A stretch of DNA of 64,000 nucleotides from a plasmid. This document shows, one piece after another, positions 1-64,000 of the stretch. Below the pieces are notes generated by a model. That model worked only from the letters and a program-made list of their open reading frames with translations, was not told the DNA's origin and did not search any database. Position 1 is the first letter of the stretch, and each line of letters begins with the position of its first letter. A program made the position numbers and the translations under genes. Location of the stretch: the NCBI RefSeq assembly GCF_054482525.1, contig NZ_JBTHVG010000007.1, one strand, 5' to 3'.

Positions 1-329
1 CCATAGCTGGAGATGCCGAGCGCAAAAAGGATCAAGGCTATGGCAGACGGCAGCGTGAAGCCAGCCCAAGCAGCCAGCGCCCCGCTGTATCCAGCCCGAG
101 ACAGTCCTACCGCTATGCCGACCTGGCTGCTTGCAGGCCCTGGCAAGAACTGACAAAGCGCGACCAAGTCAGCATAGCTCCGTTCGGAGAGCCAGCGCCG
201 CCGTGTGACAAATTCGGCGCGGAAGTAGCCCAAGTGCGCAATGGGGCCGCCAAAAGATGTCAATCCAAGCCGCAGAAAAATAAGAAAGACCGACCATGGT
301 CTGCTGTCATCGGTAGGGTTATTCGTCAT
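1..329 (-). CDS. chrA: Chromate transporter ChrA, 5' portion (gene runs off the window start)
   Basis: Minus-strand translation reads MTNNPTDDSRPWSVFLIFLRLGLTSFGGPIAHLGYFRAEFVTRRRWLSE..., matching the ChrA N-terminus as I recall it; fits the known sul1-orf5(truncated)-chrA arrangement. Confidence 0.6.
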   Translation of the reverse strand, partial: MTNNPTDDSRPWSVFLIFLRLGLTSFGGPIAHLGYFRAEFVTRRRWLSERSYADLVALCQFLPGPASSQVGIAVGLSRAGYSGALAAWAGFTLPSAIALILFALGISSY

Positions 330-484
330 ACTTTCGCCTTCATGATCTGCAACGAGTTGATCAATAATAAGCGAAATTCGATAACGAAATTCGATATAAA
401 TCTAGAAAAAAATACCTCTATGTGTACTACGCAGTTTTAGCTGTGGCTTTCACAGGAGCACGCTTACTTACGGCTTAGCGTGCT

Positions 485-688
485 TTATTTTCCGTTTTCT
501 GAGGCGATCCCTAGGAGCTCGGATCTCAGGACGAAGGTCTCCGCGAATGTCCGGTCGATCCGCGCGACGTCCCAGGCGGGCGTTCCCTTGGCGGACATCC
601 ACGCCGCAGCGTCGTGCATCAGCCGCACAACCTCGTCGATATCACCCGAGCAGGCGACCCGAACGTTCGGAGGCTCCTCGCTGTCCAT
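485..688 (-). pseudogene. Truncated orf5 (GNAT acetyltransferase) of the integron 3'-conserved segment
   Basis: MDSEEPPNVRVACSGDIDEVVRLMHDAAAWMSAKGTPAWDVARIDRTFAETFVLRSELL matches the orf5 N-terminus, then diverges and stops after about 59 native codons. Confidence 0.7.
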
Positions 689-815
689 TCGCTCCCCTGG
701 CGCGGTATGAACCGCCGCCTCATAGTGCAGTTTGATCCTGACGAGCCCAGCATGTCTGCGCCCACCTTCGCGGAACCTGACCAGGGTCCGCTAGCGGGCG
801 GCCGGAAGGTGAATG

Positions 816-1655
816 CTAGGCATGATCTAACCCTCGGTCTCTGGCGTCGCGACTGCGAAATTTCGCGAGGGTTTCCGAGAAGGTGATTGCGCTTCGCAGA
901 TCTCCAGGCGCGTGGGTGCGGACGTAGTCAGCGCCATTGCCGATCGCGTGAAGTTCCGCCGCAAGGCTCGCTGGACCCAGATCCTTTACAGGAAGGCCAA
1001 CGGTGGCGCCCAAGAAGGATTTCCGCGACACCGAGACCAATAGCGGAAGCCCCAACGCCGACTTCAGCTTTTGAAGGTTCGACAGCACGTGCAGCGATGT
1101 TTCCGGTGCGGGGCTCAAGAAAAATCCCATCCCCGGATCGAGGATGAGCCGGTCGGCAGCGACCCCGCTCCGTCGCAAGGCGGAAACCCGCGCCTCGAAG
1201 AACCGCACAATCTCGTCGAGCGCGTCTTCGGGTCGAAGGTGACCGGTGCGGGTGGCGATGCCATCCCGCTGCGCTGAGTGCATAACCACCAGCCTGCAGT
1301 CCGCCTCAGCAATATCGGGATAGAGCGCAGGGTCAGGAAATCCTTGGATATCGTTCAGGTAGCCCACGCCGCGCTTGAGCGCATAGCGCTGGGTTTCCGG
1401 TTGGAAGCTGTCGATTGAAACACGGTGCATCTGATCGGACAGGGCGTCTAAGAGCGGCGCAATACGTCTGATCTCATCGGCCGGCGATACAGGCCTCGCG
1501 TCCGGATGGCTGGCGGCCGGTCCGACATCCACGACGTCTGATCCGACTCGCAGCATTTCGATCGCCGCGGTGACAGCGCCGGCGGGGTCTAGCCGCCGGC
1601 TCTCATCGAAGAAGGAGTCCTCGGTGAGATTCAGAATGCCGAACACCGTCACCAT
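816..1655 (-). CDS. sul1: Sulfonamide-resistant dihydropteroate synthase Sul1
   Basis: 279-aa product [28 protein letters not shown]...; start overlaps qacEdelta1 stop as in the 3'-CS. Confidence 0.95.
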
Positions 1656-1996
1656 GGCGTCGGCCTCCGCAGCGACTTCCACGATGGGGATCGGGCGAGC
1701 AAAAAGGCAGCAATTATGAGCCCCATACCTACAAAGCCCCACGCATCAAGCTTTTGCCCATGAAGCAACCAGGCAATGGCTGTAATTATGACGACGCCGA
1801 GTCCCGACCAGACTGCATAAGCAACACCGACAGGGATGGATTTCAGAACCAGAGAAAGAAAATAAAATGCGATGCCATAACCGATTATGACAACGGCGGA
1901 AGGGGCAAGCTTAGTAAAGCCCTCGCTAGATTTTAATGCGGATGTTGCGATTACTTCGCCAACTATTGCGATAACAAGAAAAAGCCAGCCTTTCAT
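1649..1996 (-). CDS. qacEdelta1: QacEdelta1 small multidrug resistance efflux protein
   Basis: 115-aa [30 protein letters not shown]...; position immediately upstream of sul1. Confidence 0.9.
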
Positions 1997-2201
1997 GATA
2001 TATCTCCCAATTTGTGTAGGGCTTATTATGCACGCTTAAAAATAATAAAAGCAGACTTGACCTGATAGTTTGGCTGTGAGCAATTATGTGCTTAGTGCAT
2101 CTAACGCATAGTTGAGCGGCGGGCGCAGCCCGTCCGCTTGAACGCCGAGTTAGGCATCAGATGCCCTCGGCGCGGGTCGATGCACTTTTCGCACATGCCG
2201 C

Positions 2202-2990
2202 TCAACGCAAGATTCTCTCAATCGTTGCTTTGGCATATCGAACGAACGCGGCCGTCTCTTCGACGCGCATTGCTAGGTCGTCGTCCTCGCTACCCAGGTA
2301 CGCCGCGCGTGCCTTGCAGATGAGGGGCCGATGCTCGGCAGGCAAACGCTCCGATACCCATGCGGCAGCAACGTCCTTAGGAGCAATGAGACCAGTTGAA
2401 GCGCTGTACCAAATGCGAGCAAGAGCAAGAACGACGTTCCGCTCGTCACCCTTCCAATCCGACTCTGCATTCCACTGGGCAATAGTGTCGAAAAGCGCCT
2501 TGGAGAAATGCTCCTTCGGCACCGGCTCGAAAAACGTGGCTGCGGATGGGCCTAGAAGCGCAAGGCTGTGTTGCCTCGCCTTGGTCAGCAAAATCGCAAG
2601 ATCGTGATCCAGAACGGCAGGCTCGAACGTTCCGGAAAGGATGTCGTGGCGGAGCCACTCACCGAACTGAAGCTCACGCCGCGCCGGATAGCGCCAAGGC
2701 ACTACTTCGCTTCGAGCGACAACAGTTAGCTCCAGCGGTCGCCATGTTCCGCCATCGCCTGGCGGTGATGAGACTTTCAGCAAATCGAGCATTAGCGCCT
2801 GCCGGAGCGAATCGTTAGGTGCGGCGCTGACGGTCACGAGCAAGTCTATGTCGCTGTCCGGCTTCAGCCCTCCATCGATCGCAGATCCGAACAGGTGGAT
2901 TGTGTCCAGTGTCGCAGCCAGATGGCGCTCGATCACCGCGCGAGCGTGGGACAGCTGCTTGAAAACTTGTGCAGGGAAAAATTCACCCAT
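2202..2990 (-). CDS. aadA: Aminoglycoside 3''-adenylyltransferase AadA (streptomycin/spectinomycin resistance); allele not determined, possibly aadA16-like
   Basis: 262-aa ORF with AadA motifs (ERHL...HL[FY]GSA[IV]DGGLKP.SDIDLLVTV...GDERNVVL.L.RIWYSA.TG.IAPKDVAA.W); gene cassette between dfrA and 3'-CS with attC-like sequence downstream. Confidence 0.9.
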   Translation of the reverse strand: MGEFFPAQVFKQLSHARAVIERHLAATLDTIHLFGSAIDGGLKPDSDIDLLVTVSAAPNDSLRQALMLDLLKVSSPPGDGGTWRPLELTVVARSEVVPWRYPARRELQFGEWLRHDILSGTFEPAVLDHDLAILLTKARQHSLALLGPSAATFFEPVPKEHFSKALFDTIAQWNAESDWKGDERNVVLALARIWYSASTGLIAPKDVAAAWVSERLPAEHRPLICKARAAYLGSEDDDLAMRVEETAAFVRYAKATIERILR

Positions 2991-3120
2991 GATGCCTAAC
3001 GTTAAGTTCAGCGGCAGCTTTTAAGTTGCGGCTTTGTGGAATACTTTTGCGCAGCAAAACCACAAAGACGCGACTTAAAAGCTGTCCAAGGAGCGAAGCG
3101 ACTGGTGCTGCAACGCATTG

Positions 3121-3594
3121 TTAGCCTTTTTTCCAAATCTGGTATGTATAATTTATATTAGACATAAAAAACTGTTCAAAAACCAAATTGAAATTCTCAG
3201 GCATTATAGGGAATTTGATATCACCTTCGACTTCAACGTGAACAGTAGACAAATGAATTATATCTGCTTTTTCAATAAGGCTATTATAGATTTGACCCCC
3301 GCCAGAGACATATACATGATCTGTAACTTTTGATAGCTCTTTCAAAGCATTTTCTATTGAAGGAAAAACTAGGACGTTTTCATTTGAGCTTGAAATTCCG
3401 TTCTTTGACACTACTGCATATTTGCGATTTGGAAGAACACCCATAGAGTCAAATGTTTTTCTTCCGACAAGGAGCCATTGATTATATGTGAGCGCTTTAA
3501 AGAGTAGTTGCTCACCTTTTACTGACCACGGGATATCAGGACCACTACCGATTACGCCATTTTCTGACACTGCAGAAATCAATGATATTTTCAA
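3121..3594 (-). CDS. dfrA: Trimethoprim-resistant dihydrofolate reductase DfrA (dfrA1-like family; allele not determined, possibly dfrA27-like)
   Basis: 157 codons from a TTG start preceded by AAGGGAG; product [48 protein letters not shown]... typical of dfrA1-family; first cassette next to attI1. Confidence 0.85.
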
Positions 3595-3751
3595 TTTAAC
3601 TCCCTTAATGGCTAACTTTGTTTTAGGGCGACTGCCCTGCTGCGTAACATCGTTGCTGCTCCATAACATCAAACATCGACCCACGGCGTAACGCGCTTGC
3701 TGCTTGGATGCCCGAGGCATAGACTGTACAAAAAAACAGTCATAACAAGCC

Positions 3752-4765
3752 ATGAAAACCGCCACTGCGCCGTTACCACCGCTGCGTTCGGTCAAGGTTC
3801 TGGACCAGTTGCGTGAGCGCATACGCTACTTGCATTACAGTTTACGAACCGAACAGGCTTATGTCCACTGGGTTCGTGCCTTCATCCGTTTCCACGGTGT
3901 GCGTCACCCGGCAACCTTGGGCAGCAGCGAAGTCGAGGCATTTCTGTCCTGGCTGGCGAACGAGCGCAAGGTTTCGGTCTCCACGCATCGTCAGGCATTG
4001 GCGGCCTTGCTGTTCTTCTACGGCAAGGTGCTGTGCACGGATCTGCCCTGGCTTCAGGAGATCGGAAGACCTCGGCCGTCGCGGCGCTTGCCGGTGGTGC
4101 TGACCCCGGATGAAGTGGTTCGCATCCTCGGTTTTCTGGAAGGCGAGCATCGTTTGTTCGCCCAGCTTCTGTATGGAACGGGCATGCGGATCAGTGAGGG
4201 TTTGCAACTGCGGGTCAAGGATCTGGATTTCGATCACGGCACGATCATCGTGCGGGAGGGCAAGGGCTCCAAGGATCGGGCCTTGATGTTACCCGAGAGC
4301 TTGGCACCCAGCCTGCGCGAGCAGCTGTCGCGTGCACGGGCATGGTGGCTGAAGGACCAGGCCGAGGGCCGCAGCGGCGTTGCGCTTCCCGACGCCCTTG
4401 AGCGGAAGTATCCGCGCGCCGGGCATTCCTGGCCGTGGTTCTGGGTTTTTGCGCAGCACACGCATTCGACCGATCCACGGAGCGGTGTCGTGCGTCGCCA
4501 TCACATGTATGACCAGACCTTTCAGCGCGCCTTCAAACGTGCCGTAGAACAAGCAGGCATCACGAAGCCCGCCACACCGCACACCCTCCGCCACTCGTTC
4601 GCGACGGCCTTGCTCCGCAGCGGTTACGACATTCGAACTGTGCAGGATCTGCTCGGCCATTCCGACGTCTCTACGACGATGATTTACACGCATGTGCTGA
4701 AAGTTGGCGGTGCCGGAGTGCGCTCACCGCTTGATGCGCTGCCGCCCCTCACTAGTGAGAGGTAG
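3752..4765 (+). CDS. intI1: Class 1 integron integrase IntI1
   Basis: 337-aa [53 protein letters not shown]..., tyrosine recombinase motifs (HTLRHSFAT...[15 protein letters not shown]). Confidence 0.95.
3839..3867 (-). promoter_or_regulatory. Integron cassette promoter Pc (TGGACA - 17 bp - TAAACT, the hybrid PcH1 configuration) inside the 5' end of intI1
   Basis: Minus-strand -35 TGGACA (3862-3867) and -10 TAAACT (3839-3844) with 17-bp spacer, directed into the cassette array. Confidence 0.6.
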
Positions 4766-4942
4766 GGCAGCGCAAGTCAATCCTGGCGGATTCACTACCC
4801 CTGCGCGAAGGCCATCGGTGCCGCATCGAACGGCCGGTTGCGGAAAGTCCTCCCTGCGTCCGCTGATGGCCGGCAGCAGCCCGTCGTTGCCTGATGGATC
4901 CAACCCCTCCGCTGCTATAGTGCAGTCGGCTTCTGACGTTCA

Positions 4943-4967
4943 GTGCAGCCGTCTTCTGAAAACGACA
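4943..4967. repeat. IRi, 25-bp terminal inverted repeat at the intI1 end of the class 1 integron
   Basis: Sequence gtgcagccgtcttctgaaaacgaca is the complement of TGTCGTTTTCAGAAGACGGCTGCAC. Confidence 0.75.
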
Positions 4968-5318
4968 ATGGAGGTGGTAGCCGAGGGTGTGGAAACACCC
5001 GACTGCCTTGCGTGGTTGCGGCAGGCGGGTTGCGACACGGTGCAGGGTTTCCTGTTCGCCAGGCCGATGCCGGCGGCGGCCTTCGTCGGCTTCGTCAACC
5101 AATGGAGGAACACCACCATGAACGCCAATGAACCGAGCACCAGTTGCTGCGTGTGCTGCAAGGAAATCCCGCTCGATGCCGCCTTCACGCCGGAAGGGGC
5201 CGAGTACGTGGAGCATTTCTGCGGGCTGGAGTGCTATCAGCGCTTCCAGGCGCGGGCCAGCACTGCGACCGAAACCAGCGTCAAACCGGACGCTTGTGAT
5301 TCGCCGCCGTCAGGTTGA
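4968..5318 (+). CDS. tnpM: TnpM (C-terminal remnant of urf2, EAL-domain protein) of Tn21
   Basis: 116-aa ORF starting immediately after IRi: [42 protein letters not shown]...; Tn21 backbone context. Confidence 0.7.
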
Positions 5319-5443
5319 GGCATACCCTAACCTGATGTCAGATGCCATGTGTAAATTGCGTCAGGATAGGATTGAATTTTGAATTTATTGACATATCTCG
5401 TTGAAGGTCATAGAGTCTTCCCTGACATTTTGCAGGGAATTCC

Positions 5444-5601
5444 ATGACTGGACAGCGCATTGGGTATATCAGGGTCAGCACCTTCGACCAGAACCCGGAA
5501 CGGCAACTGGAAGGCGTCAAGGTTGATCGCGCTTTTAGCGACAAGGCATCCGGCAAGGATGTCAAGCGTCCGCAACTGGAAGCGCTGATAAGCTTCGCCC
5601 G
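5444..5601 (+). pseudogene. tnpR: Tn21 resolvase tnpR, 5' fragment truncated by IS26
   Basis: MTGQRIGYIRVSTFDQNPERQLEGVKVDRAFSDKASGKDVKRPQLEALISFAR then the IS26 inverted repeat; serine recombinase N-terminus. Confidence 0.8.
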
Positions 5602-6421
5602 GGCACTGTTGCAAAGTTAGCGATGAGGCAGCCTTTTGTCTTATTCAAAGGCCTTACATTTCAAAAACTCTGCTTACCAGGCGCATTTCGCCCAGGGGAT
5701 CACCATAATAAAATGCTGAGGTCTGGCCTTTGCGTAGTGCACGCATCACCTCAATACCTTTGATGGTGGCGTAAGCCGTCTTCATGGATTTAAATCCCAG
5801 CGTGGCGTTGATTATCCGTTTCAGTTTGCCATGATCGCATTCAATCACGTTGTTCCGGTACTTAATCTGTCGGTGTTCAACGTCAGACGGGCACCGGCCT
5901 TCGCGTTTGAGCAGAGCAAGCGCGCGACCATAGGCGGGCGCTTTATCCGTGTTGATGAATCGTGGGATCTGCCACTTCTTCACGTTGTTGAGGATTTTAC
6001 CCAGAAACCGGTATGCAGCTTTGCTGTTACGACGGGAGGAGAGATAAAAATCGACAGTGCGGCCCCGGCTGTCGACGGCCCGGTACAGATACGCCCAGCG
6101 GCCATTGACCTTCACGTAGGTTTCATCCATGTGCCACGGGCAAAGATCGGAAGGGTTACGCCAGTACCAGCGCAGCCGTTTTTCCATTTCAGGCGCATAA
6201 CGCTGAACCCAGCGGTAAATCGTGGAGTGATCGACATTCACTCCGCGTTCAGCCAGCATCTCCTGCAGCTCACGGTAACTGATGCCGTATTTGCAGTACC
6301 AGCGTACGGCCCACAGAATGATGTCACGCTGAAAATGCCGGCCTTTGAATGGGTTCATGTGCAGCTCCATCAGCAAAAGGGGATGATAAGTTTATCACCA
6401 CCGACTATTTGCAACAGTGCC
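5602..6421 (-). mobile_element. IS26 copy 1 (820 bp, IS6 family)
   Basis: Bounded by GGCACTGTTGCAAA terminal inverted repeats; encodes Tnp26. Confidence 0.95.
5654..6358 (-). CDS. tnpA: IS26 transposase Tnp26 (copy 1; carries a Thr where copies 2 and 3 have Ala in ...RKGQ[T/A]SAFYY...)
   Basis: MNPFKGRHFQRDIILWAVRWYCKYGISYRELQEMLAERGVNVDHSTIYRWVQRYAPEMEK... Confidence 0.95.
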   Translation of the reverse strand: MNPFKGRHFQRDIILWAVRWYCKYGISYRELQEMLAERGVNVDHSTIYRWVQRYAPEMEKRLRWYWRNPSDLCPWHMDETYVKVNGRWAYLYRAVDSRGRTVDFYLSSRRNSKAAYRFLGKILNNVKKWQIPRFINTDKAPAYGRALALLKREGRCPSDVEHRQIKYRNNVIECDHGKLKRIINATLGFKSMKTAYATIKGIEVMRALRKGQTSAFYYGDPLGEMRLVSRVFEM

Positions 6422-7713
6422 GTCGTAAACGGTCGAGTTTCATGATCCGTTTGAGGTGGGCGAAAAGCATCTCCACCTTCTTTCGTTCGCAGCGAGAGAC
6501 GAGGTACTCCGGTGTCTTGGCGATGCGTCGAGCCACGTCGCGGGCAGCCTCATGGATGCTGCGGACGATCTTCCGATTCGGCGTGTTGGGGCAGCATTTC
6601 GCTTTCAACGGGCAGGTGGCGCAGTCGGTTTGGCTGGAGCGGTAAATGACGGTTTTGGCCTTAGTTACCCGCGACCTTTGCTGGGTGAAGGCGCGCCATT
6701 CACTGCGTAGCGGTTTGCCGGCTGGGCAGCGATATTCATTGGCGTCCTGACTCCAGTGAAAGTCGTTACTGGAGAGGCTGTCGTCCTTGCGCTCGGTCTT
6801 GTCCCACACCGGCACATGCGGTTCGATGTCCTTTTCTTCGACCATCCAGGCCAGCATCGGGGCGGTGCCATAAGCGGTATCGCCGATAAGGCGTTCCGGT
6901 GTGAGATCGAACTGCGCCTCGACACGCTCGACCATCGTCCTAGTCGAATCGACTTCGGCGGTACGGTGCGCCGGGGTAGCTTCCACGTCCATGATCACAC
7001 CGTGCTCAGTGTCGATCAGGTAATTCGTGGAGTAGGCAAAAAAGGCCGGGCCACCTGGCGCTGCTGTCCAACGGGACTGAGGATCAGTGAGCGAAATTTT
7101 CTTGGGAAGAGCCTCAGCCAGCGCCTCTTCATCAAGGGCTTCGAGGTACTCGCGCACTGCGCGGCTGCTGAGCTTTGGATCGTTCCAATCGACCTCATCT
7201 CCCGCCACCCCACGTTGCCGGCTGGCATCCGCCTTAATGATGCTGGCGTCGACGGCGAAACCTTCACCCTTGACTAGGCCGGCTGCCATGCAGCGCCGCA
7301 GCACCTCATTGAATAACCAGCGGAATAGATCGCTGTCACGAAAACGCCCATGGCGATTCTTCGAGAAGGTCGAGTGATTGGGGACTTCGTCTTCCAGACC
7401 CAACCGGCAGAACCAGCGATAGGCCAGGTTCAGGTGCACCTCTTCGCACAATCGCCGCTCGGAACGAATGCCATAGCAAGTAGCCGACGACCAGCATGCG
7501 CACCATCAACTCCGGGTCAATCGAGGGACGCCCGATGGGGCTATAGAAATCTGCCAGGTAGGCACGTAGATCACTGAGATCCAAGCACTGGTCGATGCTG
7601 CGCAGGAGATGTTGGGCCGGGACGTGATCTTCCAGATTGAACGAGTAGAACAGGCGCTGCTGTCCTCCCGGTAACTGTCCCATCATGCTGTTCGCCCCCA
7701 CGCTCGCTGACAA
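6422..7713 (-). pseudogene. IS5/IS1182-family transposase, frameshifted and 3'-truncated by IS26
   Basis: Two overlapping minus-strand frames (N-part MSASVGANSMMGQLPGGQQRLFYSFNLEDHVPAQHLLRSIDQ...; C-part with DDE-like region) that together resemble one transposase; reading frame runs into the IS26 end. Confidence 0.55.
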
Positions 7714-7800
7714 AGCAATTTTGCCAACGGCATGGGGAGGCCGCTACTTTTTCAACAGAATCGGCCGCACACAGCCATTCGGCTCAACAGAACCCTGCCT

Positions 7801-8958
7801 TTACCCCACCAAACTCCGGAAACTCGCCCGGTAGTCCGTCGGCTTGAGATGCACATGTTGGCTGAGGTCGCCGGGTAGCGTGAACAGGCGCGGACCGTCC
7901 CGAAACTGGAACACGCGATACAGATGGAATTGATCGCCCGCCTCCTTGGAGAATTCGAGTTCGTTGTGGCTGACCAAGAAAGACGAGCCTACCCCGCCAT
8001 TGGTGGTTTTCACCTCGATGAAGCGCTCATGGGCGTCCTCTTCGAACGACAGGATGTCGAACCCCGCACCGTCTCCCTGGGTGTCGGACACCCAATCCAG
8101 CCGCTGAAAAAGCTCTGGGTGGCCGAGCTCGGTCAGGCGTTGCTGTTCGTAGCCAATCACCCACTGCTCCCCTGCCCGGCCCAGCTTGCGGTTGGCTTCA
8201 TCGCGAGCGGCATAATCGAACTTTCGCGGTAGGCGTTGCCGTAGAGATGCCGGGGTACGCACAAGCACTTCACGGGCGGGTGGTTCTACCAAAGCCGCTC
8301 GGTAGGTTTTGTCACCCGGAAGTTTTACCTCCTCCAGGGCATCGACAAGAGCGCCGACCGTCTGCTGATGTTCCAGAACGTAGGCGTGTACGGATTTACG
8401 CAGCAGCAGTTGGCTGTTGCCGCGTGGCTTGTAGCCGTTGATATAGGGCAGGCCCAGGGCATCGAGTACGGCGCTAATGTTCTGGTGCTTGAGCTCGACT
8501 GAAGACTTGCTGCGACCGTTCAGCAGTTGGCGCAGTGCCTGGTTGTGCTCGGACTTGTTGTACGGCTCCCCAGCCGCCTCGGCACGCAGCATGTCGAAAT
8601 AGTCTTCGACCGTGGCCAGGACCTCTTCTTCGGACCAGTCTTCGCCGATGCGAATGATGCGAAACCCGAGCCGCGTCAGCGCCGGAACGACGGTCGCCTC
8701 GCCACCGGAGAAGCTGTCAGCAGTGAGCGGGCCCTGCTCGGGAAATTGCTTGCCGAAGGCCACACCGGCGATGGCCTTGGAATCGCAATCGGTGCCGGTC
8801 TTCGGATCACGTACCAGGAAGTCGCGGGACTTGCCGTAGCCGTGGCGCGCCAGGAATTTCGTGCGGCCCAGTTGCACGAACTCATCGATGGCAGCCTGCA
8901 CGGCGGCGGGGCTTCGAAGCTGGGAGAGTTGAGACACAGGGTCCTTCCTTACTGTCAT
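7801..8958 (-). CDS. Putative restriction-endonuclease-like protein: N-terminal DNA-binding-like domain plus C-terminal DUF3883/NOV-C-like PD-(D/E)xK nuclease domain (function inferred)
   Basis: 385 aa from ATG at 8958 (MTVRKDPVSQ...); C-terminal region ...GAGFDILSFEEDAHERFIEVKTTNGG...HLYRVFQF resembles a D...E.K nuclease core. The ORF track extends to 9114 but the upstream part overlaps a separate small ORF. Confidence 0.45.
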   Translation of the reverse strand: MTVRKDPVSQLSQLRSPAAVQAAIDEFVQLGRTKFLARHGYGKSRDFLVRDPKTGTDCDSKAIAGVAFGKQFPEQGPLTADSFSGGEATVVPALTRLGFRIIRIGEDWSEEEVLATVEDYFDMLRAEAAGEPYNKSEHNQALRQLLNGRSKSSVELKHQNISAVLDALGLPYINGYKPRGNSQLLLRKSVHAYVLEHQQTVGALVDALEEVKLPGDKTYRAALVEPPAREVLVRTPASLRQRLPRKFDYAARDEANRKLGRAGEQWVIGYEQQRLTELGHPELFQRLDWVSDTQGDGAGFDILSFEEDAHERFIEVKTTNGGVGSSFLVSHNELEFSKEAGDQFHLYRVFQFRDGPRLFTLPGDLSQHVHLKPTDYRASFRSLVG

Positions 8959-8987
8959 GGTGTGCCGGGAACCGCCGAGCCACGAGA

Positions 8988-9233
8988 TTATGAGTAGCCC
9001 CTGAACAGAAACGTCACGATAAAAGCCGTGAACGCCACCAGGCCCATTAAATCCCTTGCGTATTTGCAGCCCGTGCTGTCCAAACCTGTACCAGGTCCGA
9101 TCAACACGCTCCAACCATTGAGGTACGAAAACACCGCCTGACCGAACAAAAAATGCGTGATAGCCGCCGCAGCCATGACGCCGGAATCGTCAGACAGGCT
9201 GTAGCTGTTGACCATTGCCCTGTACGCCTGCAT
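8988..9233 (-). CDS. Small hydrophobic protein (81 aa), possibly co-transcribed with the downstream nuclease-like gene
   Basis: ORF MQAYRAMVNSY...GLVAFTAFIVTFLFRGYS with hydrophobic stretches; ends about 30 bp before the ATG of the next gene on the same strand. Confidence 0.25.
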   Translation of the reverse strand: MQAYRAMVNSYSLSDDSGVMAAAAITHFLFGQAVFSYLNGWSVLIGPGTGLDSTGCKYARDLMGLVAFTAFIVTFLFRGYS

Positions 9234-9519
9234 CTGAAATGGCTATTGCCCTGATGGGAGCCGGCTTTTCAGCCACCGACACCAGCGATGCCGTCAATAT
9301 TCTTTACCCGATAACCATGACCGTACAAGCTAACAAGGCCTGGCAAGCCAGCGGACTTAAAAAGTCTTTTTTTCTACCATCCCACAAAAAAGTTCGTGGT
9401 GGAGAAAAGATAAGCTATGCAAGGCTTTAGGAGACGTGGTTTTTCAGGATGACGAAGAACGATTCGGCGCTAGGTGCAACATAGGTGCATCGCACGAGCG
9501 CTAGGAACGGCGAAAAAAG

Positions 9520-9552
9520 GCGGACGTGGCGAAATCGGTAGACGCAGCAGAC
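9520..9552 (+). tRNA. tRNA-Leu(UAA) exon 1 fragment (positions 1-32: acceptor 5' strand, D-arm, anticodon-stem 5' strand), cut by IS26
   Basis: GCGGACG-UG-GCGAAAUCGGUAGACGC-A-GCAGA-C has a tRNA-Leu-like D-arm; acceptor strand is exactly complementary to CGUCCGC at 12929-12935 on the minus strand. Confidence 0.6.
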
Positions 9553-10372
9553 GGCACTGTTGCAAATAGTCGGTGGTGATAAACTTATCATCCCCTTTTG
9601 CTGATGGAGCTGCACATGAACCCATTCAAAGGCCGGCATTTTCAGCGTGACATCATTCTGTGGGCCGTACGCTGGTACTGCAAATACGGCATCAGTTACC
9701 GTGAGCTGCAGGAGATGCTGGCTGAACGCGGAGTGAATGTCGATCACTCCACGATTTACCGCTGGGTTCAGCGTTATGCGCCTGAAATGGAAAAACGGCT
9801 GCGCTGGTACTGGCGTAACCCTTCCGATCTTTGCCCGTGGCACATGGATGAAACCTACGTGAAGGTCAATGGCCGCTGGGCGTATCTGTACCGGGCCGTC
9901 GACAGCCGGGGCCGCACTGTCGATTTTTATCTCTCCTCCCGTCGTAACAGCAAAGCTGCATACCGGTTTCTGGGTAAAATCCTCAACAACGTGAAGAAGT
10001 GGCAGATCCCACGATTCATCAACACGGATAAAGCGCCCGCCTATGGTCGCGCGCTTGCTCTGCTCAAACGCGAAGGCCGGTGCCCGTCTGACGTTGAACA
10101 CCGACAGATTAAGTACCGGAACAACGTGATTGAATGCGATCATGGCAAACTGAAACGGATAATCAACGCCACGCTGGGATTTAAATCCATGAAGACGGCT
10201 TACGCCACCATCAAAGGTATTGAGGTGATGCGTGCACTACGCAAAGGCCAGGCCTCAGCATTTTATTATGGTGATCCCCTGGGCGAAATGCGCCTGGTAA
10301 GCAGAGTTTTTGAAATGTAAGGCCTTTGAATAAGACAAAAGGCTGCCTCATCGCTAACTTTGCAACAGTGCC
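9553..10372 (+). mobile_element. IS26 copy 2 (820 bp)
   Basis: GGCACTGTTGCAAA inverted repeats; Tnp26 ORF on plus strand; 8 bp to its left (9545-9552) are CAGCAGAC. Confidence 0.95.
9616..10320 (+). CDS. tnpA: IS26 transposase Tnp26 (copy 2)
   Basis: Translation identical to copy 3. Confidence 0.95.
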   Translation: MNPFKGRHFQRDIILWAVRWYCKYGISYRELQEMLAERGVNVDHSTIYRWVQRYAPEMEKRLRWYWRNPSDLCPWHMDETYVKVNGRWAYLYRAVDSRGRTVDFYLSSRRNSKAAYRFLGKILNNVKKWQIPRFINTDKAPAYGRALALLKREGRCPSDVEHRQIKYRNNVIECDHGKLKRIINATLGFKSMKTAYATIKGIEVMRALRKGQASAFYYGDPLGEMRLVSRVFEM

Positions 10373-11381
10373 GGACTTTTCAAGTCTCGGAAGGTTTCTT
10401 CAATCTGCATTCGCTTCGAATAGATATTAACAAGTTGTTTGGGTGTTCGAATTTCAACAGGTAAGTTAGTTGCTAGAACCCATGGCTCCTTTGCCGACGC
10501 TGAGTAGATTTTAGGTGACGGGTGGTGACAATGAGTCCGTGTCGAGCGCTGATTTTTTCGGCCTTTAGAGCGAGATTTATACAATAGAATTTGGCATGAG
10601 ATTGGATTGCTTTTAGTCAGCCTCTTATAGCCTAAAGTCTTTGAGTGACTAGATGACATATCATGTAAGTTGCTGATAGGTTTCCAGTTTTCCGCTCCTA
10701 GGTCTGCATATTGTACTTTTCCTCTTACTCGACTTAACCAGTACCAACCCAGCTTCTCAACGGATTTATACCATGGCACTTTAAAGCCAGCATCACTGAC
10801 AATGAGCGGTGTGGTGTTACTCGGTAGAATGCTCGCAAGGTCGGCTAGAAATTGGTCATGAGCTTTCTTTGAACATTGCTCTGAAAGCGGGAACGCTTTC
10901 TCATAAAGAGTAACAGAACGACCGTGTAGTGCGACTGAAGCTCGCAATACCATAAGTCGTTTTTGCTCACGAATATCAGACCAGTCAACAAGTACAATGG
11001 GCATCGTATTGCCCGAACAGATAAAGCTAGCATGCCAACGGTATACAGCGAGTCGCTCTTTGTGGAGGTGACGATTACCTAACAATCGGTCGATTCGTTT
11101 GATGTTATGTTTTGTTCTCGCTTTGGTTGGCAGGTTACGGCCAAGTTCGGTAAGAGTGAGAGTTTTACAGTCAAGTAATGCGTGGCAAGCCAACGTTAAG
11201 CTGTTGAGTCGTTTTAAGTGTAATTCGGGGCAGAATTGGTAAAGAGAGTCGTGTAAAATATCGAGTTCGCACATCTTGTTGTCTGATTATTGATTTTTCG
11301 CGAAACCATTTGATCATATGACAAGATGTGTATCCACCTTAACTTAATGATTTTTACCAAAATCATTAGGGGATTCATCAG
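10373..11381 (-). mobile_element. Truncated IS10 (outer end plus 5' two-thirds of the transposase gene), cut by IS26
   Basis: Outer end ...CTGATGAATCCCCTAATGATTTTGGTAAAAATCATTAAG (complement at 11343-11381); partial transposase MCELDILHDSLYQFCPELHLKRLNSLTLACHALLDCKTLTLTELGRNLPTKARTKHNIKRIDRLLGNRHLHKERLAVYRWH... (IS4 family, IS10-like) whose frame runs into IS26. Confidence 0.85.
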
Positions 11382-11416
11382 CGTATAGTGTTTTGCAGTT
11401 TAGAGGAGATATCGCG

Positions 11417-12277
11417 ATGCATACGCGGAAGGCAATAACGGAGGCGCTTCAAAAACTCGGAGTCCAAACCGGTGACCTCTTGATGGTGCATGCCTCACTT
11501 AAAGCGATTGGTCCGGTCGAAGGAGGAGCGGAGACGGTCGTTGCCGCGTTACGCTCCGCGGTTGGGCCGACTGGCACTGTGATGGGATACGCGTCGTGGG
11601 ACCGATCACCCTACGAGGAGACTCTGAATGGCGCTCGGCTGGATGACGAAGCCCGCCGTACCTGGCTGCCGTTCGATCCCGCAACAGCCGGGACTTACCG
11701 TGGGTTCGGCCTGCTGAATCAATTTCTGGTTCAAGCCCCCGGCGCGCGGCGCAGCGCGCACCCCGATGCATCGATGGTCGCGGTTGGTCCGCTGGCTGAA
11801 ACGCTGACGGAGCCTCACGAACTCGGTCACGCCTTGGGGGAAGGATCGCCCGTCGAGCGGTTCGTTCGCCTTGGCGGGAAGGCCCTGCTGTTGGGTGCGC
11901 CGCTAAACTCCGTTACCGCATTGCACTACGCCGAGGCGGTTGCCGATATCCCCAACAAACGGTGGGTGACGTATGAGATGCCGATGCTTGGAAGAGACGG
12001 TGAAGTCGCCTGGAAAACGGCATCGGATTACGATTCAAACGGCATTCTCGATTGCTTTGCTATCGAAGGAAAGCCGGATGCGGTTGAAACTATAGCAAAT
12101 GCTTACGTGAAGCTCGGTCGCCATCGAGAAGGTGTCGTGGGCTTTGCTCAGTGCTACCTGTTCGACGCGCAGGACATCGTGACGTTCGGCGTCACCTATC
12201 TTGAGAAGCATTTCGGAACCACTCCGATCGTGCCTCCGCACGAGGCCGTCGAGCGCTCTTGCGAGCCTTCAGGTTAG
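11417..12277 (+). CDS. aac(3)-II: Aminoglycoside N(3)-acetyltransferase AAC(3)-II (gentamicin/tobramycin resistance)
   Basis: 286-aa product MHTRKAITEALQKLGVQTGDLLMVHASLKAIGPVEGGAETVVAALRSAVGPTGTVMGYASWDRSPYEETLNGARLDDEARRTW... Confidence 0.95.
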   Translation: MHTRKAITEALQKLGVQTGDLLMVHASLKAIGPVEGGAETVVAALRSAVGPTGTVMGYASWDRSPYEETLNGARLDDEARRTWLPFDPATAGTYRGFGLLNQFLVQAPGARRSAHPDASMVAVGPLAETLTEPHELGHALGEGSPVERFVRLGGKALLLGAPLNSVTALHYAEAVADIPNKRWVTYEMPMLGRDGEVAWKTASDYDSNGILDCFAIEGKPDAVETIANAYVKLGRHREGVVGFAQCYLFDAQDIVTFGVTYLEKHFGTTPIVPPHEAVERSCEPSG

Positions 12278-12289
12278 AGGCCGTCGACA

Positions 12290-12832
12290 ATGATAATCTG
12301 GATCAACGGACCTTTCGGCGCCGGAAAGACGACGCTCGCTAAGCGGCTGCGCGATCGGCGTTCCAAATCGCTGATCTTTGACCCCGAGGAAATCGGGTTC
12401 GTGGTGAAAGAAACGGTCCCCATGCCAGCGAGCGGAGACTATCAGGATCTCCCCTTGTGGAGGGGACTTACGATCGCGGCGGTCAGGGAGATTCGAAGGA
12501 ATTACTCGCAGGACATCATCATCCCAATGACGCTCGTGCACCCGGACTATCTGACTGAGATACTCGACGGGGTAAGGCGGATCGACGATCAGCTGCTGCA
12601 CATCTTTCTGACGCTCAACGAGGACCTATTGCGTCACCGGATCGCGAACCAGACCATGCATCCTGACCCGAATCGAAATGCGGAGATTCGAGAGTGGCGA
12701 TTAGCGAATGTCGCCCGATGCTTGGCCGCAAGGGAACGGCTTCCATGCACAACCCGTGTTCTCGATAGTGGTGCACACACCAGCGATGAACTCGCAGCGA
12801 TGGTGCTCGACGGAATCGATGGGCGCACCTGA
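12290..12832 (+). CDS. tmrB: TmrB-like ATP-binding protein (tunicamycin resistance family)
   Basis: 180-aa ORF with P-loop MIIWINGPFGAGKTTLAKRL; known aac(3)-II/tmrB pairing. Confidence 0.85.
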   Translation: MIIWINGPFGAGKTTLAKRLRDRRSKSLIFDPEEIGFVVKETVPMPASGDYQDLPLWRGLTIAAVREIRRNYSQDIIIPMTLVHPDYLTEILDGVRRIDDQLLHIFLTLNEDLLRHRIANQTMHPDPNRNAEIREWRLANVARCLAARERLPCTTRVLDSGAHTSDELAAMVLDGIDGRT

Positions 12833-12924
12833 TCGCCTTCGACGCCTGCGCAAAGCGTAGCGCGAGGGTGGCGGGCTCACGACCAAACGCCCAGAGGTCG
12901 ATCATCGCAGGGATGTTTGGCTTT

Positions 12925-12975
12925 GTGGTGCGGACGACGGGACTCGAACCCGTACTCTCACAGAGAAGCAGATTT
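12925..12975 (-). tRNA. tRNA-Leu(UAA) exon 2 (A35 to CCA: anticodon AA, anticodon-stem 3' strand, long variable arm, T-arm, acceptor 3' strand)
   Basis: Minus-strand RNA AAAA-UCUGC-UUCUCUGUGAGAGU-ACGGGUUCGAGUCCCGU-CGUCCGC-A-CCA; stems pair with the exon 1 fragment at 9520-9552. Confidence 0.6.
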
Positions 12976-13189
12976 TCGTACCACCTCGACTTTCGCCGCC
13001 GTCTGATGACGTTCGTGGTCTGGACTGTCCCTTCGCCATTGCCCGAAGGCTTTAGGCGCCGCCCGTCCAGTCTCTACACCTTCCCCCGAAGGGGCTTGGC
13101 TCGGGATTGGCTTAGGGTATTGCCCGTTAGCGTTCCCCGACTTTGAGCGGTTCTACTCCGCGGATTTCCCCGCGGGCACTCCAATTTTA
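12976..13189 (-). ncRNA. Group I (tRNA-Leu-type) intron, about 214 nt, inserted between U34 and A35 of tRNA-Leu(UAA)
   Basis: Follows exon ...CUU; ends with G before exon 2; contains elements recalled from cyanobacterial tRNA-Leu and Azoarcus tRNA-Ile introns (CCCGAGCCAAGCC; GAAGGUGUAGAGACUGGACGGG...CCUAA). Confidence 0.6.
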
Positions 13190-13199
13190 AAGTCTGCTG

Positions 13200-14019
13200 G
13201 GCACTGTTGCAAAGTTAGCGATGAGGCAGCCTTTTGTCTTATTCAAAGGCCTTACATTTCAAAAACTCTGCTTACCAGGCGCATTTCGCCCAGGGGATCA
13301 CCATAATAAAATGCTGAGGCCTGGCCTTTGCGTAGTGCACGCATCACCTCAATACCTTTGATGGTGGCGTAAGCCGTCTTCATGGATTTAAATCCCAGCG
13401 TGGCGTTGATTATCCGTTTCAGTTTGCCATGATCGCATTCAATCACGTTGTTCCGGTACTTAATCTGTCGGTGTTCAACGTCAGACGGGCACCGGCCTTC
13501 GCGTTTGAGCAGAGCAAGCGCGCGACCATAGGCGGGCGCTTTATCCGTGTTGATGAATCGTGGGATCTGCCACTTCTTCACGTTGTTGAGGATTTTACCC
13601 AGAAACCGGTATGCAGCTTTGCTGTTACGACGGGAGGAGAGATAAAAATCGACAGTGCGGCCCCGGCTGTCGACGGCCCGGTACAGATACGCCCAGCGGC
13701 CATTGACCTTCACGTAGGTTTCATCCATGTGCCACGGGCAAAGATCGGAAGGGTTACGCCAGTACCAGCGCAGCCGTTTTTCCATTTCAGGCGCATAACG
13801 CTGAACCCAGCGGTAAATCGTGGAGTGATCGACATTCACTCCGCGTTCAGCCAGCATCTCCTGCAGCTCACGGTAACTGATGCCGTATTTGCAGTACCAG
13901 CGTACGGCCCACAGAATGATGTCACGCTGAAAATGCCGGCCTTTGAATGGGTTCATGTGCAGCTCCATCAGCAAAAGGGGATGATAAGTTTATCACCACC
14001 GACTATTTGCAACAGTGCC
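13200..14019 (-). mobile_element. IS26 copy 3 (820 bp)
   Basis: GGCACTGTTGCAAA inverted repeats; 8 bp to its left (13192-13199) are GTCTGCTG, the reverse complement of CAGCAGAC. Confidence 0.95.
13252..13956 (-). CDS. tnpA: IS26 transposase Tnp26 (copy 3)
   Basis: Translation identical to copy 2. Confidence 0.95.
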   Translation of the reverse strand: MNPFKGRHFQRDIILWAVRWYCKYGISYRELQEMLAERGVNVDHSTIYRWVQRYAPEMEKRLRWYWRNPSDLCPWHMDETYVKVNGRWAYLYRAVDSRGRTVDFYLSSRRNSKAAYRFLGKILNNVKKWQIPRFINTDKAPAYGRALALLKREGRCPSDVEHRQIKYRNNVIECDHGKLKRIINATLGFKSMKTAYATIKGIEVMRALRKGQASAFYYGDPLGEMRLVSRVFEM

Positions 14020-15095
<1,076 letters not shown>

Positions 15096-15251
15096 TGAGA
15101 GCAGAGATAGCGCTGATGTCCGGCGGTGCTTTTGCCGTTACGCACCACCCCGTCAGTAGCTGAACAGGAGGGACAGCTGATAGAAACAGAAGCCACTGGA
15201 GCACCTCAAAAACACCATCATACACTAAATCAGTAAGTTGGCAGCATCACC
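15096..15251 (-). mobile_element. IS1 fragment (left inverted repeat plus first ~33 codons of insA), interrupted by the Tn2/Tn3 IRR
   Basis: Complement of GGTGATGCTGCCAACTTACTGATTTAGTGTATGATGGTGTTTTTGAGGTGCTCCAGTGGCTTCTGTTTCTATCAGCTGTCCCTCC...; ends where the Tn3-family IR begins. Confidence 0.85.
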
Positions 15252-16535
15252 TCCCTGTTTAAAATCATAATTTGGTTGTTCTGTTCTTGAGTTATTAAGT
15301 AGAGTTCTTATCAGTGTTTGCCAAGCATGATTGATAAATTTATTTTCTGATTCTTTAAAATATCGTCTGATTAAAGCACATAAATCTTCGACACTTTTCT
15401 GACGAGCGCTAGCTGCCCAACGGCCCCCTTCGGTTTGCACCATTGAACGTTGTACACTGTCTCCTAACTGAGCGATAAATTTCTGTTCATCGTCAAGTTG
15501 CATGTTTTCATTTATGATTAATTCATACAAAGCAAGAAAAACAGCTTGATAGTAACGAGGACATTCTTGAGATGAAGATGCATTGCCCAGAATGTGTGAT
15601 CTAAAGTTCAAATTATTTGCATCAAATAATTTTTGAATCATCTCATAAACGAAGAGGTAATTATTGACAATTTTATCTGCACCATTTGTCTGAATGTAAT
15701 TCTCTAATTGAGTTCGTGTATGGATTGCATGACTCGTCGAACCTTCACCGTAAAATGTATCGAGCGATGTTGATCCTGATGTTGGCTTATCATCTAAAAA
15801 TATATAGCCCAAGATATTTGCAACTAACTCTTCATCGTCAGAGTCTCTAATGCTAGGCCTACTAATGATATGATTTCTAATATAGAAATGATTGTCTATA
15901 TTTATTCCATAATCGAGTCCATCATTGCAAATTGATATGTTATGTATTTTATTCAGTCCCATTATATCGCTATGTGTAGTATCTCCTCTTATAATTGTCG
16001 ATATTTTCCTTACTAACTCTGAAAAATTACTAACGCACCCCGCACTTCGTAGTTCTTGTTTTGATAAAATTTTACCATTGGAATTTATGCGTCGAAACAC
16101 TTCGTCAATGTGGTCCTCTGTTGAAGAGTATTCAGATATAGCAAATCTATAGCGAGCAATTAATGTAGAACTTTCGCGGGATAGCACTGGCTCTTTTTGT
16201 TGAAGTTTACCACTGTCTTTTAGTTGTTTTGTTAATGCAATGGCATCTAAATTAAAGTATTTACCATTTAATGAAAATCGCTGCTCAATAAAACTCATTA
16301 AAGCTTCTAGTCTTTGCATTCCATCAAGGATTTCTCTTTTGTTGTCAATGGAAACAAACAATAGCAAAGGGATAGGGTATTGCTGAGTCATTGATGAAAT
16401 CAGTGCTGTTTTCTCTTCGAGGGACCATACTAATTTTCTTTGGTATCTTCGATTTATAATTAATTTATCATCCAGATACCACTCGTATAATTCTTCTGCT
16501 GTCTTGGAGTCAATATCTAAGTTTTCATTAGCCAT
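15225..16535 (-). CDS. DUF262 (ParB-like nuclease/NTPase, GmrSD-family N-terminal domain) protein, C-terminus replaced by IS1 sequence
   Basis: 436-aa ORF with DUF262-like motifs (RRYQRKLVWSLEEK...ILDGMQRLEAL); about 33% GC; last 8 codons and stop (GDAANLLI*) are encoded by the IS1 inverted repeat. Confidence 0.5.
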   Translation of the reverse strand: MANENLDIDSKTAEELYEWYLDDKLIINRRYQRKLVWSLEEKTALISSMTQQYPIPLLLFVSIDNKREILDGMQRLEALMSFIEQRFSLNGKYFNLDAIALTKQLKDSGKLQQKEPVLSRESSTLIARYRFAISEYSSTEDHIDEVFRRINSNGKILSKQELRSAGCVSNFSELVRKISTIIRGDTTHSDIMGLNKIHNISICNDGLDYGINIDNHFYIRNHIISRPSIRDSDDEELVANILGYIFLDDKPTSGSTSLDTFYGEGSTSHAIHTRTQLENYIQTNGADKIVNNYLFVYEMIQKLFDANNLNFRSHILGNASSSQECPRYYQAVFLALYELIINENMQLDDEQKFIAQLGDSVQRSMVQTEGGRWAASARQKSVEDLCALIRRYFKESENKFINHAWQTLIRTLLNNSRTEQPNYDFKQGGDAANLLI

Positions 16536-16819
16536 TAGATGTATCTCGAGTATTTAGTTAAGAAACTGATAGGTCAGTATTTGCATCAATGTTCATTGAA
16601 TTTGTATCCGAAGTCAATCTGATGTAGGAACTTCAAAACTGCGCAAAACACGCAAATACGCACAAGAAAGTAGGGCTGCGCTTGGAATTCGGAAAATAAA
16701 CCACATCAAAACTACTTTTTAGCCAAATAACGTTTGGGAATCACCAGAATGGTGGGACAACAGCGGTTTTAGTGCCCTAAATCGTACGTTTTCATCCAGT
16801 TGCCCCTCAAACCCCATGT

Positions 16820-17152
16820 TCAAGTCAGAATAGTGGACAGGCGGCCAAGAACTTCGTTCATGATAGTCTCCGGAACCCGTTCGAGTCGTTTTCCGCCCCG
16901 TGCTTTCATATCAATTGTCCGGGGTTGATCGCAACGTACAACACCTGTGGTACGTATGCCAACACCATCCAACGACACCGCAAAGCCGGCAGTGCGGGCA
17001 AAATTGCCTCCGCTGGTTACGGGCACAACAACAGGCAGGCGGGTCACGCGATTAAAGGCCGCCGGTGTGACAATCAGCACCGGCCGCGTTCCCTGCTGCT
17101 CATGACCTGCGGTAGGATCAAGCGAGACAAGCCAGATTTCCCCTCTTTCCAT
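16820..17152 (-). CDS. pemK: PemK (MazF/Kid-family endoribonuclease toxin)
   Basis: MERGEIWLVSLDPTAGHEQQGTRPVLIVTPAAFNRVTRLPVVVPVTSGGNFARTAGFAVSL... Confidence 0.9.
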   Translation of the reverse strand: MERGEIWLVSLDPTAGHEQQGTRPVLIVTPAAFNRVTRLPVVVPVTSGGNFARTAGFAVSLDGVGIRTTGVVRCDQPRTIDMKARGGKRLERVPETIMNEVLGRLSTILT

Positions 17153-17153
17153 G

Positions 17154-17411
17154 TCAGATTTCCTCCTGACCAGTCGCCGGTGCATCCAGCCATTCTCGTT
17201 CTTCAGCTGATATTTCAGCATTCGGATCACACTGTGCCAGTAGCTCAGCCAGTGAATATTGCGGGCGTCTGTACGGCTCAACAATCAGCCGGCCATTATC
17301 AATGACCATGCCAACTTCATTATCTGTGCCCAGAGACAGCGCATTCAGCAGTGCCGGTGGGACGGTCAGCATAACTGAGCCGCCAACCCTCTTCAGTCGG
17401 GTGGTATGCAT
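17154..17411 (-). CDS. pemI: PemI antitoxin
   Basis: 85-aa ORF MHTTRLKRVGGSVMLTVPPALLNALSLGTDNEVGMVIDNGRLIVEPY... directly upstream of pemK. Confidence 0.85.
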   Translation of the reverse strand: MHTTRLKRVGGSVMLTVPPALLNALSLGTDNEVGMVIDNGRLIVEPYRRPQYSLAELLAQCDPNAEISAEEREWLDAPATGQEEI

Positions 17412-17503
17412 TCTTCACCTCCATAAAAGTTATATTTAAATATAACATCCACTAAAAAAACACACCAGGCTTTAACGCACAATGTTTAATAAAAATATAA
17501 CTT

Positions 17504-18157
17504 TCAACCAAACAGTAAACCCAGCGTGGTTGCTTCCATATGCAGCAATACCGGCAGCAGCAGGCCACCACTTCTGATCCTGGCCACTGATGTAATCAAC
17601 CCCACCAGGAACAGTTCTGCCAGTGTCAGCAGGTTCTGATACTGGCTGTGCGCGGCGACGAACAACAACGACGTTATCAGCGCCCCCAGCCACATCGTCC
17701 AGCAGTACCGTGAACGGAAGACGTTCAGCATAATCCCCCGGAACAGCGTTTCCTCATTCAACGGGGCAAGGATAAAGATGGTCAGCAACGTCAGGATCAC
17801 GTCAGGTATGGACTTATCGGCAAAAAGTTTCGTCATAAATGGCTCAGCAGGCAGAGCCAGCGCCTTACCGAGCAGAAATACACCGACATACACCACGGCC
17901 ATCGCACCGACCAGCCACGGTACGCCAACGTTGCGCAGCTGACCAACGACCGGTAGCGGAGCTATCCAACGGCGGTATACCAGGAAAACACACAGCAGGT
18001 ACATCAGAACAGTACCATGACTGAAGAACAAATAGTTTTTTCCTGATCCATAAAGCAGAACGGCCTGCTCCATGACAAATCTGGCTCCCCAACTAATGCC
18101 CCATGCAGCCAGCATAACCAGCATAAACTGCAGATATTGATTACGTGTTTGAATCAT
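17504..18157 (-). CDS. CPBP-family intramembrane metalloprotease (CAAX protease-like)
   Basis: 217-aa multi-pass membrane ORF with EE..FRG and ..H....N-like motifs (NEETLFRGIMLNVF; FVAAHS). Confidence 0.5.
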   Translation of the reverse strand: MIQTRNQYLQFMLVMLAAWGISWGARFVMEQAVLLYGSGKNYLFFSHGTVLMYLLCVFLVYRRWIAPLPVVGQLRNVGVPWLVGAMAVVYVGVFLLGKALALPAEPFMTKLFADKSIPDVILTLLTIFILAPLNEETLFRGIMLNVFRSRYCWTMWLGALITSLLFVAAHSQYQNLLTLAELFLVGLITSVARIRSGGLLLPVLLHMEATTLGLLFG

Positions 18158-18779
18158 TGCATCGCCTGTAAATTTTTAACTTGTCCTATTTTTGTCATTA
18201 CCACGTATATACACATGTATAACAATTCAGATATCGTTACCAGGATATGCCGCATCAGCGGCATGGAAGGCGGCACTCTGTTGTTTCATATGATACAGGA
18301 GTAAAACCGCCGAAGCCCGGCGTAAGCCGGTACTGATTGATAGATTTCACCTTACCCATCCCCAGCCCTGCCAGACCATACCCGCTTTCAGCCATGAGAG
18401 AGCTTCTGTGCGCGGTCGGAGTGGTCCCGACGAGGGTTTACCCGAAGTCGGGGCGTATCTCCGCGTTAGCGGGCCGTGAGGGCCGCTTACGAGCGTGTAC
18501 TGAGAACTTCCAGCGAGAAGACTGACAGCGATGAAGATGTAGTTACAACATTCATAATTAAAAGCGACTCTGTTCCGGCCCTTTGGGCCGGGGCGGGGCC
18601 GCTTTTCAGTTATGAGGGAGGGGCTTTGTGGTTTCGGTTCTGCGCTGGACCGGGGTTTTTCTGGAGGTTGTTTTTGTGTGTTGTAACTAAAGTGACTCCG
18701 GTAGGGGCCCGCGGCTTGCGGTGGGAGGTGCATATCTGTCTGTCCACAGGACAGGCAGTGAATAGGTTTTCTTTTTAAA

Positions 18780-19095
18780 TGAATGTAATTAAGTAGTTTA
18801 AAGGAGATATAAACAGGTGTTTAAAAGATACATTGCACCCTGTAAGGCTGGCGCCTGGTGCTTTATGACATGAACGGTTGTAACCTTATGGGGAAGTCCA
18901 TTGCAGTTAAATGTGGATAAGCAAAATTCCCCGTCTGTGAGGCGTGTTTTGTATCAAAAACAGGGGGGGCCAGATGCACCAGAAGGTGGATGATGAGGTT
19001 GTTTTTTGTATGAGGTGCTGCTTTTTTGTTCGCTGGCAGGCTTCAGGCGTGCGAATGCCTCCGGTGCGGGCCGGATTATTCAGAAGAGGTCACTT
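18780..19095. other. RepFII origin region (oriR) downstream of repA1, approximate
   Basis: AT-rich stretch with a DnaA-box-like TTATCCACA (complement near 18912) immediately 3' of repA1. Confidence 0.35.
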
Positions 19096-19953
19096 TCAGG
19101 GGGAAGCTGTGGCCAGCCGGCTGTAATTACGGTTACGTGACAGAATCATGCGCTCTTTCACACGACGCTCCACTTCGCGTTTTACCGCCTCACGATTGGC
19201 AGTGAAGCGCCCTTCCGAGATTTCACGCGTCAGCTGCCGTTTCACCAGGGTGACGATATCCTGACGTTCCCTGTTCGCATCACGACGCGCACGGGCACGC
19301 TTTATTCCACGGGACTTAAGCTCTGTCTGGTAACTGCGGAAACGCTCACGCACAAAACGCCAGGCTTTCGCTATCAGTTCATCCATACCCAGGGTATCCA
19401 GCCCCTGCTTTTTGCGCTGTCTGTTTTCCCATTCAACACGACTGCGGCGCGCAGCAACCACTGCATCCTCAGACACATCAAGGGCGGCAAATAACGCCGG
19501 TGTGAACGTGATATCGGTCGGAATGTAGCACCCGATAAGCGGATCATATTCCGTCTGGTAGGTAATCAGTCCCAGCTCTGCAAGGAACGTCAAGGCTCGG
19601 GAGGCCCGGGTGATGGAGAGTTTTCCGGCAGCAGACTCCGTCGCCAGTCCGCACTCAATGGCCAGCGTAGTGATGGAGCACTGGACGCGGTTGGCCAGCG
19701 GGTCATAGTGAAAACACAGCCCCTGCAGCAGCGCATCAATAGCCCGGCGACGCAGTACCGGTGGCATGCGCCGACGCAGTCCCTTCGAACGGGCATGTGC
19801 CACATGAATGGCGAAATCAAAACGGGAGGTGAAGCCCACCGCCTTTTCCATCAGTTTTTCGCAGAACTTCAGCGTTCCGGCACCTTCACGGGGTGTGAAC
19901 ACCGGATTCGGATTTTTAACCTGTGAATAGTATTTTTGAAGGAGATCAGCCAT
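19096..19953 (-). CDS. repA1: IncFII replication initiator RepA1
   Basis: 285-aa product [56 protein letters not shown]...; RBS GGAGGGGGAC. Confidence 0.93.
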
Positions 19954-20428
19954 GTCCCCCTCCAACACTATTCCCCCTCCTACGGGCGGTAACTAGCTCG
20001 TCTGGGCCGACACGTAAAGTTTCGAACATATCTGGTCTGAACCAGATGGTTCCTCCATCAAAAGCGATGAGATGAAGATCATTATCAAGAGTTTTGAGGG
20101 CTCTCCAAACACGAGTGTATGAACCTCCACTACAAACTGAAAGCTCTTTAACAGATAAGTTAACTTTGTTCGTATCAGGGATGTAGTGTGCGCACATTAC
20201 TTGTACGAGGGAAACATAAAAACTAACCATCGACGCGCTGATTTTATTTTTACGTTTGCCATGCGCTATTGCAAGCAAACCTCTGATGAAGATCAGATGC
20301 TTGAAGGAGTCAAAATGAGCCCTTTTCTGGAGAAGGCTGCAAAACGGGTGAGGATACTTGCTGGAATCAATGTGAAGATCTGATTCAATCCCACCCGCTA
20401 TTACTGAATGTGTTTCATGATTAGCCAC
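19946..20428 (-). CDS. Extra ORF between tap and repA1 encoding a divergent homolog of the RepA1 N-terminal half (about 160 aa)
   Basis: GTG start overlaps the tap stop (GTGGCTAA) and TGA stop overlaps the repA1 ATG (ATGGCTGA); by-eye alignment to RepA1 residues ~30-165 (FC..L..KA..F...C.HY.P..N.V..S...L...CG...R...AL..L..LGLI...ARR); about 42% GC versus about 58% for repA1. Alternative in-frame GTG at 20440. Confidence 0.5.
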
Positions 20429-20495
20429 ACCATCCTGCACTTACAATGCACAGAAGGAGTGAGCACAGAAAGAAGTCTTGAACTTTTCCGGGCAT
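20421..20495 (-). CDS. repA6: RepA leader peptide Tap (repA6), 24 aa
   Basis: ATGCCCGGAAAAGTTCAAGAC... = [24 protein letters not shown], near-identical to the R100/R1 tap peptide as I recall it. Confidence 0.7.
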
Positions 20496-20544
20496 ATAAC
20501 TATACTCCCCGCATAGCTGAATTGTTGGCTATGCGGTTTTATGG

Positions 20545-20640
20545 GGCCCCGGTAATCTTTCTAGTCGCCAAACTTGAAGAAGATTATCGGGGTTTTCGCT
20601 TTTCTGGCTCCTGTAAATCCACATCAGAACCAGTTCCCTG
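20545..20640 (+). ncRNA. copA: CopA antisense RNA region (copy-number control; FII typing locus), approximate
   Basis: Plus-strand region antisense to the repA leader between repA2 and tap; lies within the span bounded by the FII typing primer sequences (CACACCATCCTGCACTTA ... AAAATTCCTTAAACGATCAG) as I recall them; exact ends not determined. Confidence 0.35.
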
Positions 20641-20726
20641 CCACCTTACGGCGTGGCCAGCCACAAAATTCCTTAAACGATCAGCAATCTACCACTCACT
20701 CCTGAGATAAGCAAGAATGTGAATAT

Positions 20727-20984
20727 TTACGAAGTCGCTCTGCGTTTCAGCTCTGATTCAATCAGTTTTTCAAGCATCTGCGCCTGAGTAATACCTTCCT
20801 CATCCGCCAGTTCACTCAGCCTGTCTTTTAACCGGGCCTGAATAACCGCATGAAAAGCCTTATGAGTGTTGCTTCTGCGAGCCAGAGAAGCTCTTTGCCT
20901 CTCTCTGGCCGGAACAGGGTTACCTTTCCGGTATGTACGCTTGGTGCCTGATGAGGAAGTCACTGCATTTTCTGTCTGCGACAT
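20727..20984 (-). CDS. repA2: RepA2 / CopB transcriptional repressor of repA1
   Basis: 85-aa [28 protein letters not shown]...[20 protein letters not shown]. Confidence 0.85.
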
Positions 20985-21267
20985 CTCGCCTCCTCAATTC
21001 TCAAACAGGGATCGTTTCGCAGAGAATACTACAGTTTTTTGAAATCAGCGACTTGAAAGTTGTGACGATGATCTGTGTTGGCGCACAAATCATGTCTGAT
21101 TACGACCGTTTAATGTGATTTTGATAATGAAATGACTGAAAAGCTGGAAATGCCTTAGCCAGGGTGCCGGCCCCGGGCGGGACCGGCTGTTTCTGGTATA
21201 TAGGGTGTCTGCCCCTGAAATACCTCACACTTCCGGAAAGCGGGGACTTCCGTCCCCGCCCGGCAGC

Positions 21268-21474
21268 TTACTTCCGTGCTTCGTAGGCCAGAGTTACCTG
21301 CACCACTGTATTTCCTCTGTGAATATTCAGCTCACATAACCGTTCCCTGAATATCAGTGAAAAACACAACACCGTGGCGCACACGGCGAGCAACCCGATA
21401 AGGGCATATTTCGTCATAAACTTTGACCTCTCAGCAAAGAAGAGGCTACAATCAGTAGTGTTAAGGTACTTCAT
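21268..21474 (-). CDS. srnB: Hok/SrnB-family type I toxin (start uncertain)
   Basis: C-terminal MTKYALIGLLAVCATVLCFSLIFRERLCELNIHRGNTVVQVTLAYEARK is Hok-family; structured GC-rich leader upstream. Confidence 0.6.
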   Translation of the reverse strand: MKYLNTTDCSLFFAERSKFMTKYALIGLLAVCATVLCFSLIFRERLCELNIHRGNTVVQVTLAYEARK

Positions 21475-22097
21475 GCAGACCTCACGAGTTAATGGATTAA
21501 CGAGTGGGGTCTTCGCATTTCTGGTACCTGCGTCTTGCCTGAACCAGAAAGGCTCAAACACCCGCCGCGATAATACCACATTCCCTGTTGCTGACTATTA
21601 CCCCCATTTGCCTGTTTTTGTTACAAAAACGCCGGGAGCGGGGGAAAACTTACTTTTTCCCGTTTCCGGGGGGGACAACTGAGCATTGCGAACGCGTCAG
21701 CTACGATGTTCCGGTGATTGCTGATCAGCCCCTGTTGTATTCATAAACTAATTAACATTCATTCTGTCTGGTGCATAAATCTGCCCGTGAACATCTGCAG
21801 ACAATACCGGCCATGAAAAGATAAATAATACCAGTGGAATATATTTCCTCATGTTATTCTCCATATCAGATAAATGGCACCTGTATTTCAGCCCCCCTGA
21901 ATATCGCAGCACACATTGAATAAGACCTTATTTTGTGAAATTAATCACAAAATATAAAATCGCGACTTAATACGGAAAAAACTCTGTGCTACTCAGAACT
22001 GGCCGGTCATACTGCCCGACCGGATATTAAAAAAAGCAAATCTCATAAACTCCTTTCAGCCTTCTGACTCCTGGAGTAATGAAGGCTGCTTTTTTCG

Positions 22098-22310
22098 TTA
22101 CACCCTTCCCCGGCAGCGCCGGTGGCAGTGTTCAGCCCTTTTCCGGGCAAACTGTTGCCAGTCTGTCCGGGGAGCTATGCAGGCAGCCCGTCGCCATGCT
22201 TCTGCCGCTTCCATCCAGCGTCCACTGACCTCCAGAATAACGGCCCGCCCGCCGGCACGCTGGTAACGCCAGACCTGACCGTTCCGTGAACTGTTTCTGA
22301 ATCCATTCAT
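22098..22310 (-). CDS. Conserved F-plasmid hypothetical protein downstream of finO
   Basis: 70-aa ORF in the finO-repA intergenic backbone; no recognised function. Confidence 0.3.
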   Translation of the reverse strand: MNGFRNSSRNGQVWRYQRAGGRAVILEVSGRWMEAAEAWRRAACIAPRTDWQQFARKRAEHCHRRCRGRV

Positions 22311-22445
22311 TTTTCTGCTCCTCCCTTTTAGTCGTCAGTATTATTGTGGTAAATAATTCAGTGGACTGGCTTCCTTTCGGGTACGGAAGTTATTTCCTTT
22401 TAAGCCTTATTGTTTCAGCCTCCCCGGTTTCCGGGGAGGCTTTTT

Positions 22446-23006
22446 TTATTTCCCATCAAGCACGGCCTGAAGTTCTGCCTTTGTCCGGTTCTGGCGGCGA
22501 ATTTTCTCCAAACGCCCTGCCGCATACGCTTCCTCCTCCTGAGAAATATGCTCCGTCACATACCCTTCCGTGTCATACCGGCAGGCACCGGCTTTCATGG
22601 CACACAGATAGCTTTCTGAACGGGTGATGGCCTTCAGCGCCCGGCGCAGTTTTTTATGCGAGAGCGGGATATTCCGCTGCGCCACGTCTTCCAGTAACAC
22701 GTCCCGGATACCGCAGGCCAGAAGCCGGGGCGTGTTACCGTCAAACAATCCCGGCCACCAGGGTTTCAGAGTGTTCACCGCCTCATCCAGCGAGGGCAGC
22801 GTCAGATAAATGGACAGCGCCTGTCTGGCCTGTGCTTTCTTCGCCGCCAGCTCTGCTTCCCGGGCAGCCTTCTCCGCCAGTTTCTGCTTTTTCACCTTCC
22901 ATTTTGGTGGCGTGGTGACATTGATGATGGTTTTCCGGCTCCGGGTCGGTGTTTCCCCTTCCGTTTTCCGTTTCAGTGTCAGTACCGGTCGTTTCTGCTC
23001 TGTCAT
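22446..23006 (-). CDS. finO: Fertility inhibition protein FinO (RNA chaperone)
   Basis: 186-aa [67 protein letters not shown]... Confidence 0.9.
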
Positions 23007-23108
23007 GATTGCCCTGACCTTTGTGAAAATATGTCCTCCAGGTCGTTGAAACTACTCACTATGATATTAAGCTGACCTCAACGACCTCTGACATATTAAT
23101 ACCGACAA

Positions 23109-23969
23109 TTAAAGATGTTTTTTAAACCATTGCGTCTGTACTGCCGCCACACGTTCAAAAAACGCGCCTTTATAAATATCATAATGGCATGCGTCAGCTT
23201 CCTCGTATAATTCCTTAGTACCAGAAGCAACAGCATCATATAAGGCTCTTCCCTGTTCTGGTGGATTAACACTATCCTGGCCGGCAATAACAACCAAAAC
23301 TGGGCACTGTACTTTGGCTGCGCTCTCTGCCGGTTTATATTGCAACGTCTCCATAACCGTAAGGAAAGGTATTTTTATATCCATTTCAGGATACTGACCT
23401 TTTACCTTCTCGAAGAATACCTTTGATTCATTATCACTCAGTACCCGGGTAACCCCCACAAACATCTCTTTCCCGGTATTTTTCTTCTTTTCTGCCATTT
23501 TATTCAGCGTGGACAGAAAAGAAGCTTTCTCCAGTTCATTCATTTCTCCGGTAACCAGAACCTCACCGTCAGCAAAAGCCAGCTGGCTGACAATACATTT
23601 TACGCGTTGGTCCTGCGCAGCTGCACTGAAGACATGCCCCCCTCCCAGCGATGTTCCCCATAACCCAATACGCTGATTATCAATACATACCTGCTTTTCT
23701 GCCCAATTGATAACTGAAATAATATCTTCGGTCTGCATTGCCGGAACCAGACGACCTCGTTCCCCTTCACTCTCACCGAATCCACGATAATCAAAAGTAA
23801 TCGTTGCAAACCCGGCTTCTGTAAACGCATTCGCAAAGGAAGGCAGCAGAACATTCCGGATACCGCAAAATCCATGGCATAAGAGAATCAAAGGATGTTT
23901 TATATTTCCTTCCGGGACACGAAATGTCAGGGCAATACCTTCAGGGAGTTTGTGATCCGTAATTTTCAT
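23109..23969 (-). CDS. Alpha/beta-hydrolase (dienelactone hydrolase-like) between traX and finO
   Basis: 286-aa ORF with GxSxG nucleophile elbow (GLWGTSLGGG) and C-terminal D/H residues. Confidence 0.55.
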   Translation of the reverse strand: MKITDHKLPEGIALTFRVPEGNIKHPLILLCHGFCGIRNVLLPSFANAFTEAGFATITFDYRGFGESEGERGRLVPAMQTEDIISVINWAEKQVCIDNQRIGLWGTSLGGGHVFSAAAQDQRVKCIVSQLAFADGEVLVTGEMNELEKASFLSTLNKMAEKKKNTGKEMFVGVTRVLSDNESKVFFEKVKGQYPEMDIKIPFLTVMETLQYKPAESAAKVQCPVLVVIAGQDSVNPPEQGRALYDAVASGTKELYEEADACHYDIYKGAFFERVAAVQTQWFKKHL

Positions 23970-24027
23970 AAATATCCTGTGTTATGTTGTTTATTAATAA
24001 GCAGAATCAGCGCCAGCATCATACCAG

Positions 24028-24774
24028 TCACACAGCCAGAACGCCCAGCACAGTAAGATGACAGGCATAGAACGTCGGGAAAAAATCCCCGTACCAGAAA
24101 CGGGGTAGTGATTTCCCTGTACAGGACACCAGACCAACAGTCAGCACCGTCATCACAAGGCCGGCCACCGCCGCTGCATCACTGGTGGCAAGGTTAAGCG
24201 CCGGAATAACAGCCAGCAGGCAGGCGACCAGCGCCAGACGTTCCATTCTGTCTTCCGCCCGGTACAGCCTGTGGCTGACTGCCAGCATCAGCAGCCCGGC
24301 AATGCCGTAACTGGTGCCGGAGAAAGGCAACCACATTGCCAGAAGCAACATGGTCTCTGCGGAACGCCACCAGGTGCGCGTTTCACACCATGTCAGCACC
24401 TGTGCCGCAACTGCAAAGGCAAACAGGATATTCCCCTCATACCAGGGAAAGCCGGCCAGATAATATGCGAACTGGGCAATCACCGCCCATCCCCACAGCC
24501 GGTTAATGGCCTCCTGCCGGATATGCGTATGACGGGACAGATTCAGCCCCCACACCAGGGCAAACAGCGGAAAGGCCCCACGCCCGACCAGAAACATCCA
24601 CGACTGGTCCAGATGCAGAATGCGGTTTGCATGGTCCAGAACCATCAGCACCAGTGCCACCGTTTTGATGATATCCCGCTGTCCGGGTGACCAGACCAGC
24701 AACGACTGCAACCAGGTATCGGTCCGGGCAGCCAGTGAATCATTACGTGTTGTGTTCGTGTTATCCGTTGTCAT
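24028..24774 (-). CDS. traX: TraX, F-pilin N-acetylase
   Basis: 248-aa polytopic membrane ORF; position after traI. Confidence 0.85.
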   Translation of the reverse strand: MTTDNTNTTRNDSLAARTDTWLQSLLVWSPGQRDIIKTVALVLMVLDHANRILHLDQSWMFLVGRGAFPLFALVWGLNLSRHTHIRQEAINRLWGWAVIAQFAYYLAGFPWYEGNILFAFAVAAQVLTWCETRTWWRSAETMLLLAMWLPFSGTSYGIAGLLMLAVSHRLYRAEDRMERLALVACLLAVIPALNLATSDAAAVAGLVMTVLTVGLVSCTGKSLPRFWYGDFFPTFYACHLTVLGVLAV

Positions 24775-24793
24775 CAGCGTTTATCTTCCTGTG

Positions 24794-27700
24794 TCAGTCT
24801 CCGCCCAGGGTTTTCTCTTTCTGCAGGTCACGAACCATATCCCGCTCCATCTGCTGCAGTCGCTCCTGCAGCAGATTTTCCCGGGCAACCTCCCGGACCG
24901 CTTCCCGCACCCGTTGTGGTTCACGCAGTACACTCTCCGGCAGCGCGGCTTCCCGTTCAGATATGGCAGACCGGTCACGCTCCAGCCCGGCAATATCCCT
25001 GACAGCCTGCTCTGTTTTGCCGTCCGGCAGGTCAGGTTTGTTCTCTGCCATTTTACGGACAATTTCATCCGCACGGCGTTCCGTTTCACGGCGGATGGCC
25101 TCTTCAGCCTGCCGCTGTGCCAGTACCTCTGCCGTGACCGGTTCGCCATTTCCGGCTCCCGGCTGAACGCTGTTGTCCGGGATATCCCCCCACACGCGAC
25201 CACCGGTGATGGTTCTGGGATTCCACGGACGACCTTCACCGGCGATTCTTACCACCACACCGCTGTCAGGATTATCACGGGCAATCCGGACACCATCCTG
25301 CATATTATCAGCCAGCAGGCTCTCTCCGTTACGGCTGCCCTGCAGGGCCACGAACTGCGCATCCCCGCTGCCTTTCACCCGGCCTTCACCACTGAAGCCC
25401 CGCAGCCCGTTTCCGTCATCCGTGGTCAGCGGGTTCAGCCAGATACCAGCTGACTTGCCGTTACGGTCAAAAGCCGGCAGTGCCACATACGGCTGCGGAT
25501 ATTTGCGCCCGGGTGCAATAAACCGTGCAGGACTGTCTCCCCCGGCCAGCCCTGCCTGACGGAGAACGGCACGGCCGGCCACCACGTCCCGCAGCTCCCG
25601 CGCCGTACTGAACAGCCGCTCTGCATTCATGACCTCCCGGTCCGATTTCGGCTCTAGCACATCGTGGGCAGTTCCTTTCTGTACGGCATTGTTGATGGCA
25701 TCCGTCCAGCCCTGACGGTTATCGGTGTACACCTGCACATGCTGCTTCATACGCGACAGGGCCACGTAGGCTGACTCAAAGCCGGCCATCAGTTTCCGGT
25801 TACCTTCCGTGCCTTCAAGCGCGATGGCAAAGGTTTCACTTGCCCCCTGCGCACCGTGGGCGGTGATGGCATAAGCCAGGTCAATATGTTGCTCTGCCCG
25901 CTCCTGACCTGGGCGAATCACCCGGATCTGCTGTCCGTCCGACAGCGTGACACTGTCACCGGAAACCGCTGTCACCGTCCAGACGCTGTTGGCCACATAA
26001 CCTCGCTCCCGGTCACTCTTCGTGAAGCGCATCCGGTCACCGGTTCCCACCCGGATGGTGTCCGGGGTGTACAGTGTGACGCCTTCAGCCACCGCCTCCC
26101 GGGGCGAAATCAGCCGCGTGTTACCTTCCGCATCCTCCAGGGTTATCAGCCCGTCATCCTTGCTGATACCGGCAATCCGGTGATACACACTATCCACCAG
26201 GGCAAGGGCATCCGGGTTATTCTCCCAGGTGGAGAGACGACGCAGTTCTCCGTCACGTATATTCGCTGTGTTCAGGACAGGCACCATGACCTGCTCTTTG
26301 CCCAGCTCACCGGCCTTTTCCCGTGCATCATGAATCATGCTGTTCAGTACGCGCCGGTCCTCATTCAGGTGTGTGACAATCAGCGTCTGCTCCCGTGCTT
26401 CCGGTGTCCTGCCGGTATAGTCGCGGACAATGGCTTCATACAGTGTCATGGGGATATCCGGGAAAGCCTCGCCTTTCAGCATCGCCTTCTGCTGCGCTTC
26501 TGCCAGTTTCGCTTCCTGGCTGTGACTGAACTCCGTCACGGAGTGCTCCGGTGCCCATGCGCCCTCCTGACGGGGAACCTGAGACGGTTTCACACTCTCA
26601 AGCCCGGACAGTGCCCTTTCCACATCCCGGTTAATCAGGCTGTATACCGCCTCCCGCAGTTCCGGCGTCTGACGCACAATCTCCTTCATGATGACCACAT
26701 CGGCAGCACTGCGCGTCTGCTGGAGACGGAAAGGCTGACCGGGCGCGATGGCCTGCAACTGGTCCGTGTCACCACTGGCCACGGCACGACCGCCACCGGC
26801 CGCAATCAGGGCGTATGCCCGTGCCATGTCGGTATTGCCCACCATAGAGCTCTCATCGAGCAGGAACAGCGTGTTGCTGAAATTCGGCGTTTCTCCGCTG
26901 CGCTGCAGCAGCTGCGTGTCATGCAGAAAGGACGCCAGCGTCTGTGCATCCACGCCGGCGCTGCGCATCTCACCGACCGCACGGTGCGTGGGCCCCAGCC
27001 CCACGACACGGGGACGTTCACTCTCCGGCAGCATGTTCACGGCTGACATCACCGCCCGGAACTGTGTGGTCTTACCCACACCGGCATAGCCCTGCACCAC
27101 CGTGAAACGGTCGGACGTTTCCAGTATCATGCGGGTAGCGGCACGCTGTCCTGATGTCAGTTTCTCCATGAGTTCGCCAGGTACTCTCTCCATCAGTGGC
27201 GTGACCGCCTCCTTACCTTCGAGAATATGGCGAAGAATGCTCTTTTCTGCCTCATACGACGCACGGGAAACCAGCAGGCCTGTGCCATAGCCTTTTGCCA
27301 CATCCACATACAGTAAATCACCGCGTTTTATCTGCGCATTGATTTCCCCTCCCAGTTCAGTAAAACTGGTTCCTTCTGCAGCAAACGACTTCGCCTCTGT
27401 CAGCAGGTCCACCATGCTGAAGGCCAGGTTTTTACTTTCCACCACAGGAAGCGCCAGATGAATAGCCTGCTGTGCCGGCGTGTGAAGCCCGGTTTTCTGC
27501 AGACTGATAGCGGTTTCCAGCAATGTCTCACCGGCACGCGCCTTTATCTGCTCAGAAACCACCGTAAAGGAGGGATGGCGGGCAAGTTTTTCCGCAGTAC
27601 GGGTTTCATCCAGTGAGGAATACAGCCGGACATCACGACCGCTGCGGGCCAGACCGTTCAGGGTGGCGTTGTCCATTGCCATCTGTGTGACGGAGGCAAA

Positions 27701-30064
27701 AACCTTCGCACTGTCGCTGACGGAATGCCCGGGCGTTTCCACCCAGCCGTTCTCCAGCTTCAGTGCCATGAATGGTGAATCGCTCACAGGCAGGGAGGCC
27801 GGTTCAGCCCGCCCCGGCACAACAACCGTCATCGCATCTTCACTGACGGATGCCACCTGCAGGCGGTCACCGCCGGAGACGCGGAGTCCGGGAATTTTCC
27901 CTGTCACCCTCAGTCGCTCGCCGTCTGCCACCGGCATTTTTTCCGGCCGGAACAGCGACCAGCTGCTGTCCAGGGAGGAAATACGCACCACCTGCGTTTC
28001 ATCCTGCGCATCCCGCAGGGTCAGGCTGTTACTCTGCGCCGTCACCCGGTCGATAACATAGCGGTCATGACTGCGTGTCTCCGGGTTCCACTGCTCCATC
28101 ACCATCCCCGGACGGTACATATCCCGCAGATAACGGCTCCGGCTGTCCAGCCAGACCGGCGACAGGGCGGTCATGGTTACCTCCGGGCGTCCGAGCACGC
28201 CCTGTGTTTTCAGCTCACTGCGAATGGCCTGTGTCAGTATGGCCTGTTCCCGTACCCCGCTGACCTGTGCCACGCTCTCTTCTCCGGCTTTCACGCTGGC
28301 AGCAAAATCTCCTGCCAGCCGGGCATAGCGGACATTACGGTCCGGTTCACTGATGATGGTGGCCGGCCGCTGTTCTCCCCCCTGCCAGCGATATGTGTTC
28401 ACCCCGGCATCTTTCATGGCCATCAGTGCACTGCCTGTACCGGTTCGCTGCCCGCTGTCGGTTATCAGGACCTGTACGTTATGACGTGCGGCACCGTCCA
28501 GCAGGGTTAACGTCTCTTTCAGGGAGAGTTTTTCGCCCTGGTCAACGATAACAGTATTGCCCGGCGTGAAGGCCATGCCCTCCTGCAGCTGACGACGTCC
28601 GGTTATCAGCTCACCGGACAGCCGTTCATCCTGCTTCAGGTTCATCTGCGAGCGACGGTCAGCGGCGATAATCTGCACCTCCCGCCCCTGCTCCCGGGCC
28701 ATCATGACCAGCTCCGCCACCCGCTCACGCTGCCCGGCTGCACCGCCCTGCCCGGACACAATAGCCAGCGACGGGCGATCCTGTGCCAGAACACTGACCG
28801 CATCGCTGTAACCGGCCGTCCGGGGGACACTTTTCTCCGGATGTACGGTCACCCGGTTCTGTTTCATGATGTCACGACTGAGTGCCCGGACTGACAGCTC
28901 ATCGAGCACATGAATCCCGGACGTGAACAGCCCCTTCTCACGATCGAGGGGGATAAGCTGCTCACGGCTGATGGCCTCATCGATACCGGCGCGTGCCCGT
29001 TCAATCACACCATTTTCCGGCGGCAGTATGCCGACCGTTCTGGCCAGCACGTCCGTGTACGTAAACTGCACTTTGCGTTCACTTAATCCGGCAATGGCCT
29101 GTGTCACCGCCTGCTGCACATCCGGCCCGTCCTGTGAAGCGGGTCCGGGCGTCTGCGTGCGGGTCTCCGCCCGTTGGTCCGCCGCGTCACGATACGCCCG
29201 GATGTCGAACCCGGTTTCCTTCAGCGTCTGCATCCATTCAGCCATTCTGACTTCAGGATCGACGTGCTGTTTGGATTTTCGCGTATCCAGTGCCGCCACA
29301 TCCCGGGATTTCAGCGAGGCGTCTTCCCCGACGGCCTCCCGGATAGCCTGTGAGCGTCCGGAGAAGGCCTCCACCGGTACGCCCGGCATCTCCCACATAC
29401 CGTGCTTACCAACCACTTCCGTTTCATAGCCTAGCGCCTCAACCTGCTCTTTCAGTTTTTCCCGGTAGAGCCTGCCGAAGGCAATCTGATTAGCGTACAC
29501 ATTCTCAATGAACCCCGTTTTCCCCACTTTGTCACTGCTCAATGTCTTCCACTCGCCGTTATGCTGCGTGACATTGGCCACTACCGCATGTGTGTGTAAC
29601 TGTGGTTCCTGATCGCGACTGGTGTCGTGGTTAAACAGTGCCATCACCAGATTACCGGTCAGCACCGTTTCTGACTGTCCGTCCGTCATAACCCGTGTGG
29701 AAGCCAGCGCCTCCACCTGACGGACAGCAAAATCCACGGCCTGGTTATGTGCATCAATAAGACGTTTATCACCGCCTAACATGGCCATCACGGAGACACT
29801 TTTGGGGGCGGAGAAGGTCAGGTCGTAGCCGGGACGATGCTTATTACTGCCATCCTGCATGCGGCTTAAATCCGCTCCGTCCGGCAGCTTCCCCTCCAGA
29901 AGACGGGTAAAAACATCCTTATCGACGCTGCCCTGCAGCCCCAGCTGTTCAGCCCCCCTGCCGGCCCAGCGTTCTCCCATGCTGCCCAGCACATAGTAAT
30001 TATCCTTGTCGGTATAATAGTTACCGGCACTTCCGGCCGATCTGACCTGCGCGATACTCATCAT
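24794..30064 (-). CDS. traI: TraI relaxase/helicase
   Basis: About 1756-aa product starting MMSIAQVRSAGSAGNYYTDKDNYYVLG...; relaxase N-terminus and Walker-type helicase motifs. Confidence 0.95.
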   Translation of the reverse strand: MMSIAQVRSAGSAGNYYTDKDNYYVLGSMGERWAGRGAEQLGLQGSVDKDVFTRLLEGKLPDGADLSRMQDGSNKHRPGYDLTFSAPKSVSVMAMLGGDKRLIDAHNQAVDFAVRQVEALASTRVMTDGQSETVLTGNLVMALFNHDTSRDQEPQLHTHAVVANVTQHNGEWKTLSSDKVGKTGFIENVYANQIAFGRLYREKLKEQVEALGYETEVVGKHGMWEMPGVPVEAFSGRSQAIREAVGEDASLKSRDVAALDTRKSKQHVDPEVRMAEWMQTLKETGFDIRAYRDAADQRAETRTQTPGPASQDGPDVQQAVTQAIAGLSERKVQFTYTDVLARTVGILPPENGVIERARAGIDEAISREQLIPLDREKGLFTSGIHVLDELSVRALSRDIMKQNRVTVHPEKSVPRTAGYSDAVSVLAQDRPSLAIVSGQGGAAGQRERVAELVMMAREQGREVQIIAADRRSQMNLKQDERLSGELITGRRQLQEGMAFTPGNTVIVDQGEKLSLKETLTLLDGAARHNVQVLITDSGQRTGTGSALMAMKDAGVNTYRWQGGEQRPATIISEPDRNVRYARLAGDFAASVKAGEESVAQVSGVREQAILTQAIRSELKTQGVLGRPEVTMTALSPVWLDSRSRYLRDMYRPGMVMEQWNPETRSHDRYVIDRVTAQSNSLTLRDAQDETQVVRISSLDSSWSLFRPEKMPVADGERLRVTGKIPGLRVSGGDRLQVASVSEDAMTVVVPGRAEPASLPVSDSPFMALKLENGWVETPGHSVSDSAKVFASVTQMAMDNATLNGLARSGRDVRLYSSLDETRTAEKLARHPSFTVVSEQIKARAGETLLETAISLQKTGLHTPAQQAIHLALPVVESKNLAFSMVDLLTEAKSFAAEGTSFTELGGEINAQIKRGDLLYVDVAKGYGTGLLVSRASYEAEKSILRHILEGKEAVTPLMERVPGELMEKLTSGQRAATRMILETSDRFTVVQGYAGVGKTTQFRAVMSAVNMLPESERPRVVGLGPTHRAVGEMRSAGVDAQTLASFLHDTQLLQRSGETPNFSNTLFLLDESSMVGNTDMARAYALIAAGGGRAVASGDTDQLQAIAPGQPFRLQQTRSAADVVIMKEIVRQTPELREAVYSLINRDVERALSGLESVKPSQVPRQEGAWAPEHSVTEFSHSQEAKLAEAQQKAMLKGEAFPDIPMTLYEAIVRDYTGRTPEAREQTLIVTHLNEDRRVLNSMIHDAREKAGELGKEQVMVPVLNTANIRDGELRRLSTWENNPDALALVDSVYHRIAGISKDDGLITLEDAEGNTRLISPREAVAEGVTLYTPDTIRVGTGDRMRFTKSDRERGYVANSVWTVTAVSGDSVTLSDGQQIRVIRPGQERAEQHIDLAYAITAHGAQGASETFAIALEGTEGNRKLMAGFESAYVALSRMKQHVQVYTDNRQGWTDAINNAVQKGTAHDVLEPKSDREVMNAERLFSTARELRDVVAGRAVLRQAGLAGGDSPARFIAPGRKYPQPYVALPAFDRNGKSAGIWLNPLTTDDGNGLRGFSGEGRVKGSGDAQFVALQGSRNGESLLADNMQDGVRIARDNPDSGVVVRIAGEGRPWNPRTITGGRVWGDIPDNSVQPGAGNGEPVTAEVLAQRQAEEAIRRETERRADEIVRKMAENKPDLPDGKTEQAVRDIAGLERDRSAISEREAALPESVLREPQRVREAVREVARENLLQERLQQMERDMVRDLQKEKTLGGD

Positions 30065-30145
30065 AAACGTATATCCCTTTGACATATCCCGGTATCAATC
30101 CCACAATGGATATACACAAGACATATCCACATAAGGAGGCAAATA

Positions 30146-30373
30146 ATGGAAACCACCGTATTTTTCAGCAACCGCAGCCAGGCGGTCAGACTGCCAAAAG
30201 CGGTTGCATTGCCGGAAAACGTAAAACGCGTTGAAGTGATTGCTGTCGGACGAACCAGAATCATTACGCCAGCCGGAGAGACATGGGACGAATGGTTCGA
30301 CGGACACAACGTCAGCGCCGATTTTATGGATAACAGGGAACAGCCCGGCATGCAGGAAAGGGAGTCATTCTGA
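30146..30373 (+). CDS. vapB: VapB-family antitoxin (AbrB/SpoVT-like)
   Basis: 75-aa ORF METTVFFSNRSQAVRLPKAVALPENVKRVEVIAVGRTRIITPAG...; overlaps vapC start. Confidence 0.75.
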   Translation: METTVFFSNRSQAVRLPKAVALPENVKRVEVIAVGRTRIITPAGETWDEWFDGHNVSADFMDNREQPGMQERESF

Positions 30374-30771
30374 TGCTGAAGTTTATGCTCGATACCAACA
30401 TCTGCATTTTCACGATAAAGAACAAACCCGCCAGCGTCAGGGAGCGTTTTAACCTGAACCAGGGGAGAATGTGTATCAGTTCGGTCACCCTGATGGAGCT
30501 GATATATGGTGCAGAAAAAAGCCAGATGCCTGAACGTAATCTCGCTGTGATCGAGGGATTTGTTTCCCGCATTGATGTTCTGGATTACGACGCTGCCGCA
30601 GCCACACACAGCGGCCAGATAAGAGCAGAACTTGCCCGTCAGGGACGCCCTGTCGGGCCATTTGATCAAATGATCGCAGGTCATGCCCGCAGTCGGGGAC
30701 TGATTATTGTGACTAATAACACCCGGGAATTTGAACGTGTGGACGGTCTGAGAATTGAAGACTGGAGCTGA
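30373..30771 (+). CDS. vapC: VapC PIN-domain toxin
   Basis: 132-aa ORF MLKFMLDTNICIFTIKNKPASVRERF... with PIN acidic residues. Confidence 0.8.
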   Translation: MLKFMLDTNICIFTIKNKPASVRERFNLNQGRMCISSVTLMELIYGAEKSQMPERNLAVIEGFVSRIDVLDYDAAAATHSGQIRAELARQGRPVGPFDQMIAGHARSRGLIIVTNNTREFERVDGLRIEDWS

Positions 30772-30779
30772 CCTGTTCA

Positions 30780-32933
30780 TCAGAAATCATCTCCCGGCTC
30801 AACATCCTCCCCGCGCTCCCGGTGCACATTGATGTTCACCTCTTCACGACGCTGCATCTTCTGCTGGATATCCGGATTCTGCTCCCGTTGCCATGCCTCA
30901 TAAACGGCCATATCCACCACTTCACCGGATTCACTGATCCCGGGTGGCAGTTGCTGTTCCATCTCTTCTTCCGGTTTCATTTTCAGCTCCTGCTCGATCC
31001 CCCCTGCCGGAACATTCACACCTGCATCTGACTTCTTATCGTTGATGGCAGGAGACACCGGCTGTTGCGGCTGTTCAGCCTGAGTCACGTCTTCTCCGGA
31101 AACAACCTCCGGGACATCCGGTTCGAAGAGGCTGGCCATCTGACGACCTTCTGCTTCCCTTGCGGCAAGTACGGCACTCAGACGGTTCTCCATTTCCGGG
31201 TTGATGTCACGCGGAATAAACTCCGGAGCGACCTTCGGTCGTGTCTGATATTTCAGGGAGAGTTTTACTGCCGGATACGGTCCGGGCAGGGTGACATAAC
31301 AGGTCAGATCCGGCAGAGACTGAATGTCGGAATAACTGACCAGCGTCTGACGCTCCATATCCTTACCGGTCGATACCCCGTCACGTACCGGATCAGCACC
31401 GTAGGAATACTGCTCGCTGGCTTTCAGGTGCTCTTTCTCACCAATTTCACCGGCAGCGAACTCTGCAATCTTATGGCTGGGAGAACGGAAAAAGGCACGG
31501 GTGTTCATGACGTCAAACAGCGTGGCAGCCGCTTTCTCACCGTAGATATCTTCCAGCTGGGCATAGGACTGGATACCAAACACATAACAGCCACCGAACT
31601 TACGGGCTTCCGGCAGGATCTCCACCAGATCCGGCAGTTTGTGTAACGTGGGTAACTCGTCACAGAAAAACCACACACGACGGTTACGGTTTTCTCCCAT
31701 TGCCAGCAGACCACGAATAGCAATGGACAGCCACATGGAGATCACCGGCTTCAGGGAGGCATGGGTGTCGGCGTTCGACGAAATAAACAGCCAGCCGTTT
31801 TTCTGATCTTCCCGGACACCACGCATCCAGTCACGGATGGTGAAGGGCTCACCGTTATGCTCAATCCCCTGCAGGTAACGGATGGCTTTCACGTAGTTGG
31901 TCAGCACAGCACGGATGGATATGGCCGTTTTCTCGATTTTCTCTTCCACCAGGTTGGCCGCCGGTGAATTACGCAGGAAGGTACGCAGCTTTTCAATTTT
32001 GATGGAAAGCAGTGTGTCCACCAGTTTGCTGTAGCTGCGGTTGGGGTCATTACGCATCAGGTATGCCGCTTCCGCAAAAATGGTACGTCCTGAACCCTGC
32101 CAGAACGGGTCCTCTTTTGTCCCCATCGGGATCAGAGTATTTGCGGTATTATCAAAATCTGGCTGTGTCAGGCACTCCTTCCACAAATCCCAGGCAGCAC
32201 AGCGTGCATCCAGCGGATTCAGGATTTTATCGATGGAGGGATCATAGTAACTTTTAACAAATTCCCCCGAACGGTCATAAATCACCACCATATCACCACG
32301 CTGACGGGCGTAGTTGGCCAGACGACGGATAACCTCCGACTTACCGGCCCCGACAGTGCCGTGCAGACAGAAGTTCTGGATTTCAGAATCCCGGATAATC
32401 GGCAGATCGCCAATCCGGATATCGGAATCCTTGCCATCTTTTTTCAGCATCCTGGCCACCTCTTTCGGATTGTCAGTCAGCTGACGACCACCTGTGATTT
32501 CATTTTCGCTCTGTTGTTTACCCTGACGCCCCAGAATCCAGGAGACAACAAAGAAGGTGATCAGGCAGATAACCAGGGCCACGACAGACGCCAGAACGAA
32601 TGCCGACCATAACTGCTCACCGCACCAGATCATATATTTATCATGCAGTACCTGAGCCGCGTTCATCCGGAAGGTTTTGCCGTAATACTGGATCTCATAG
32701 ACCGGCTGGGACCTGATTAAATCCCGCATGCCTTCCAGCGTGGTGCACCACCAGTAAATGCAGCCATTCACAAACGTCTGCCAGCTTATTTTTACCCATA
32801 AAACCAGACCAACTAGGATCCAGAAAAAAATAAACAGGCAGTAAAGTATGATATTGGCGATCTGACTGAACATGCGGATACGCATGGACGCAATCTGACC
32901 GCCCTGGGTCATATCCTTTGCGTTAAAACTCAT
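30780..32933 (-). CDS. traD: TraD type IV coupling protein
   Basis: 717-aa ORF with Walker A GTVGAGKS and acidic C-terminal tail. Confidence 0.95.
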
Positions 32934-33185
32934 GATGATATTCTGAAGAAAGAAAGTCAGTCGGACTGATTATTAATGATGAAAAGATTAATAACCGTTA
33001 AATTCCGGCTTCGCCGGCAACACTTCACGGTCGCACAAAGAATTTGCACAACCGCTCAGTGTTTTCATATTTATTTCGGAAACGCCGGGGAGAAATAAAA
33101 TTTATTTTATTTCTCCCCGGGGTTGGACAACGAGCAAAGCGAGGCGTCAGTCAGGAGGCCGGTCAGACCAGCCTCCGGAAGATAA

Positions 33186-33917
33186 TCAGAGAATATTTGC
33201 GATTGATTTGGCCAGCTGGTCTTCGAGAACAGGCTTCGCCTCTTCAAATTTCAGGTTAACCTTGTTCGCATTTGAGACCACACGGGTCTGGTATTTATGC
33301 TGGTTACCTGTTTCAGTACTGGTCTGAATTTTCGCACCTGATGTGCCCTGACGCAGGGCGGCAACATTATCCGTTGTCACCGTTGCCTTAGTACGCTCTG
33401 CAATCTGCACATCCGTGATCATGGTATAGTTCACATCTTCCACCATCGCATCTGCAGCCATACCCACCAGACCGGCAGCAAGGCCCACACCGAGTGTGGC
33501 ACCGGCAGAATTGGAATTATATCCGGTGATACCGGCACCTAACGCTGCACCAACTGCTGCGCCTTCATAACCACGGTTCAGCCATCCCTGAGACTCCCGC
33601 AGATCCATCTTATCGGCCTTCAGCACATTCGCCTGAATCCAGTAGTAGGCTTTATCCGGAGAAGTCACCACCTGATACCCTTTTGCTTTCACAGCATCAG
33701 CAATTTTGCCCTGCAGCCCACTCATGTCTTTATCAGACGTGTTTTTGATCTGCAGAAATACCGTGCGTTCGCTGGCGGGTTCAAGCCAGATGGTCTCACT
33801 CATCTGAGTCTTCACCTCAAGGTTACGCTTCTTGATTGCTGTGCTCATCGCACCACACCCTGAAAGGGCCAGAGTGGAACTGACCAGTGTAACCATCATC
33901 AATTTTTTTGTTTTCAT
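33186..33917 (-). CDS. traT: TraT surface-exclusion / complement-resistance lipoprotein
   Basis: [47 protein letters not shown]... with lipobox LSGC. Confidence 0.93.
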
Positions 33918-33948
33918 CAAATTACCTTTTTTACAAACTACAGTTTTC

Positions 33949-34446
33949 TTATTGCCTGTCATAATAGTCCTGCCAACGAGTCCCAAAAGTATTTCCCGCT
34001 GAATCAAAGCCTCCATGCATAGGATATCCGGTTGAAGGGTTATAGTAGATCGTTGGGGTCTGTTCAATGCCCCCGAAGTCTAACTTTTCACTCCCATCAT
34101 ATTGGTCTTTGAGTTGATTTTGCCCCCATTTTTTTATGCTTATGCAACCACTAACTTGCCTTAATTCGTATAGTGTACCAATGATAAAAACCATCAGGCT
34201 TAATAACGGAGAGAGTAAGGAAGATACTGGCATCGTTATATACCAAACGCCTTTACTAAACTTAAACTCATCCGACACATCCCGTTTTTTTCGTATTTGA
34301 GAGAACAACCAGATAAACAGTCCCTGCCATAGCACTATGAAGAACAGCATAAAAACTGTTTCGGCATTCCCCCAATCAGCCAGATAACAGGCGATAAACT
34401 GTATCACTGTTACCAGAGCAATATGGGCTAAACATCTCATTATCAT
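33949..34446 (-). CDS. traS: TraS entry-exclusion inner-membrane protein
   Basis: 165-aa hydrophobic low-GC ORF between traG and traT. Confidence 0.7.
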
Positions 34447-34461
34447 CTCCCAAACACAGTA

Positions 34462-37284
34462 TTATTGCTTATACTTATCCTGATACTCCTTTGCCCTTTT
34501 CATCAGTTCCTGTGGACTGTCAGCCCCGGGCATTCTTTCCTGAGCCGACTTTTCTTCATTATATTTATTATTCTGAGATAATGCCTCTGTTTTATGGTGA
34601 TTCTGCAGTTCAGAATACTGTCCTCTTACAATATTTTCCTCGCCACGTATGCTGTTCTGAGTATCACCTATATTCCCTTTATATTCTGTGACCATATTAT
34701 CAACCTGATGTTTTACATCATTACGGATATTACTGTCCTGCGTTCTTTGCTCAATAATGGCCTGATGTCCCTGATGGTCAGCAATAATATCCTGACTGCC
34801 TCCACCCGAAGGTACGCTCTCCATTCCTTTACCAATATCGCCACGGGATTCCCGCCAGGCATTATCAACACCAGGCTGTATCTGTTCCTGCACAAAAGAC
34901 CAGGCCATTGCCCGACGGCGTTCTGCAATCTCCGGCGAACTGGTATTTGTCAGAATAGCTTCGGCATCCTGCGGTGCGTGTTTCATCACATACTGTGCAA
35001 ACTGTTGCGACAAATCTTCGCTCATCTGCCCACTCATGCTTTCAGTACGGGATGCCATTTCAGCATATTCATGGCTGCGGGTCATATTCGTCGTGTACTG
35101 GTCGTAACTCTGTTTCGCTGAATTCAGGGCTGCAGACAGTTGATCCACCCGGGAATCAGCATTATTGTCAGTATGGCTGCCGGATTCACTGACTTTGCGA
35201 CTGGTAAAGTAATCGCTGGCCTCTTTAAAGTCCTTACTGGCTTTAGCGTCAATATCATGACGAGCATCATAGCTGGCCCGTGAACCACTGCTGGCCTGAT
35301 GCGCATCATCATCACTCCAGTCAATGCCAGCCCGACCACCACCTCTAACGCCTAATCCTCCACCAACACCAAGAATTTTAGGTTTAACCCCCCATTCAGC
35401 ATGAGCATCTCCATACATCCCGGCAGAAGCTCTCGTACTTCTGGATGCCAGTTCCTGAGTCGCCTGCTCATTACTGATATTATGCGCCTTCGCATAGCTT
35501 TCCACTGCACTGCGCATACGGCTGGCCATCATGGAGTCCTGTGCACTCATCGTACTGTCAGCACCACTGGTGACAGAGTCACTGCTCCCCCGGTTAGAAC
35601 CAAACTGACTGAGCGTGTTCCAGGCACTGGCAATACTGCTGCTGAAACCATGCAGGGCACTTTCTGCTCTGTTCGACGCCTCCCGGGCCATTTCCTGTTG
35701 TGCCACTGCAATCTGACGCGTTGCATTGATACCGACCGGTAAACGGGACATCGCTCCGCTTGCATCCATCACCATATTACCGTCACGGGTCTGTGTGGCG
35801 GTTGCGCCACTGCCGGTCTGGTACATCATCTGACCAAACGACGTGGTGCTGTTGGTGCTCCAGCTGAAGCCGTTCACGTTTTCCGTCTGCATGTTGCCGT
35901 AGGAGTAATTACCGTCAACCACACTACCTGCCGCACTGGCAGTCGGGCTGATAGCAGAGGAAGCGAAATGGCTGTACACACTGGAAAATCCGGCCCCAAG
36001 CCCCCTGACCATCATCCAGGATAATGGCGGGATCATCATGGAAAGATACCCGGCAGTGGAAGCCAGATCGGAGTATTTCAGTTGTATCTGTGAAATTTCA
36101 GAGAGCACCACCGGCGCACCATTCTGTTTCGCATAAAATGTCATGGCACTGTTCAGAATGGCGTACAAGAGTGGCCATGACTGCAGCCACATCAGGGCAA
36201 ACACATAACCTTTCAGGACAGACAGCGTCAGTTTGTTGAATACAGCCGCCAGTACCAGGAGCGGGAAAATACCGATGGCGATCCCCGTCAGGATGGTCTG
36301 CGTCATGGGCAGTGTCCGCATCGCCACATGACCGATGGAGACATGTGCCAGACGTTGTTTCTCCATCGATGACGTGGTGGCCAGATTCACCAGGCTGGCC
36401 GAATCACCATTACGTGCGGCATAACTGGTGATCCCCTCCTTCAGCGCATTGATGGTGACATTCTGGCGGATGATCTGGCTGGCTGATTTACTTGAGCCAT
36501 AGAAGTAACTGTAACTGTCGCCAATCAGCGTACTGAACAGCAGGTTAGGATCAGGGCGTCCACCAAATAGCTGCTGGGCATAATAATGCCAGGTTTTTCC
36601 GCCACTCTGTGTGTCCAGATTCAGCTTGTCTTTCAGCGAAACCGACGCGTCCTTACAGGTTACGAAATTATTATTGCTGTCATAAACGCCCCGCAGCGGG
36701 CTGGGGCGGGAAAAAATCAGCGTGTAGGGATCAGCGGAGGCCATCAGCTCCTCCAGCGTGTATTTGTGGTTCAGGTAAATATCCCCCATAACACAGTTCT
36801 GCACATAATCCTGGAAAAGATTGGCGATTTCCGGATTGCGGGACAAAAAGTCGGTGCTTTTTGATACCAGTTCTGCGCCAAACAGCATCCCCGTTTTGCT
36901 GTAGGTGACACTGTCCGGTTGCGTGAAGATCATCTCGTAACTGGCCACCATTGCATGCCCGATACGGGTCGTCAGTGAAAGTGGCATCGCCAGTCCGACC
37001 GGCACATTATCCACCCGGTGAACTTTGACCAGGTCACTGTTATCAATAATCTGCACCGATGTGCGGACATTAACCAGCAGGCTGATAAGCACAAATACGG
37101 CCACCCAGCCCAGCAAATCCATCACGTTGTGCCGCTGTACCCACATTACGGCCACCGCGAGAACAGACAATGTGAGCGCAATTTTTTCAATGGAATCCCA
37201 CGTCCTGGTTCCCATAAAGGCGGCAATGGCGTTCAGGTTATTCCGCAACCACTCACCACCGGCAATCACATAAACTTCATTCAC
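34462..37284 (-). CDS. traG: TraG mating-pair stabilisation / entry-exclusion protein
   Basis: 940-aa ORF, N-terminal membrane domain, position between traH and traS. Confidence 0.9.
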   Translation of the reverse strand: MNEVYVIAGGEWLRNNLNAIAAFMGTRTWDSIEKIALTLSVLAVAVMWVQRHNVMDLLGWVAVFVLISLLVNVRTSVQIIDNSDLVKVHRVDNVPVGLAMPLSLTTRIGHAMVASYEMIFTQPDSVTYSKTGMLFGAELVSKSTDFLSRNPEIANLFQDYVQNCVMGDIYLNHKYTLEELMASADPYTLIFSRPSPLRGVYDSNNNFVTCKDASVSLKDKLNLDTQSGGKTWHYYAQQLFGGRPDPNLLFSTLIGDSYSYFYGSSKSASQIIRQNVTINALKEGITSYAARNGDSASLVNLATTSSMEKQRLAHVSIGHVAMRTLPMTQTILTGIAIGIFPLLVLAAVFNKLTLSVLKGYVFALMWLQSWPLLYAILNSAMTFYAKQNGAPVVLSEISQIQLKYSDLASTAGYLSMMIPPLSWMMVRGLGAGFSSVYSHFASSAISPTASAAGSVVDGNYSYGNMQTENVNGFSWSTNSTTSFGQMMYQTGSGATATQTRDGNMVMDASGAMSRLPVGINATRQIAVAQQEMAREASNRAESALHGFSSSIASAWNTLSQFGSNRGSSDSVTSGADSTMSAQDSMMASRMRSAVESYAKAHNISNEQATQELASRSTRASAGMYGDAHAEWGVKPKILGVGGGLGVRGGGRAGIDWSDDDAHQASSGSRASYDARHDIDAKASKDFKEASDYFTSRKVSESGSHTDNNADSRVDQLSAALNSAKQSYDQYTTNMTRSHEYAEMASRTESMSGQMSEDLSQQFAQYVMKHAPQDAEAILTNTSSPEIAERRRAMAWSFVQEQIQPGVDNAWRESRGDIGKGMESVPSGGGSQDIIADHQGHQAIIEQRTQDSNIRNDVKHQVDNMVTEYKGNIGDTQNSIRGEENIVRGQYSELQNHHKTEALSQNNKYNEEKSAQERMPGADSPQELMKRAKEYQDKYKQ

Positions 37285-38657
37285 CGCGTGCTCCCTCCGA
37301 AGTGATAGTTGTTTTGGTAACGACTGAGCATGCGGGCGGAAAGCTGCTGACGCATGTAGCTCATCTGACGATCGACAACCAGCAGCGCATCCTGCTGTAC
37401 CTGCACCTGTGACTGAAACGCCGCAATCTGCCGGGTGGCATCATTCATGTTGTCGTTAATATGTCCGATAACCGCTTCGTCATAATTTCCCGTGGCCACC
37501 ATCGCCCGGGCCTGCTGTATCAGCTCCTGAATGTACTGCAGCAGGATGTCGTAACCGATATAGTCCGTCAGCTGGTAAATCATGCTGTTGGAAACTCCGA
37601 GCATCTGCGGGTCAACCAGGTATTTGAAGACGGGGATGGTGGTACTGGAAATAAAGCCTTTTTCCTTGTCATCCAGAGGCGTGTCACTGACCGCCTTGTT
37701 CTGAATGCTGGCCAGAAGTTTAGTAATCTGAGACTTCAGTGCATTATCCCGGCTGATAGTCACCGGTGTGTCTGCCACCACTTTCAGGCATTTATCAGAA
37801 TCGTTGCAGTGATAAATTTTTGCTGTGCCGCCTTCCATCATGGCCCGGATAATTGAGCGGTCAGTGGTTCTGGCTGACAGCGGTGTGATTTCGCCGTTGG
37901 GACCAAACACCAGTGAGCCGGTCAGCGTCATCACAAATTCTTTCAGCTCTTTGTTGCCGTCAAACATTCTGTTTTTGGAAAGCGCATTCCACATGATGTT
38001 GATGTTTTTGGTCACCCGCTCCTTATCCTTGTCGCTGGCTTTATCCCTGACACTGTCAGATTTCCCGCCAACGGTACATCCCTGCCGGGAAGCCGCCCAG
38101 TCAGCAAAAATATTGCTCTCACCGGCAATGTCCTGACAGACTTTCTGCTGGGACACCTGCGTCCGGGGGAAAAGCCCGCCGATAATCCCCTGTGCAGCCT
38201 GGCAGGAACTGAGGTTCATACTGTTAATGTCGCTTGCCATTTTCTGCACGAAGTCTTTTGCGGTTTTTATTTCCGGCACCGTTGTCTGCAGGGCAAGGTC
38301 AAAAAAGTAACCGGCAGCATTGCTCATAATCTGCTTAACAAAACGCTGCAACTGCTCACCATTAATAAAACTGAACGAGCCGAGATAGGCGTCGATGCCG
38401 CCACATCCAGCATTGATATCCGGCAGCGTCATGGAAATTAGCTGAACATTTTTGACCTGAGTACGGGCATACAGGGAGCCACCGTAAGCATAGCCGGCGG
38501 CCTGCCCCTGCCAGACGCCCGGCTGTGTGGTATTGGAAGCAAATCCCAGCTTATTAAAGAACTGATTCATGTCGCTGTTCACATCCGCTGACGCTGCAGG
38601 CGTCACCGTCAGTAAGGCGGCACAAAGAACCAGAAGAGGTTTAATGCGTGGCATCAT
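37281..38657 (-). CDS. traH: TraH pilus assembly protein
   Basis: 458-aa ORF with signal peptide MMPRIKPLLVLCAALLTVTPAASA. Confidence 0.9.
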   Translation of the reverse strand: MMPRIKPLLVLCAALLTVTPAASADVNSDMNQFFNKLGFASNTTQPGVWQGQAAGYAYGGSLYARTQVKNVQLISMTLPDINAGCGGIDAYLGSFSFINGEQLQRFVKQIMSNAAGYFFDLALQTTVPEIKTAKDFVQKMASDINSMNLSSCQAAQGIIGGLFPRTQVSQQKVCQDIAGESNIFADWAASRQGCTVGGKSDSVRDKASDKDKERVTKNINIMWNALSKNRMFDGNKELKEFVMTLTGSLVFGPNGEITPLSARTTDRSIIRAMMEGGTAKIYHCNDSDKCLKVVADTPVTISRDNALKSQITKLLASIQNKAVSDTPLDDKEKGFISSTTIPVFKYLVDPQMLGVSNSMIYQLTDYIGYDILLQYIQELIQQARAMVATGNYDEAVIGHINDNMNDATRQIAAFQSQVQVQQDALLVVDRQMSYMRQQLSARMLSRYQNNYHFGGSTR

Positions 38658-39067
38658 TCTTGCCCTCCCTTAATGTGTTCTCCCGGTGCATACGACATTT
38701 CAGCAGGAATATCTCGATATTTCCGTATATTAATTCGTACATTGGGGACAGAAAAAAATGTAACAAGAAACCCGGCTGCAAGCGCATATAACGCATACGG
38801 AATGGCATATATCAGGATATTCCACATATAACTCGAATTATTTAATTCCGGGTCCGCTTTCCACGAATCAATACAGGCATCAAAAATAATATCCATAACT
38901 GTCCATAAAACAATTCCGGCAGTCAGGAATACCAGAGACAACCCAGCATACCTGCCAGTAATTCTGGAAATGTATTTATAATCTCGTTCTGTACTTCTGA
39001 TTTTGAGCTCAGGATTACTTTTATTTTCTCTCATTATAAGTTCCCTCTGATATTTCCGATGATTCAT
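38654..39067 (-). CDS. trbF: TrbF
   Basis: Small membrane ORF immediately upstream of traH in F gene order. Confidence 0.6.
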   Translation of the reverse strand: MNHRKYQRELIMRENKSNPELKIRSTERDYKYISRITGRYAGLSLVFLTAGIVLWTVMDIIFDACIDSWKADPELNNSSYMWNILIYAIPYALYALAAGFLVTFFSVPNVRINIRKYRDIPAEMSYAPGEHIKGGQE

Positions 39068-39305
39068 TCAGACCGGTCATGCGGCTGTAATATATTTCAG
39101 ACACCGAAATCCATCCCACAATTGCCCCCACAAAAAACACAACAGAAACAGAAAAGGTAAGACTCAGCGAAACGACAATTTCTACAGGGCTGGCGGGATA
39201 AAAAAGCCCCTGACGGATAAAGGGGATATTCAGGCTGACGATTATTCCCGTCACGATGCCGGATATTCCGGCAATGAGTAACACCACCTGCTTATTTCGC
39301 ACCTT
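39021..39305 (-). CDS. trbJ: TrbJ (start uncertain)
   Basis: Membrane ORF ...KQVVLLIAGISGIVTGIIVSLNIPFIRQGLFYPASPVEIVVSLSL... between trbB and trbF. Confidence 0.55.
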   Translation of the reverse strand, partial: KVRNKQVVLLIAGISGIVTGIIVSLNIPFIRQGLFYPASPVEIVVSLSLTFSVSVVFFVGAIVGWISVSEIYYSRMTGLNESSEISEGTYNERK

Positions 39306-39837
39306 TTTTTCCTCCGTACATCTGCAAAACGGTATCCACCCGCGCCATAAAACCGGCGGCATCCGTTGCCCCCTGTAAAAGCGGTAATGCCTCAAGCGTG
39401 TTGACGTTGACCAGGAAGGTGGTCGGTGTGGCCACCGGGATATTCGGGAAGAAGGTCTGCATCACCTCCGGTGGCACCGGTAATGCTTCAGGAAAGGCCG
39501 TATCCCCCTGACCATCCAGGGTGTAGGAAAAAACGGAAAAGCCGTACTGCTGTGCCAGCTGTTTCAGTACCGGGTCAAACTGGTGACAGTAAGGGCAATG
39601 CCCCTGCATAAACAGCACCACCTTCCAGTCGGCCAGGTTAACCTGCCTGCCATTACTGAGGCGGAACCAGCGGGGAGCCGGCTTTGCTGTCCTGGCTGAC
39701 GTGCCTGCTGCCGGTTGTGCAGGCTGCGTAGCCATACCCTGCGGATTCCAGAGTCGCTCTATTTCATCCCGGGTGGAGGCCTGCACAGCAGCGGCGCTCA
39801 GCAACAGGGTGAACAGCAGTGATTTAGTGAGAGACAT
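39292..39837 (-). CDS. trbB: TrbB thioredoxin-like periplasmic disulfide isomerase
   Basis: 181-aa ORF with signal peptide and CPYC active site. Confidence 0.85.
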   Translation of the reverse strand: MSLTKSLLFTLLLSAAAVQASTRDEIERLWNPQGMATQPAQPAAGTSARTAKPAPRWFRLSNGRQVNLADWKVVLFMQGHCPYCHQFDPVLKQLAQQYGFSVFSYTLDGQGDTAFPEALPVPPEVMQTFFPNIPVATPTTFLVNVNTLEALPLLQGATDAAGFMARVDTVLQMYGGKKGAK

Positions 39838-40108
39838 GTCCGCCCTCCTGCTGCCCTTCCATCATGGCCTGTTGCCTGGCTTCCAGTGCCTCACGCTCTT
39901 CCCGGCTGACACGGGCAATCCATGCATCCAGCACCTGGTATGCGCCGAACAGTACGAGAATGGCCGCAATCAGCTCCGCCAGAAAAAAAGCCATCCAGGG
40001 TTTGCTGTAAACAAGACGGGCGACGATATGAAACCAGACACCCAGGGAAAATACCCACATTCCCGTAATATCAAGCCGGGGTAAAGAGAATCTGCGTTTA
40101 CTTATCAT
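39824..40108 (-). CDS. traQ: TraQ pilin chaperone
   Basis: 94-aa membrane ORF in the expected position. Confidence 0.8.
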   Translation of the reverse strand: MISKRRFSLPRLDITGMWVFSLGVWFHIVARLVYSKPWMAFFLAELIAAILVLFGAYQVLDAWIARVSREEREALEARQQAMMEGQQEGGHVSH

Positions 40109-40188
40109 GTTAAACTCCGGTTATTATTTACATGAGAGTATTCATGTCTGTAATATTCGCGTTTGTGTGATATTAATCAGAGGTACAA

Positions 40189-40503
40189 ATGGAAAAGCGA
40201 TCTTTTAAAGAAAAACTGGAAATAATCAGAAACATAATAAGAGAGTCGTTACCGGGAAATGCGGCAATTATTGCGCTGATATATGCAGCATCACATTCAT
40301 TACCGGTCAATGCCTTCCCTGACTATCTTGTAATAAGTTTATTAAGTATCGCAGCAGGCATCGTTGTATTATGGTTATTTTCAATTATCTATATTTATTT
40401 TTGTGAGCTATTCAGAAGCCACTGGATTGCGGTATGGTTTATCATATGGTCTTCAGTAATCAACCTCATTATTTTGTATGGTTTTTATGACCGTTTTATA
40501 TGA
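40189..40503 (+). CDS. artA: ArtA (anti-tra-strand ORF)
   Basis: 104-aa low-GC hydrophobic ORF on the strand opposite the tra operon between traQ and trbA, as in F. Confidence 0.6.
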   Translation: MEKRSFKEKLEIIRNIIRESLPGNAAIIALIYAASHSLPVNAFPDYLVISLLSIAAGIVVLWLFSIIYIYFCELFRSHWIAVWFIIWSSVINLIILYGFYDRFI

Positions 40504-40504
40504 C

Positions 40505-40852
40505 TTAGCCTGTCATAAGCCCCCTTATAAAAAACCACATCACTCCGGACCATACCGATGACAACACAATACAGATAAATATTCTTCTGAACCTGTCGAA
40601 GCTCGTAACGTCCGGTAATGCGGCCGCAACTATTGAAACAACCAGTGCTGCGCCCTGACTCATAATTGCACCACACAGAAACCAGAGACTGGCGGTAAGC
40701 ACATATAAACACGCGATATTAATAACAAGGAAAACCAGTGAGCTCAGGAGAAACATTTTCCTGTCATTACGCTCAGAAAAGAAATAACCGGCAATAATGA
40801 CAAATATTAACAGAACAACACCTGTAAACATTTTCAAATAATCTTCACTCAT
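40505..40852 (-). CDS. trbA: TrbA
   Basis: 115-aa membrane ORF in F gene order. Confidence 0.7.
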   Translation of the reverse strand: MSEDYLKMFTGVVLLIFVIIAGYFFSERNDRKMFLLSSLVFLVINIACLYVLTASLWFLCGAIMSQGAALVVSIVAAALPDVTSFDRFRRIFICIVLSSVWSGVMWFFIRGLMTG

Positions 40853-40867
40853 AAATCAAATCCGCGA

Positions 40868-41641
40868 TTAAAAATTGGGTTTAAAATCTTCAGAAACGTT
40901 CAGGAACTGTTTTGCCAGGTCGTCCTGCGAAATAAAGCCGTATGATAACGGGCGAATACTGCCCTGTTTCGGGTCAACCAGCATCATGGCCGGGAAATAT
41001 TTCACGCCGAGGCGCTGCGCCTGCCCCTGGTCAGTCCGGGAATCCGGCAACAGCGGATTAATCACGCCATCCACGGAAACGGGAATAACACTCAGACCAT
41101 ACGTATCCCGGAAGCCATTAATGACCTGCGCCAGTTGCCCGTCGATGGGGTCCTGCCCCCGGTAAAAAAACATGATGCCGTAGTGTTCAGCCAGTTTCGC
41201 AATGGCCTGTCGCTGCTGCGCCTGGTCTGCTGCCAGCTGGTTCCGTACCGTGCCGTTGTAATGGCTGTACTGCAGGTTATAGTCCAGTTCAGGATGTGCC
41301 AGCATGGCCTTTCTGGCGCTCATGGTGAAAAGCCCGGCCTGCTGAGTCCAGTAATTTTGCAGCCGGAAATATTTCACAAAATTATCCACGCCGGGATACA
41401 GAATGGCTTCGTACAGCGCCCGCTTTGTTGCCGTCTGCAGTGCGGCCAGTTTCTGCATAATATCCGGTTCCTGACGGGGGGCTGCAGATACAGGTTTATT
41501 TTCTTTTTCCTTCGGATTTATTTTCTCGTTATACCACTGCCAGCCTGCATCTTTTCCTGACGCCGGAAAAATAAAGCAGCAGAGTAACAGTGGCAGTAAT
41601 GCTTTATTCATCTTCATTCCTTTCATCACTTTTTCTTTCAT
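40868..41641 (-). CDS. traF: TraF pilus assembly protein (thioredoxin-like fold)
   Basis: 257-aa ORF with signal peptide; F gene order. Confidence 0.85.
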   Translation of the reverse strand: MKEKVMKGMKMNKALLPLLLCCFIFPASGKDAGWQWYNEKINPKEKENKPVSAAPRQEPDIMQKLAALQTATKRALYEAILYPGVDNFVKYFRLQNYWTQQAGLFTMSARKAMLAHPELDYNLQYSHYNGTVRNQLAADQAQQRQAIAKLAEHYGIMFFYRGQDPIDGQLAQVINGFRDTYGLSVIPVSVDGVINPLLPDSRTDQGQAQRLGVKYFPAMMLVDPKQGSIRPLSYGFISQDDLAKQFLNVSEDFKPNF

Positions 41642-41864
41642 CAGGTTTCTGCAGGTCAGTCAGGGCAGAAAAACAAAAATACAGAATAAACAGGAGCACA
41701 CCGGAGTAAAGGATAACGAAAGCAGCGGCAAGCATCCCGTCTGCCGTGGTTTCTTTTACCGTATCCCACGACCAGATAATTACCGGAGAAATGACAATCG
41801 CTGTAATCAAAAGCCGGATAAGAAAATCAATAAAACGGTTCGACGTGAATATGACTTTCATCAT
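41604..41864 (-). CDS. trbE: TrbE
   Basis: 86-aa membrane ORF between traN and traF. Confidence 0.7.
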   Translation of the reverse strand: MMKVIFTSNRFIDFLIRLLITAIVISPVIIWSWDTVKETTADGMLAAAFVILYSGVLLFILYFCFSALTDLQKPDERKSDERNEDE

Positions 41865-41887
41865 TTCCCCCGGTTATTTCCCATACC

Positions 41888-43696
41888 TTACTGTCCTGCC
41901 TGTTTCAGCTGGTCAGCAATCTGCTCTTTCACTTTCTGCGTCAGAACGCCACTGTCCGGGATTTTCTGGTTATTCATCAGGTCTTCGTAGAAGTTAGTGA
42001 AATCCAGTCTGTTGAACTGAATTTTCTGCAGCTCATCAACCGTAATCCCCCGACAGTCAGGATGCTTCGCACTACCAAAACTGATACGCAACTGACCGTT
42101 GCGCCCCTGCTGCTGGACTATCTGCGCCAGCTTCGAATCAAACTGACAGTAGCTGCGTTTTTTCTCCAGACAGACACCCAGCACTTTCTTCGAACAGAAC
42201 TCCCCGACGCTGACGGTCAGTTTGTTTGATTTTGCTTTAGCCAGGGCCTTTTCATCACTGCTGCATTTGGCCAGCCCGATATCCTGTCCCCAGCCGCTGT
42301 CCTTACAGCAGTTGCTGTATCCGGCTGCAGCCTTCTTACAAAATTTCGCCTGACCGGTGAAAGCACGGACATCCCCCCCGTTCAGCGCCGCAACATCCTT
42401 ACCTGCTGCGGCCAGTGCCGCCAGCTGAGAAACGGCTTCGGCAAAATCATTACTCTGCCCGCTCTGAGCCTTATCGCATTCGCCATCGAGACAGAATACG
42501 TCTCCCCCACAGACCATCACTTTCCCGGATGTTTTTGACTCACAGGAGTACGTGGCATATTCATGCAGACAGGCACCTTCTTCGGAGTAAAAGGCACACT
42601 GGTGTGACACCAGGGTACAGGCAGGATTGTCGGTGTAGGTCTGACAGGTTCCCTTGTCTGCTGACTGCGTGACATACGTGTCCCGGTATGCCCAGCAGCT
42701 CTGGTACATGCTGTATGACTGACCGTCTTTCACCAGCGTCCTGTTCCCGCCAGCCTCCGTACATTCTGTTTTTGTCAGTTTCCCCTGCTCCTTGCTGAAC
42801 GGGCAGCTTTCAGACCAGACAACATACGGGGTGTACGAGGCTTTTTTTACCCTGACAACCAGACGCAGCTTCATTGCCGTATGACGTTTGAATTTTGTAT
42901 TCCCGACCCGGACGGGGTGAGATGACGTAAAAGCCACACCGGCAGTCAGTGTTTTCTGTACTGGTGTAAATGAGGCATCTGCTGAGTATTTGGCATTCCA
43001 GCTCAGTGGGGTTCCCAGTACTGTAATTGTCATAGGTACACTCTTCTGCAAGTAAGTACGACTCCAGCTGTAATGCGCATCGACAATTTCACCGGTAACG
43101 GGAGAGGTAATGGAGACAACATACTGACCATTCACTTCACGTGCAGGTAGCTGACTCATTTCATACTCCAGCGTCCGGGTTTCCCATGTGGTACTCCCCT
43201 GCAGCTCCATACGGGCAGTTCGTGTGCAGTACTGCTCCACCTGTAAATCCCGCTCACAGGTGTAATTCGTGTATTCACTCCTGCTAATCTCCTGCGCACT
43301 GCACTGCTGCCCGGTGTTTCCCACAATGCTGTCAGCCCGGTTCACCACATCCCTGCCGGTCTGGATAAACGGTGCATCCGGTGAAAGAATGTCTTTCGGC
43401 TTGTTCATGAATGACTCTGTAATGGTTTTTCCGGTTTCACCGGTCGCCCATTCCGTGGTGCCGTCATTTTTCAGGCCGCCATCCCCGCCGGCAGTCACGC
43501 CACCGTAATATTTTGTCTCGTCCGGATTCGCGTTATAGCCGGGGATACTCTCCTGTGGCTTAAAGCCCTGAATACTGCTGCTTCCCTGCCCTTTGATCTG
43601 GTGAGCAAAATCAGAACCGGCCCGGTAATCACTGTTGCTGTCAGCCTGTGCCATGCCGGCAACCAGAGCCAGTATCAGAGGTAAAATACGTTTCAT
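41888..43696 (-). CDS. traN: TraN outer-membrane mating-pair stabilisation protein
   Basis: 602-aa cysteine-rich ORF with signal peptide. Confidence 0.9.
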   Translation of the reverse strand: MKRILPLILALVAGMAQADSNSDYRAGSDFAHQIKGQGSSSIQGFKPQESIPGYNANPDETKYYGGVTAGGDGGLKNDGTTEWATGETGKTITESFMNKPKDILSPDAPFIQTGRDVVNRADSIVGNTGQQCSAQEISRSEYTNYTCERDLQVEQYCTRTARMELQGSTTWETRTLEYEMSQLPAREVNGQYVVSITSPVTGEIVDAHYSWSRTYLQKSVPMTITVLGTPLSWNAKYSADASFTPVQKTLTAGVAFTSSHPVRVGNTKFKRHTAMKLRLVVRVKKASYTPYVVWSESCPFSKEQGKLTKTECTEAGGNRTLVKDGQSYSMYQSCWAYRDTYVTQSADKGTCQTYTDNPACTLVSHQCAFYSEEGACLHEYATYSCESKTSGKVMVCGGDVFCLDGECDKAQSGQSNDFAEAVSQLAALAAAGKDVAALNGGDVRAFTGQAKFCKKAAAGYSNCCKDSGWGQDIGLAKCSSDEKALAKAKSNKLTVSVGEFCSKKVLGVCLEKKRSYCQFDSKLAQIVQQQGRNGQLRISFGSAKHPDCRGITVDELQKIQFNRLDFTNFYEDLMNNQKIPDSGVLTQKVKEQIADQLKQAGQ

Positions 43697-44334
43697 TTCC
43701 CGGAATCTCCTTTCCCTGCCAGTAAATCATGAGCCACCTGCCGGCAGTCACCCGTGGCGGCCACTTTCTCCAGCGCCTGGCCGACCCGCAGGTTTCCCCG
43801 GATGATGTCGTATCCCTGACTGCAGAACACCACCAGTGCCGGTACAGTGCGAATGCCGTACTGTGAAAACAGCGTCGGGTCGATCTGAACACCATCAGTC
43901 GCTCCGTCTTTCACCAGGGACAACACAGCTTCAGCGGTGGTCTTCAGGTCATTGTTCACCATGCCCCGCAGTGTGGCCGGAATACCGTAGTGCCGGGTTT
44001 CGCCCAGCATTCGTTTCAGCCCCTCTTCGGGAATGGAAAACGACACAAAATACAGAGCACCCTGCCGGGGTTTCCCGTCCTGCGAAGCCTGCTGTTTACG
44101 AACCAGCTCATCCAGGAAATGGTTATCTGAACGCTGAAGGGGGGTTTCCAGCACCTGTTTCTCCGCCCAGGCTTTCAGCTGATGGTCAGGTTTTTCACGC
44201 AGTTGTCTGCTTAAATTTTCCTGCTGCTTCAGGAACTGGCGGTTTTCAGGAGTGTTCACGTTTTCTGACGCCATAACCGCCCCGTTCAGCATCATCAGCA
44301 GTGCTGCCAGAGATTTCATACTCAGCTTCATCAT
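43693..44334 (-). CDS. trbC: TrbC pilus assembly protein
   Basis: 213-aa ORF with signal peptide; F gene order. Confidence 0.85.
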   Translation of the reverse strand: MMKLSMKSLAALLMMLNGAVMASENVNTPENRQFLKQQENLSRQLREKPDHQLKAWAEKQVLETPLQRSDNHFLDELVRKQQASQDGKPRQGALYFVSFSIPEEGLKRMLGETRHYGIPATLRGMVNNDLKTTAEAVLSLVKDGATDGVQIDPTLFSQYGIRTVPALVVFCSQGYDIIRGNLRVGQALEKVAATGDCRQVAHDLLAGKGDSGK

Positions 44335-44339
44335 TCACC

Positions 44340-45332
44340 TCACAGGAAGACACAGTTACGTTTACGCCACATCAGGTAGCCGAAGTTTTTCTTTGTGTTG
44401 GGCGGATTTTTCCCGGTTTCCCAGCGGGTCACGCTGCGCCCGAACGGGTGGCACTGCCCGCTGTCCGGATACATATTCACCATCTGGTAACGCCAGCGTT
44501 CTTTGGGCAGGATTGGGGACGGATATTCATTACAGACGGCGTTATTTTTCCCGATGGTTTCCATAATCATGCCCTGACGGTGCAGCTTGAACGCCATGCG
44601 TTCACTGACCAGCAGGGAGGACTGCAACGGACTGGACTCATTACTCACCCAGCCATTGAACGGGTACATACTTCCCTGCGAACCGGCACACCAGAACAGA
44701 ACATCGAGAGGCATATTAAAGGCGCTGGCAATCGCATCTGCTGCGCAGGCTCCCTGTGCTATCGGATTGGCAAAGATGACAGCTTCCGGATTGAGAATGG
44801 TGGTCAGGCTGCTGTCCGTCCAGGTGGGGTCGATTTCAGAAAGATAAGCGATATCCAGGTCACCACCTTCCAGACAGCCCAGCGATGTGATGATGTTCAG
44901 CCAGTACGTCAGCGGGTATTTGTACCAGTGAACGTGATAGAACGCCCCATTTACCTGCTTCTCATCCTTTTTCGCCGTTCCCTGTGCCGTTTTACCAAAA
45001 GCCGGCAGGCTGAAGCCCAGGTTCACCATGCATCCCGGTGACCGGGTGACGTCCGTCAACGCCATCGGCTCCCAGTAACCAATGGCCAGCCCGATACGCC
45101 TGAACAGCGGCGGCGGTGCCGGACAAATCTGAATGGGCATCGACGGGTTCGCCGTGTCGGGGACCTTACCCTGACTGACTTTGATACTGCCCAGCGAGAG
45201 CGGGAAAATACAGCTCCAGCAGATATCTGTGATCGGGTTTACAAAACGCCCCTCACAGGCAGAATCCGCAGACGCCGCAGGGACATGACCGGCGAAAAGG
45301 AATAACATCAGCAGCCACAGCCTTCGCTTCAT
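44340..45332 (-). CDS. traU: TraU
   Basis: 330-aa ORF with signal peptide; F gene order. Confidence 0.9.
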   Translation of the reverse strand: MKRRLWLLMLFLFAGHVPAASADSACEGRFVNPITDICWSCIFPLSLGSIKVSQGKVPDTANPSMPIQICPAPPPLFRRIGLAIGYWEPMALTDVTRSPGCMVNLGFSLPAFGKTAQGTAKKDEKQVNGAFYHVHWYKYPLTYWLNIITSLGCLEGGDLDIAYLSEIDPTWTDSSLTTILNPEAVIFANPIAQGACAADAIASAFNMPLDVLFWCAGSQGSMYPFNGWVSNESSPLQSSLLVSERMAFKLHRQGMIMETIGKNNAVCNEYPSPILPKERWRYQMVNMYPDSGQCHPFGRSVTRWETGKNPPNTKKNFGYLMWRKRNCVFL

Positions 45333-45964
45333 TTTCTGCCCTCCTCTGCCGGAATAAATTCCACCTTCAGGAAGCGATCGCCGGGAACGGCGCTCACCCG
45401 TGCCGGGACCTGATCAATGCCGAGGCGCTGGCAGAGCACACCGTTCTGGTCAAAGTAAACACGGCTGTCCAGAGACTTCTGCATCTCCGGGATACTGCCT
45501 TGCACGAGGATAATTTTGCTCTCCAGTGTGGGCGGCGTCTGGCGTTTCATCCAGGCCACCTGCGCCGGATCATCGCCATTGATGAAATACAGCGTCTGGT
45601 TAAAAGGAACATACTGCAGCGGATTCATCACTTCACCCTGACGGGCAAACACCCGCCCTTCGTTATCCCGGATATCCGCAGCCAGTCTGACGGACGGGTC
45701 AAACAACCGGCTGCCGTATTTCTCCGTGCGTCCGATACCGGGCACGGCAGGGGGCCGCAGACTGTTGCGGATCACCCGCTCCTTAAAGGCATCCATTTTC
45801 CGGCCCATCTCACCGGACTGCTCCAGTGCCGTCAGGCGCTGCATGATCACCGTCAGCATGTCCGGCTCCTTTACCGGCCACAGATCGCCCCAGGTACCAA
45901 GATCGGCGGCGGCCACACTCTGCCCCCATATCAGCAGGGCAATCAGCCCCCGGCATCTCATGGT
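45329..45964 (-). CDS. traW: TraW
   Basis: About 210-aa product from MRCRGLIALLIWGQSVAAADLGTWG...; ORF track start further upstream is probably not used. Confidence 0.8.
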   Translation of the reverse strand, partial: TMRCRGLIALLIWGQSVAAADLGTWGDLWPVKEPDMLTVIMQRLTALEQSGEMGRKMDAFKERVIRNSLRPPAVPGIGRTEKYGSRLFDPSVRLAADIRDNEGRVFARQGEVMNPLQYVPFNQTLYFINGDDPAQVAWMKRQTPPTLESKIILVQGSIPEMQKSLDSRVYFDQNGVLCQRLGIDQVPARVSAVPGDRFLKVEFIPAEEGRK

Positions 45965-46344
45965 TCCGCCCTCATTCGCCGGGCAATATCCTGCTGGATT
46001 TCCCGGGTGATATCCGGTGCCCCCTGTACCACAGCAGGCGACACCAGAATGACCGCGTGGTGTTTCTGCTGCCACGCCTGCAGGCTGGCTTCCAGTGCCG
46101 TGTTAAAACGCGCTGAAAGGGCTTTTGACTGCGCTTCTGACAGTTGTTTCTGACTGGCTCTGTCAAAAAACGCATCCACGGTCTGTTTCATGTTGAAGGC
46201 GACAGTCACCGGTGCGTTCAGTCTGACAATGCCGTAACTGACGGCTGCGTTCAGTAACACCATTGCCAGGCATCCCGGCACCGTCCACCACCAGTGGCTG
46301 CGTCGTTCTGCCATGACGTCGGCGGGTTTCTGCGTTGAACTCAT
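45958..46344 (-). CDS. trbI: TrbI
   Basis: 128-aa ORF between traC and traW. Confidence 0.8.
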   Translation of the reverse strand: MSSTQKPADVMAERRSHWWWTVPGCLAMVLLNAAVSYGIVRLNAPVTVAFNMKQTVDAFFDRASQKQLSEAQSKALSARFNTALEASLQAWQQKHHAVILVSPAVVQGAPDITREIQQDIARRMRAEP

Positions 46345-48968
46345 GCCACACTCCTGTATTTCTCATGTTCTTCCAGCCAGGCTTCCAGCGAAGCCATTTC
46401 CGGCCCTGACTTCTTCCACGCCAGCTGCCACACTGCCTCATGAATACTCAGCCCCTCTTTACGCTTCTGCTGCACAAACTCAAAATCCGGGCCGTCAGAG
46501 CTGTACATGGCGCGGCTTAACGGGTCCACAAACAGACGGTGCCAGGAGGAATGGTTTTCCACCTGCAGCAGGAAGGAACTGAACCACTGGTCTTTGGCCG
46601 CACCAAACTTACCAATCATGTCGCGCTGCAGTGGCAGGAACTGGTCCGGATACAGTTGGTTGTATTTCGCGAACTCCTTCGCACTCTGTTTGAGGATAAT
46701 TTTGTAGGAGGAGTTACCCCATGCCGCGCGGGCAGCACTGGAGGCCTTATCAGAGTCAAAGTCGACGATGTTCTGTGTGATGGTGATATAGGCACCGGTA
46801 TGACGGCGGGCCGTACGGTAGCCTTTCTCAATAAATTCACCGACCTTGTGATTTTTGAAGTCCAGCAGACGCCAGCCTTCATCAATAACGTTCAGTTTCT
46901 TGAGGTTACGCGGCGTGCGGTACATCCTGTTCTCGATGTAGATAATCAGGGAGAACATCACCGCAACCAGCAGTGACGGACGGTCTTCCAGTCCGCCCAG
47001 CTCCAGCACCACCATTTTTGCGTCATCCCGCAGGGACGGCTCATCAGAGTTAAAATACTGGCCGTAAGTGCCGTTGGCAGTGTACTGGTCAAGCAGCACA
47101 ATCATTTCGTCCAGACGGCTGCGGATAGTCGGTGACTCGGCATACTGCTCGCTGTCACTGGCGTTTTTCAGGAAATCCACCACGTCATCAATACGTGCTC
47201 TGTTCTCTTTGGCCAGCCAGGAGGCTCTGACCGCCTGCAACAGCAGACCTTCATGCACTTCATCCAGGTTACCGTTGGGGCTGGCCATCACTGACAACTG
47301 GTCACGGACACGCTCCGCTGACTGGTCAATATCGGTGATGTTCGCAAACGGGTTAAAACGCAGGGTTTCACCGTCCAGATACACCCCGCCCATGTTCTCA
47401 CACAGGGACTTGTATCCATCCCCCATGTCGAACACCACGGCAAAGCCTCCGGAGTCCAGCACGCTGCGGATAAGTGGCTGTATCAGCCCGGTTTTACCGG
47501 CCCCGGAGGTGCCACAGACCGCCATGTTGTAGTTGGTGTTATTCATCCCCCGGAAGAAAATATCGATAAACGCCAGCTGGTTACGGTAGGTGGGTGCCAG
47601 CAGACCTGCCGGTGTCAGGGGGTTATCCGCCACTAACGGCATCAGGTTGGCAACATTAAAGCTCTCTGCGCGCTGAACCACTCCGGCCTCTTTCAACTGT
47701 TTAAACAGCCCTTTCCCGGCCATAAAGGGCAGGCAGGTCAGGAAATTGCGCATGTGGTTAAAGCGCGGTGAAATCAGCTCAAAACCGTTTTTACGAAAGC
47801 TGTTCAGGATGTCCTGCTCCACTTCCAGCGCCGTTTCATTATTGTCCTTGCAGAATGCTGTGATGTTGAGGAAGTAGGACACCACGGAGGACTGACCGGA
47901 GCCCAGCCGCTGACGCAGTTCCCCCCACTCCTTCGCCTCTTTCTCCACGGACGGAAACCATTTGGCATAGGAGGTCTTCGACTTTTTCTCCAGGTCCATG
48001 TACTTCAGGTTGGCTTCGCTGTGGGTTTTCACCTGGTCTTCCACCACCAGAGTCAGCGTCAGGATGAACGGACAGGAGATGGACAGTTCCGGGTTCAGCA
48101 GGTTGCTGTAGTTGTCGGCCACGTTCCACAGGAAGGCGATTTCCGGGTTACGGGCCAGATGGAAATTCAGGATGCGGGCCGTGCTGTTCCTGCCGTTCTC
48201 ACGCAGGCCCAGCGTCAGGTAATCAGCCCGGACTTTCAGATCAAAACTGTCCTCCACACACTGATAATTCAGATCAGAATACGGGTCCAGCTGACGTCTT
48301 TTCGGGTACAGGGAGTCCGGGTTATGGTTAATCATCTCCCCGACAATATCGATAAAGGCCTGTGCATCCACCGTCTGTGTGGTGATACTGGCCCCCTGTA
48401 ACGACGCCCGGATGATTTTCACCAGGTTTTCCATTTCCAGAATGTCGGCCCGGCTTTTTTTCTTCGAAGGAGAACAGTACGAGATAAACACCCGGTAATG
48501 GCGCAGGGTCAGGGGCAGATTCATCCCCTCCGGCAGCGGAAACTGTGTCGCTGCCGCTTTCATATAATAGGCCCGGGTAATGGCGTTAAACCGTTCAGCC
48601 TGTTCACCTGACCAGGAGAACTCACGCAGCCCGTATTCAATCCTGTCACCAACCAGCTGACTGGACATCAGATGGATACACAACGGAATACCGCGCGGCA
48701 GTTTGGTGCGCAGCATGTGATCGAGGGCCTCCACAATGGACTCATTCGCCCCATTGATGGGGATGGCTTCCAGCATAAAGCCCATCGTGGTGTCATTCAT
48801 GAACAGACCGGATTCCTGGTTGTAATCACGGTACGGCAGCAGACGGCTGAACTGCGGGAAGCTCATTTCGCCCAGAACTTCATTGGCCTTTGCGGATTCG
48901 TCAGGCAGTTTCAGTGCTGTGACGAGGGAGTTAACCGCCTGAGTGACGGCCTCAAGTGGGTTATTCAC
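46341..48968 (-). CDS. traC: TraC (VirB4-like ATPase)
   Basis: 875-aa ORF with Walker A (GTSGAGKT). Confidence 0.95.
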   Translation of the reverse strand: MNNPLEAVTQAVNSLVTALKLPDESAKANEVLGEMSFPQFSRLLPYRDYNQESGLFMNDTTMGFMLEAIPINGANESIVEALDHMLRTKLPRGIPLCIHLMSSQLVGDRIEYGLREFSWSGEQAERFNAITRAYYMKAAATQFPLPEGMNLPLTLRHYRVFISYCSPSKKKSRADILEMENLVKIIRASLQGASITTQTVDAQAFIDIVGEMINHNPDSLYPKRRQLDPYSDLNYQCVEDSFDLKVRADYLTLGLRENGRNSTARILNFHLARNPEIAFLWNVADNYSNLLNPELSISCPFILTLTLVVEDQVKTHSEANLKYMDLEKKSKTSYAKWFPSVEKEAKEWGELRQRLGSGQSSVVSYFLNITAFCKDNNETALEVEQDILNSFRKNGFELISPRFNHMRNFLTCLPFMAGKGLFKQLKEAGVVQRAESFNVANLMPLVADNPLTPAGLLAPTYRNQLAFIDIFFRGMNNTNYNMAVCGTSGAGKTGLIQPLIRSVLDSGGFAVVFDMGDGYKSLCENMGGVYLDGETLRFNPFANITDIDQSAERVRDQLSVMASPNGNLDEVHEGLLLQAVRASWLAKENRARIDDVVDFLKNASDSEQYAESPTIRSRLDEMIVLLDQYTANGTYGQYFNSDEPSLRDDAKMVVLELGGLEDRPSLLVAVMFSLIIYIENRMYRTPRNLKKLNVIDEGWRLLDFKNHKVGEFIEKGYRTARRHTGAYITITQNIVDFDSDKASSAARAAWGNSSYKIILKQSAKEFAKYNQLYPDQFLPLQRDMIGKFGAAKDQWFSSFLLQVENHSSWHRLFVDPLSRAMYSSDGPDFEFVQQKRKEGLSIHEAVWQLAWKKSGPEMASLEAWLEEHEKYRSVA

Positions 48969-49127
48969 ATGAATTCCTTAGTTGAAAAATAAAGCGAGAA
49001 ATGCGGTAGCCATGAAGGGAATACCTGTAATTAACGCGCCATTTCCCGGCGCATATACAAAGATTTCTGTTTTCTGAATATCCACTCATGTTCATCCGGA
49101 ATTAAATCACTATGTTCTGCGACTGAC

Positions 49128-49349
49128 TTATGCATAATGTTTTCTCTGTCTTTCCTGATACGCCTGACATTCAACGCACAACGTCACACCGGGAAATATT
49201 TTCCGCCGGGCTTCCGGAATAGGATTTCCGCATGCTTCACAGAGATAAACAGGAATACCATGAGCATTTATTTTCTGGCGTATCCGGTTTATTCCTGTCA
49301 TGGTCAGTTGTTCTGTCACTGAATATGCTTCATCGGCTTCATCACTCAC
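49128..49349 (-). CDS. traR: TraR (DksA/TraR-family zinc-finger protein)
   Basis: 73-aa ORF with CxxC...CxxC. Confidence 0.85.
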   Translation of the reverse strand: MSDEADEAYSVTEQLTMTGINRIRQKINAHGIPVYLCEACGNPIPEARRKIFPGVTLCVECQAYQERQRKHYA

Positions 49350-49483
49350 GGAATATTCCTCCCGACATGTTCTGACACGCTACCGCCCATCCCTTTTCAC
49401 GCACAGGGCACTCGTTTTACAGGCAGATTTTGAATACAGAAAGCCCGCCGGCATTGCCGGCTGATATACAACTTCAGGGCCAG

Positions 49484-49999
49484 TTAATTAATACGTGGTT
49501 TTCCCCACGCAGACGGTTTAATAACAAAAAACACGCTGGATGGCTGATGATAAACATCCTGGTTATCAATATAAGGCGCTATCCATAATGCTGCCGTCTG
49601 CTCACCCGTTCTTAGCGGACGAGGAGGTGTTACCGGCGTAACTGAACTGACCGGAACAACCGTTTTCACTTCCCGGGCAGCGGTAAACAGCGGGCGAGGT
49701 GCCAGCAGTTTCTGCTCCGGATGTGCTGTCACCGCAGGTCTGCTGCCGGACGGAGTGGTCGCGGTGACGGTCTGCACCGGCATTGTCCGGAAGTTCCCTT
49801 CAGCCAGGCGCGGCAGTGATGCCGCAACCGGCTTTGCTTCTGAGGACTGCTCCAGTTTTTTGGCCTTCTCATTGGCCTGCTCCATCGTCATACAGGTATC
49901 GGATGTGGTGGCGTTACACTCAAATTCCGTACTGGTTCCGGCACAGCCGGAAAGTAATAAGGTCCCCAGCAGAGGAATAAAGAAAGAAATCTGTTTCAT
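49484..49999 (-). CDS. traV: TraV outer-membrane lipoprotein
   Basis: 171-aa ORF with lipobox LSGCAG. Confidence 0.85.
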   Translation of the reverse strand: MKQISFFIPLLGTLLLSGCAGTSTEFECNATTSDTCMTMEQANEKAKKLEQSSEAKPVAASLPRLAEGNFRTMPVQTVTATTPSGSRPAVTAHPEQKLLAPRPLFTAAREVKTVVPVSSVTPVTPPRPLRTGEQTAALWIAPYIDNQDVYHQPSSVFFVIKPSAWGKPRIN

Positions 50000-50247
50000 T
50001 GTCCCTCACCTTTCTCATCGCAGTTCACAAAATCCTTCTTCAAATCCCTGACCGTACAGGTTTTTACAATGTCAGGATTTTCAAAAACCGTACTCCGTGA
50101 TGATTTATAAACATATGCCACAATGCGTTTCCCACCCGCATCAGGTTCTGGTGCACTGACTTCACATAACGGAGGTGTTATTCCGGACTCATACAGCACC
50201 GGATAATTTATTTTTTTGACGCTGCCATCAGAAACCAGCTTATTCAT
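49996..50247 (-). CDS. trbG: TrbG
   Basis: 83-aa ORF in F gene order. Confidence 0.7.
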   Translation of the reverse strand: MNKLVSDGSVKKINYPVLYESGITPPLCEVSAPEPDAGGKRIVAYVYKSSRSTVFENPDIVKTCTVRDLKKDFVNCDEKGEGQ

Positions 50248-50258
50248 CGAAGGGTTCC

Positions 50259-50489
50259 TTATATTTCTGAATTCTTCATCACACCGACAGCAGTCATATT
50301 AAAATTGTCCGGCAATGACTCAGAACCGAATTTCTCCGGTGCAGGAAGTACGATTCTTGTGGCGCAGTTACTGAGAACAGCATGCATAAAATCATCTGAC
50401 ACGGTTTTACCCGGCACAGAGAGGGCTGTAATAACATTAATATTACGCATGTTCATTTTTATCTCCGTTGTTTCTGTTTGTTCTGTCAT
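50259..50489 (-). CDS. trbD: TrbD
   Basis: Small ORF between traP and trbG in F gene order. Confidence 0.55.
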   Translation of the reverse strand: MTEQTETTEIKMNMRNINVITALSVPGKTVSDDFMHAVLSNCATRIVLPAPEKFGSESLPDNFNMTAVGVMKNSEI

Positions 50490-51036
50490 CAGGAAGATAA
50501 ACAGGGCATTTCCTGATTTTTCCCGGCAGGGAAGCGTCTTCCGTATAAACTTCCTTCAGATGTTCATCTGCGGTTACCACCCGGATACATTTCATTTTTC
50601 CGGGTCGCACCGGATATTTCCCGGTGATCGCTGCCAGCGAGACATACATCAGTGCCAGTGTTGCCCATAATGCGGTGACCAGTTGCATCAGTGACCGGTC
50701 AGTCTCCCTGACATAATCTGCAGCATCAGCCGCGCGGTAATGGCAGATATCCTGTATTTCTGATCTGCCTGAAGAATCAGAGGAAGAAAACCAGCATTCA
50801 CTGACCGGGAACTGTCCGGCAGGTGCTGTTTGTCTTACGAAGTTAATCTCCTTAACCAGTAATTTCCCCGGCGTGGTGTTGTCCTTCCATAAAACAAACA
50901 GAGCCATCAGGGCCATTGTGGCCAGTGGCAGAATGACGGTGTACTTCAGACACCAGAACAGTCCTCGCAGAACCCGGGCGACAACATACCGGGCGGCATG
51001 GCCCGCCTGACGGGACGACGTATTATTTGCCATCAT
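50443..51036 (-). CDS. traP: TraP
   Basis: 197-aa membrane ORF in F gene order. Confidence 0.8.
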   Translation of the reverse strand: MMANNTSSRQAGHAARYVVARVLRGLFWCLKYTVILPLATMALMALFVLWKDNTTPGKLLVKEINFVRQTAPAGQFPVSECWFSSSDSSGRSEIQDICHYRAADAADYVRETDRSLMQLVTALWATLALMYVSLAAITGKYPVRPGKMKCIRVVTADEHLKEVYTEDASLPGKIRKCPVYLPDDRTNRNNGDKNEHA

Positions 51037-52450
51037 TGCCCCCTCCCTGACTGCCGGACATAAACTGCTGCGGATTCAGGTTGCCCAGCTGCTTCAGCAT
51101 CTGGTCAGTATTAAAGCCGTTAAGATGACTTTCAGCTGATGGCGGAACAGGAACCGGACTTTCCGGATTGTCTTCTTCCGCTCTGCTCTGCGTGCGTTCC
51201 AGCGCCATCTCTTCCACGGTTTTCAGCTGGAAGCCGTCCTGGAACACCACGGTCACTTCGTTGCCCGCACCAATCGGTATCACCGGGTGATACTGTTCGG
51301 CACGTTTGATGTAGTAGTCACTGAGCGTCTGTGCGGCTTTCGATGCGCCGCCACCGATACCCATTTTAAGGACATCGCCGGCCCCGTAAGCAGCAGTGGC
51401 ACCCAGCCCGACAGCCGGCTGGGAGGCGCGCTCCATTCCCTGACCGATACCGTCAACAAATCCCGCGCCCCATGCCCAGCCGAGGATTTTGCCGTTACGC
51501 ATCACCACTTCGCCCTTGATACCGTTTTTACCCCGGAAGCTGACATGCCCCTTAATCGGCATATCAATAGTTTTGCCGTCCTTCAGGCAGCTGATATTGC
51601 GGGTACGTACAATGGCACGCTCACTGGACACATCCCCCCAGGCTTCCAGACCAACAAAACATCCCGTTGCGTCATACGTCTTGCTGTTCGGCATTTCCAC
51701 CAGGCCGGTGATACGCAGCTGCATCGGCACCGTGGATTCATTACCGGTGACAGAGGCATTGGCATCCGCCCCTTCAATCAGCATGGCTTTCGCAAAACTT
51801 CCTGACGGAATGTACGGCAGTGATGGTCCCTGTTTTCCCTCATTACGGGTAAACACCTTACGCTGTATCCGGTTAGGCACCGGCACAGACTGGTACGTCA
51901 CCTGTGGTGGTGGCGTGACACCATTCCCGGGATAAAACGCCGTCGGCGGTGGAACAGCAACGCTGCCCTGCGGCGGGAAGGATACGGGGGTGTTTCCTGG
52001 CTGTGGTTCGCCTTCCGGGCCGGGCGGTGAGGCAGGCATCTGCGGTACAGGCTCACCGGTCGCCGTGACGGGATTAGCACCCAGGGCTTTTACCTGCTCT
52101 GCCAGGGCGGCATTGTCCTGTCCCAACTTTTCAATACGACGCTGGTCATCACCGCGCTGTTTGTTCAGAACATCCAGCTCACGACGGATTTCCTCATACT
52201 GCTTCTGCATCTGCGCTGCCGTCACCTGCATCTCGGTGGTGGCATGCTGACGCACCTTGTCATCAAAGGTCGTATCCACCACACCGGTCATATCCGGCAC
52301 AGGCTCCTGTTCAGCCACGGTTTCACCGTTACCGGACATGTCCACATCAGACAGATACAGTGCCCCACCAATCGCGGAGGCTGTACCGACAACCACAATC
52401 CCCAGCCACAGGTACTGCTTGCGTTTCACAATGGTATTGATACTGGCCAT
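51023..52450 (-). CDS. traB: TraB (VirB10-like)
   Basis: 475-aa ORF with N-terminal TM segment and proline-rich region. Confidence 0.9.
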   Translation of the reverse strand: MASINTIVKRKQYLWLGIVVVGTASAIGGALYLSDVDMSGNGETVAEQEPVPDMTGVVDTTFDDKVRQHATTEMQVTAAQMQKQYEEIRRELDVLNKQRGDDQRRIEKLGQDNAALAEQVKALGANPVTATGEPVPQMPASPPGPEGEPQPGNTPVSFPPQGSVAVPPPTAFYPGNGVTPPPQVTYQSVPVPNRIQRKVFTRNEGKQGPSLPYIPSGSFAKAMLIEGADANASVTGNESTVPMQLRITGLVEMPNSKTYDATGCFVGLEAWGDVSSERAIVRTRNISCLKDGKTIDMPIKGHVSFRGKNGIKGEVVMRNGKILGWAWGAGFVDGIGQGMERASQPAVGLGATAAYGAGDVLKMGIGGGASKAAQTLSDYYIKRAEQYHPVIPIGAGNEVTVVFQDGFQLKTVEEMALERTQSRAEEDNPESPVPVPPSAESHLNGFNTDQMLKQLGNLNPQQFMSGSQGGGNDGK

Positions 52451-53178
52451 CAGTTGCCCTCCCCGTCACGGATGACATACACATCCATGCGCGCACCTGC
52501 CAGTAACTGGCTGGCAGGCTGGCTGAACATCACGGCACGGGTTCCCGGCTGCCAGAAGTCACTTTCCCGGATATTCAGGGCAGACAGCGTTTTATTTTCC
52601 ACGGCAAAGCGGACCATCTTCAGGTGATTCCCCGTCCATACGGCATCTGCCACTGAAGACAGCCCCGCCGGGGCCTGCAGGGTTTCCTTTGTCACTGGGA
52701 CCTGATACCAGCCTGCGGGTAATTTTCCGCCACGGACGGCCTGGCTGATGGTCACAAGCAGGGATTCGTAAGGCGTGGACGTTTCCCACGCACCGGCTTC
52801 TTCTCCGGTTCCGCGCAGGTCACTGACCAGCTGAATGGTACGCCCCGCGCCTTCACGGGGAACGGCCTGAATGGAAAGATTCAGACCACGTTCTGTTTCC
52901 AGAATGAACGTAAAGGGCTTTTTGTTGACGGTGGCAACCACCACACCGCCGGAGGCGGTCTGCTCATTATTGGTCAGGGCACCATCCAGACTGTTCACGG
53001 CGATAATCCGGTCACCGGGAACGGTAAACAGATTCGGGCTGGTATTGCTGATGGCAATACTGGCCTGACCACCGTTCACCATTGGCACCACGGTGGGGGC
53101 CAGCGTACCGTTTGCGGCCATCACGCTGCAGGAAAAAAACAGGCTGCCGAATATTATTGCCGTATTATTTTTTCTCAT
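52450..53178 (-). CDS. traK: TraK (secretin-like)
   Basis: 242-aa ORF with signal peptide. Confidence 0.9.
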
Positions 53179-53731
53179 CGTCTGTTTCCCCGAAATTATC
53201 CAGCCAGGTCACCCCGTTTTCCCGCTTCAGAATAAGGATGTAATGTTTGATATCAGTGAAAGGTTTTGAATCACCAATCCAGGTTTTAAGCACACCTCGA
53301 ATTTCCACACGGCCATACTGAGGCCAGACACGAACACTGGTCTGGAAAAAGGCTGAGTTCACGTTATCGTTTTTAATACGCTTCGCTTCTTCAGCCAGAA
53401 TAACTTTCATCTGGTTCTGTGCGCCCGGGCGGATATATTGCAGAAGCGCCTGATGTGAGGCATCGACGGTTTCTGATGAAACATTCAGACGGAGGGCAAT
53501 AAATGACAGCGCCATCTGCTGTAAATAAGAGGCGTCGGCACTGTTCTGTGACACGGCAAAGGGGGCATTAAATGCCATTGGCGTCACGGCAGTGCGTTGC
53601 TCATTCTGAAGACGGTAGTTATTCACCCCCTGAATGACGTTAACAGAGAGGCTGAGAACAATAAGCACTGACATAAATATAAAGGCGATGGCCATTACAC
53701 GACTGGTACTTAAACGGGCACCGTGTTCCAT
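53165..53731 (-). CDS. traE: TraE
   Basis: 188-aa ORF with N-terminal TM segment. Confidence 0.9.
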
Positions 53732-53752
53732 ATAACAATCCTGGTATCAGTT

Positions 53753-54064
53753 CTATTTAATCCACTGCCGGAAACACGAATCGGGAACATTATGAAAAAT
53801 ACCGCGCAGCAGGGCTGTTGGCATATACCAGTAAATCAGGTCACGTAACCAGGAACTGCCCCGCCCTTTTTTCAGTTTTTTAATCCCGAAATAAACCAGA
53901 ACCGCTGCACCAATACCGAACAGATATTTCGATGTTGTGATACCCCAGCCAATACAGATTGCTGCGGGGATCAGTTCATCCAGTGGCAGGCCAAACCAGC
54001 GGCTCTGGTTGGTCAGTGTTTCCGGGAAACGATATTTCTTAAGTTTATTCTCGTCTCCCGACAT
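53753..54064 (-). CDS. traL: TraL
   Basis: Small membrane ORF upstream of traE. Confidence 0.8.
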
Positions 54065-54078
54065 CGTTTTATTTCCTG

Positions 54079-54444
54079 TCAGAGGCCAACGACGGCCATA
54101 CCCACAGCAATAAATACAGAGATGATGGCAAAACCGGCCAGGAACTTGACGTTTTTGGTCATCATGTACATGACAGCACCGACCAGAACTTCAGCCAGAA
54201 CAACCCATTTAACAACACTGGAGTCCTTACCGAAGGTCGCCTTAACCGTGGTGTTACCGCTTGCCATCAGGTCCTGACCACTGCTGCCGGCGGCCATCGC
54301 CAGCTGCGGGAAGAACATCATCAGAACAGCAGCCGGGATCACTGCGCGAGCCAGGCGAAGCATATTCAGACGAGTGAATTTAGAAAAAAACGACTTCTTT
54401 TTGACGGGCGCAGAAGCACCCTGAACACTTAAAACAGCATTCAT
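54079..54444 (-). CDS. traA: TraA propilin (F pilin precursor)
   Basis: 121-aa [124 protein letters not shown]. Confidence 0.95.
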
Positions 54445-54476
54445 AAGTTACCTCAATTTCGGATAAATGAATAAAA

Positions 54477-54878
54477 CTAGAGTGTATTAAATGTTATATC
54501 TTCCTCTTTATCTGCCTCCCTGAATATCTCCGAGTTATAAAAATCAGGAAACTTGATCAAATGATCAATAACTCTGTCTGCAGCCTCATCTGTTTTACAC
54601 CATCCACTACGATTTTTGGCTGCAATAAGTAGCTGGTTAGTTTCATCATCCAGACGCATTGTCAGATACTTAACCAGCGACTTACCATAGATATTCCCTG
54701 CCCTGTTAAACTTTGGATAGCGGTGAAGATGATCTTTAAGTCTTATTACTGCCTCAAACGATCGACTTCTTCCGCTTCTGTTACTTGCCTCAATTAATAG
54801 ACTTTCCACATCTACAGGTAATTTTAGTTTTACCATCTTACCTGTTGCAGAACGTGTACCAAATCTTTTCAATAACAC
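54477..54878 (-). CDS. traY: TraY (ribbon-helix-helix relaxosome accessory protein)
   Basis: 133-aa ORF with duplicated RHH-like segments; position upstream of traA. Confidence 0.85.
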   Translation of the reverse strand: MLLKRFGTRSATGKMVKLKLPVDVESLLIEASNRSGRSRSFEAVIRLKDHLHRYPKFNRAGNIYGKSLVKYLTMRLDDETNQLLIAAKNRSGWCKTDEAADRVIDHLIKFPDFYNSEIFREADKEEDITFNTL

Positions 54879-54970
54879 CTCCCGCTGTTTATCTTCTGGT
54901 TACCACTTATGTTTACAGAATAATCAGAAAAGGTAAATAGACGGAAAGTCTATATTTTATTAACACCTTA

Positions 54971-55660
54971 TTAACGCGTATTTATGATACACATAGCCTT
55001 CTCGTATAAATAATAAATAAACTTTTTATTGTAGAGTAAGATAATTAACTCATCTTTATTAGAAACAGAGAAGTAGTCGCATATCAGAGATGCGTGTTTC
55101 TTTGATGTGGAGATGGATATATTTAATATTCTTGCTATAGCATTATGACTGATTCCGGTGCTATATAAGTAAAAGACATCATTTACATATGATGATACAG
55201 AAGAATCATCACTCATTCTTCTGATTATATTTCTGATATCATCACTGACAATCGTTTTTTGATTATAACTGTCTTTATGACGAACATGAGCAGCATCATA
55301 AAATTGCCACAGAATAATATTTCTGTGTCCATTAAGAAATGACTGGACAGATATTGTCCAGAATCTGTTCTGAATAAAAACATCCTCTACAAGATTAAGA
55401 TGCGTATGCTCATTCCTGTATGCTTCCATCTCTGTGACAGAGATCAATTCACAAAAATCTCTCTGCGACAGAAGCCATTTTTCAGCACTTTGATCTTGTG
55501 TAAGAAATGACTCATGAAACAGCGTATTGCAAAAAATAAATTTTCCAGTTTCGTCCCTGATACAGGCTGGATTTGGATAATCCTGAATAACTGCCGTCAG
55601 ATTTTCCAGCAGATCTATTTGACGAGCATGTTTTTGTTGAATACGATCCATCGGATACAT
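54971..55660 (-). CDS. traJ: TraJ transfer activator
   Basis: 229 aa from MYPMDRIQQKH... preceded by GAGGAGG; low-GC gene between traM and traY. Confidence 0.85.
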   Translation of the reverse strand: MYPMDRIQQKHARQIDLLENLTAVIQDYPNPACIRDETGKFIFCNTLFHESFLTQDQSAEKWLLSQRDFCELISVTEMEAYRNEHTHLNLVEDVFIQNRFWTISVQSFLNGHRNIILWQFYDAAHVRHKDSYNQKTIVSDDIRNIIRRMSDDSSVSSYVNDVFYLYSTGISHNAIARILNISISTSKKHASLICDYFSVSNKDELIILLYNKKFIYYLYEKAMCIINTR

Positions 55661-55662
55661 AG

Positions 55663-55741
55663 GAACCTCCTCACAAAGGATTCTATGGACAGTCGATGCA
55701 GGGAGGAGAGAACTCCCTGCATCGGCGATTTTCAAATTCAA
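55663..55741 (+). ncRNA. finP: FinP antisense RNA (approximate ends)
   Basis: Plus-strand stem-loop GATGCAGGGAG...CTCCCTGCATCG followed by GCGATTTT, antisense to the traJ leader. Confidence 0.55.
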
Positions 55742-55846
55742 ATTTTAACGTGGCATTAACCACGTAATTAATATACTAATTATCTTTCGTACTGTCACCT
55801 TTTTAAATCATAAAAACTCTGATATTTGAACGAAGTCAAATTTCTT

Positions 55847-56230
55847 TTATTCATCATCATTTTTTGGAAAAAATCGTTCCATCTCAGATGATACCTTCTC
55901 CCTGATATCTTCAACCATATTGGCATATTCAAACTTTGGATTTCCGGAGACATGAGGACTGAGAGACTCAATACCCAAAATTTTCGCTACTGATGATTGT
56001 GTTTTTACAACGCATTCAAGAAGCAATTTATTAAACTCAGTCTGATTAAATGCAGACTCTTTACGCTCCATCTGAGCCTCATGTACACGAAGCCCCAGTT
56101 CAAGAAGCATTGAAGCTGTTGCTGAAAAACTGACATCTTTTTCCCTTGCCCCTTCCTGTCGACGCTTCTCAATAATCGCATTTATTTTTTCATAGGCATC
56201 ATTGCTGATATACAGGTTCACCTTAGCCAT
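55847..56230 (-). CDS. traM: TraM relaxosome protein
   Basis: 127-aa ORF MAKVNLYISNDAYEKINAIIEKRRQEGAREKDVSFSATASMLLELGLRVHEAQ... Confidence 0.95.
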   Translation of the reverse strand: MAKVNLYISNDAYEKINAIIEKRRQEGAREKDVSFSATASMLLELGLRVHEAQMERKESAFNQTEFNKLLLECVVKTQSSVAKILGIESLSPHVSGNPKFEYANMVEDIREKVSSEMERFFPKNDDE

Positions 56231-56249
56231 TAGAGATTACCTTTTTTGA

Positions 56250-56640
56250 ACATAAAATAAAGTTAATTTCGAAACACTAAAATTCATAATGCAAACAGGG
56301 ACGCACCGCTAGCAGCGCCCCTAGCGGTATCCTATAAAAAAACACACCGCGCCGCTAGCAGCACCCCTAATATAAAATAATGTTTTTTATAAAAATAGTC
56401 AGTACCACCCCTACAAAGCGGTGTCGGCGCGTTGTTGTAGCCGCGCCGACACCGCTTTTTTAAATATCATAAAGAGAGTAAGAGAAACTAATTTTTCATA
56501 ACTCTCTATTTATAAAGAAAAATCAGCAAAAACTTGTTTTTGCGTGGGGTGTGGTGCTTTTGGTGGTGAGAACCACCAACCTGTTGAGCCTTTTTGTGGA
56601 GTGGGTTAAATTATTTACGGATAAAGTCACCAGAGGTGGA
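56250..56640. other. oriT region (nic site, TraM/TraY/IHF binding repeats)
   Basis: F-type nic region GTGGGGTGTGGTGCTTTTGGTGGTGAGAACCACCAAC near 56545-56580; long perfect inverted repeat AAGCGGTGTCGGCGCG...CGCGCCGACACCGCTT and direct repeats upstream. Confidence 0.8.
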
Positions 56641-56643
56641 AAA

Positions 56644-57153
56644 ATGAAAAAATGGATGTTAGCCATCTGCCTGATGTTTATAAATGAGATCTGCCAGGCC
56701 ACTGATTGCTTTGATCTTGCAGGCCGGGATTACAAAATAGATCCTGATTTACTGAGAGCAATATCATGGCAAGAATCCCGTTACCGGGTTAATGCCATCG
56801 GTATTAATCCGGTAACGGGATATGGCAGCGGACTGATGCAGGTAGATTCCCAGCATTTTAACGAACTGGCCCGCTACGGAATTAAGCCAGAACATCTGAC
56901 AACAGATCCCTGCATGAACATTTATACCGGTGCTTATTATCTGGCAATAGCATTTAAAAAATGGGGCGTCACCTGGGAGGCCGTTGGTGCATACAATGCC
57001 GGATTCAGGAAAACCGAACGCCAGAACCAGAGACGTCTTGCCTACGCATCAGATGTTTACCGGATTTATACTGGGATAAAAAGCAGTAAAGGTATCCGGC
57101 TTCCGGCCACGAAGAAATCACTTCCGGAAATTAACAGCGTGCAGAACAATTAA
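56644..57153 (+). CDS. Gene X / orf169 lytic transglycosylase (leading region)
   Basis: 169-aa product [19 protein letters not shown]... with lytic transglycosylase motifs ([13 protein letters not shown]...GLMQV). Confidence 0.8.
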
Positions 57154-57449
57154 TCTTACAGACATTGTCAGATACCGGTTATGCCGCAAAAGCGGCATGG
57201 AAGGCCACACACAAAAATATCATATGAGTGACAATACTGACTGGCCGAAGCCCCGCGAAGCGGGAACCCATCTTATATATACCCGGTAACTGTGCAGCCT
57301 CCTGCCAGACCATTTTTCGCGGGCACAATATTTACAGACAACCGGAAATCCGGTTGATGAAATTGAGGTATATCAGACGACACAGCAATGCCGAAAAATG
57401 ATAATATAAGTAAAGCCCCGAAAATTTTTTCGGGGCTTTACTTATATTA

Positions 57450-58271
57450 TCATGACTTCCACTTTCTGAACTGTTCGGCAATCACCCATAACGCCTTGTT
57501 GATTCTTATATCACCATCAATACCTGTAATGGCTCTTGTCCTGGTATTTTTCCCGGAGGCACTTCGCCCCGATAATCCACCTTTTATCATATTCTCCTGA
57601 ACCCGCTGCCAGGTTGTCCAGAGATCGTTCTGTTTGTCTTCCCGACGACGGGGAGTAATTATCTGTTCAGGTGTCACTGGCGTTTTATTTTCATCTTCAT
57701 ACCTGACCATCAGTGCAGCTCTGCCAAATAAATGTTGCTCGTCACTGTTAAGATGAATTTCTTTCATCGCCTCCATATTATCAGTGACCTTATCAAAGAC
57801 ACCGAGCACTTCATACGCTCCCTCGATAACCTGCCCGACAATATCACCTTTATGTGGAACGCGGATTTCGCCAAAATTATTTCCGCACACCAGGCCATTT
57901 GTGCAGACAAAACGAAAAATTCCGGGGATCATCTGATAACTGGATGAACCATCATGTGAATTAAGCAGGATAATTTCAGGAACTTCCTGTCCGTTAATAT
58001 GCCCTTCCCTGCGAAGACGTAACATATGTTTACTGTATTCGCGACGTCCCAAATCACGAATCCGACTCTGACAGGCAAAGAATGGCTGGAAACCTTCATC
58101 ACGTAACTTATTGATGATATTGATTGTTGGAATATACGTATAACGTTCACTCCGGGACTCATGTTTATCACCGGAAAATACCGAAGGCACGAACTGCATT
58201 AATTCATCATCCGTTAAAGGACGTTCACGGCGGATGGAATTATACCGACCAAAACGGGAAGCTAATCGCAT
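57450..58271 (-). CDS. Conserved leading-region protein (DUF932-like)
   Basis: 273 aa from MRLASRFGRYNSIRRERPLTDDELMQF... preceded by AAAGGAG; 5' extension in the ORF track is probably untranslated. Confidence 0.5.
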   Translation of the reverse strand: MRLASRFGRYNSIRRERPLTDDELMQFVPSVFSGDKHESRSERYTYIPTINIINKLRDEGFQPFFACQSRIRDLGRREYSKHMLRLRREGHINGQEVPEIILLNSHDGSSSYQMIPGIFRFVCTNGLVCGNNFGEIRVPHKGDIVGQVIEGAYEVLGVFDKVTDNMEAMKEIHLNSDEQHLFGRAALMVRYEDENKTPVTPEQIITPRRREDKQNDLWTTWQRVQENMIKGGLSGRSASGKNTRTRAITGIDGDIRINKALWVIAEQFRKWKS

Positions 58272-58388
58272 AACAGCTACTCCTTTATGAAAGAATAAAT
58301 TTAATAAAAAATTTTTCCGCTTAATATCATCCCCCCGATCTCCATTAACAAGATTGCAACAATCAGGAGGGATATTCATCACATCCGG

Positions 58389-58676
58389 TCAGCAGATCGC
58401 CCGGATATCGAGGCCGGCACGCTTAATCTGACGCAGGAACTGTTTGAAGTGATCGGCTTCCGCAATGTTGATATGGCGGAACTGCTTATCCACACCCTGA
58501 CTGAGCGCGTAGCTATAACTGAAGGCCATCTTTTCCGGGTGGCTTTTGCGATATTTTTTCAGCTCAGTCAGGCTGCTGAATTCCAGGACGTCCCACTCTT
58601 CCCCGGTGTTTTTTTTCTTCCCGGCAACAAGAAGCGTGTACGACGCGGTGTTAACGTGGATATTTCGGGTACTCAT
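58389..58676 (-). CDS. Conserved leading-region hypothetical protein (95 aa)
   Basis: ORF tightly spaced with the downstream gene. Confidence 0.4.
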   Translation of the reverse strand: MSTRNIHVNTASYTLLVAGKKKNTGEEWDVLEFSSLTELKKYRKSHPEKMAFSYSYALSQGVDKQFRHINIAEADHFKQFLRQIKRAGLDIRAIC

Positions 58677-58721
58677 CCTGCTTTCTCCTCTCTCTGGTTT
58701 TCAGCCCCCATCATCTGTTGA

Positions 58722-60867
<2,146 letters not shown>

Positions 60868-61555
60868 TCACCCCTGGACTGGCGGAGACGGTTGTGGCTG
60901 TCTATGCCCCCGGCGACAGGGGCTTAAACTGGTGAATGGCACCGGACACAACAACGGGCAGGGACCCGCCGCAACGACGTGAAGCGCGGTTTGCGAAACG
61001 GCGTTGCGCCTTACATCCCGGCGCCTTTTGCCGGGATGCCGGGAGCGCAGGTCACGGCGCGACAGAGGCGGCGCGACCGGAACGGTCGCTGCAAGCCAGG
61101 GGTTTTCACGCATCGGACCGTAGCGACAGCCCGAAACCGCGCCAGCGGGTTCGGCGGAGACTGGCAGGTGCGCCAGCAGCTGCCTGTCGGAGTCGGGCCT
61201 GACGACCGGATGCCGCCAGGCAGCCGGGAGCCGAAGGTACGCCCGGCAGACAGGACAACACTGCAGTAGTCAGAATCAGAGCAGGAAGAAAAAGAGAATA
61301 ATCACAGGGAAGGTGATGTGATTTCTGACAGGCCATAACCAGAGAAGGCGGGGGAAAAGAACGGGCGCCGCAGGCGCGCGTTCATCCCCGTTCCTGAAGG
61401 GAAACGACCTTCCTGAAGTCAGGTTGTTCATGCCCGTACAACATCAGCAAGGAGAAAGGGGCTACCGGCGAACCAGCAGCCCCTTTATAAAGGCGCTTCA
61501 GTAGTCAGACCAGCATCAGTCCTGAAAAGGCGGGCCTGCGCCCGCCTCCAGGTTG

Positions 61556-61714
61556 CTACTTACCGGATTCGTAAGCCATGAAAGCCGCCACCTCCCTGTG
61601 TCCGTCTCTGTAACGAATCTCGCACAGCGATTTTCGTGTCAGATAAGTGAATATCAACAGTGTGAGACACACGATCAACACACACCAGACAAGGGAACTT
61701 CGTGGTAGTTTCAT
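61556..61714 (-). CDS. hok: Hok toxin (flm/hok locus of the leading region)
   Basis: 52-aa product [52 protein letters not shown]; terminator hairpin AGGCGGGCGCAGGCCCGCCTTTT downstream. Confidence 0.9.
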
Positions 61715-61772
61715 GGCCTTCTTCTCCTTGCGCAAAGCGCGGTAAGAGGCTATCCTGATGTGGACTAGACAT
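61560..61772 (-). CDS. mok: Mok (modulator of killing) overlapping reading frame
   Basis: 70-aa ORF overlapping hok in a different frame. Confidence 0.6.
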
Positions 61773-61790
61773 AGGGATGCCTCGTGGTGG
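61715..61790 (+). ncRNA. sok: Sok antisense RNA region (approximate)
   Basis: Expected antisense to the mok/hok leader by homology of the locus; ends not determined. Confidence 0.35.
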
Positions 61791-61993
61791 TTAATGAAAA
61801 TTAACTTACTACGGGGCTATCTTCTTTCTGCCACACAACACGGCAACAAACCACCTTCACGTCATGAGGCAGAAAGCCTCAAGCGCCGGGCACATCATAG
61901 CCCATATACCTGCACGCTGACCACACTCACTTTCCCTGAAAATAATCCGCTCATTCAGACCGTTCACGGGAAATCCGTGTGATTGTTGCCGCA

Positions 61994-62713
61994 TCACGCT
62001 GCCTCCCGGAGTTTGTTCGGCACCATCCACCGCTCCATCTCACGAACAGCATGACCGACCACCCTTGCCGCCATACCAGCCTCTGCGATGACCTGCCAGA
62101 ATGGCATATCCTGCCACTGCCAGCGTTCCATTCCGGCCAGTGACGGAAAACGCTCGCCCCACTGCCAGAACAGGGTTTCCAGGTCATGCTCTGCCACCCG
62201 GTCACTCCAGCGTGCATACCAGCTTCCGACTGTTTCCGGCGAATGGAATGCCAGTTCGATTTCAGCCTGAGCGACCAGCGCCTGGTACGCACGGGCTTTC
62301 TGCTCTGCCTCCCTCGCCTGCTGGCGGCTGTACTTCTGCATGACCAGCGCGGATTTATGGCGACTGCGTTCCCTGACACGAAACCGCACCGACGGGAACA
62401 AGCGTTCTGCTGCATCGCCTGGAAGGGGAAGGAGGCAAACCTCGCCCTGTGTTTCAATCAGCACATCGATGGCATACAGCCACTGAAGACGGTTGCCGTG
62501 CAGTTCTTCTGCGGTCAGGGACGGCATGAAAAATCGCAGGTCAGACAGCGATATCCTGCGGCTTCCGTTCAGACAGCGGAAAAACGCCCCCGCATACGGA
62601 TATTCAGCCAGCGTGTTACCCTGATGGCGGCGTTTTTCGGTCTCCGCCACCGCCCGCCATGCGGCCTGTTGCTCTGTGCTGAGAGGAACCAGTGCCTGTG
62701 AACGTGCGCTCAT
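61994..62713 (-). CDS. psiA: PsiA (plasmid SOS inhibition protein A)
   Basis: 239-aa [56 protein letters not shown]... Confidence 0.9.
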
Positions 62714-63147
62714 GCCTGACTTCCTTCCGCCATCAGGATATGGATGATGTCACTGACGCTGTACCCCTGCGCGTCCAGTGACGCCGCCAGTGCCAGTGAA
62801 TGGCTGACAGCTTCCGGTGCAAACCGCCGCTGTACCTGAACCACCGCAAACGGCTCACCACCGGCATTCACCAGAACCAGCACCCAGACCTGAGAGACAT
62901 CGCCCGGTGAACATAACGCCAGGTGAAAACGTTCGTGGGCAGGCGTGAAACGGACCTGGACGGGGAAAAAGCCGCCAAACTCGCTGCCGTACTCGCCGTT
63001 CATCGTCCAGTTATCCGGCGCATCCAGCTCCCGCATCACGGCGTGAGTCAGCTCACGGCGTTCATCACTTCCGGCAGCCCGGATATCTTCATATTCCTGT
63101 GTGTTCATGGTCTGTAATACATTCAGGGTCAGTTCAGTTTTCATCAC
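62710..63147 (-). CDS. psiB: PsiB (anti-SOS, RecA inhibitor)
   Basis: 145-aa [77 protein letters not shown]... Confidence 0.9.
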
Positions 63148-63423
63148 GGTATCTCCCTTGCTGCCGCCCCGTCTCCGGCGGGGCGGTGTGGTTGTTCATC
63201 AGGCGGCATCAGCCAGGTTATCGGTGCGTTCAGTGGCATCCGTCTGTGGGCGTGGTGCACACATCCAGCCTGGAACCCAGCGGTTGTCTTTCATATGGTG
63301 CTCTGCATGTTCAGCCGCATCACCTTTCTTCATCTTCTCCGCGTCCCGTGCGGCACCGGACAGCCCTGCCTTATTCAGGGCTGCGATAATCTGCGGCGGA
63401 CGTTCGCGCGTCGGGCACCTCTC

Positions 63424-64000
<577 letters not shown>

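Follow-up and report, generated by a model that had tools for sequence, protein, structure and literature searches.

The vapB/vapC pair situated between traD and traI in the window (the whole 64,000-nt stretch of plasmid contig NZ_JBTHVG010000007.1 that was analysed) is very probably the canonical enteric VapBC type II addiction module, known as MvpAT, VapBC2ST or STBORF1/2, and as such a long-standing constituent of F-like transfer regions rather than an insertion peculiar to one lineage. On the tra strand opposite this module runs an uninterrupted frame, trbH, whose start and stop overlap the neighbouring tra genes. Based on comparison of the aligned sequences, we lean slightly towards regarding trbH as a translated bridge leading from traD to traI, in which case selection would act on the open frame and not on a TrbH protein. 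The observation on the trbH frame is a modest, testable addition to a known vapBC locus.

Identity and geometry of the vapBC module

As the earlier note had described, a vapB/vapC pair lies between traD and traI and is directed against the tra operon; its coordinates proved exact (Table 1) and its family matches lie far beyond chance. The vapB ORF matches NCBIfam TA_anti_VapB (NF040493) with an E value of 3e-32 (110.6 bits, cut-off 60), and the vapC ORF matches NCBIfam NF010285, 'tRNA(fMet)-specific endonuclease VapC', over residues 1-132 of 132 with an E value of 3.4e-87 (289.1 bits, cut-off 143). Additionally, the product of vapC is matched by the Pfam PIN family (E 1.9e-21), and Pfam MazE_antitoxin scores 24.4 bits on VapB, slightly below its cut-off of 24.7. 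VapB displays an N-terminal AbrB/MazE-type DNA-binding domain and a C-terminal toxin-binding tail. The two ORFs share one base in the TGATG at 30371-30375, where the vapB stop overlaps the vapC start. D7, E42, D98 and E119, the active-site residues named for Shigella VapC (PMC8923223), are all intact in VapC and invariant in the alignment. Compared to the S. sonnei proteins of PDB entry 6sd6, VapC is identical at 129 of 132 positions (97.7%), differing at S80, D124 and I128, and VapB at 73 of 75, differing at F7 (L) and N55 (S); a further Shigella VapBC crystal structure, PDB 3tnd, is matched by both proteins. Nothing was found that speaks against the VapBC identification.

The module is convergent with traD and divergent from traI, and its transcription therefore enters the 3' end of traD and not the 5' end of traI. 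Hence, the antisense transcription of vapBC across the beginning of traI, which had been assumed at the outset, was misoriented. The program-made traI ORF (24794-30085) contains an extra in-frame upstream ATG (MSKGYTF-MMSIAQ; 30085-30065). A traI start at 30085 was rejected and is probably not a real one, since this ATG is nothing but the vapBC -35 box (TTGACAT) read on the other strand; the annotation begins at 30064.

Table 1 Features of the traD-traI junction in the window
Feature	Position	Strand	Remarks
traI (relaxase/helicase)	24794-30064	-	annotated start ATGATG, MMSIAQ..., as in identical plasmid
716-bp segment	30061-30776		in filled plasmids, missing from empty-site F-like plasmids (alignment)
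'trbH' ORF	30061-30780	-	239 codons, fully antisense to vapBC and the vapBC promoter; layout identical in F
operator-like repeats around vapBC promoter	30066-30129	+	two inverted repeats and a direct repeat
sigma-70-like vapBC promoter	30079-30107	+	TTGACA, 17 nt, CACAAT; 10/12 consensus matches
Shine-Dalgarno AAGGAGG	30133-30139	+	6 nt before vapB ATG
vapB antitoxin	30146-30373	+	75 aa; NCBIfam TA_anti_VapB match
vapC toxin	30373-30771	+	132 aa; PIN-domain tRNA(fMet) endonuclease
traD (coupling protein)	30780-32933	-	ends ..PGDDF-stop, 8 nt past vapC stop

Control region and proposed mode of action

The candidate promoter is located in the 81 bp that separate the start codons of traI and vapB. 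Around it, an inverted repeat GTATATCCCTT/AATGGATATAC occupies 30069-30079 / 30105-30115, a second one, TGGATAT/ATATCCA, is found at 30107-30113 / 30123-30129, and a 24-nt direct repeat extends over 30066-30089 / 30105-30128; promoter and operator repeats together differ from those of pWR501 by one base only. For the Shigella orthologue, two vapO operator sites are known (PMC8923223; 10.1101/2025.06.29.662172). By analogy, the upstream repeats would correspond to the vapO operators of the Shigella and Salmonella modules and represent candidate sites here. A sequence scan for a terminator after vapC returned weak consensus matches only, none of them convincing, and no minus-strand traI promoter was detected by a simple scan inside the inserted segment.

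The mode of action is carried over from orthologues with 97-98% protein identity. Shigella VapBC combines cleavage of tRNA-fMet, autoregulation through vapO, degradation by Lon and post-segregational killing (PMC8923223), and VapBC2ST contributes to the stability of pSLT (PMC5065971). Accepting this transfer, vapBC would have a sigma-70 promoter of its own, adjacent to the start of traI, VapB would bind and neutralise the PIN-domain nuclease VapC, and the VapB-VapC complex would bind the inverted repeats over the promoter, resulting in repression. Upon loss of the plasmid in a daughter cell, Lon would degrade VapB, and the freed VapC would cleave initiator tRNA-fMet, so that translation initiation would be blocked and plasmid-free segregants would stop growing. 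Given the 97.7% identity to Shigella VapC, tRNA-fMet cleavage by this VapC and its neutralisation by VapB can be expected. Likewise, the stabilising role suggested in the earlier note is likely by analogy with the characterised orthologues of pINV and pSLT, and post-segregational killing would be the means by which this allele exerts it. The papers on vagC/vagD (PMC4707298, PMC2887853) deal with other vapBC copies, which are located near ccdAB and the FIA replicon.

Distribution of the module and the filled or empty junction

It had been claimed that in F itself traD is directly followed by traI. This does not agree with the F plasmid record NC_002483.1. There, traD ends at 91957 and traI starts at 92673, and the interval is occupied on the opposite strand by vapC (91966-92364) and vapB (92364-92591), in the same orientation as in the window and with ~96% DNA identity; on the classical map of F, this interval bears the name 'trbH'. 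The same junction and arrangement are present in Shigella pWR501, in pSLT-type Salmonella plasmids, in two plasmids of Serratia marcescens, in Edwardsiella tarda and in Pantoea ananatis. The 716-bp segment was found in 1,291 PLSDB plasmids. Among the 4,199 PLSDB records that match the traD-traI junction, 1,166 carry the module and the remainder show an empty junction; roughly one in four F-like plasmids holds vapBC inside the tra operon. In complete E. coli genomes, the module was detected in 767 of 5,426 and was nearly always plasmid-borne. The comparison of F-like plasmids at the junction thus reveals a module that is ubiquitous and already characterised in this plasmid lineage, and vapBC at the traD-traI junction is therefore already known: it is among the best-characterised plasmid addiction modules, found in its usual place.

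In empty junctions, the traD stop overlaps the traI ATG (TTCTGATGATGAGT). Alignment of these with the carriers (window, F, pSLT, pWR501) delimits the 716-bp segment with sharp ends, the boundaries being ambiguous by 3-6 nt, with TCA/TGA repeats at both ends; the traD stop and the ATGATG start of traI are retained in filled and empty states alike. An origin of the empty site by simple deletion between 6-bp TGATGA repeats was considered and rejected, as it predicts a single ATG where empty sites have ATGATG. The ATGATG of the empty site can be accommodated only by assuming a 3-bp microhomology or else a register shift in which the trbH start is of the ATGATG type. Judged from the alignment, the segment may have been gained or lost.

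The trbH frame opposite vapBC

At its two ends, trbH is interlocked with the flanking tra genes, its ATG overlapping the traD stop (TGATG) and its TGA overlapping the traI start (ATGATGA). The frame is devoid of stops in 7 of the 8 tra-embedded copies examined, some of which are only 73% identical in DNA. Stop-free frames were recorded in the window, F, pWR501, a pSLT-like plasmid, two Serratia plasmids, Edwardsiella and P. ananatis, with DNA identities to the window of 87% for the pSLT-like, 74% for the Serratia and 73% for the Edwardsiella copy. In five diverged traD-traI lineages, trbH still overlaps its tra neighbours at both its start and its stop, and such start/stop overlaps are present in every traD-traI lineage whose junction was read (L004, L006, L007, L008, L093, L094); the junction sequences of F and pWR501 match that of the window. 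In Serratia marcescens pQC19 (L094), it is the stop of an extra ORF, and not that of traD, with which the trbH-like start overlaps. This hypothetical tra-strand ORF (3262-3945 of L094) is located between traD and vapBC/trbH, and its ATGA overlap lengthens the stop-start chain. The flanks of the module measure 81/81/117/114 nt and 8/8/35/77 nt, differences between lineages always being multiples of 3. The final traD codons contain an SD-like GGGAGA, 9 nt upstream of the ATG of trbH. In empty-site plasmids, this element precedes the traI ATG, and an SD-like element before traI is found in every filled lineage.

Between lineages, substitutions land on the third codon positions of vapB and vapC (5/3/39 by codon position for vapC of the window against that of pSLT), and conservation amounts to 95/83/77% for VapC as against 74/54/52% for TrbH. 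Our reading of this pattern is that VapBC is the protein-constrained pair and that the opposite frame appears to be kept merely open. For TrbH, no Pfam or NCBIfam match was obtained at E <= 1, and AlphaFold2 returned a mean pLDDT of 30.5, with values below 50 throughout, from a shallow alignment of five sequences. With neither a family match nor a confident fold, the latter qualified by the shallow alignment, TrbH as a structured protein was rejected.

TrbH figures among the proteins of the F transfer region in PMC5102898. In 'Five shades of F', where protein searches of deposited annotations were used, it was detected in only 8% of MOBF12 plasmids, and vapBC is not mentioned. Modern annotations leave out trbH entirely: annotation pipelines call vapBC and drop trbH, and the overlap is consequently invisible in modern records. 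In the literature search, the trbH-vapBC overlap was encountered in passing only. [quoted passage not shown]

The absence of stops was compared with a codon-resampling null, in which the VapB and VapC proteins were kept fixed and their codons redrawn. Under this null, a mean of 1.9-4.6 stops is obtained and the probability of no stops ranges from 0.004 to 0.13 per lineage. As controls, 80 vapBC homologues retrieved by a genome scan (VapC 70-91% identical) and one copy from a Rhizobium plasmid were used; neither traD nor traI adjoins any of the retrieved homologues. In the 75 non-tra controls that share this frame geometry, 4.1 stops are found on average. Only two of them have an open antisense frame, both at a GC content of at least 0.58, and none of the 37 with a GC content of 0.55 or below does (Fisher p = 9e-7 for five tra lineages and 1.3e-4 with only three counted as independent, both p-values being generous since the lineages are phylogenetically related and the statistics overstate their independence). 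Two copies on E. coli chromosomes or contigs (L010 and L011), which are located away from traD and traI, encode a VapC 90-91% identical to the plasmid VapC; at a GC content of 0.45-0.46, their trbH-equivalent frames contain 4 and 2 stops, respectively.

Since trbH is uninterrupted and its start and stop overlap the neighbouring genes, ribosomes coming from traD would cross the cassette by translating trbH and then reinitiate at traI. The mRNA of the tra operon, which would traverse vapBC in antisense, would in this manner stay translated over the 716-nt stretch, with polarity being avoided and the coupling of traD and traI preserved. Against such a bridge stands a stretch of ~396 nt between trbA and traQ in the same operon, in which no tra-strand ORF of at least 50 aa is present; as this gap is tolerated, an untranslated gap is not obviously lethal to downstream expression. 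Moreover, traI has an SD-like element of its own, and coupling to trbH may be unneeded. Maneewannakul and Ippen-Ihler reportedly observed in 1993 that a kan insertion in trbH of F left transfer normal.

The module in other tra positions and contexts

Embedding of vapBC in a tra operon is not confined to the traD-traI junction. In Pantoea stewartii (L019, 2731-3456; also NZ_CP017590.1 and NZ_CP046563.1), vapBC lies antisense in a tra operon of the F type, where traF precedes it and trbB follows. In this copy, first retrieved as a control, the antisense frame is open over 241 codons, and the antisense ORF is not neatly coupled to the neighbouring genes. In Klebsiella michiganensis (L092, 2578-3203; CP048110), where the plasmid is typed as non-mobilizable, the module is flanked by trbB and traH, and its antisense frame contains one stop. 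The stop in the Klebsiella copy and the loose coupling in that of Pantoea both weigh against the bridge. Taking at least three operon positions together, it is an evenly balanced question whether vapBC is 'translationally transparent', i.e. whether it possesses a stop-free antisense frame without protein function by which a counter-oriented module could be tolerated in a ~30-kb operon without polar effects. In the literature searched, this idea was found neither proposed nor examined.

Outside tra operons, a vapBC homologue of Billgrantia endophytica (L024, 2725-3411) is oriented opposite to its flanking ORFs, and its antisense frame is fully open over 227 aa. Judged by eye from their N-termini, the neighbouring products resemble flagellin and the flagellar cap protein FliD. 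At a GC content of 0.58, this open frame may be a chance outcome.

Alternative explanations

A different history for the locus, in which a TA module was recently inserted into a contiguous traD-traI in a single lineage, adding a stabilisation function and perturbing traI by transcriptional interference, is very improbable in our view. The presence of the module is indeed polymorphic, as the many F-like plasmids with an empty junction and a traD stop overlapping the traI ATG demonstrate, the 716-bp segment is sharply bounded by a short TCA/TGA repeat, and E. coli chromosomes hold close homologues (aa identity of 90-91% for L010 and L011), which indicates that the cassette can move. However, F carries the module as well, and the same junction is found in Salmonella, Shigella, Serratia, Edwardsiella and Pantoea, where the divergence of VapBC parallels that of TraI and TraD; this parallel, together with the occurrence in distant F-like plasmids, argues for long co-residence. 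Interference with traI is, furthermore, made less likely by the divergent orientation of vapBC, whose transcripts run away from the 5' end of traI. Carrying vapBC, F is the archetypal transfer-proficient plasmid, which likewise argues against such interference.

The open frame itself allows two further readings. It is rather doubtful that trbH is a chance 'shadow' ORF which results from codon usage and is neither selected nor translated. Its codons are aligned with those of vapC, which makes it the antisense frame most prone to long shadows, and codon usage of tra genes raises the probability of no stops up to 0.10-0.13 per lineage. No family and no fold (pLDDT 30.5) could be assigned to TrbH, its sequence is poorly conserved, and the two high-GC controls are open as well. 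On the other hand, no traD-traI lineage examined shows an interrupted frame despite 45-60% divergence at third positions, the unconstrained flanks are open too and vary in length by multiples of 3 only, the start and stop overlaps with the tra neighbours have been kept in the five diverged lineages, and 73 of the 75 non-tra homologues, including those on E. coli chromosomes with ~90% protein identity, contain 1-10 stops. The opposite reading, according to which TrbH is a functional transfer protein and vapBC/trbH a true antisense overlapping gene pair, we consider quite unlikely. It could draw on the conserved ORF with its start codon and SD context, on the inclusion of TrbH among the F transfer-region proteins (PMC5102898) and on the antisense 'trbH' transcript of Shigella (10.1101/2025.06.29.662172). 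Yet the low amino acid identity of TrbH (74/54/52%) is explained by constraint on the opposite strand, its N- and C-terminal parts beyond vapBC are unconserved and variable in length, no domain is matched, the AlphaFold2 pLDDT stays below 50 throughout (weak evidence in view of the shallow alignment), and many transfer-proficient F-like plasmids lack trbH.

Significance

A deletion or tag placed at the traD-traI junction, in vapBC or in 'trbH' simultaneously alters genes of either strand. Should the bridge be real, the junction would provide a clean natural case of selection for an open frame alone, with an operon being translated across an antisense insert, and the persistence of a TA cassette inside a transfer operon would be explained.

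The remainder of the window

Positions 19588-54454 of the window are collinear with pM160133_p2 (NZ_CP022166.1), apart from an IS66 insertion that this plasmid carries between trbG and traV. The stretch 55642-56192 aligns to the traM-traJ region of pM160133_p2 at only ~81%, with neighbouring aligned segments at 95-99.9%, which suggests a different regulatory allele or recombination. Positions 1-19600 constitute a resistance region with three IS26 copies (5596-6422, 9552-10373 and 13200-14019) and blaTEM-1 at 14020-15095; within this region, 3410-4968 is 96% identical to a stretch of pM160133_p2 containing the end of dfrA14 and intI1.

Comparison with known systems

Other homologues of the tRNA(fMet)-specific VapC, such as those of E. 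coli (L010/L011), Pseudomonas and Rhizobium, share with the window the two-gene operon and the ATGA/TGATG overlap at 70-91% VapC identity. Unlike the window copy, they are located outside tra operons, and their antisense frame is broken by 1-10 stops in 73 of 75 cases. Within the tra operon of F, artA resembles vapBC in being a counter-oriented ORF between tra genes; in contrast to vapBC, it is not a TA module and occupies a gap without a bridging tra-strand ORF. In the window, an artA-like ORF at 40189-40503 (plus strand), encoding a hydrophobic product of 104 aa, is found between trbA (40505-40852, minus strand) and traQ (39824-40108, minus strand).

The VapBC of Shigella pINV (MvpAT; STBORF1/2 of pMYSH6000/pWR100; PDB 3TND, 6SD6, 5ECW and 9H6A) represents an orthologous locus. 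In pWR501, the same 716-bp segment is present with 97% DNA identity beside traI and traD remnants, and the window allele shares VapC R32 and VapB A58 with the S. sonnei type. Compared to Shigella, VapB F7 and N55 as well as VapC S80, D124 and I128 are its own; in addition, the pINV tra operon is defunct, with traD cut by IS600 in pWR501, whereas the tra operon of the window is intact. VapBC2ST of Salmonella pSLT occupies the same junction with the same spacing and an open trbH frame, at 87% DNA, 95% VapC and 92% VapB identity to the window. Identical architecture and spacing are displayed by the traD-trbH-traI region of F (vapB WP_000450532.1, vapC WP_000911324.1), which agrees with the window in the 81 nt separating the starts of traI and vapB, the 8 nt between vapC and traD and the 239-codon trbH at ~96% DNA identity, and differs from it at three positions in VapB and four in VapC.
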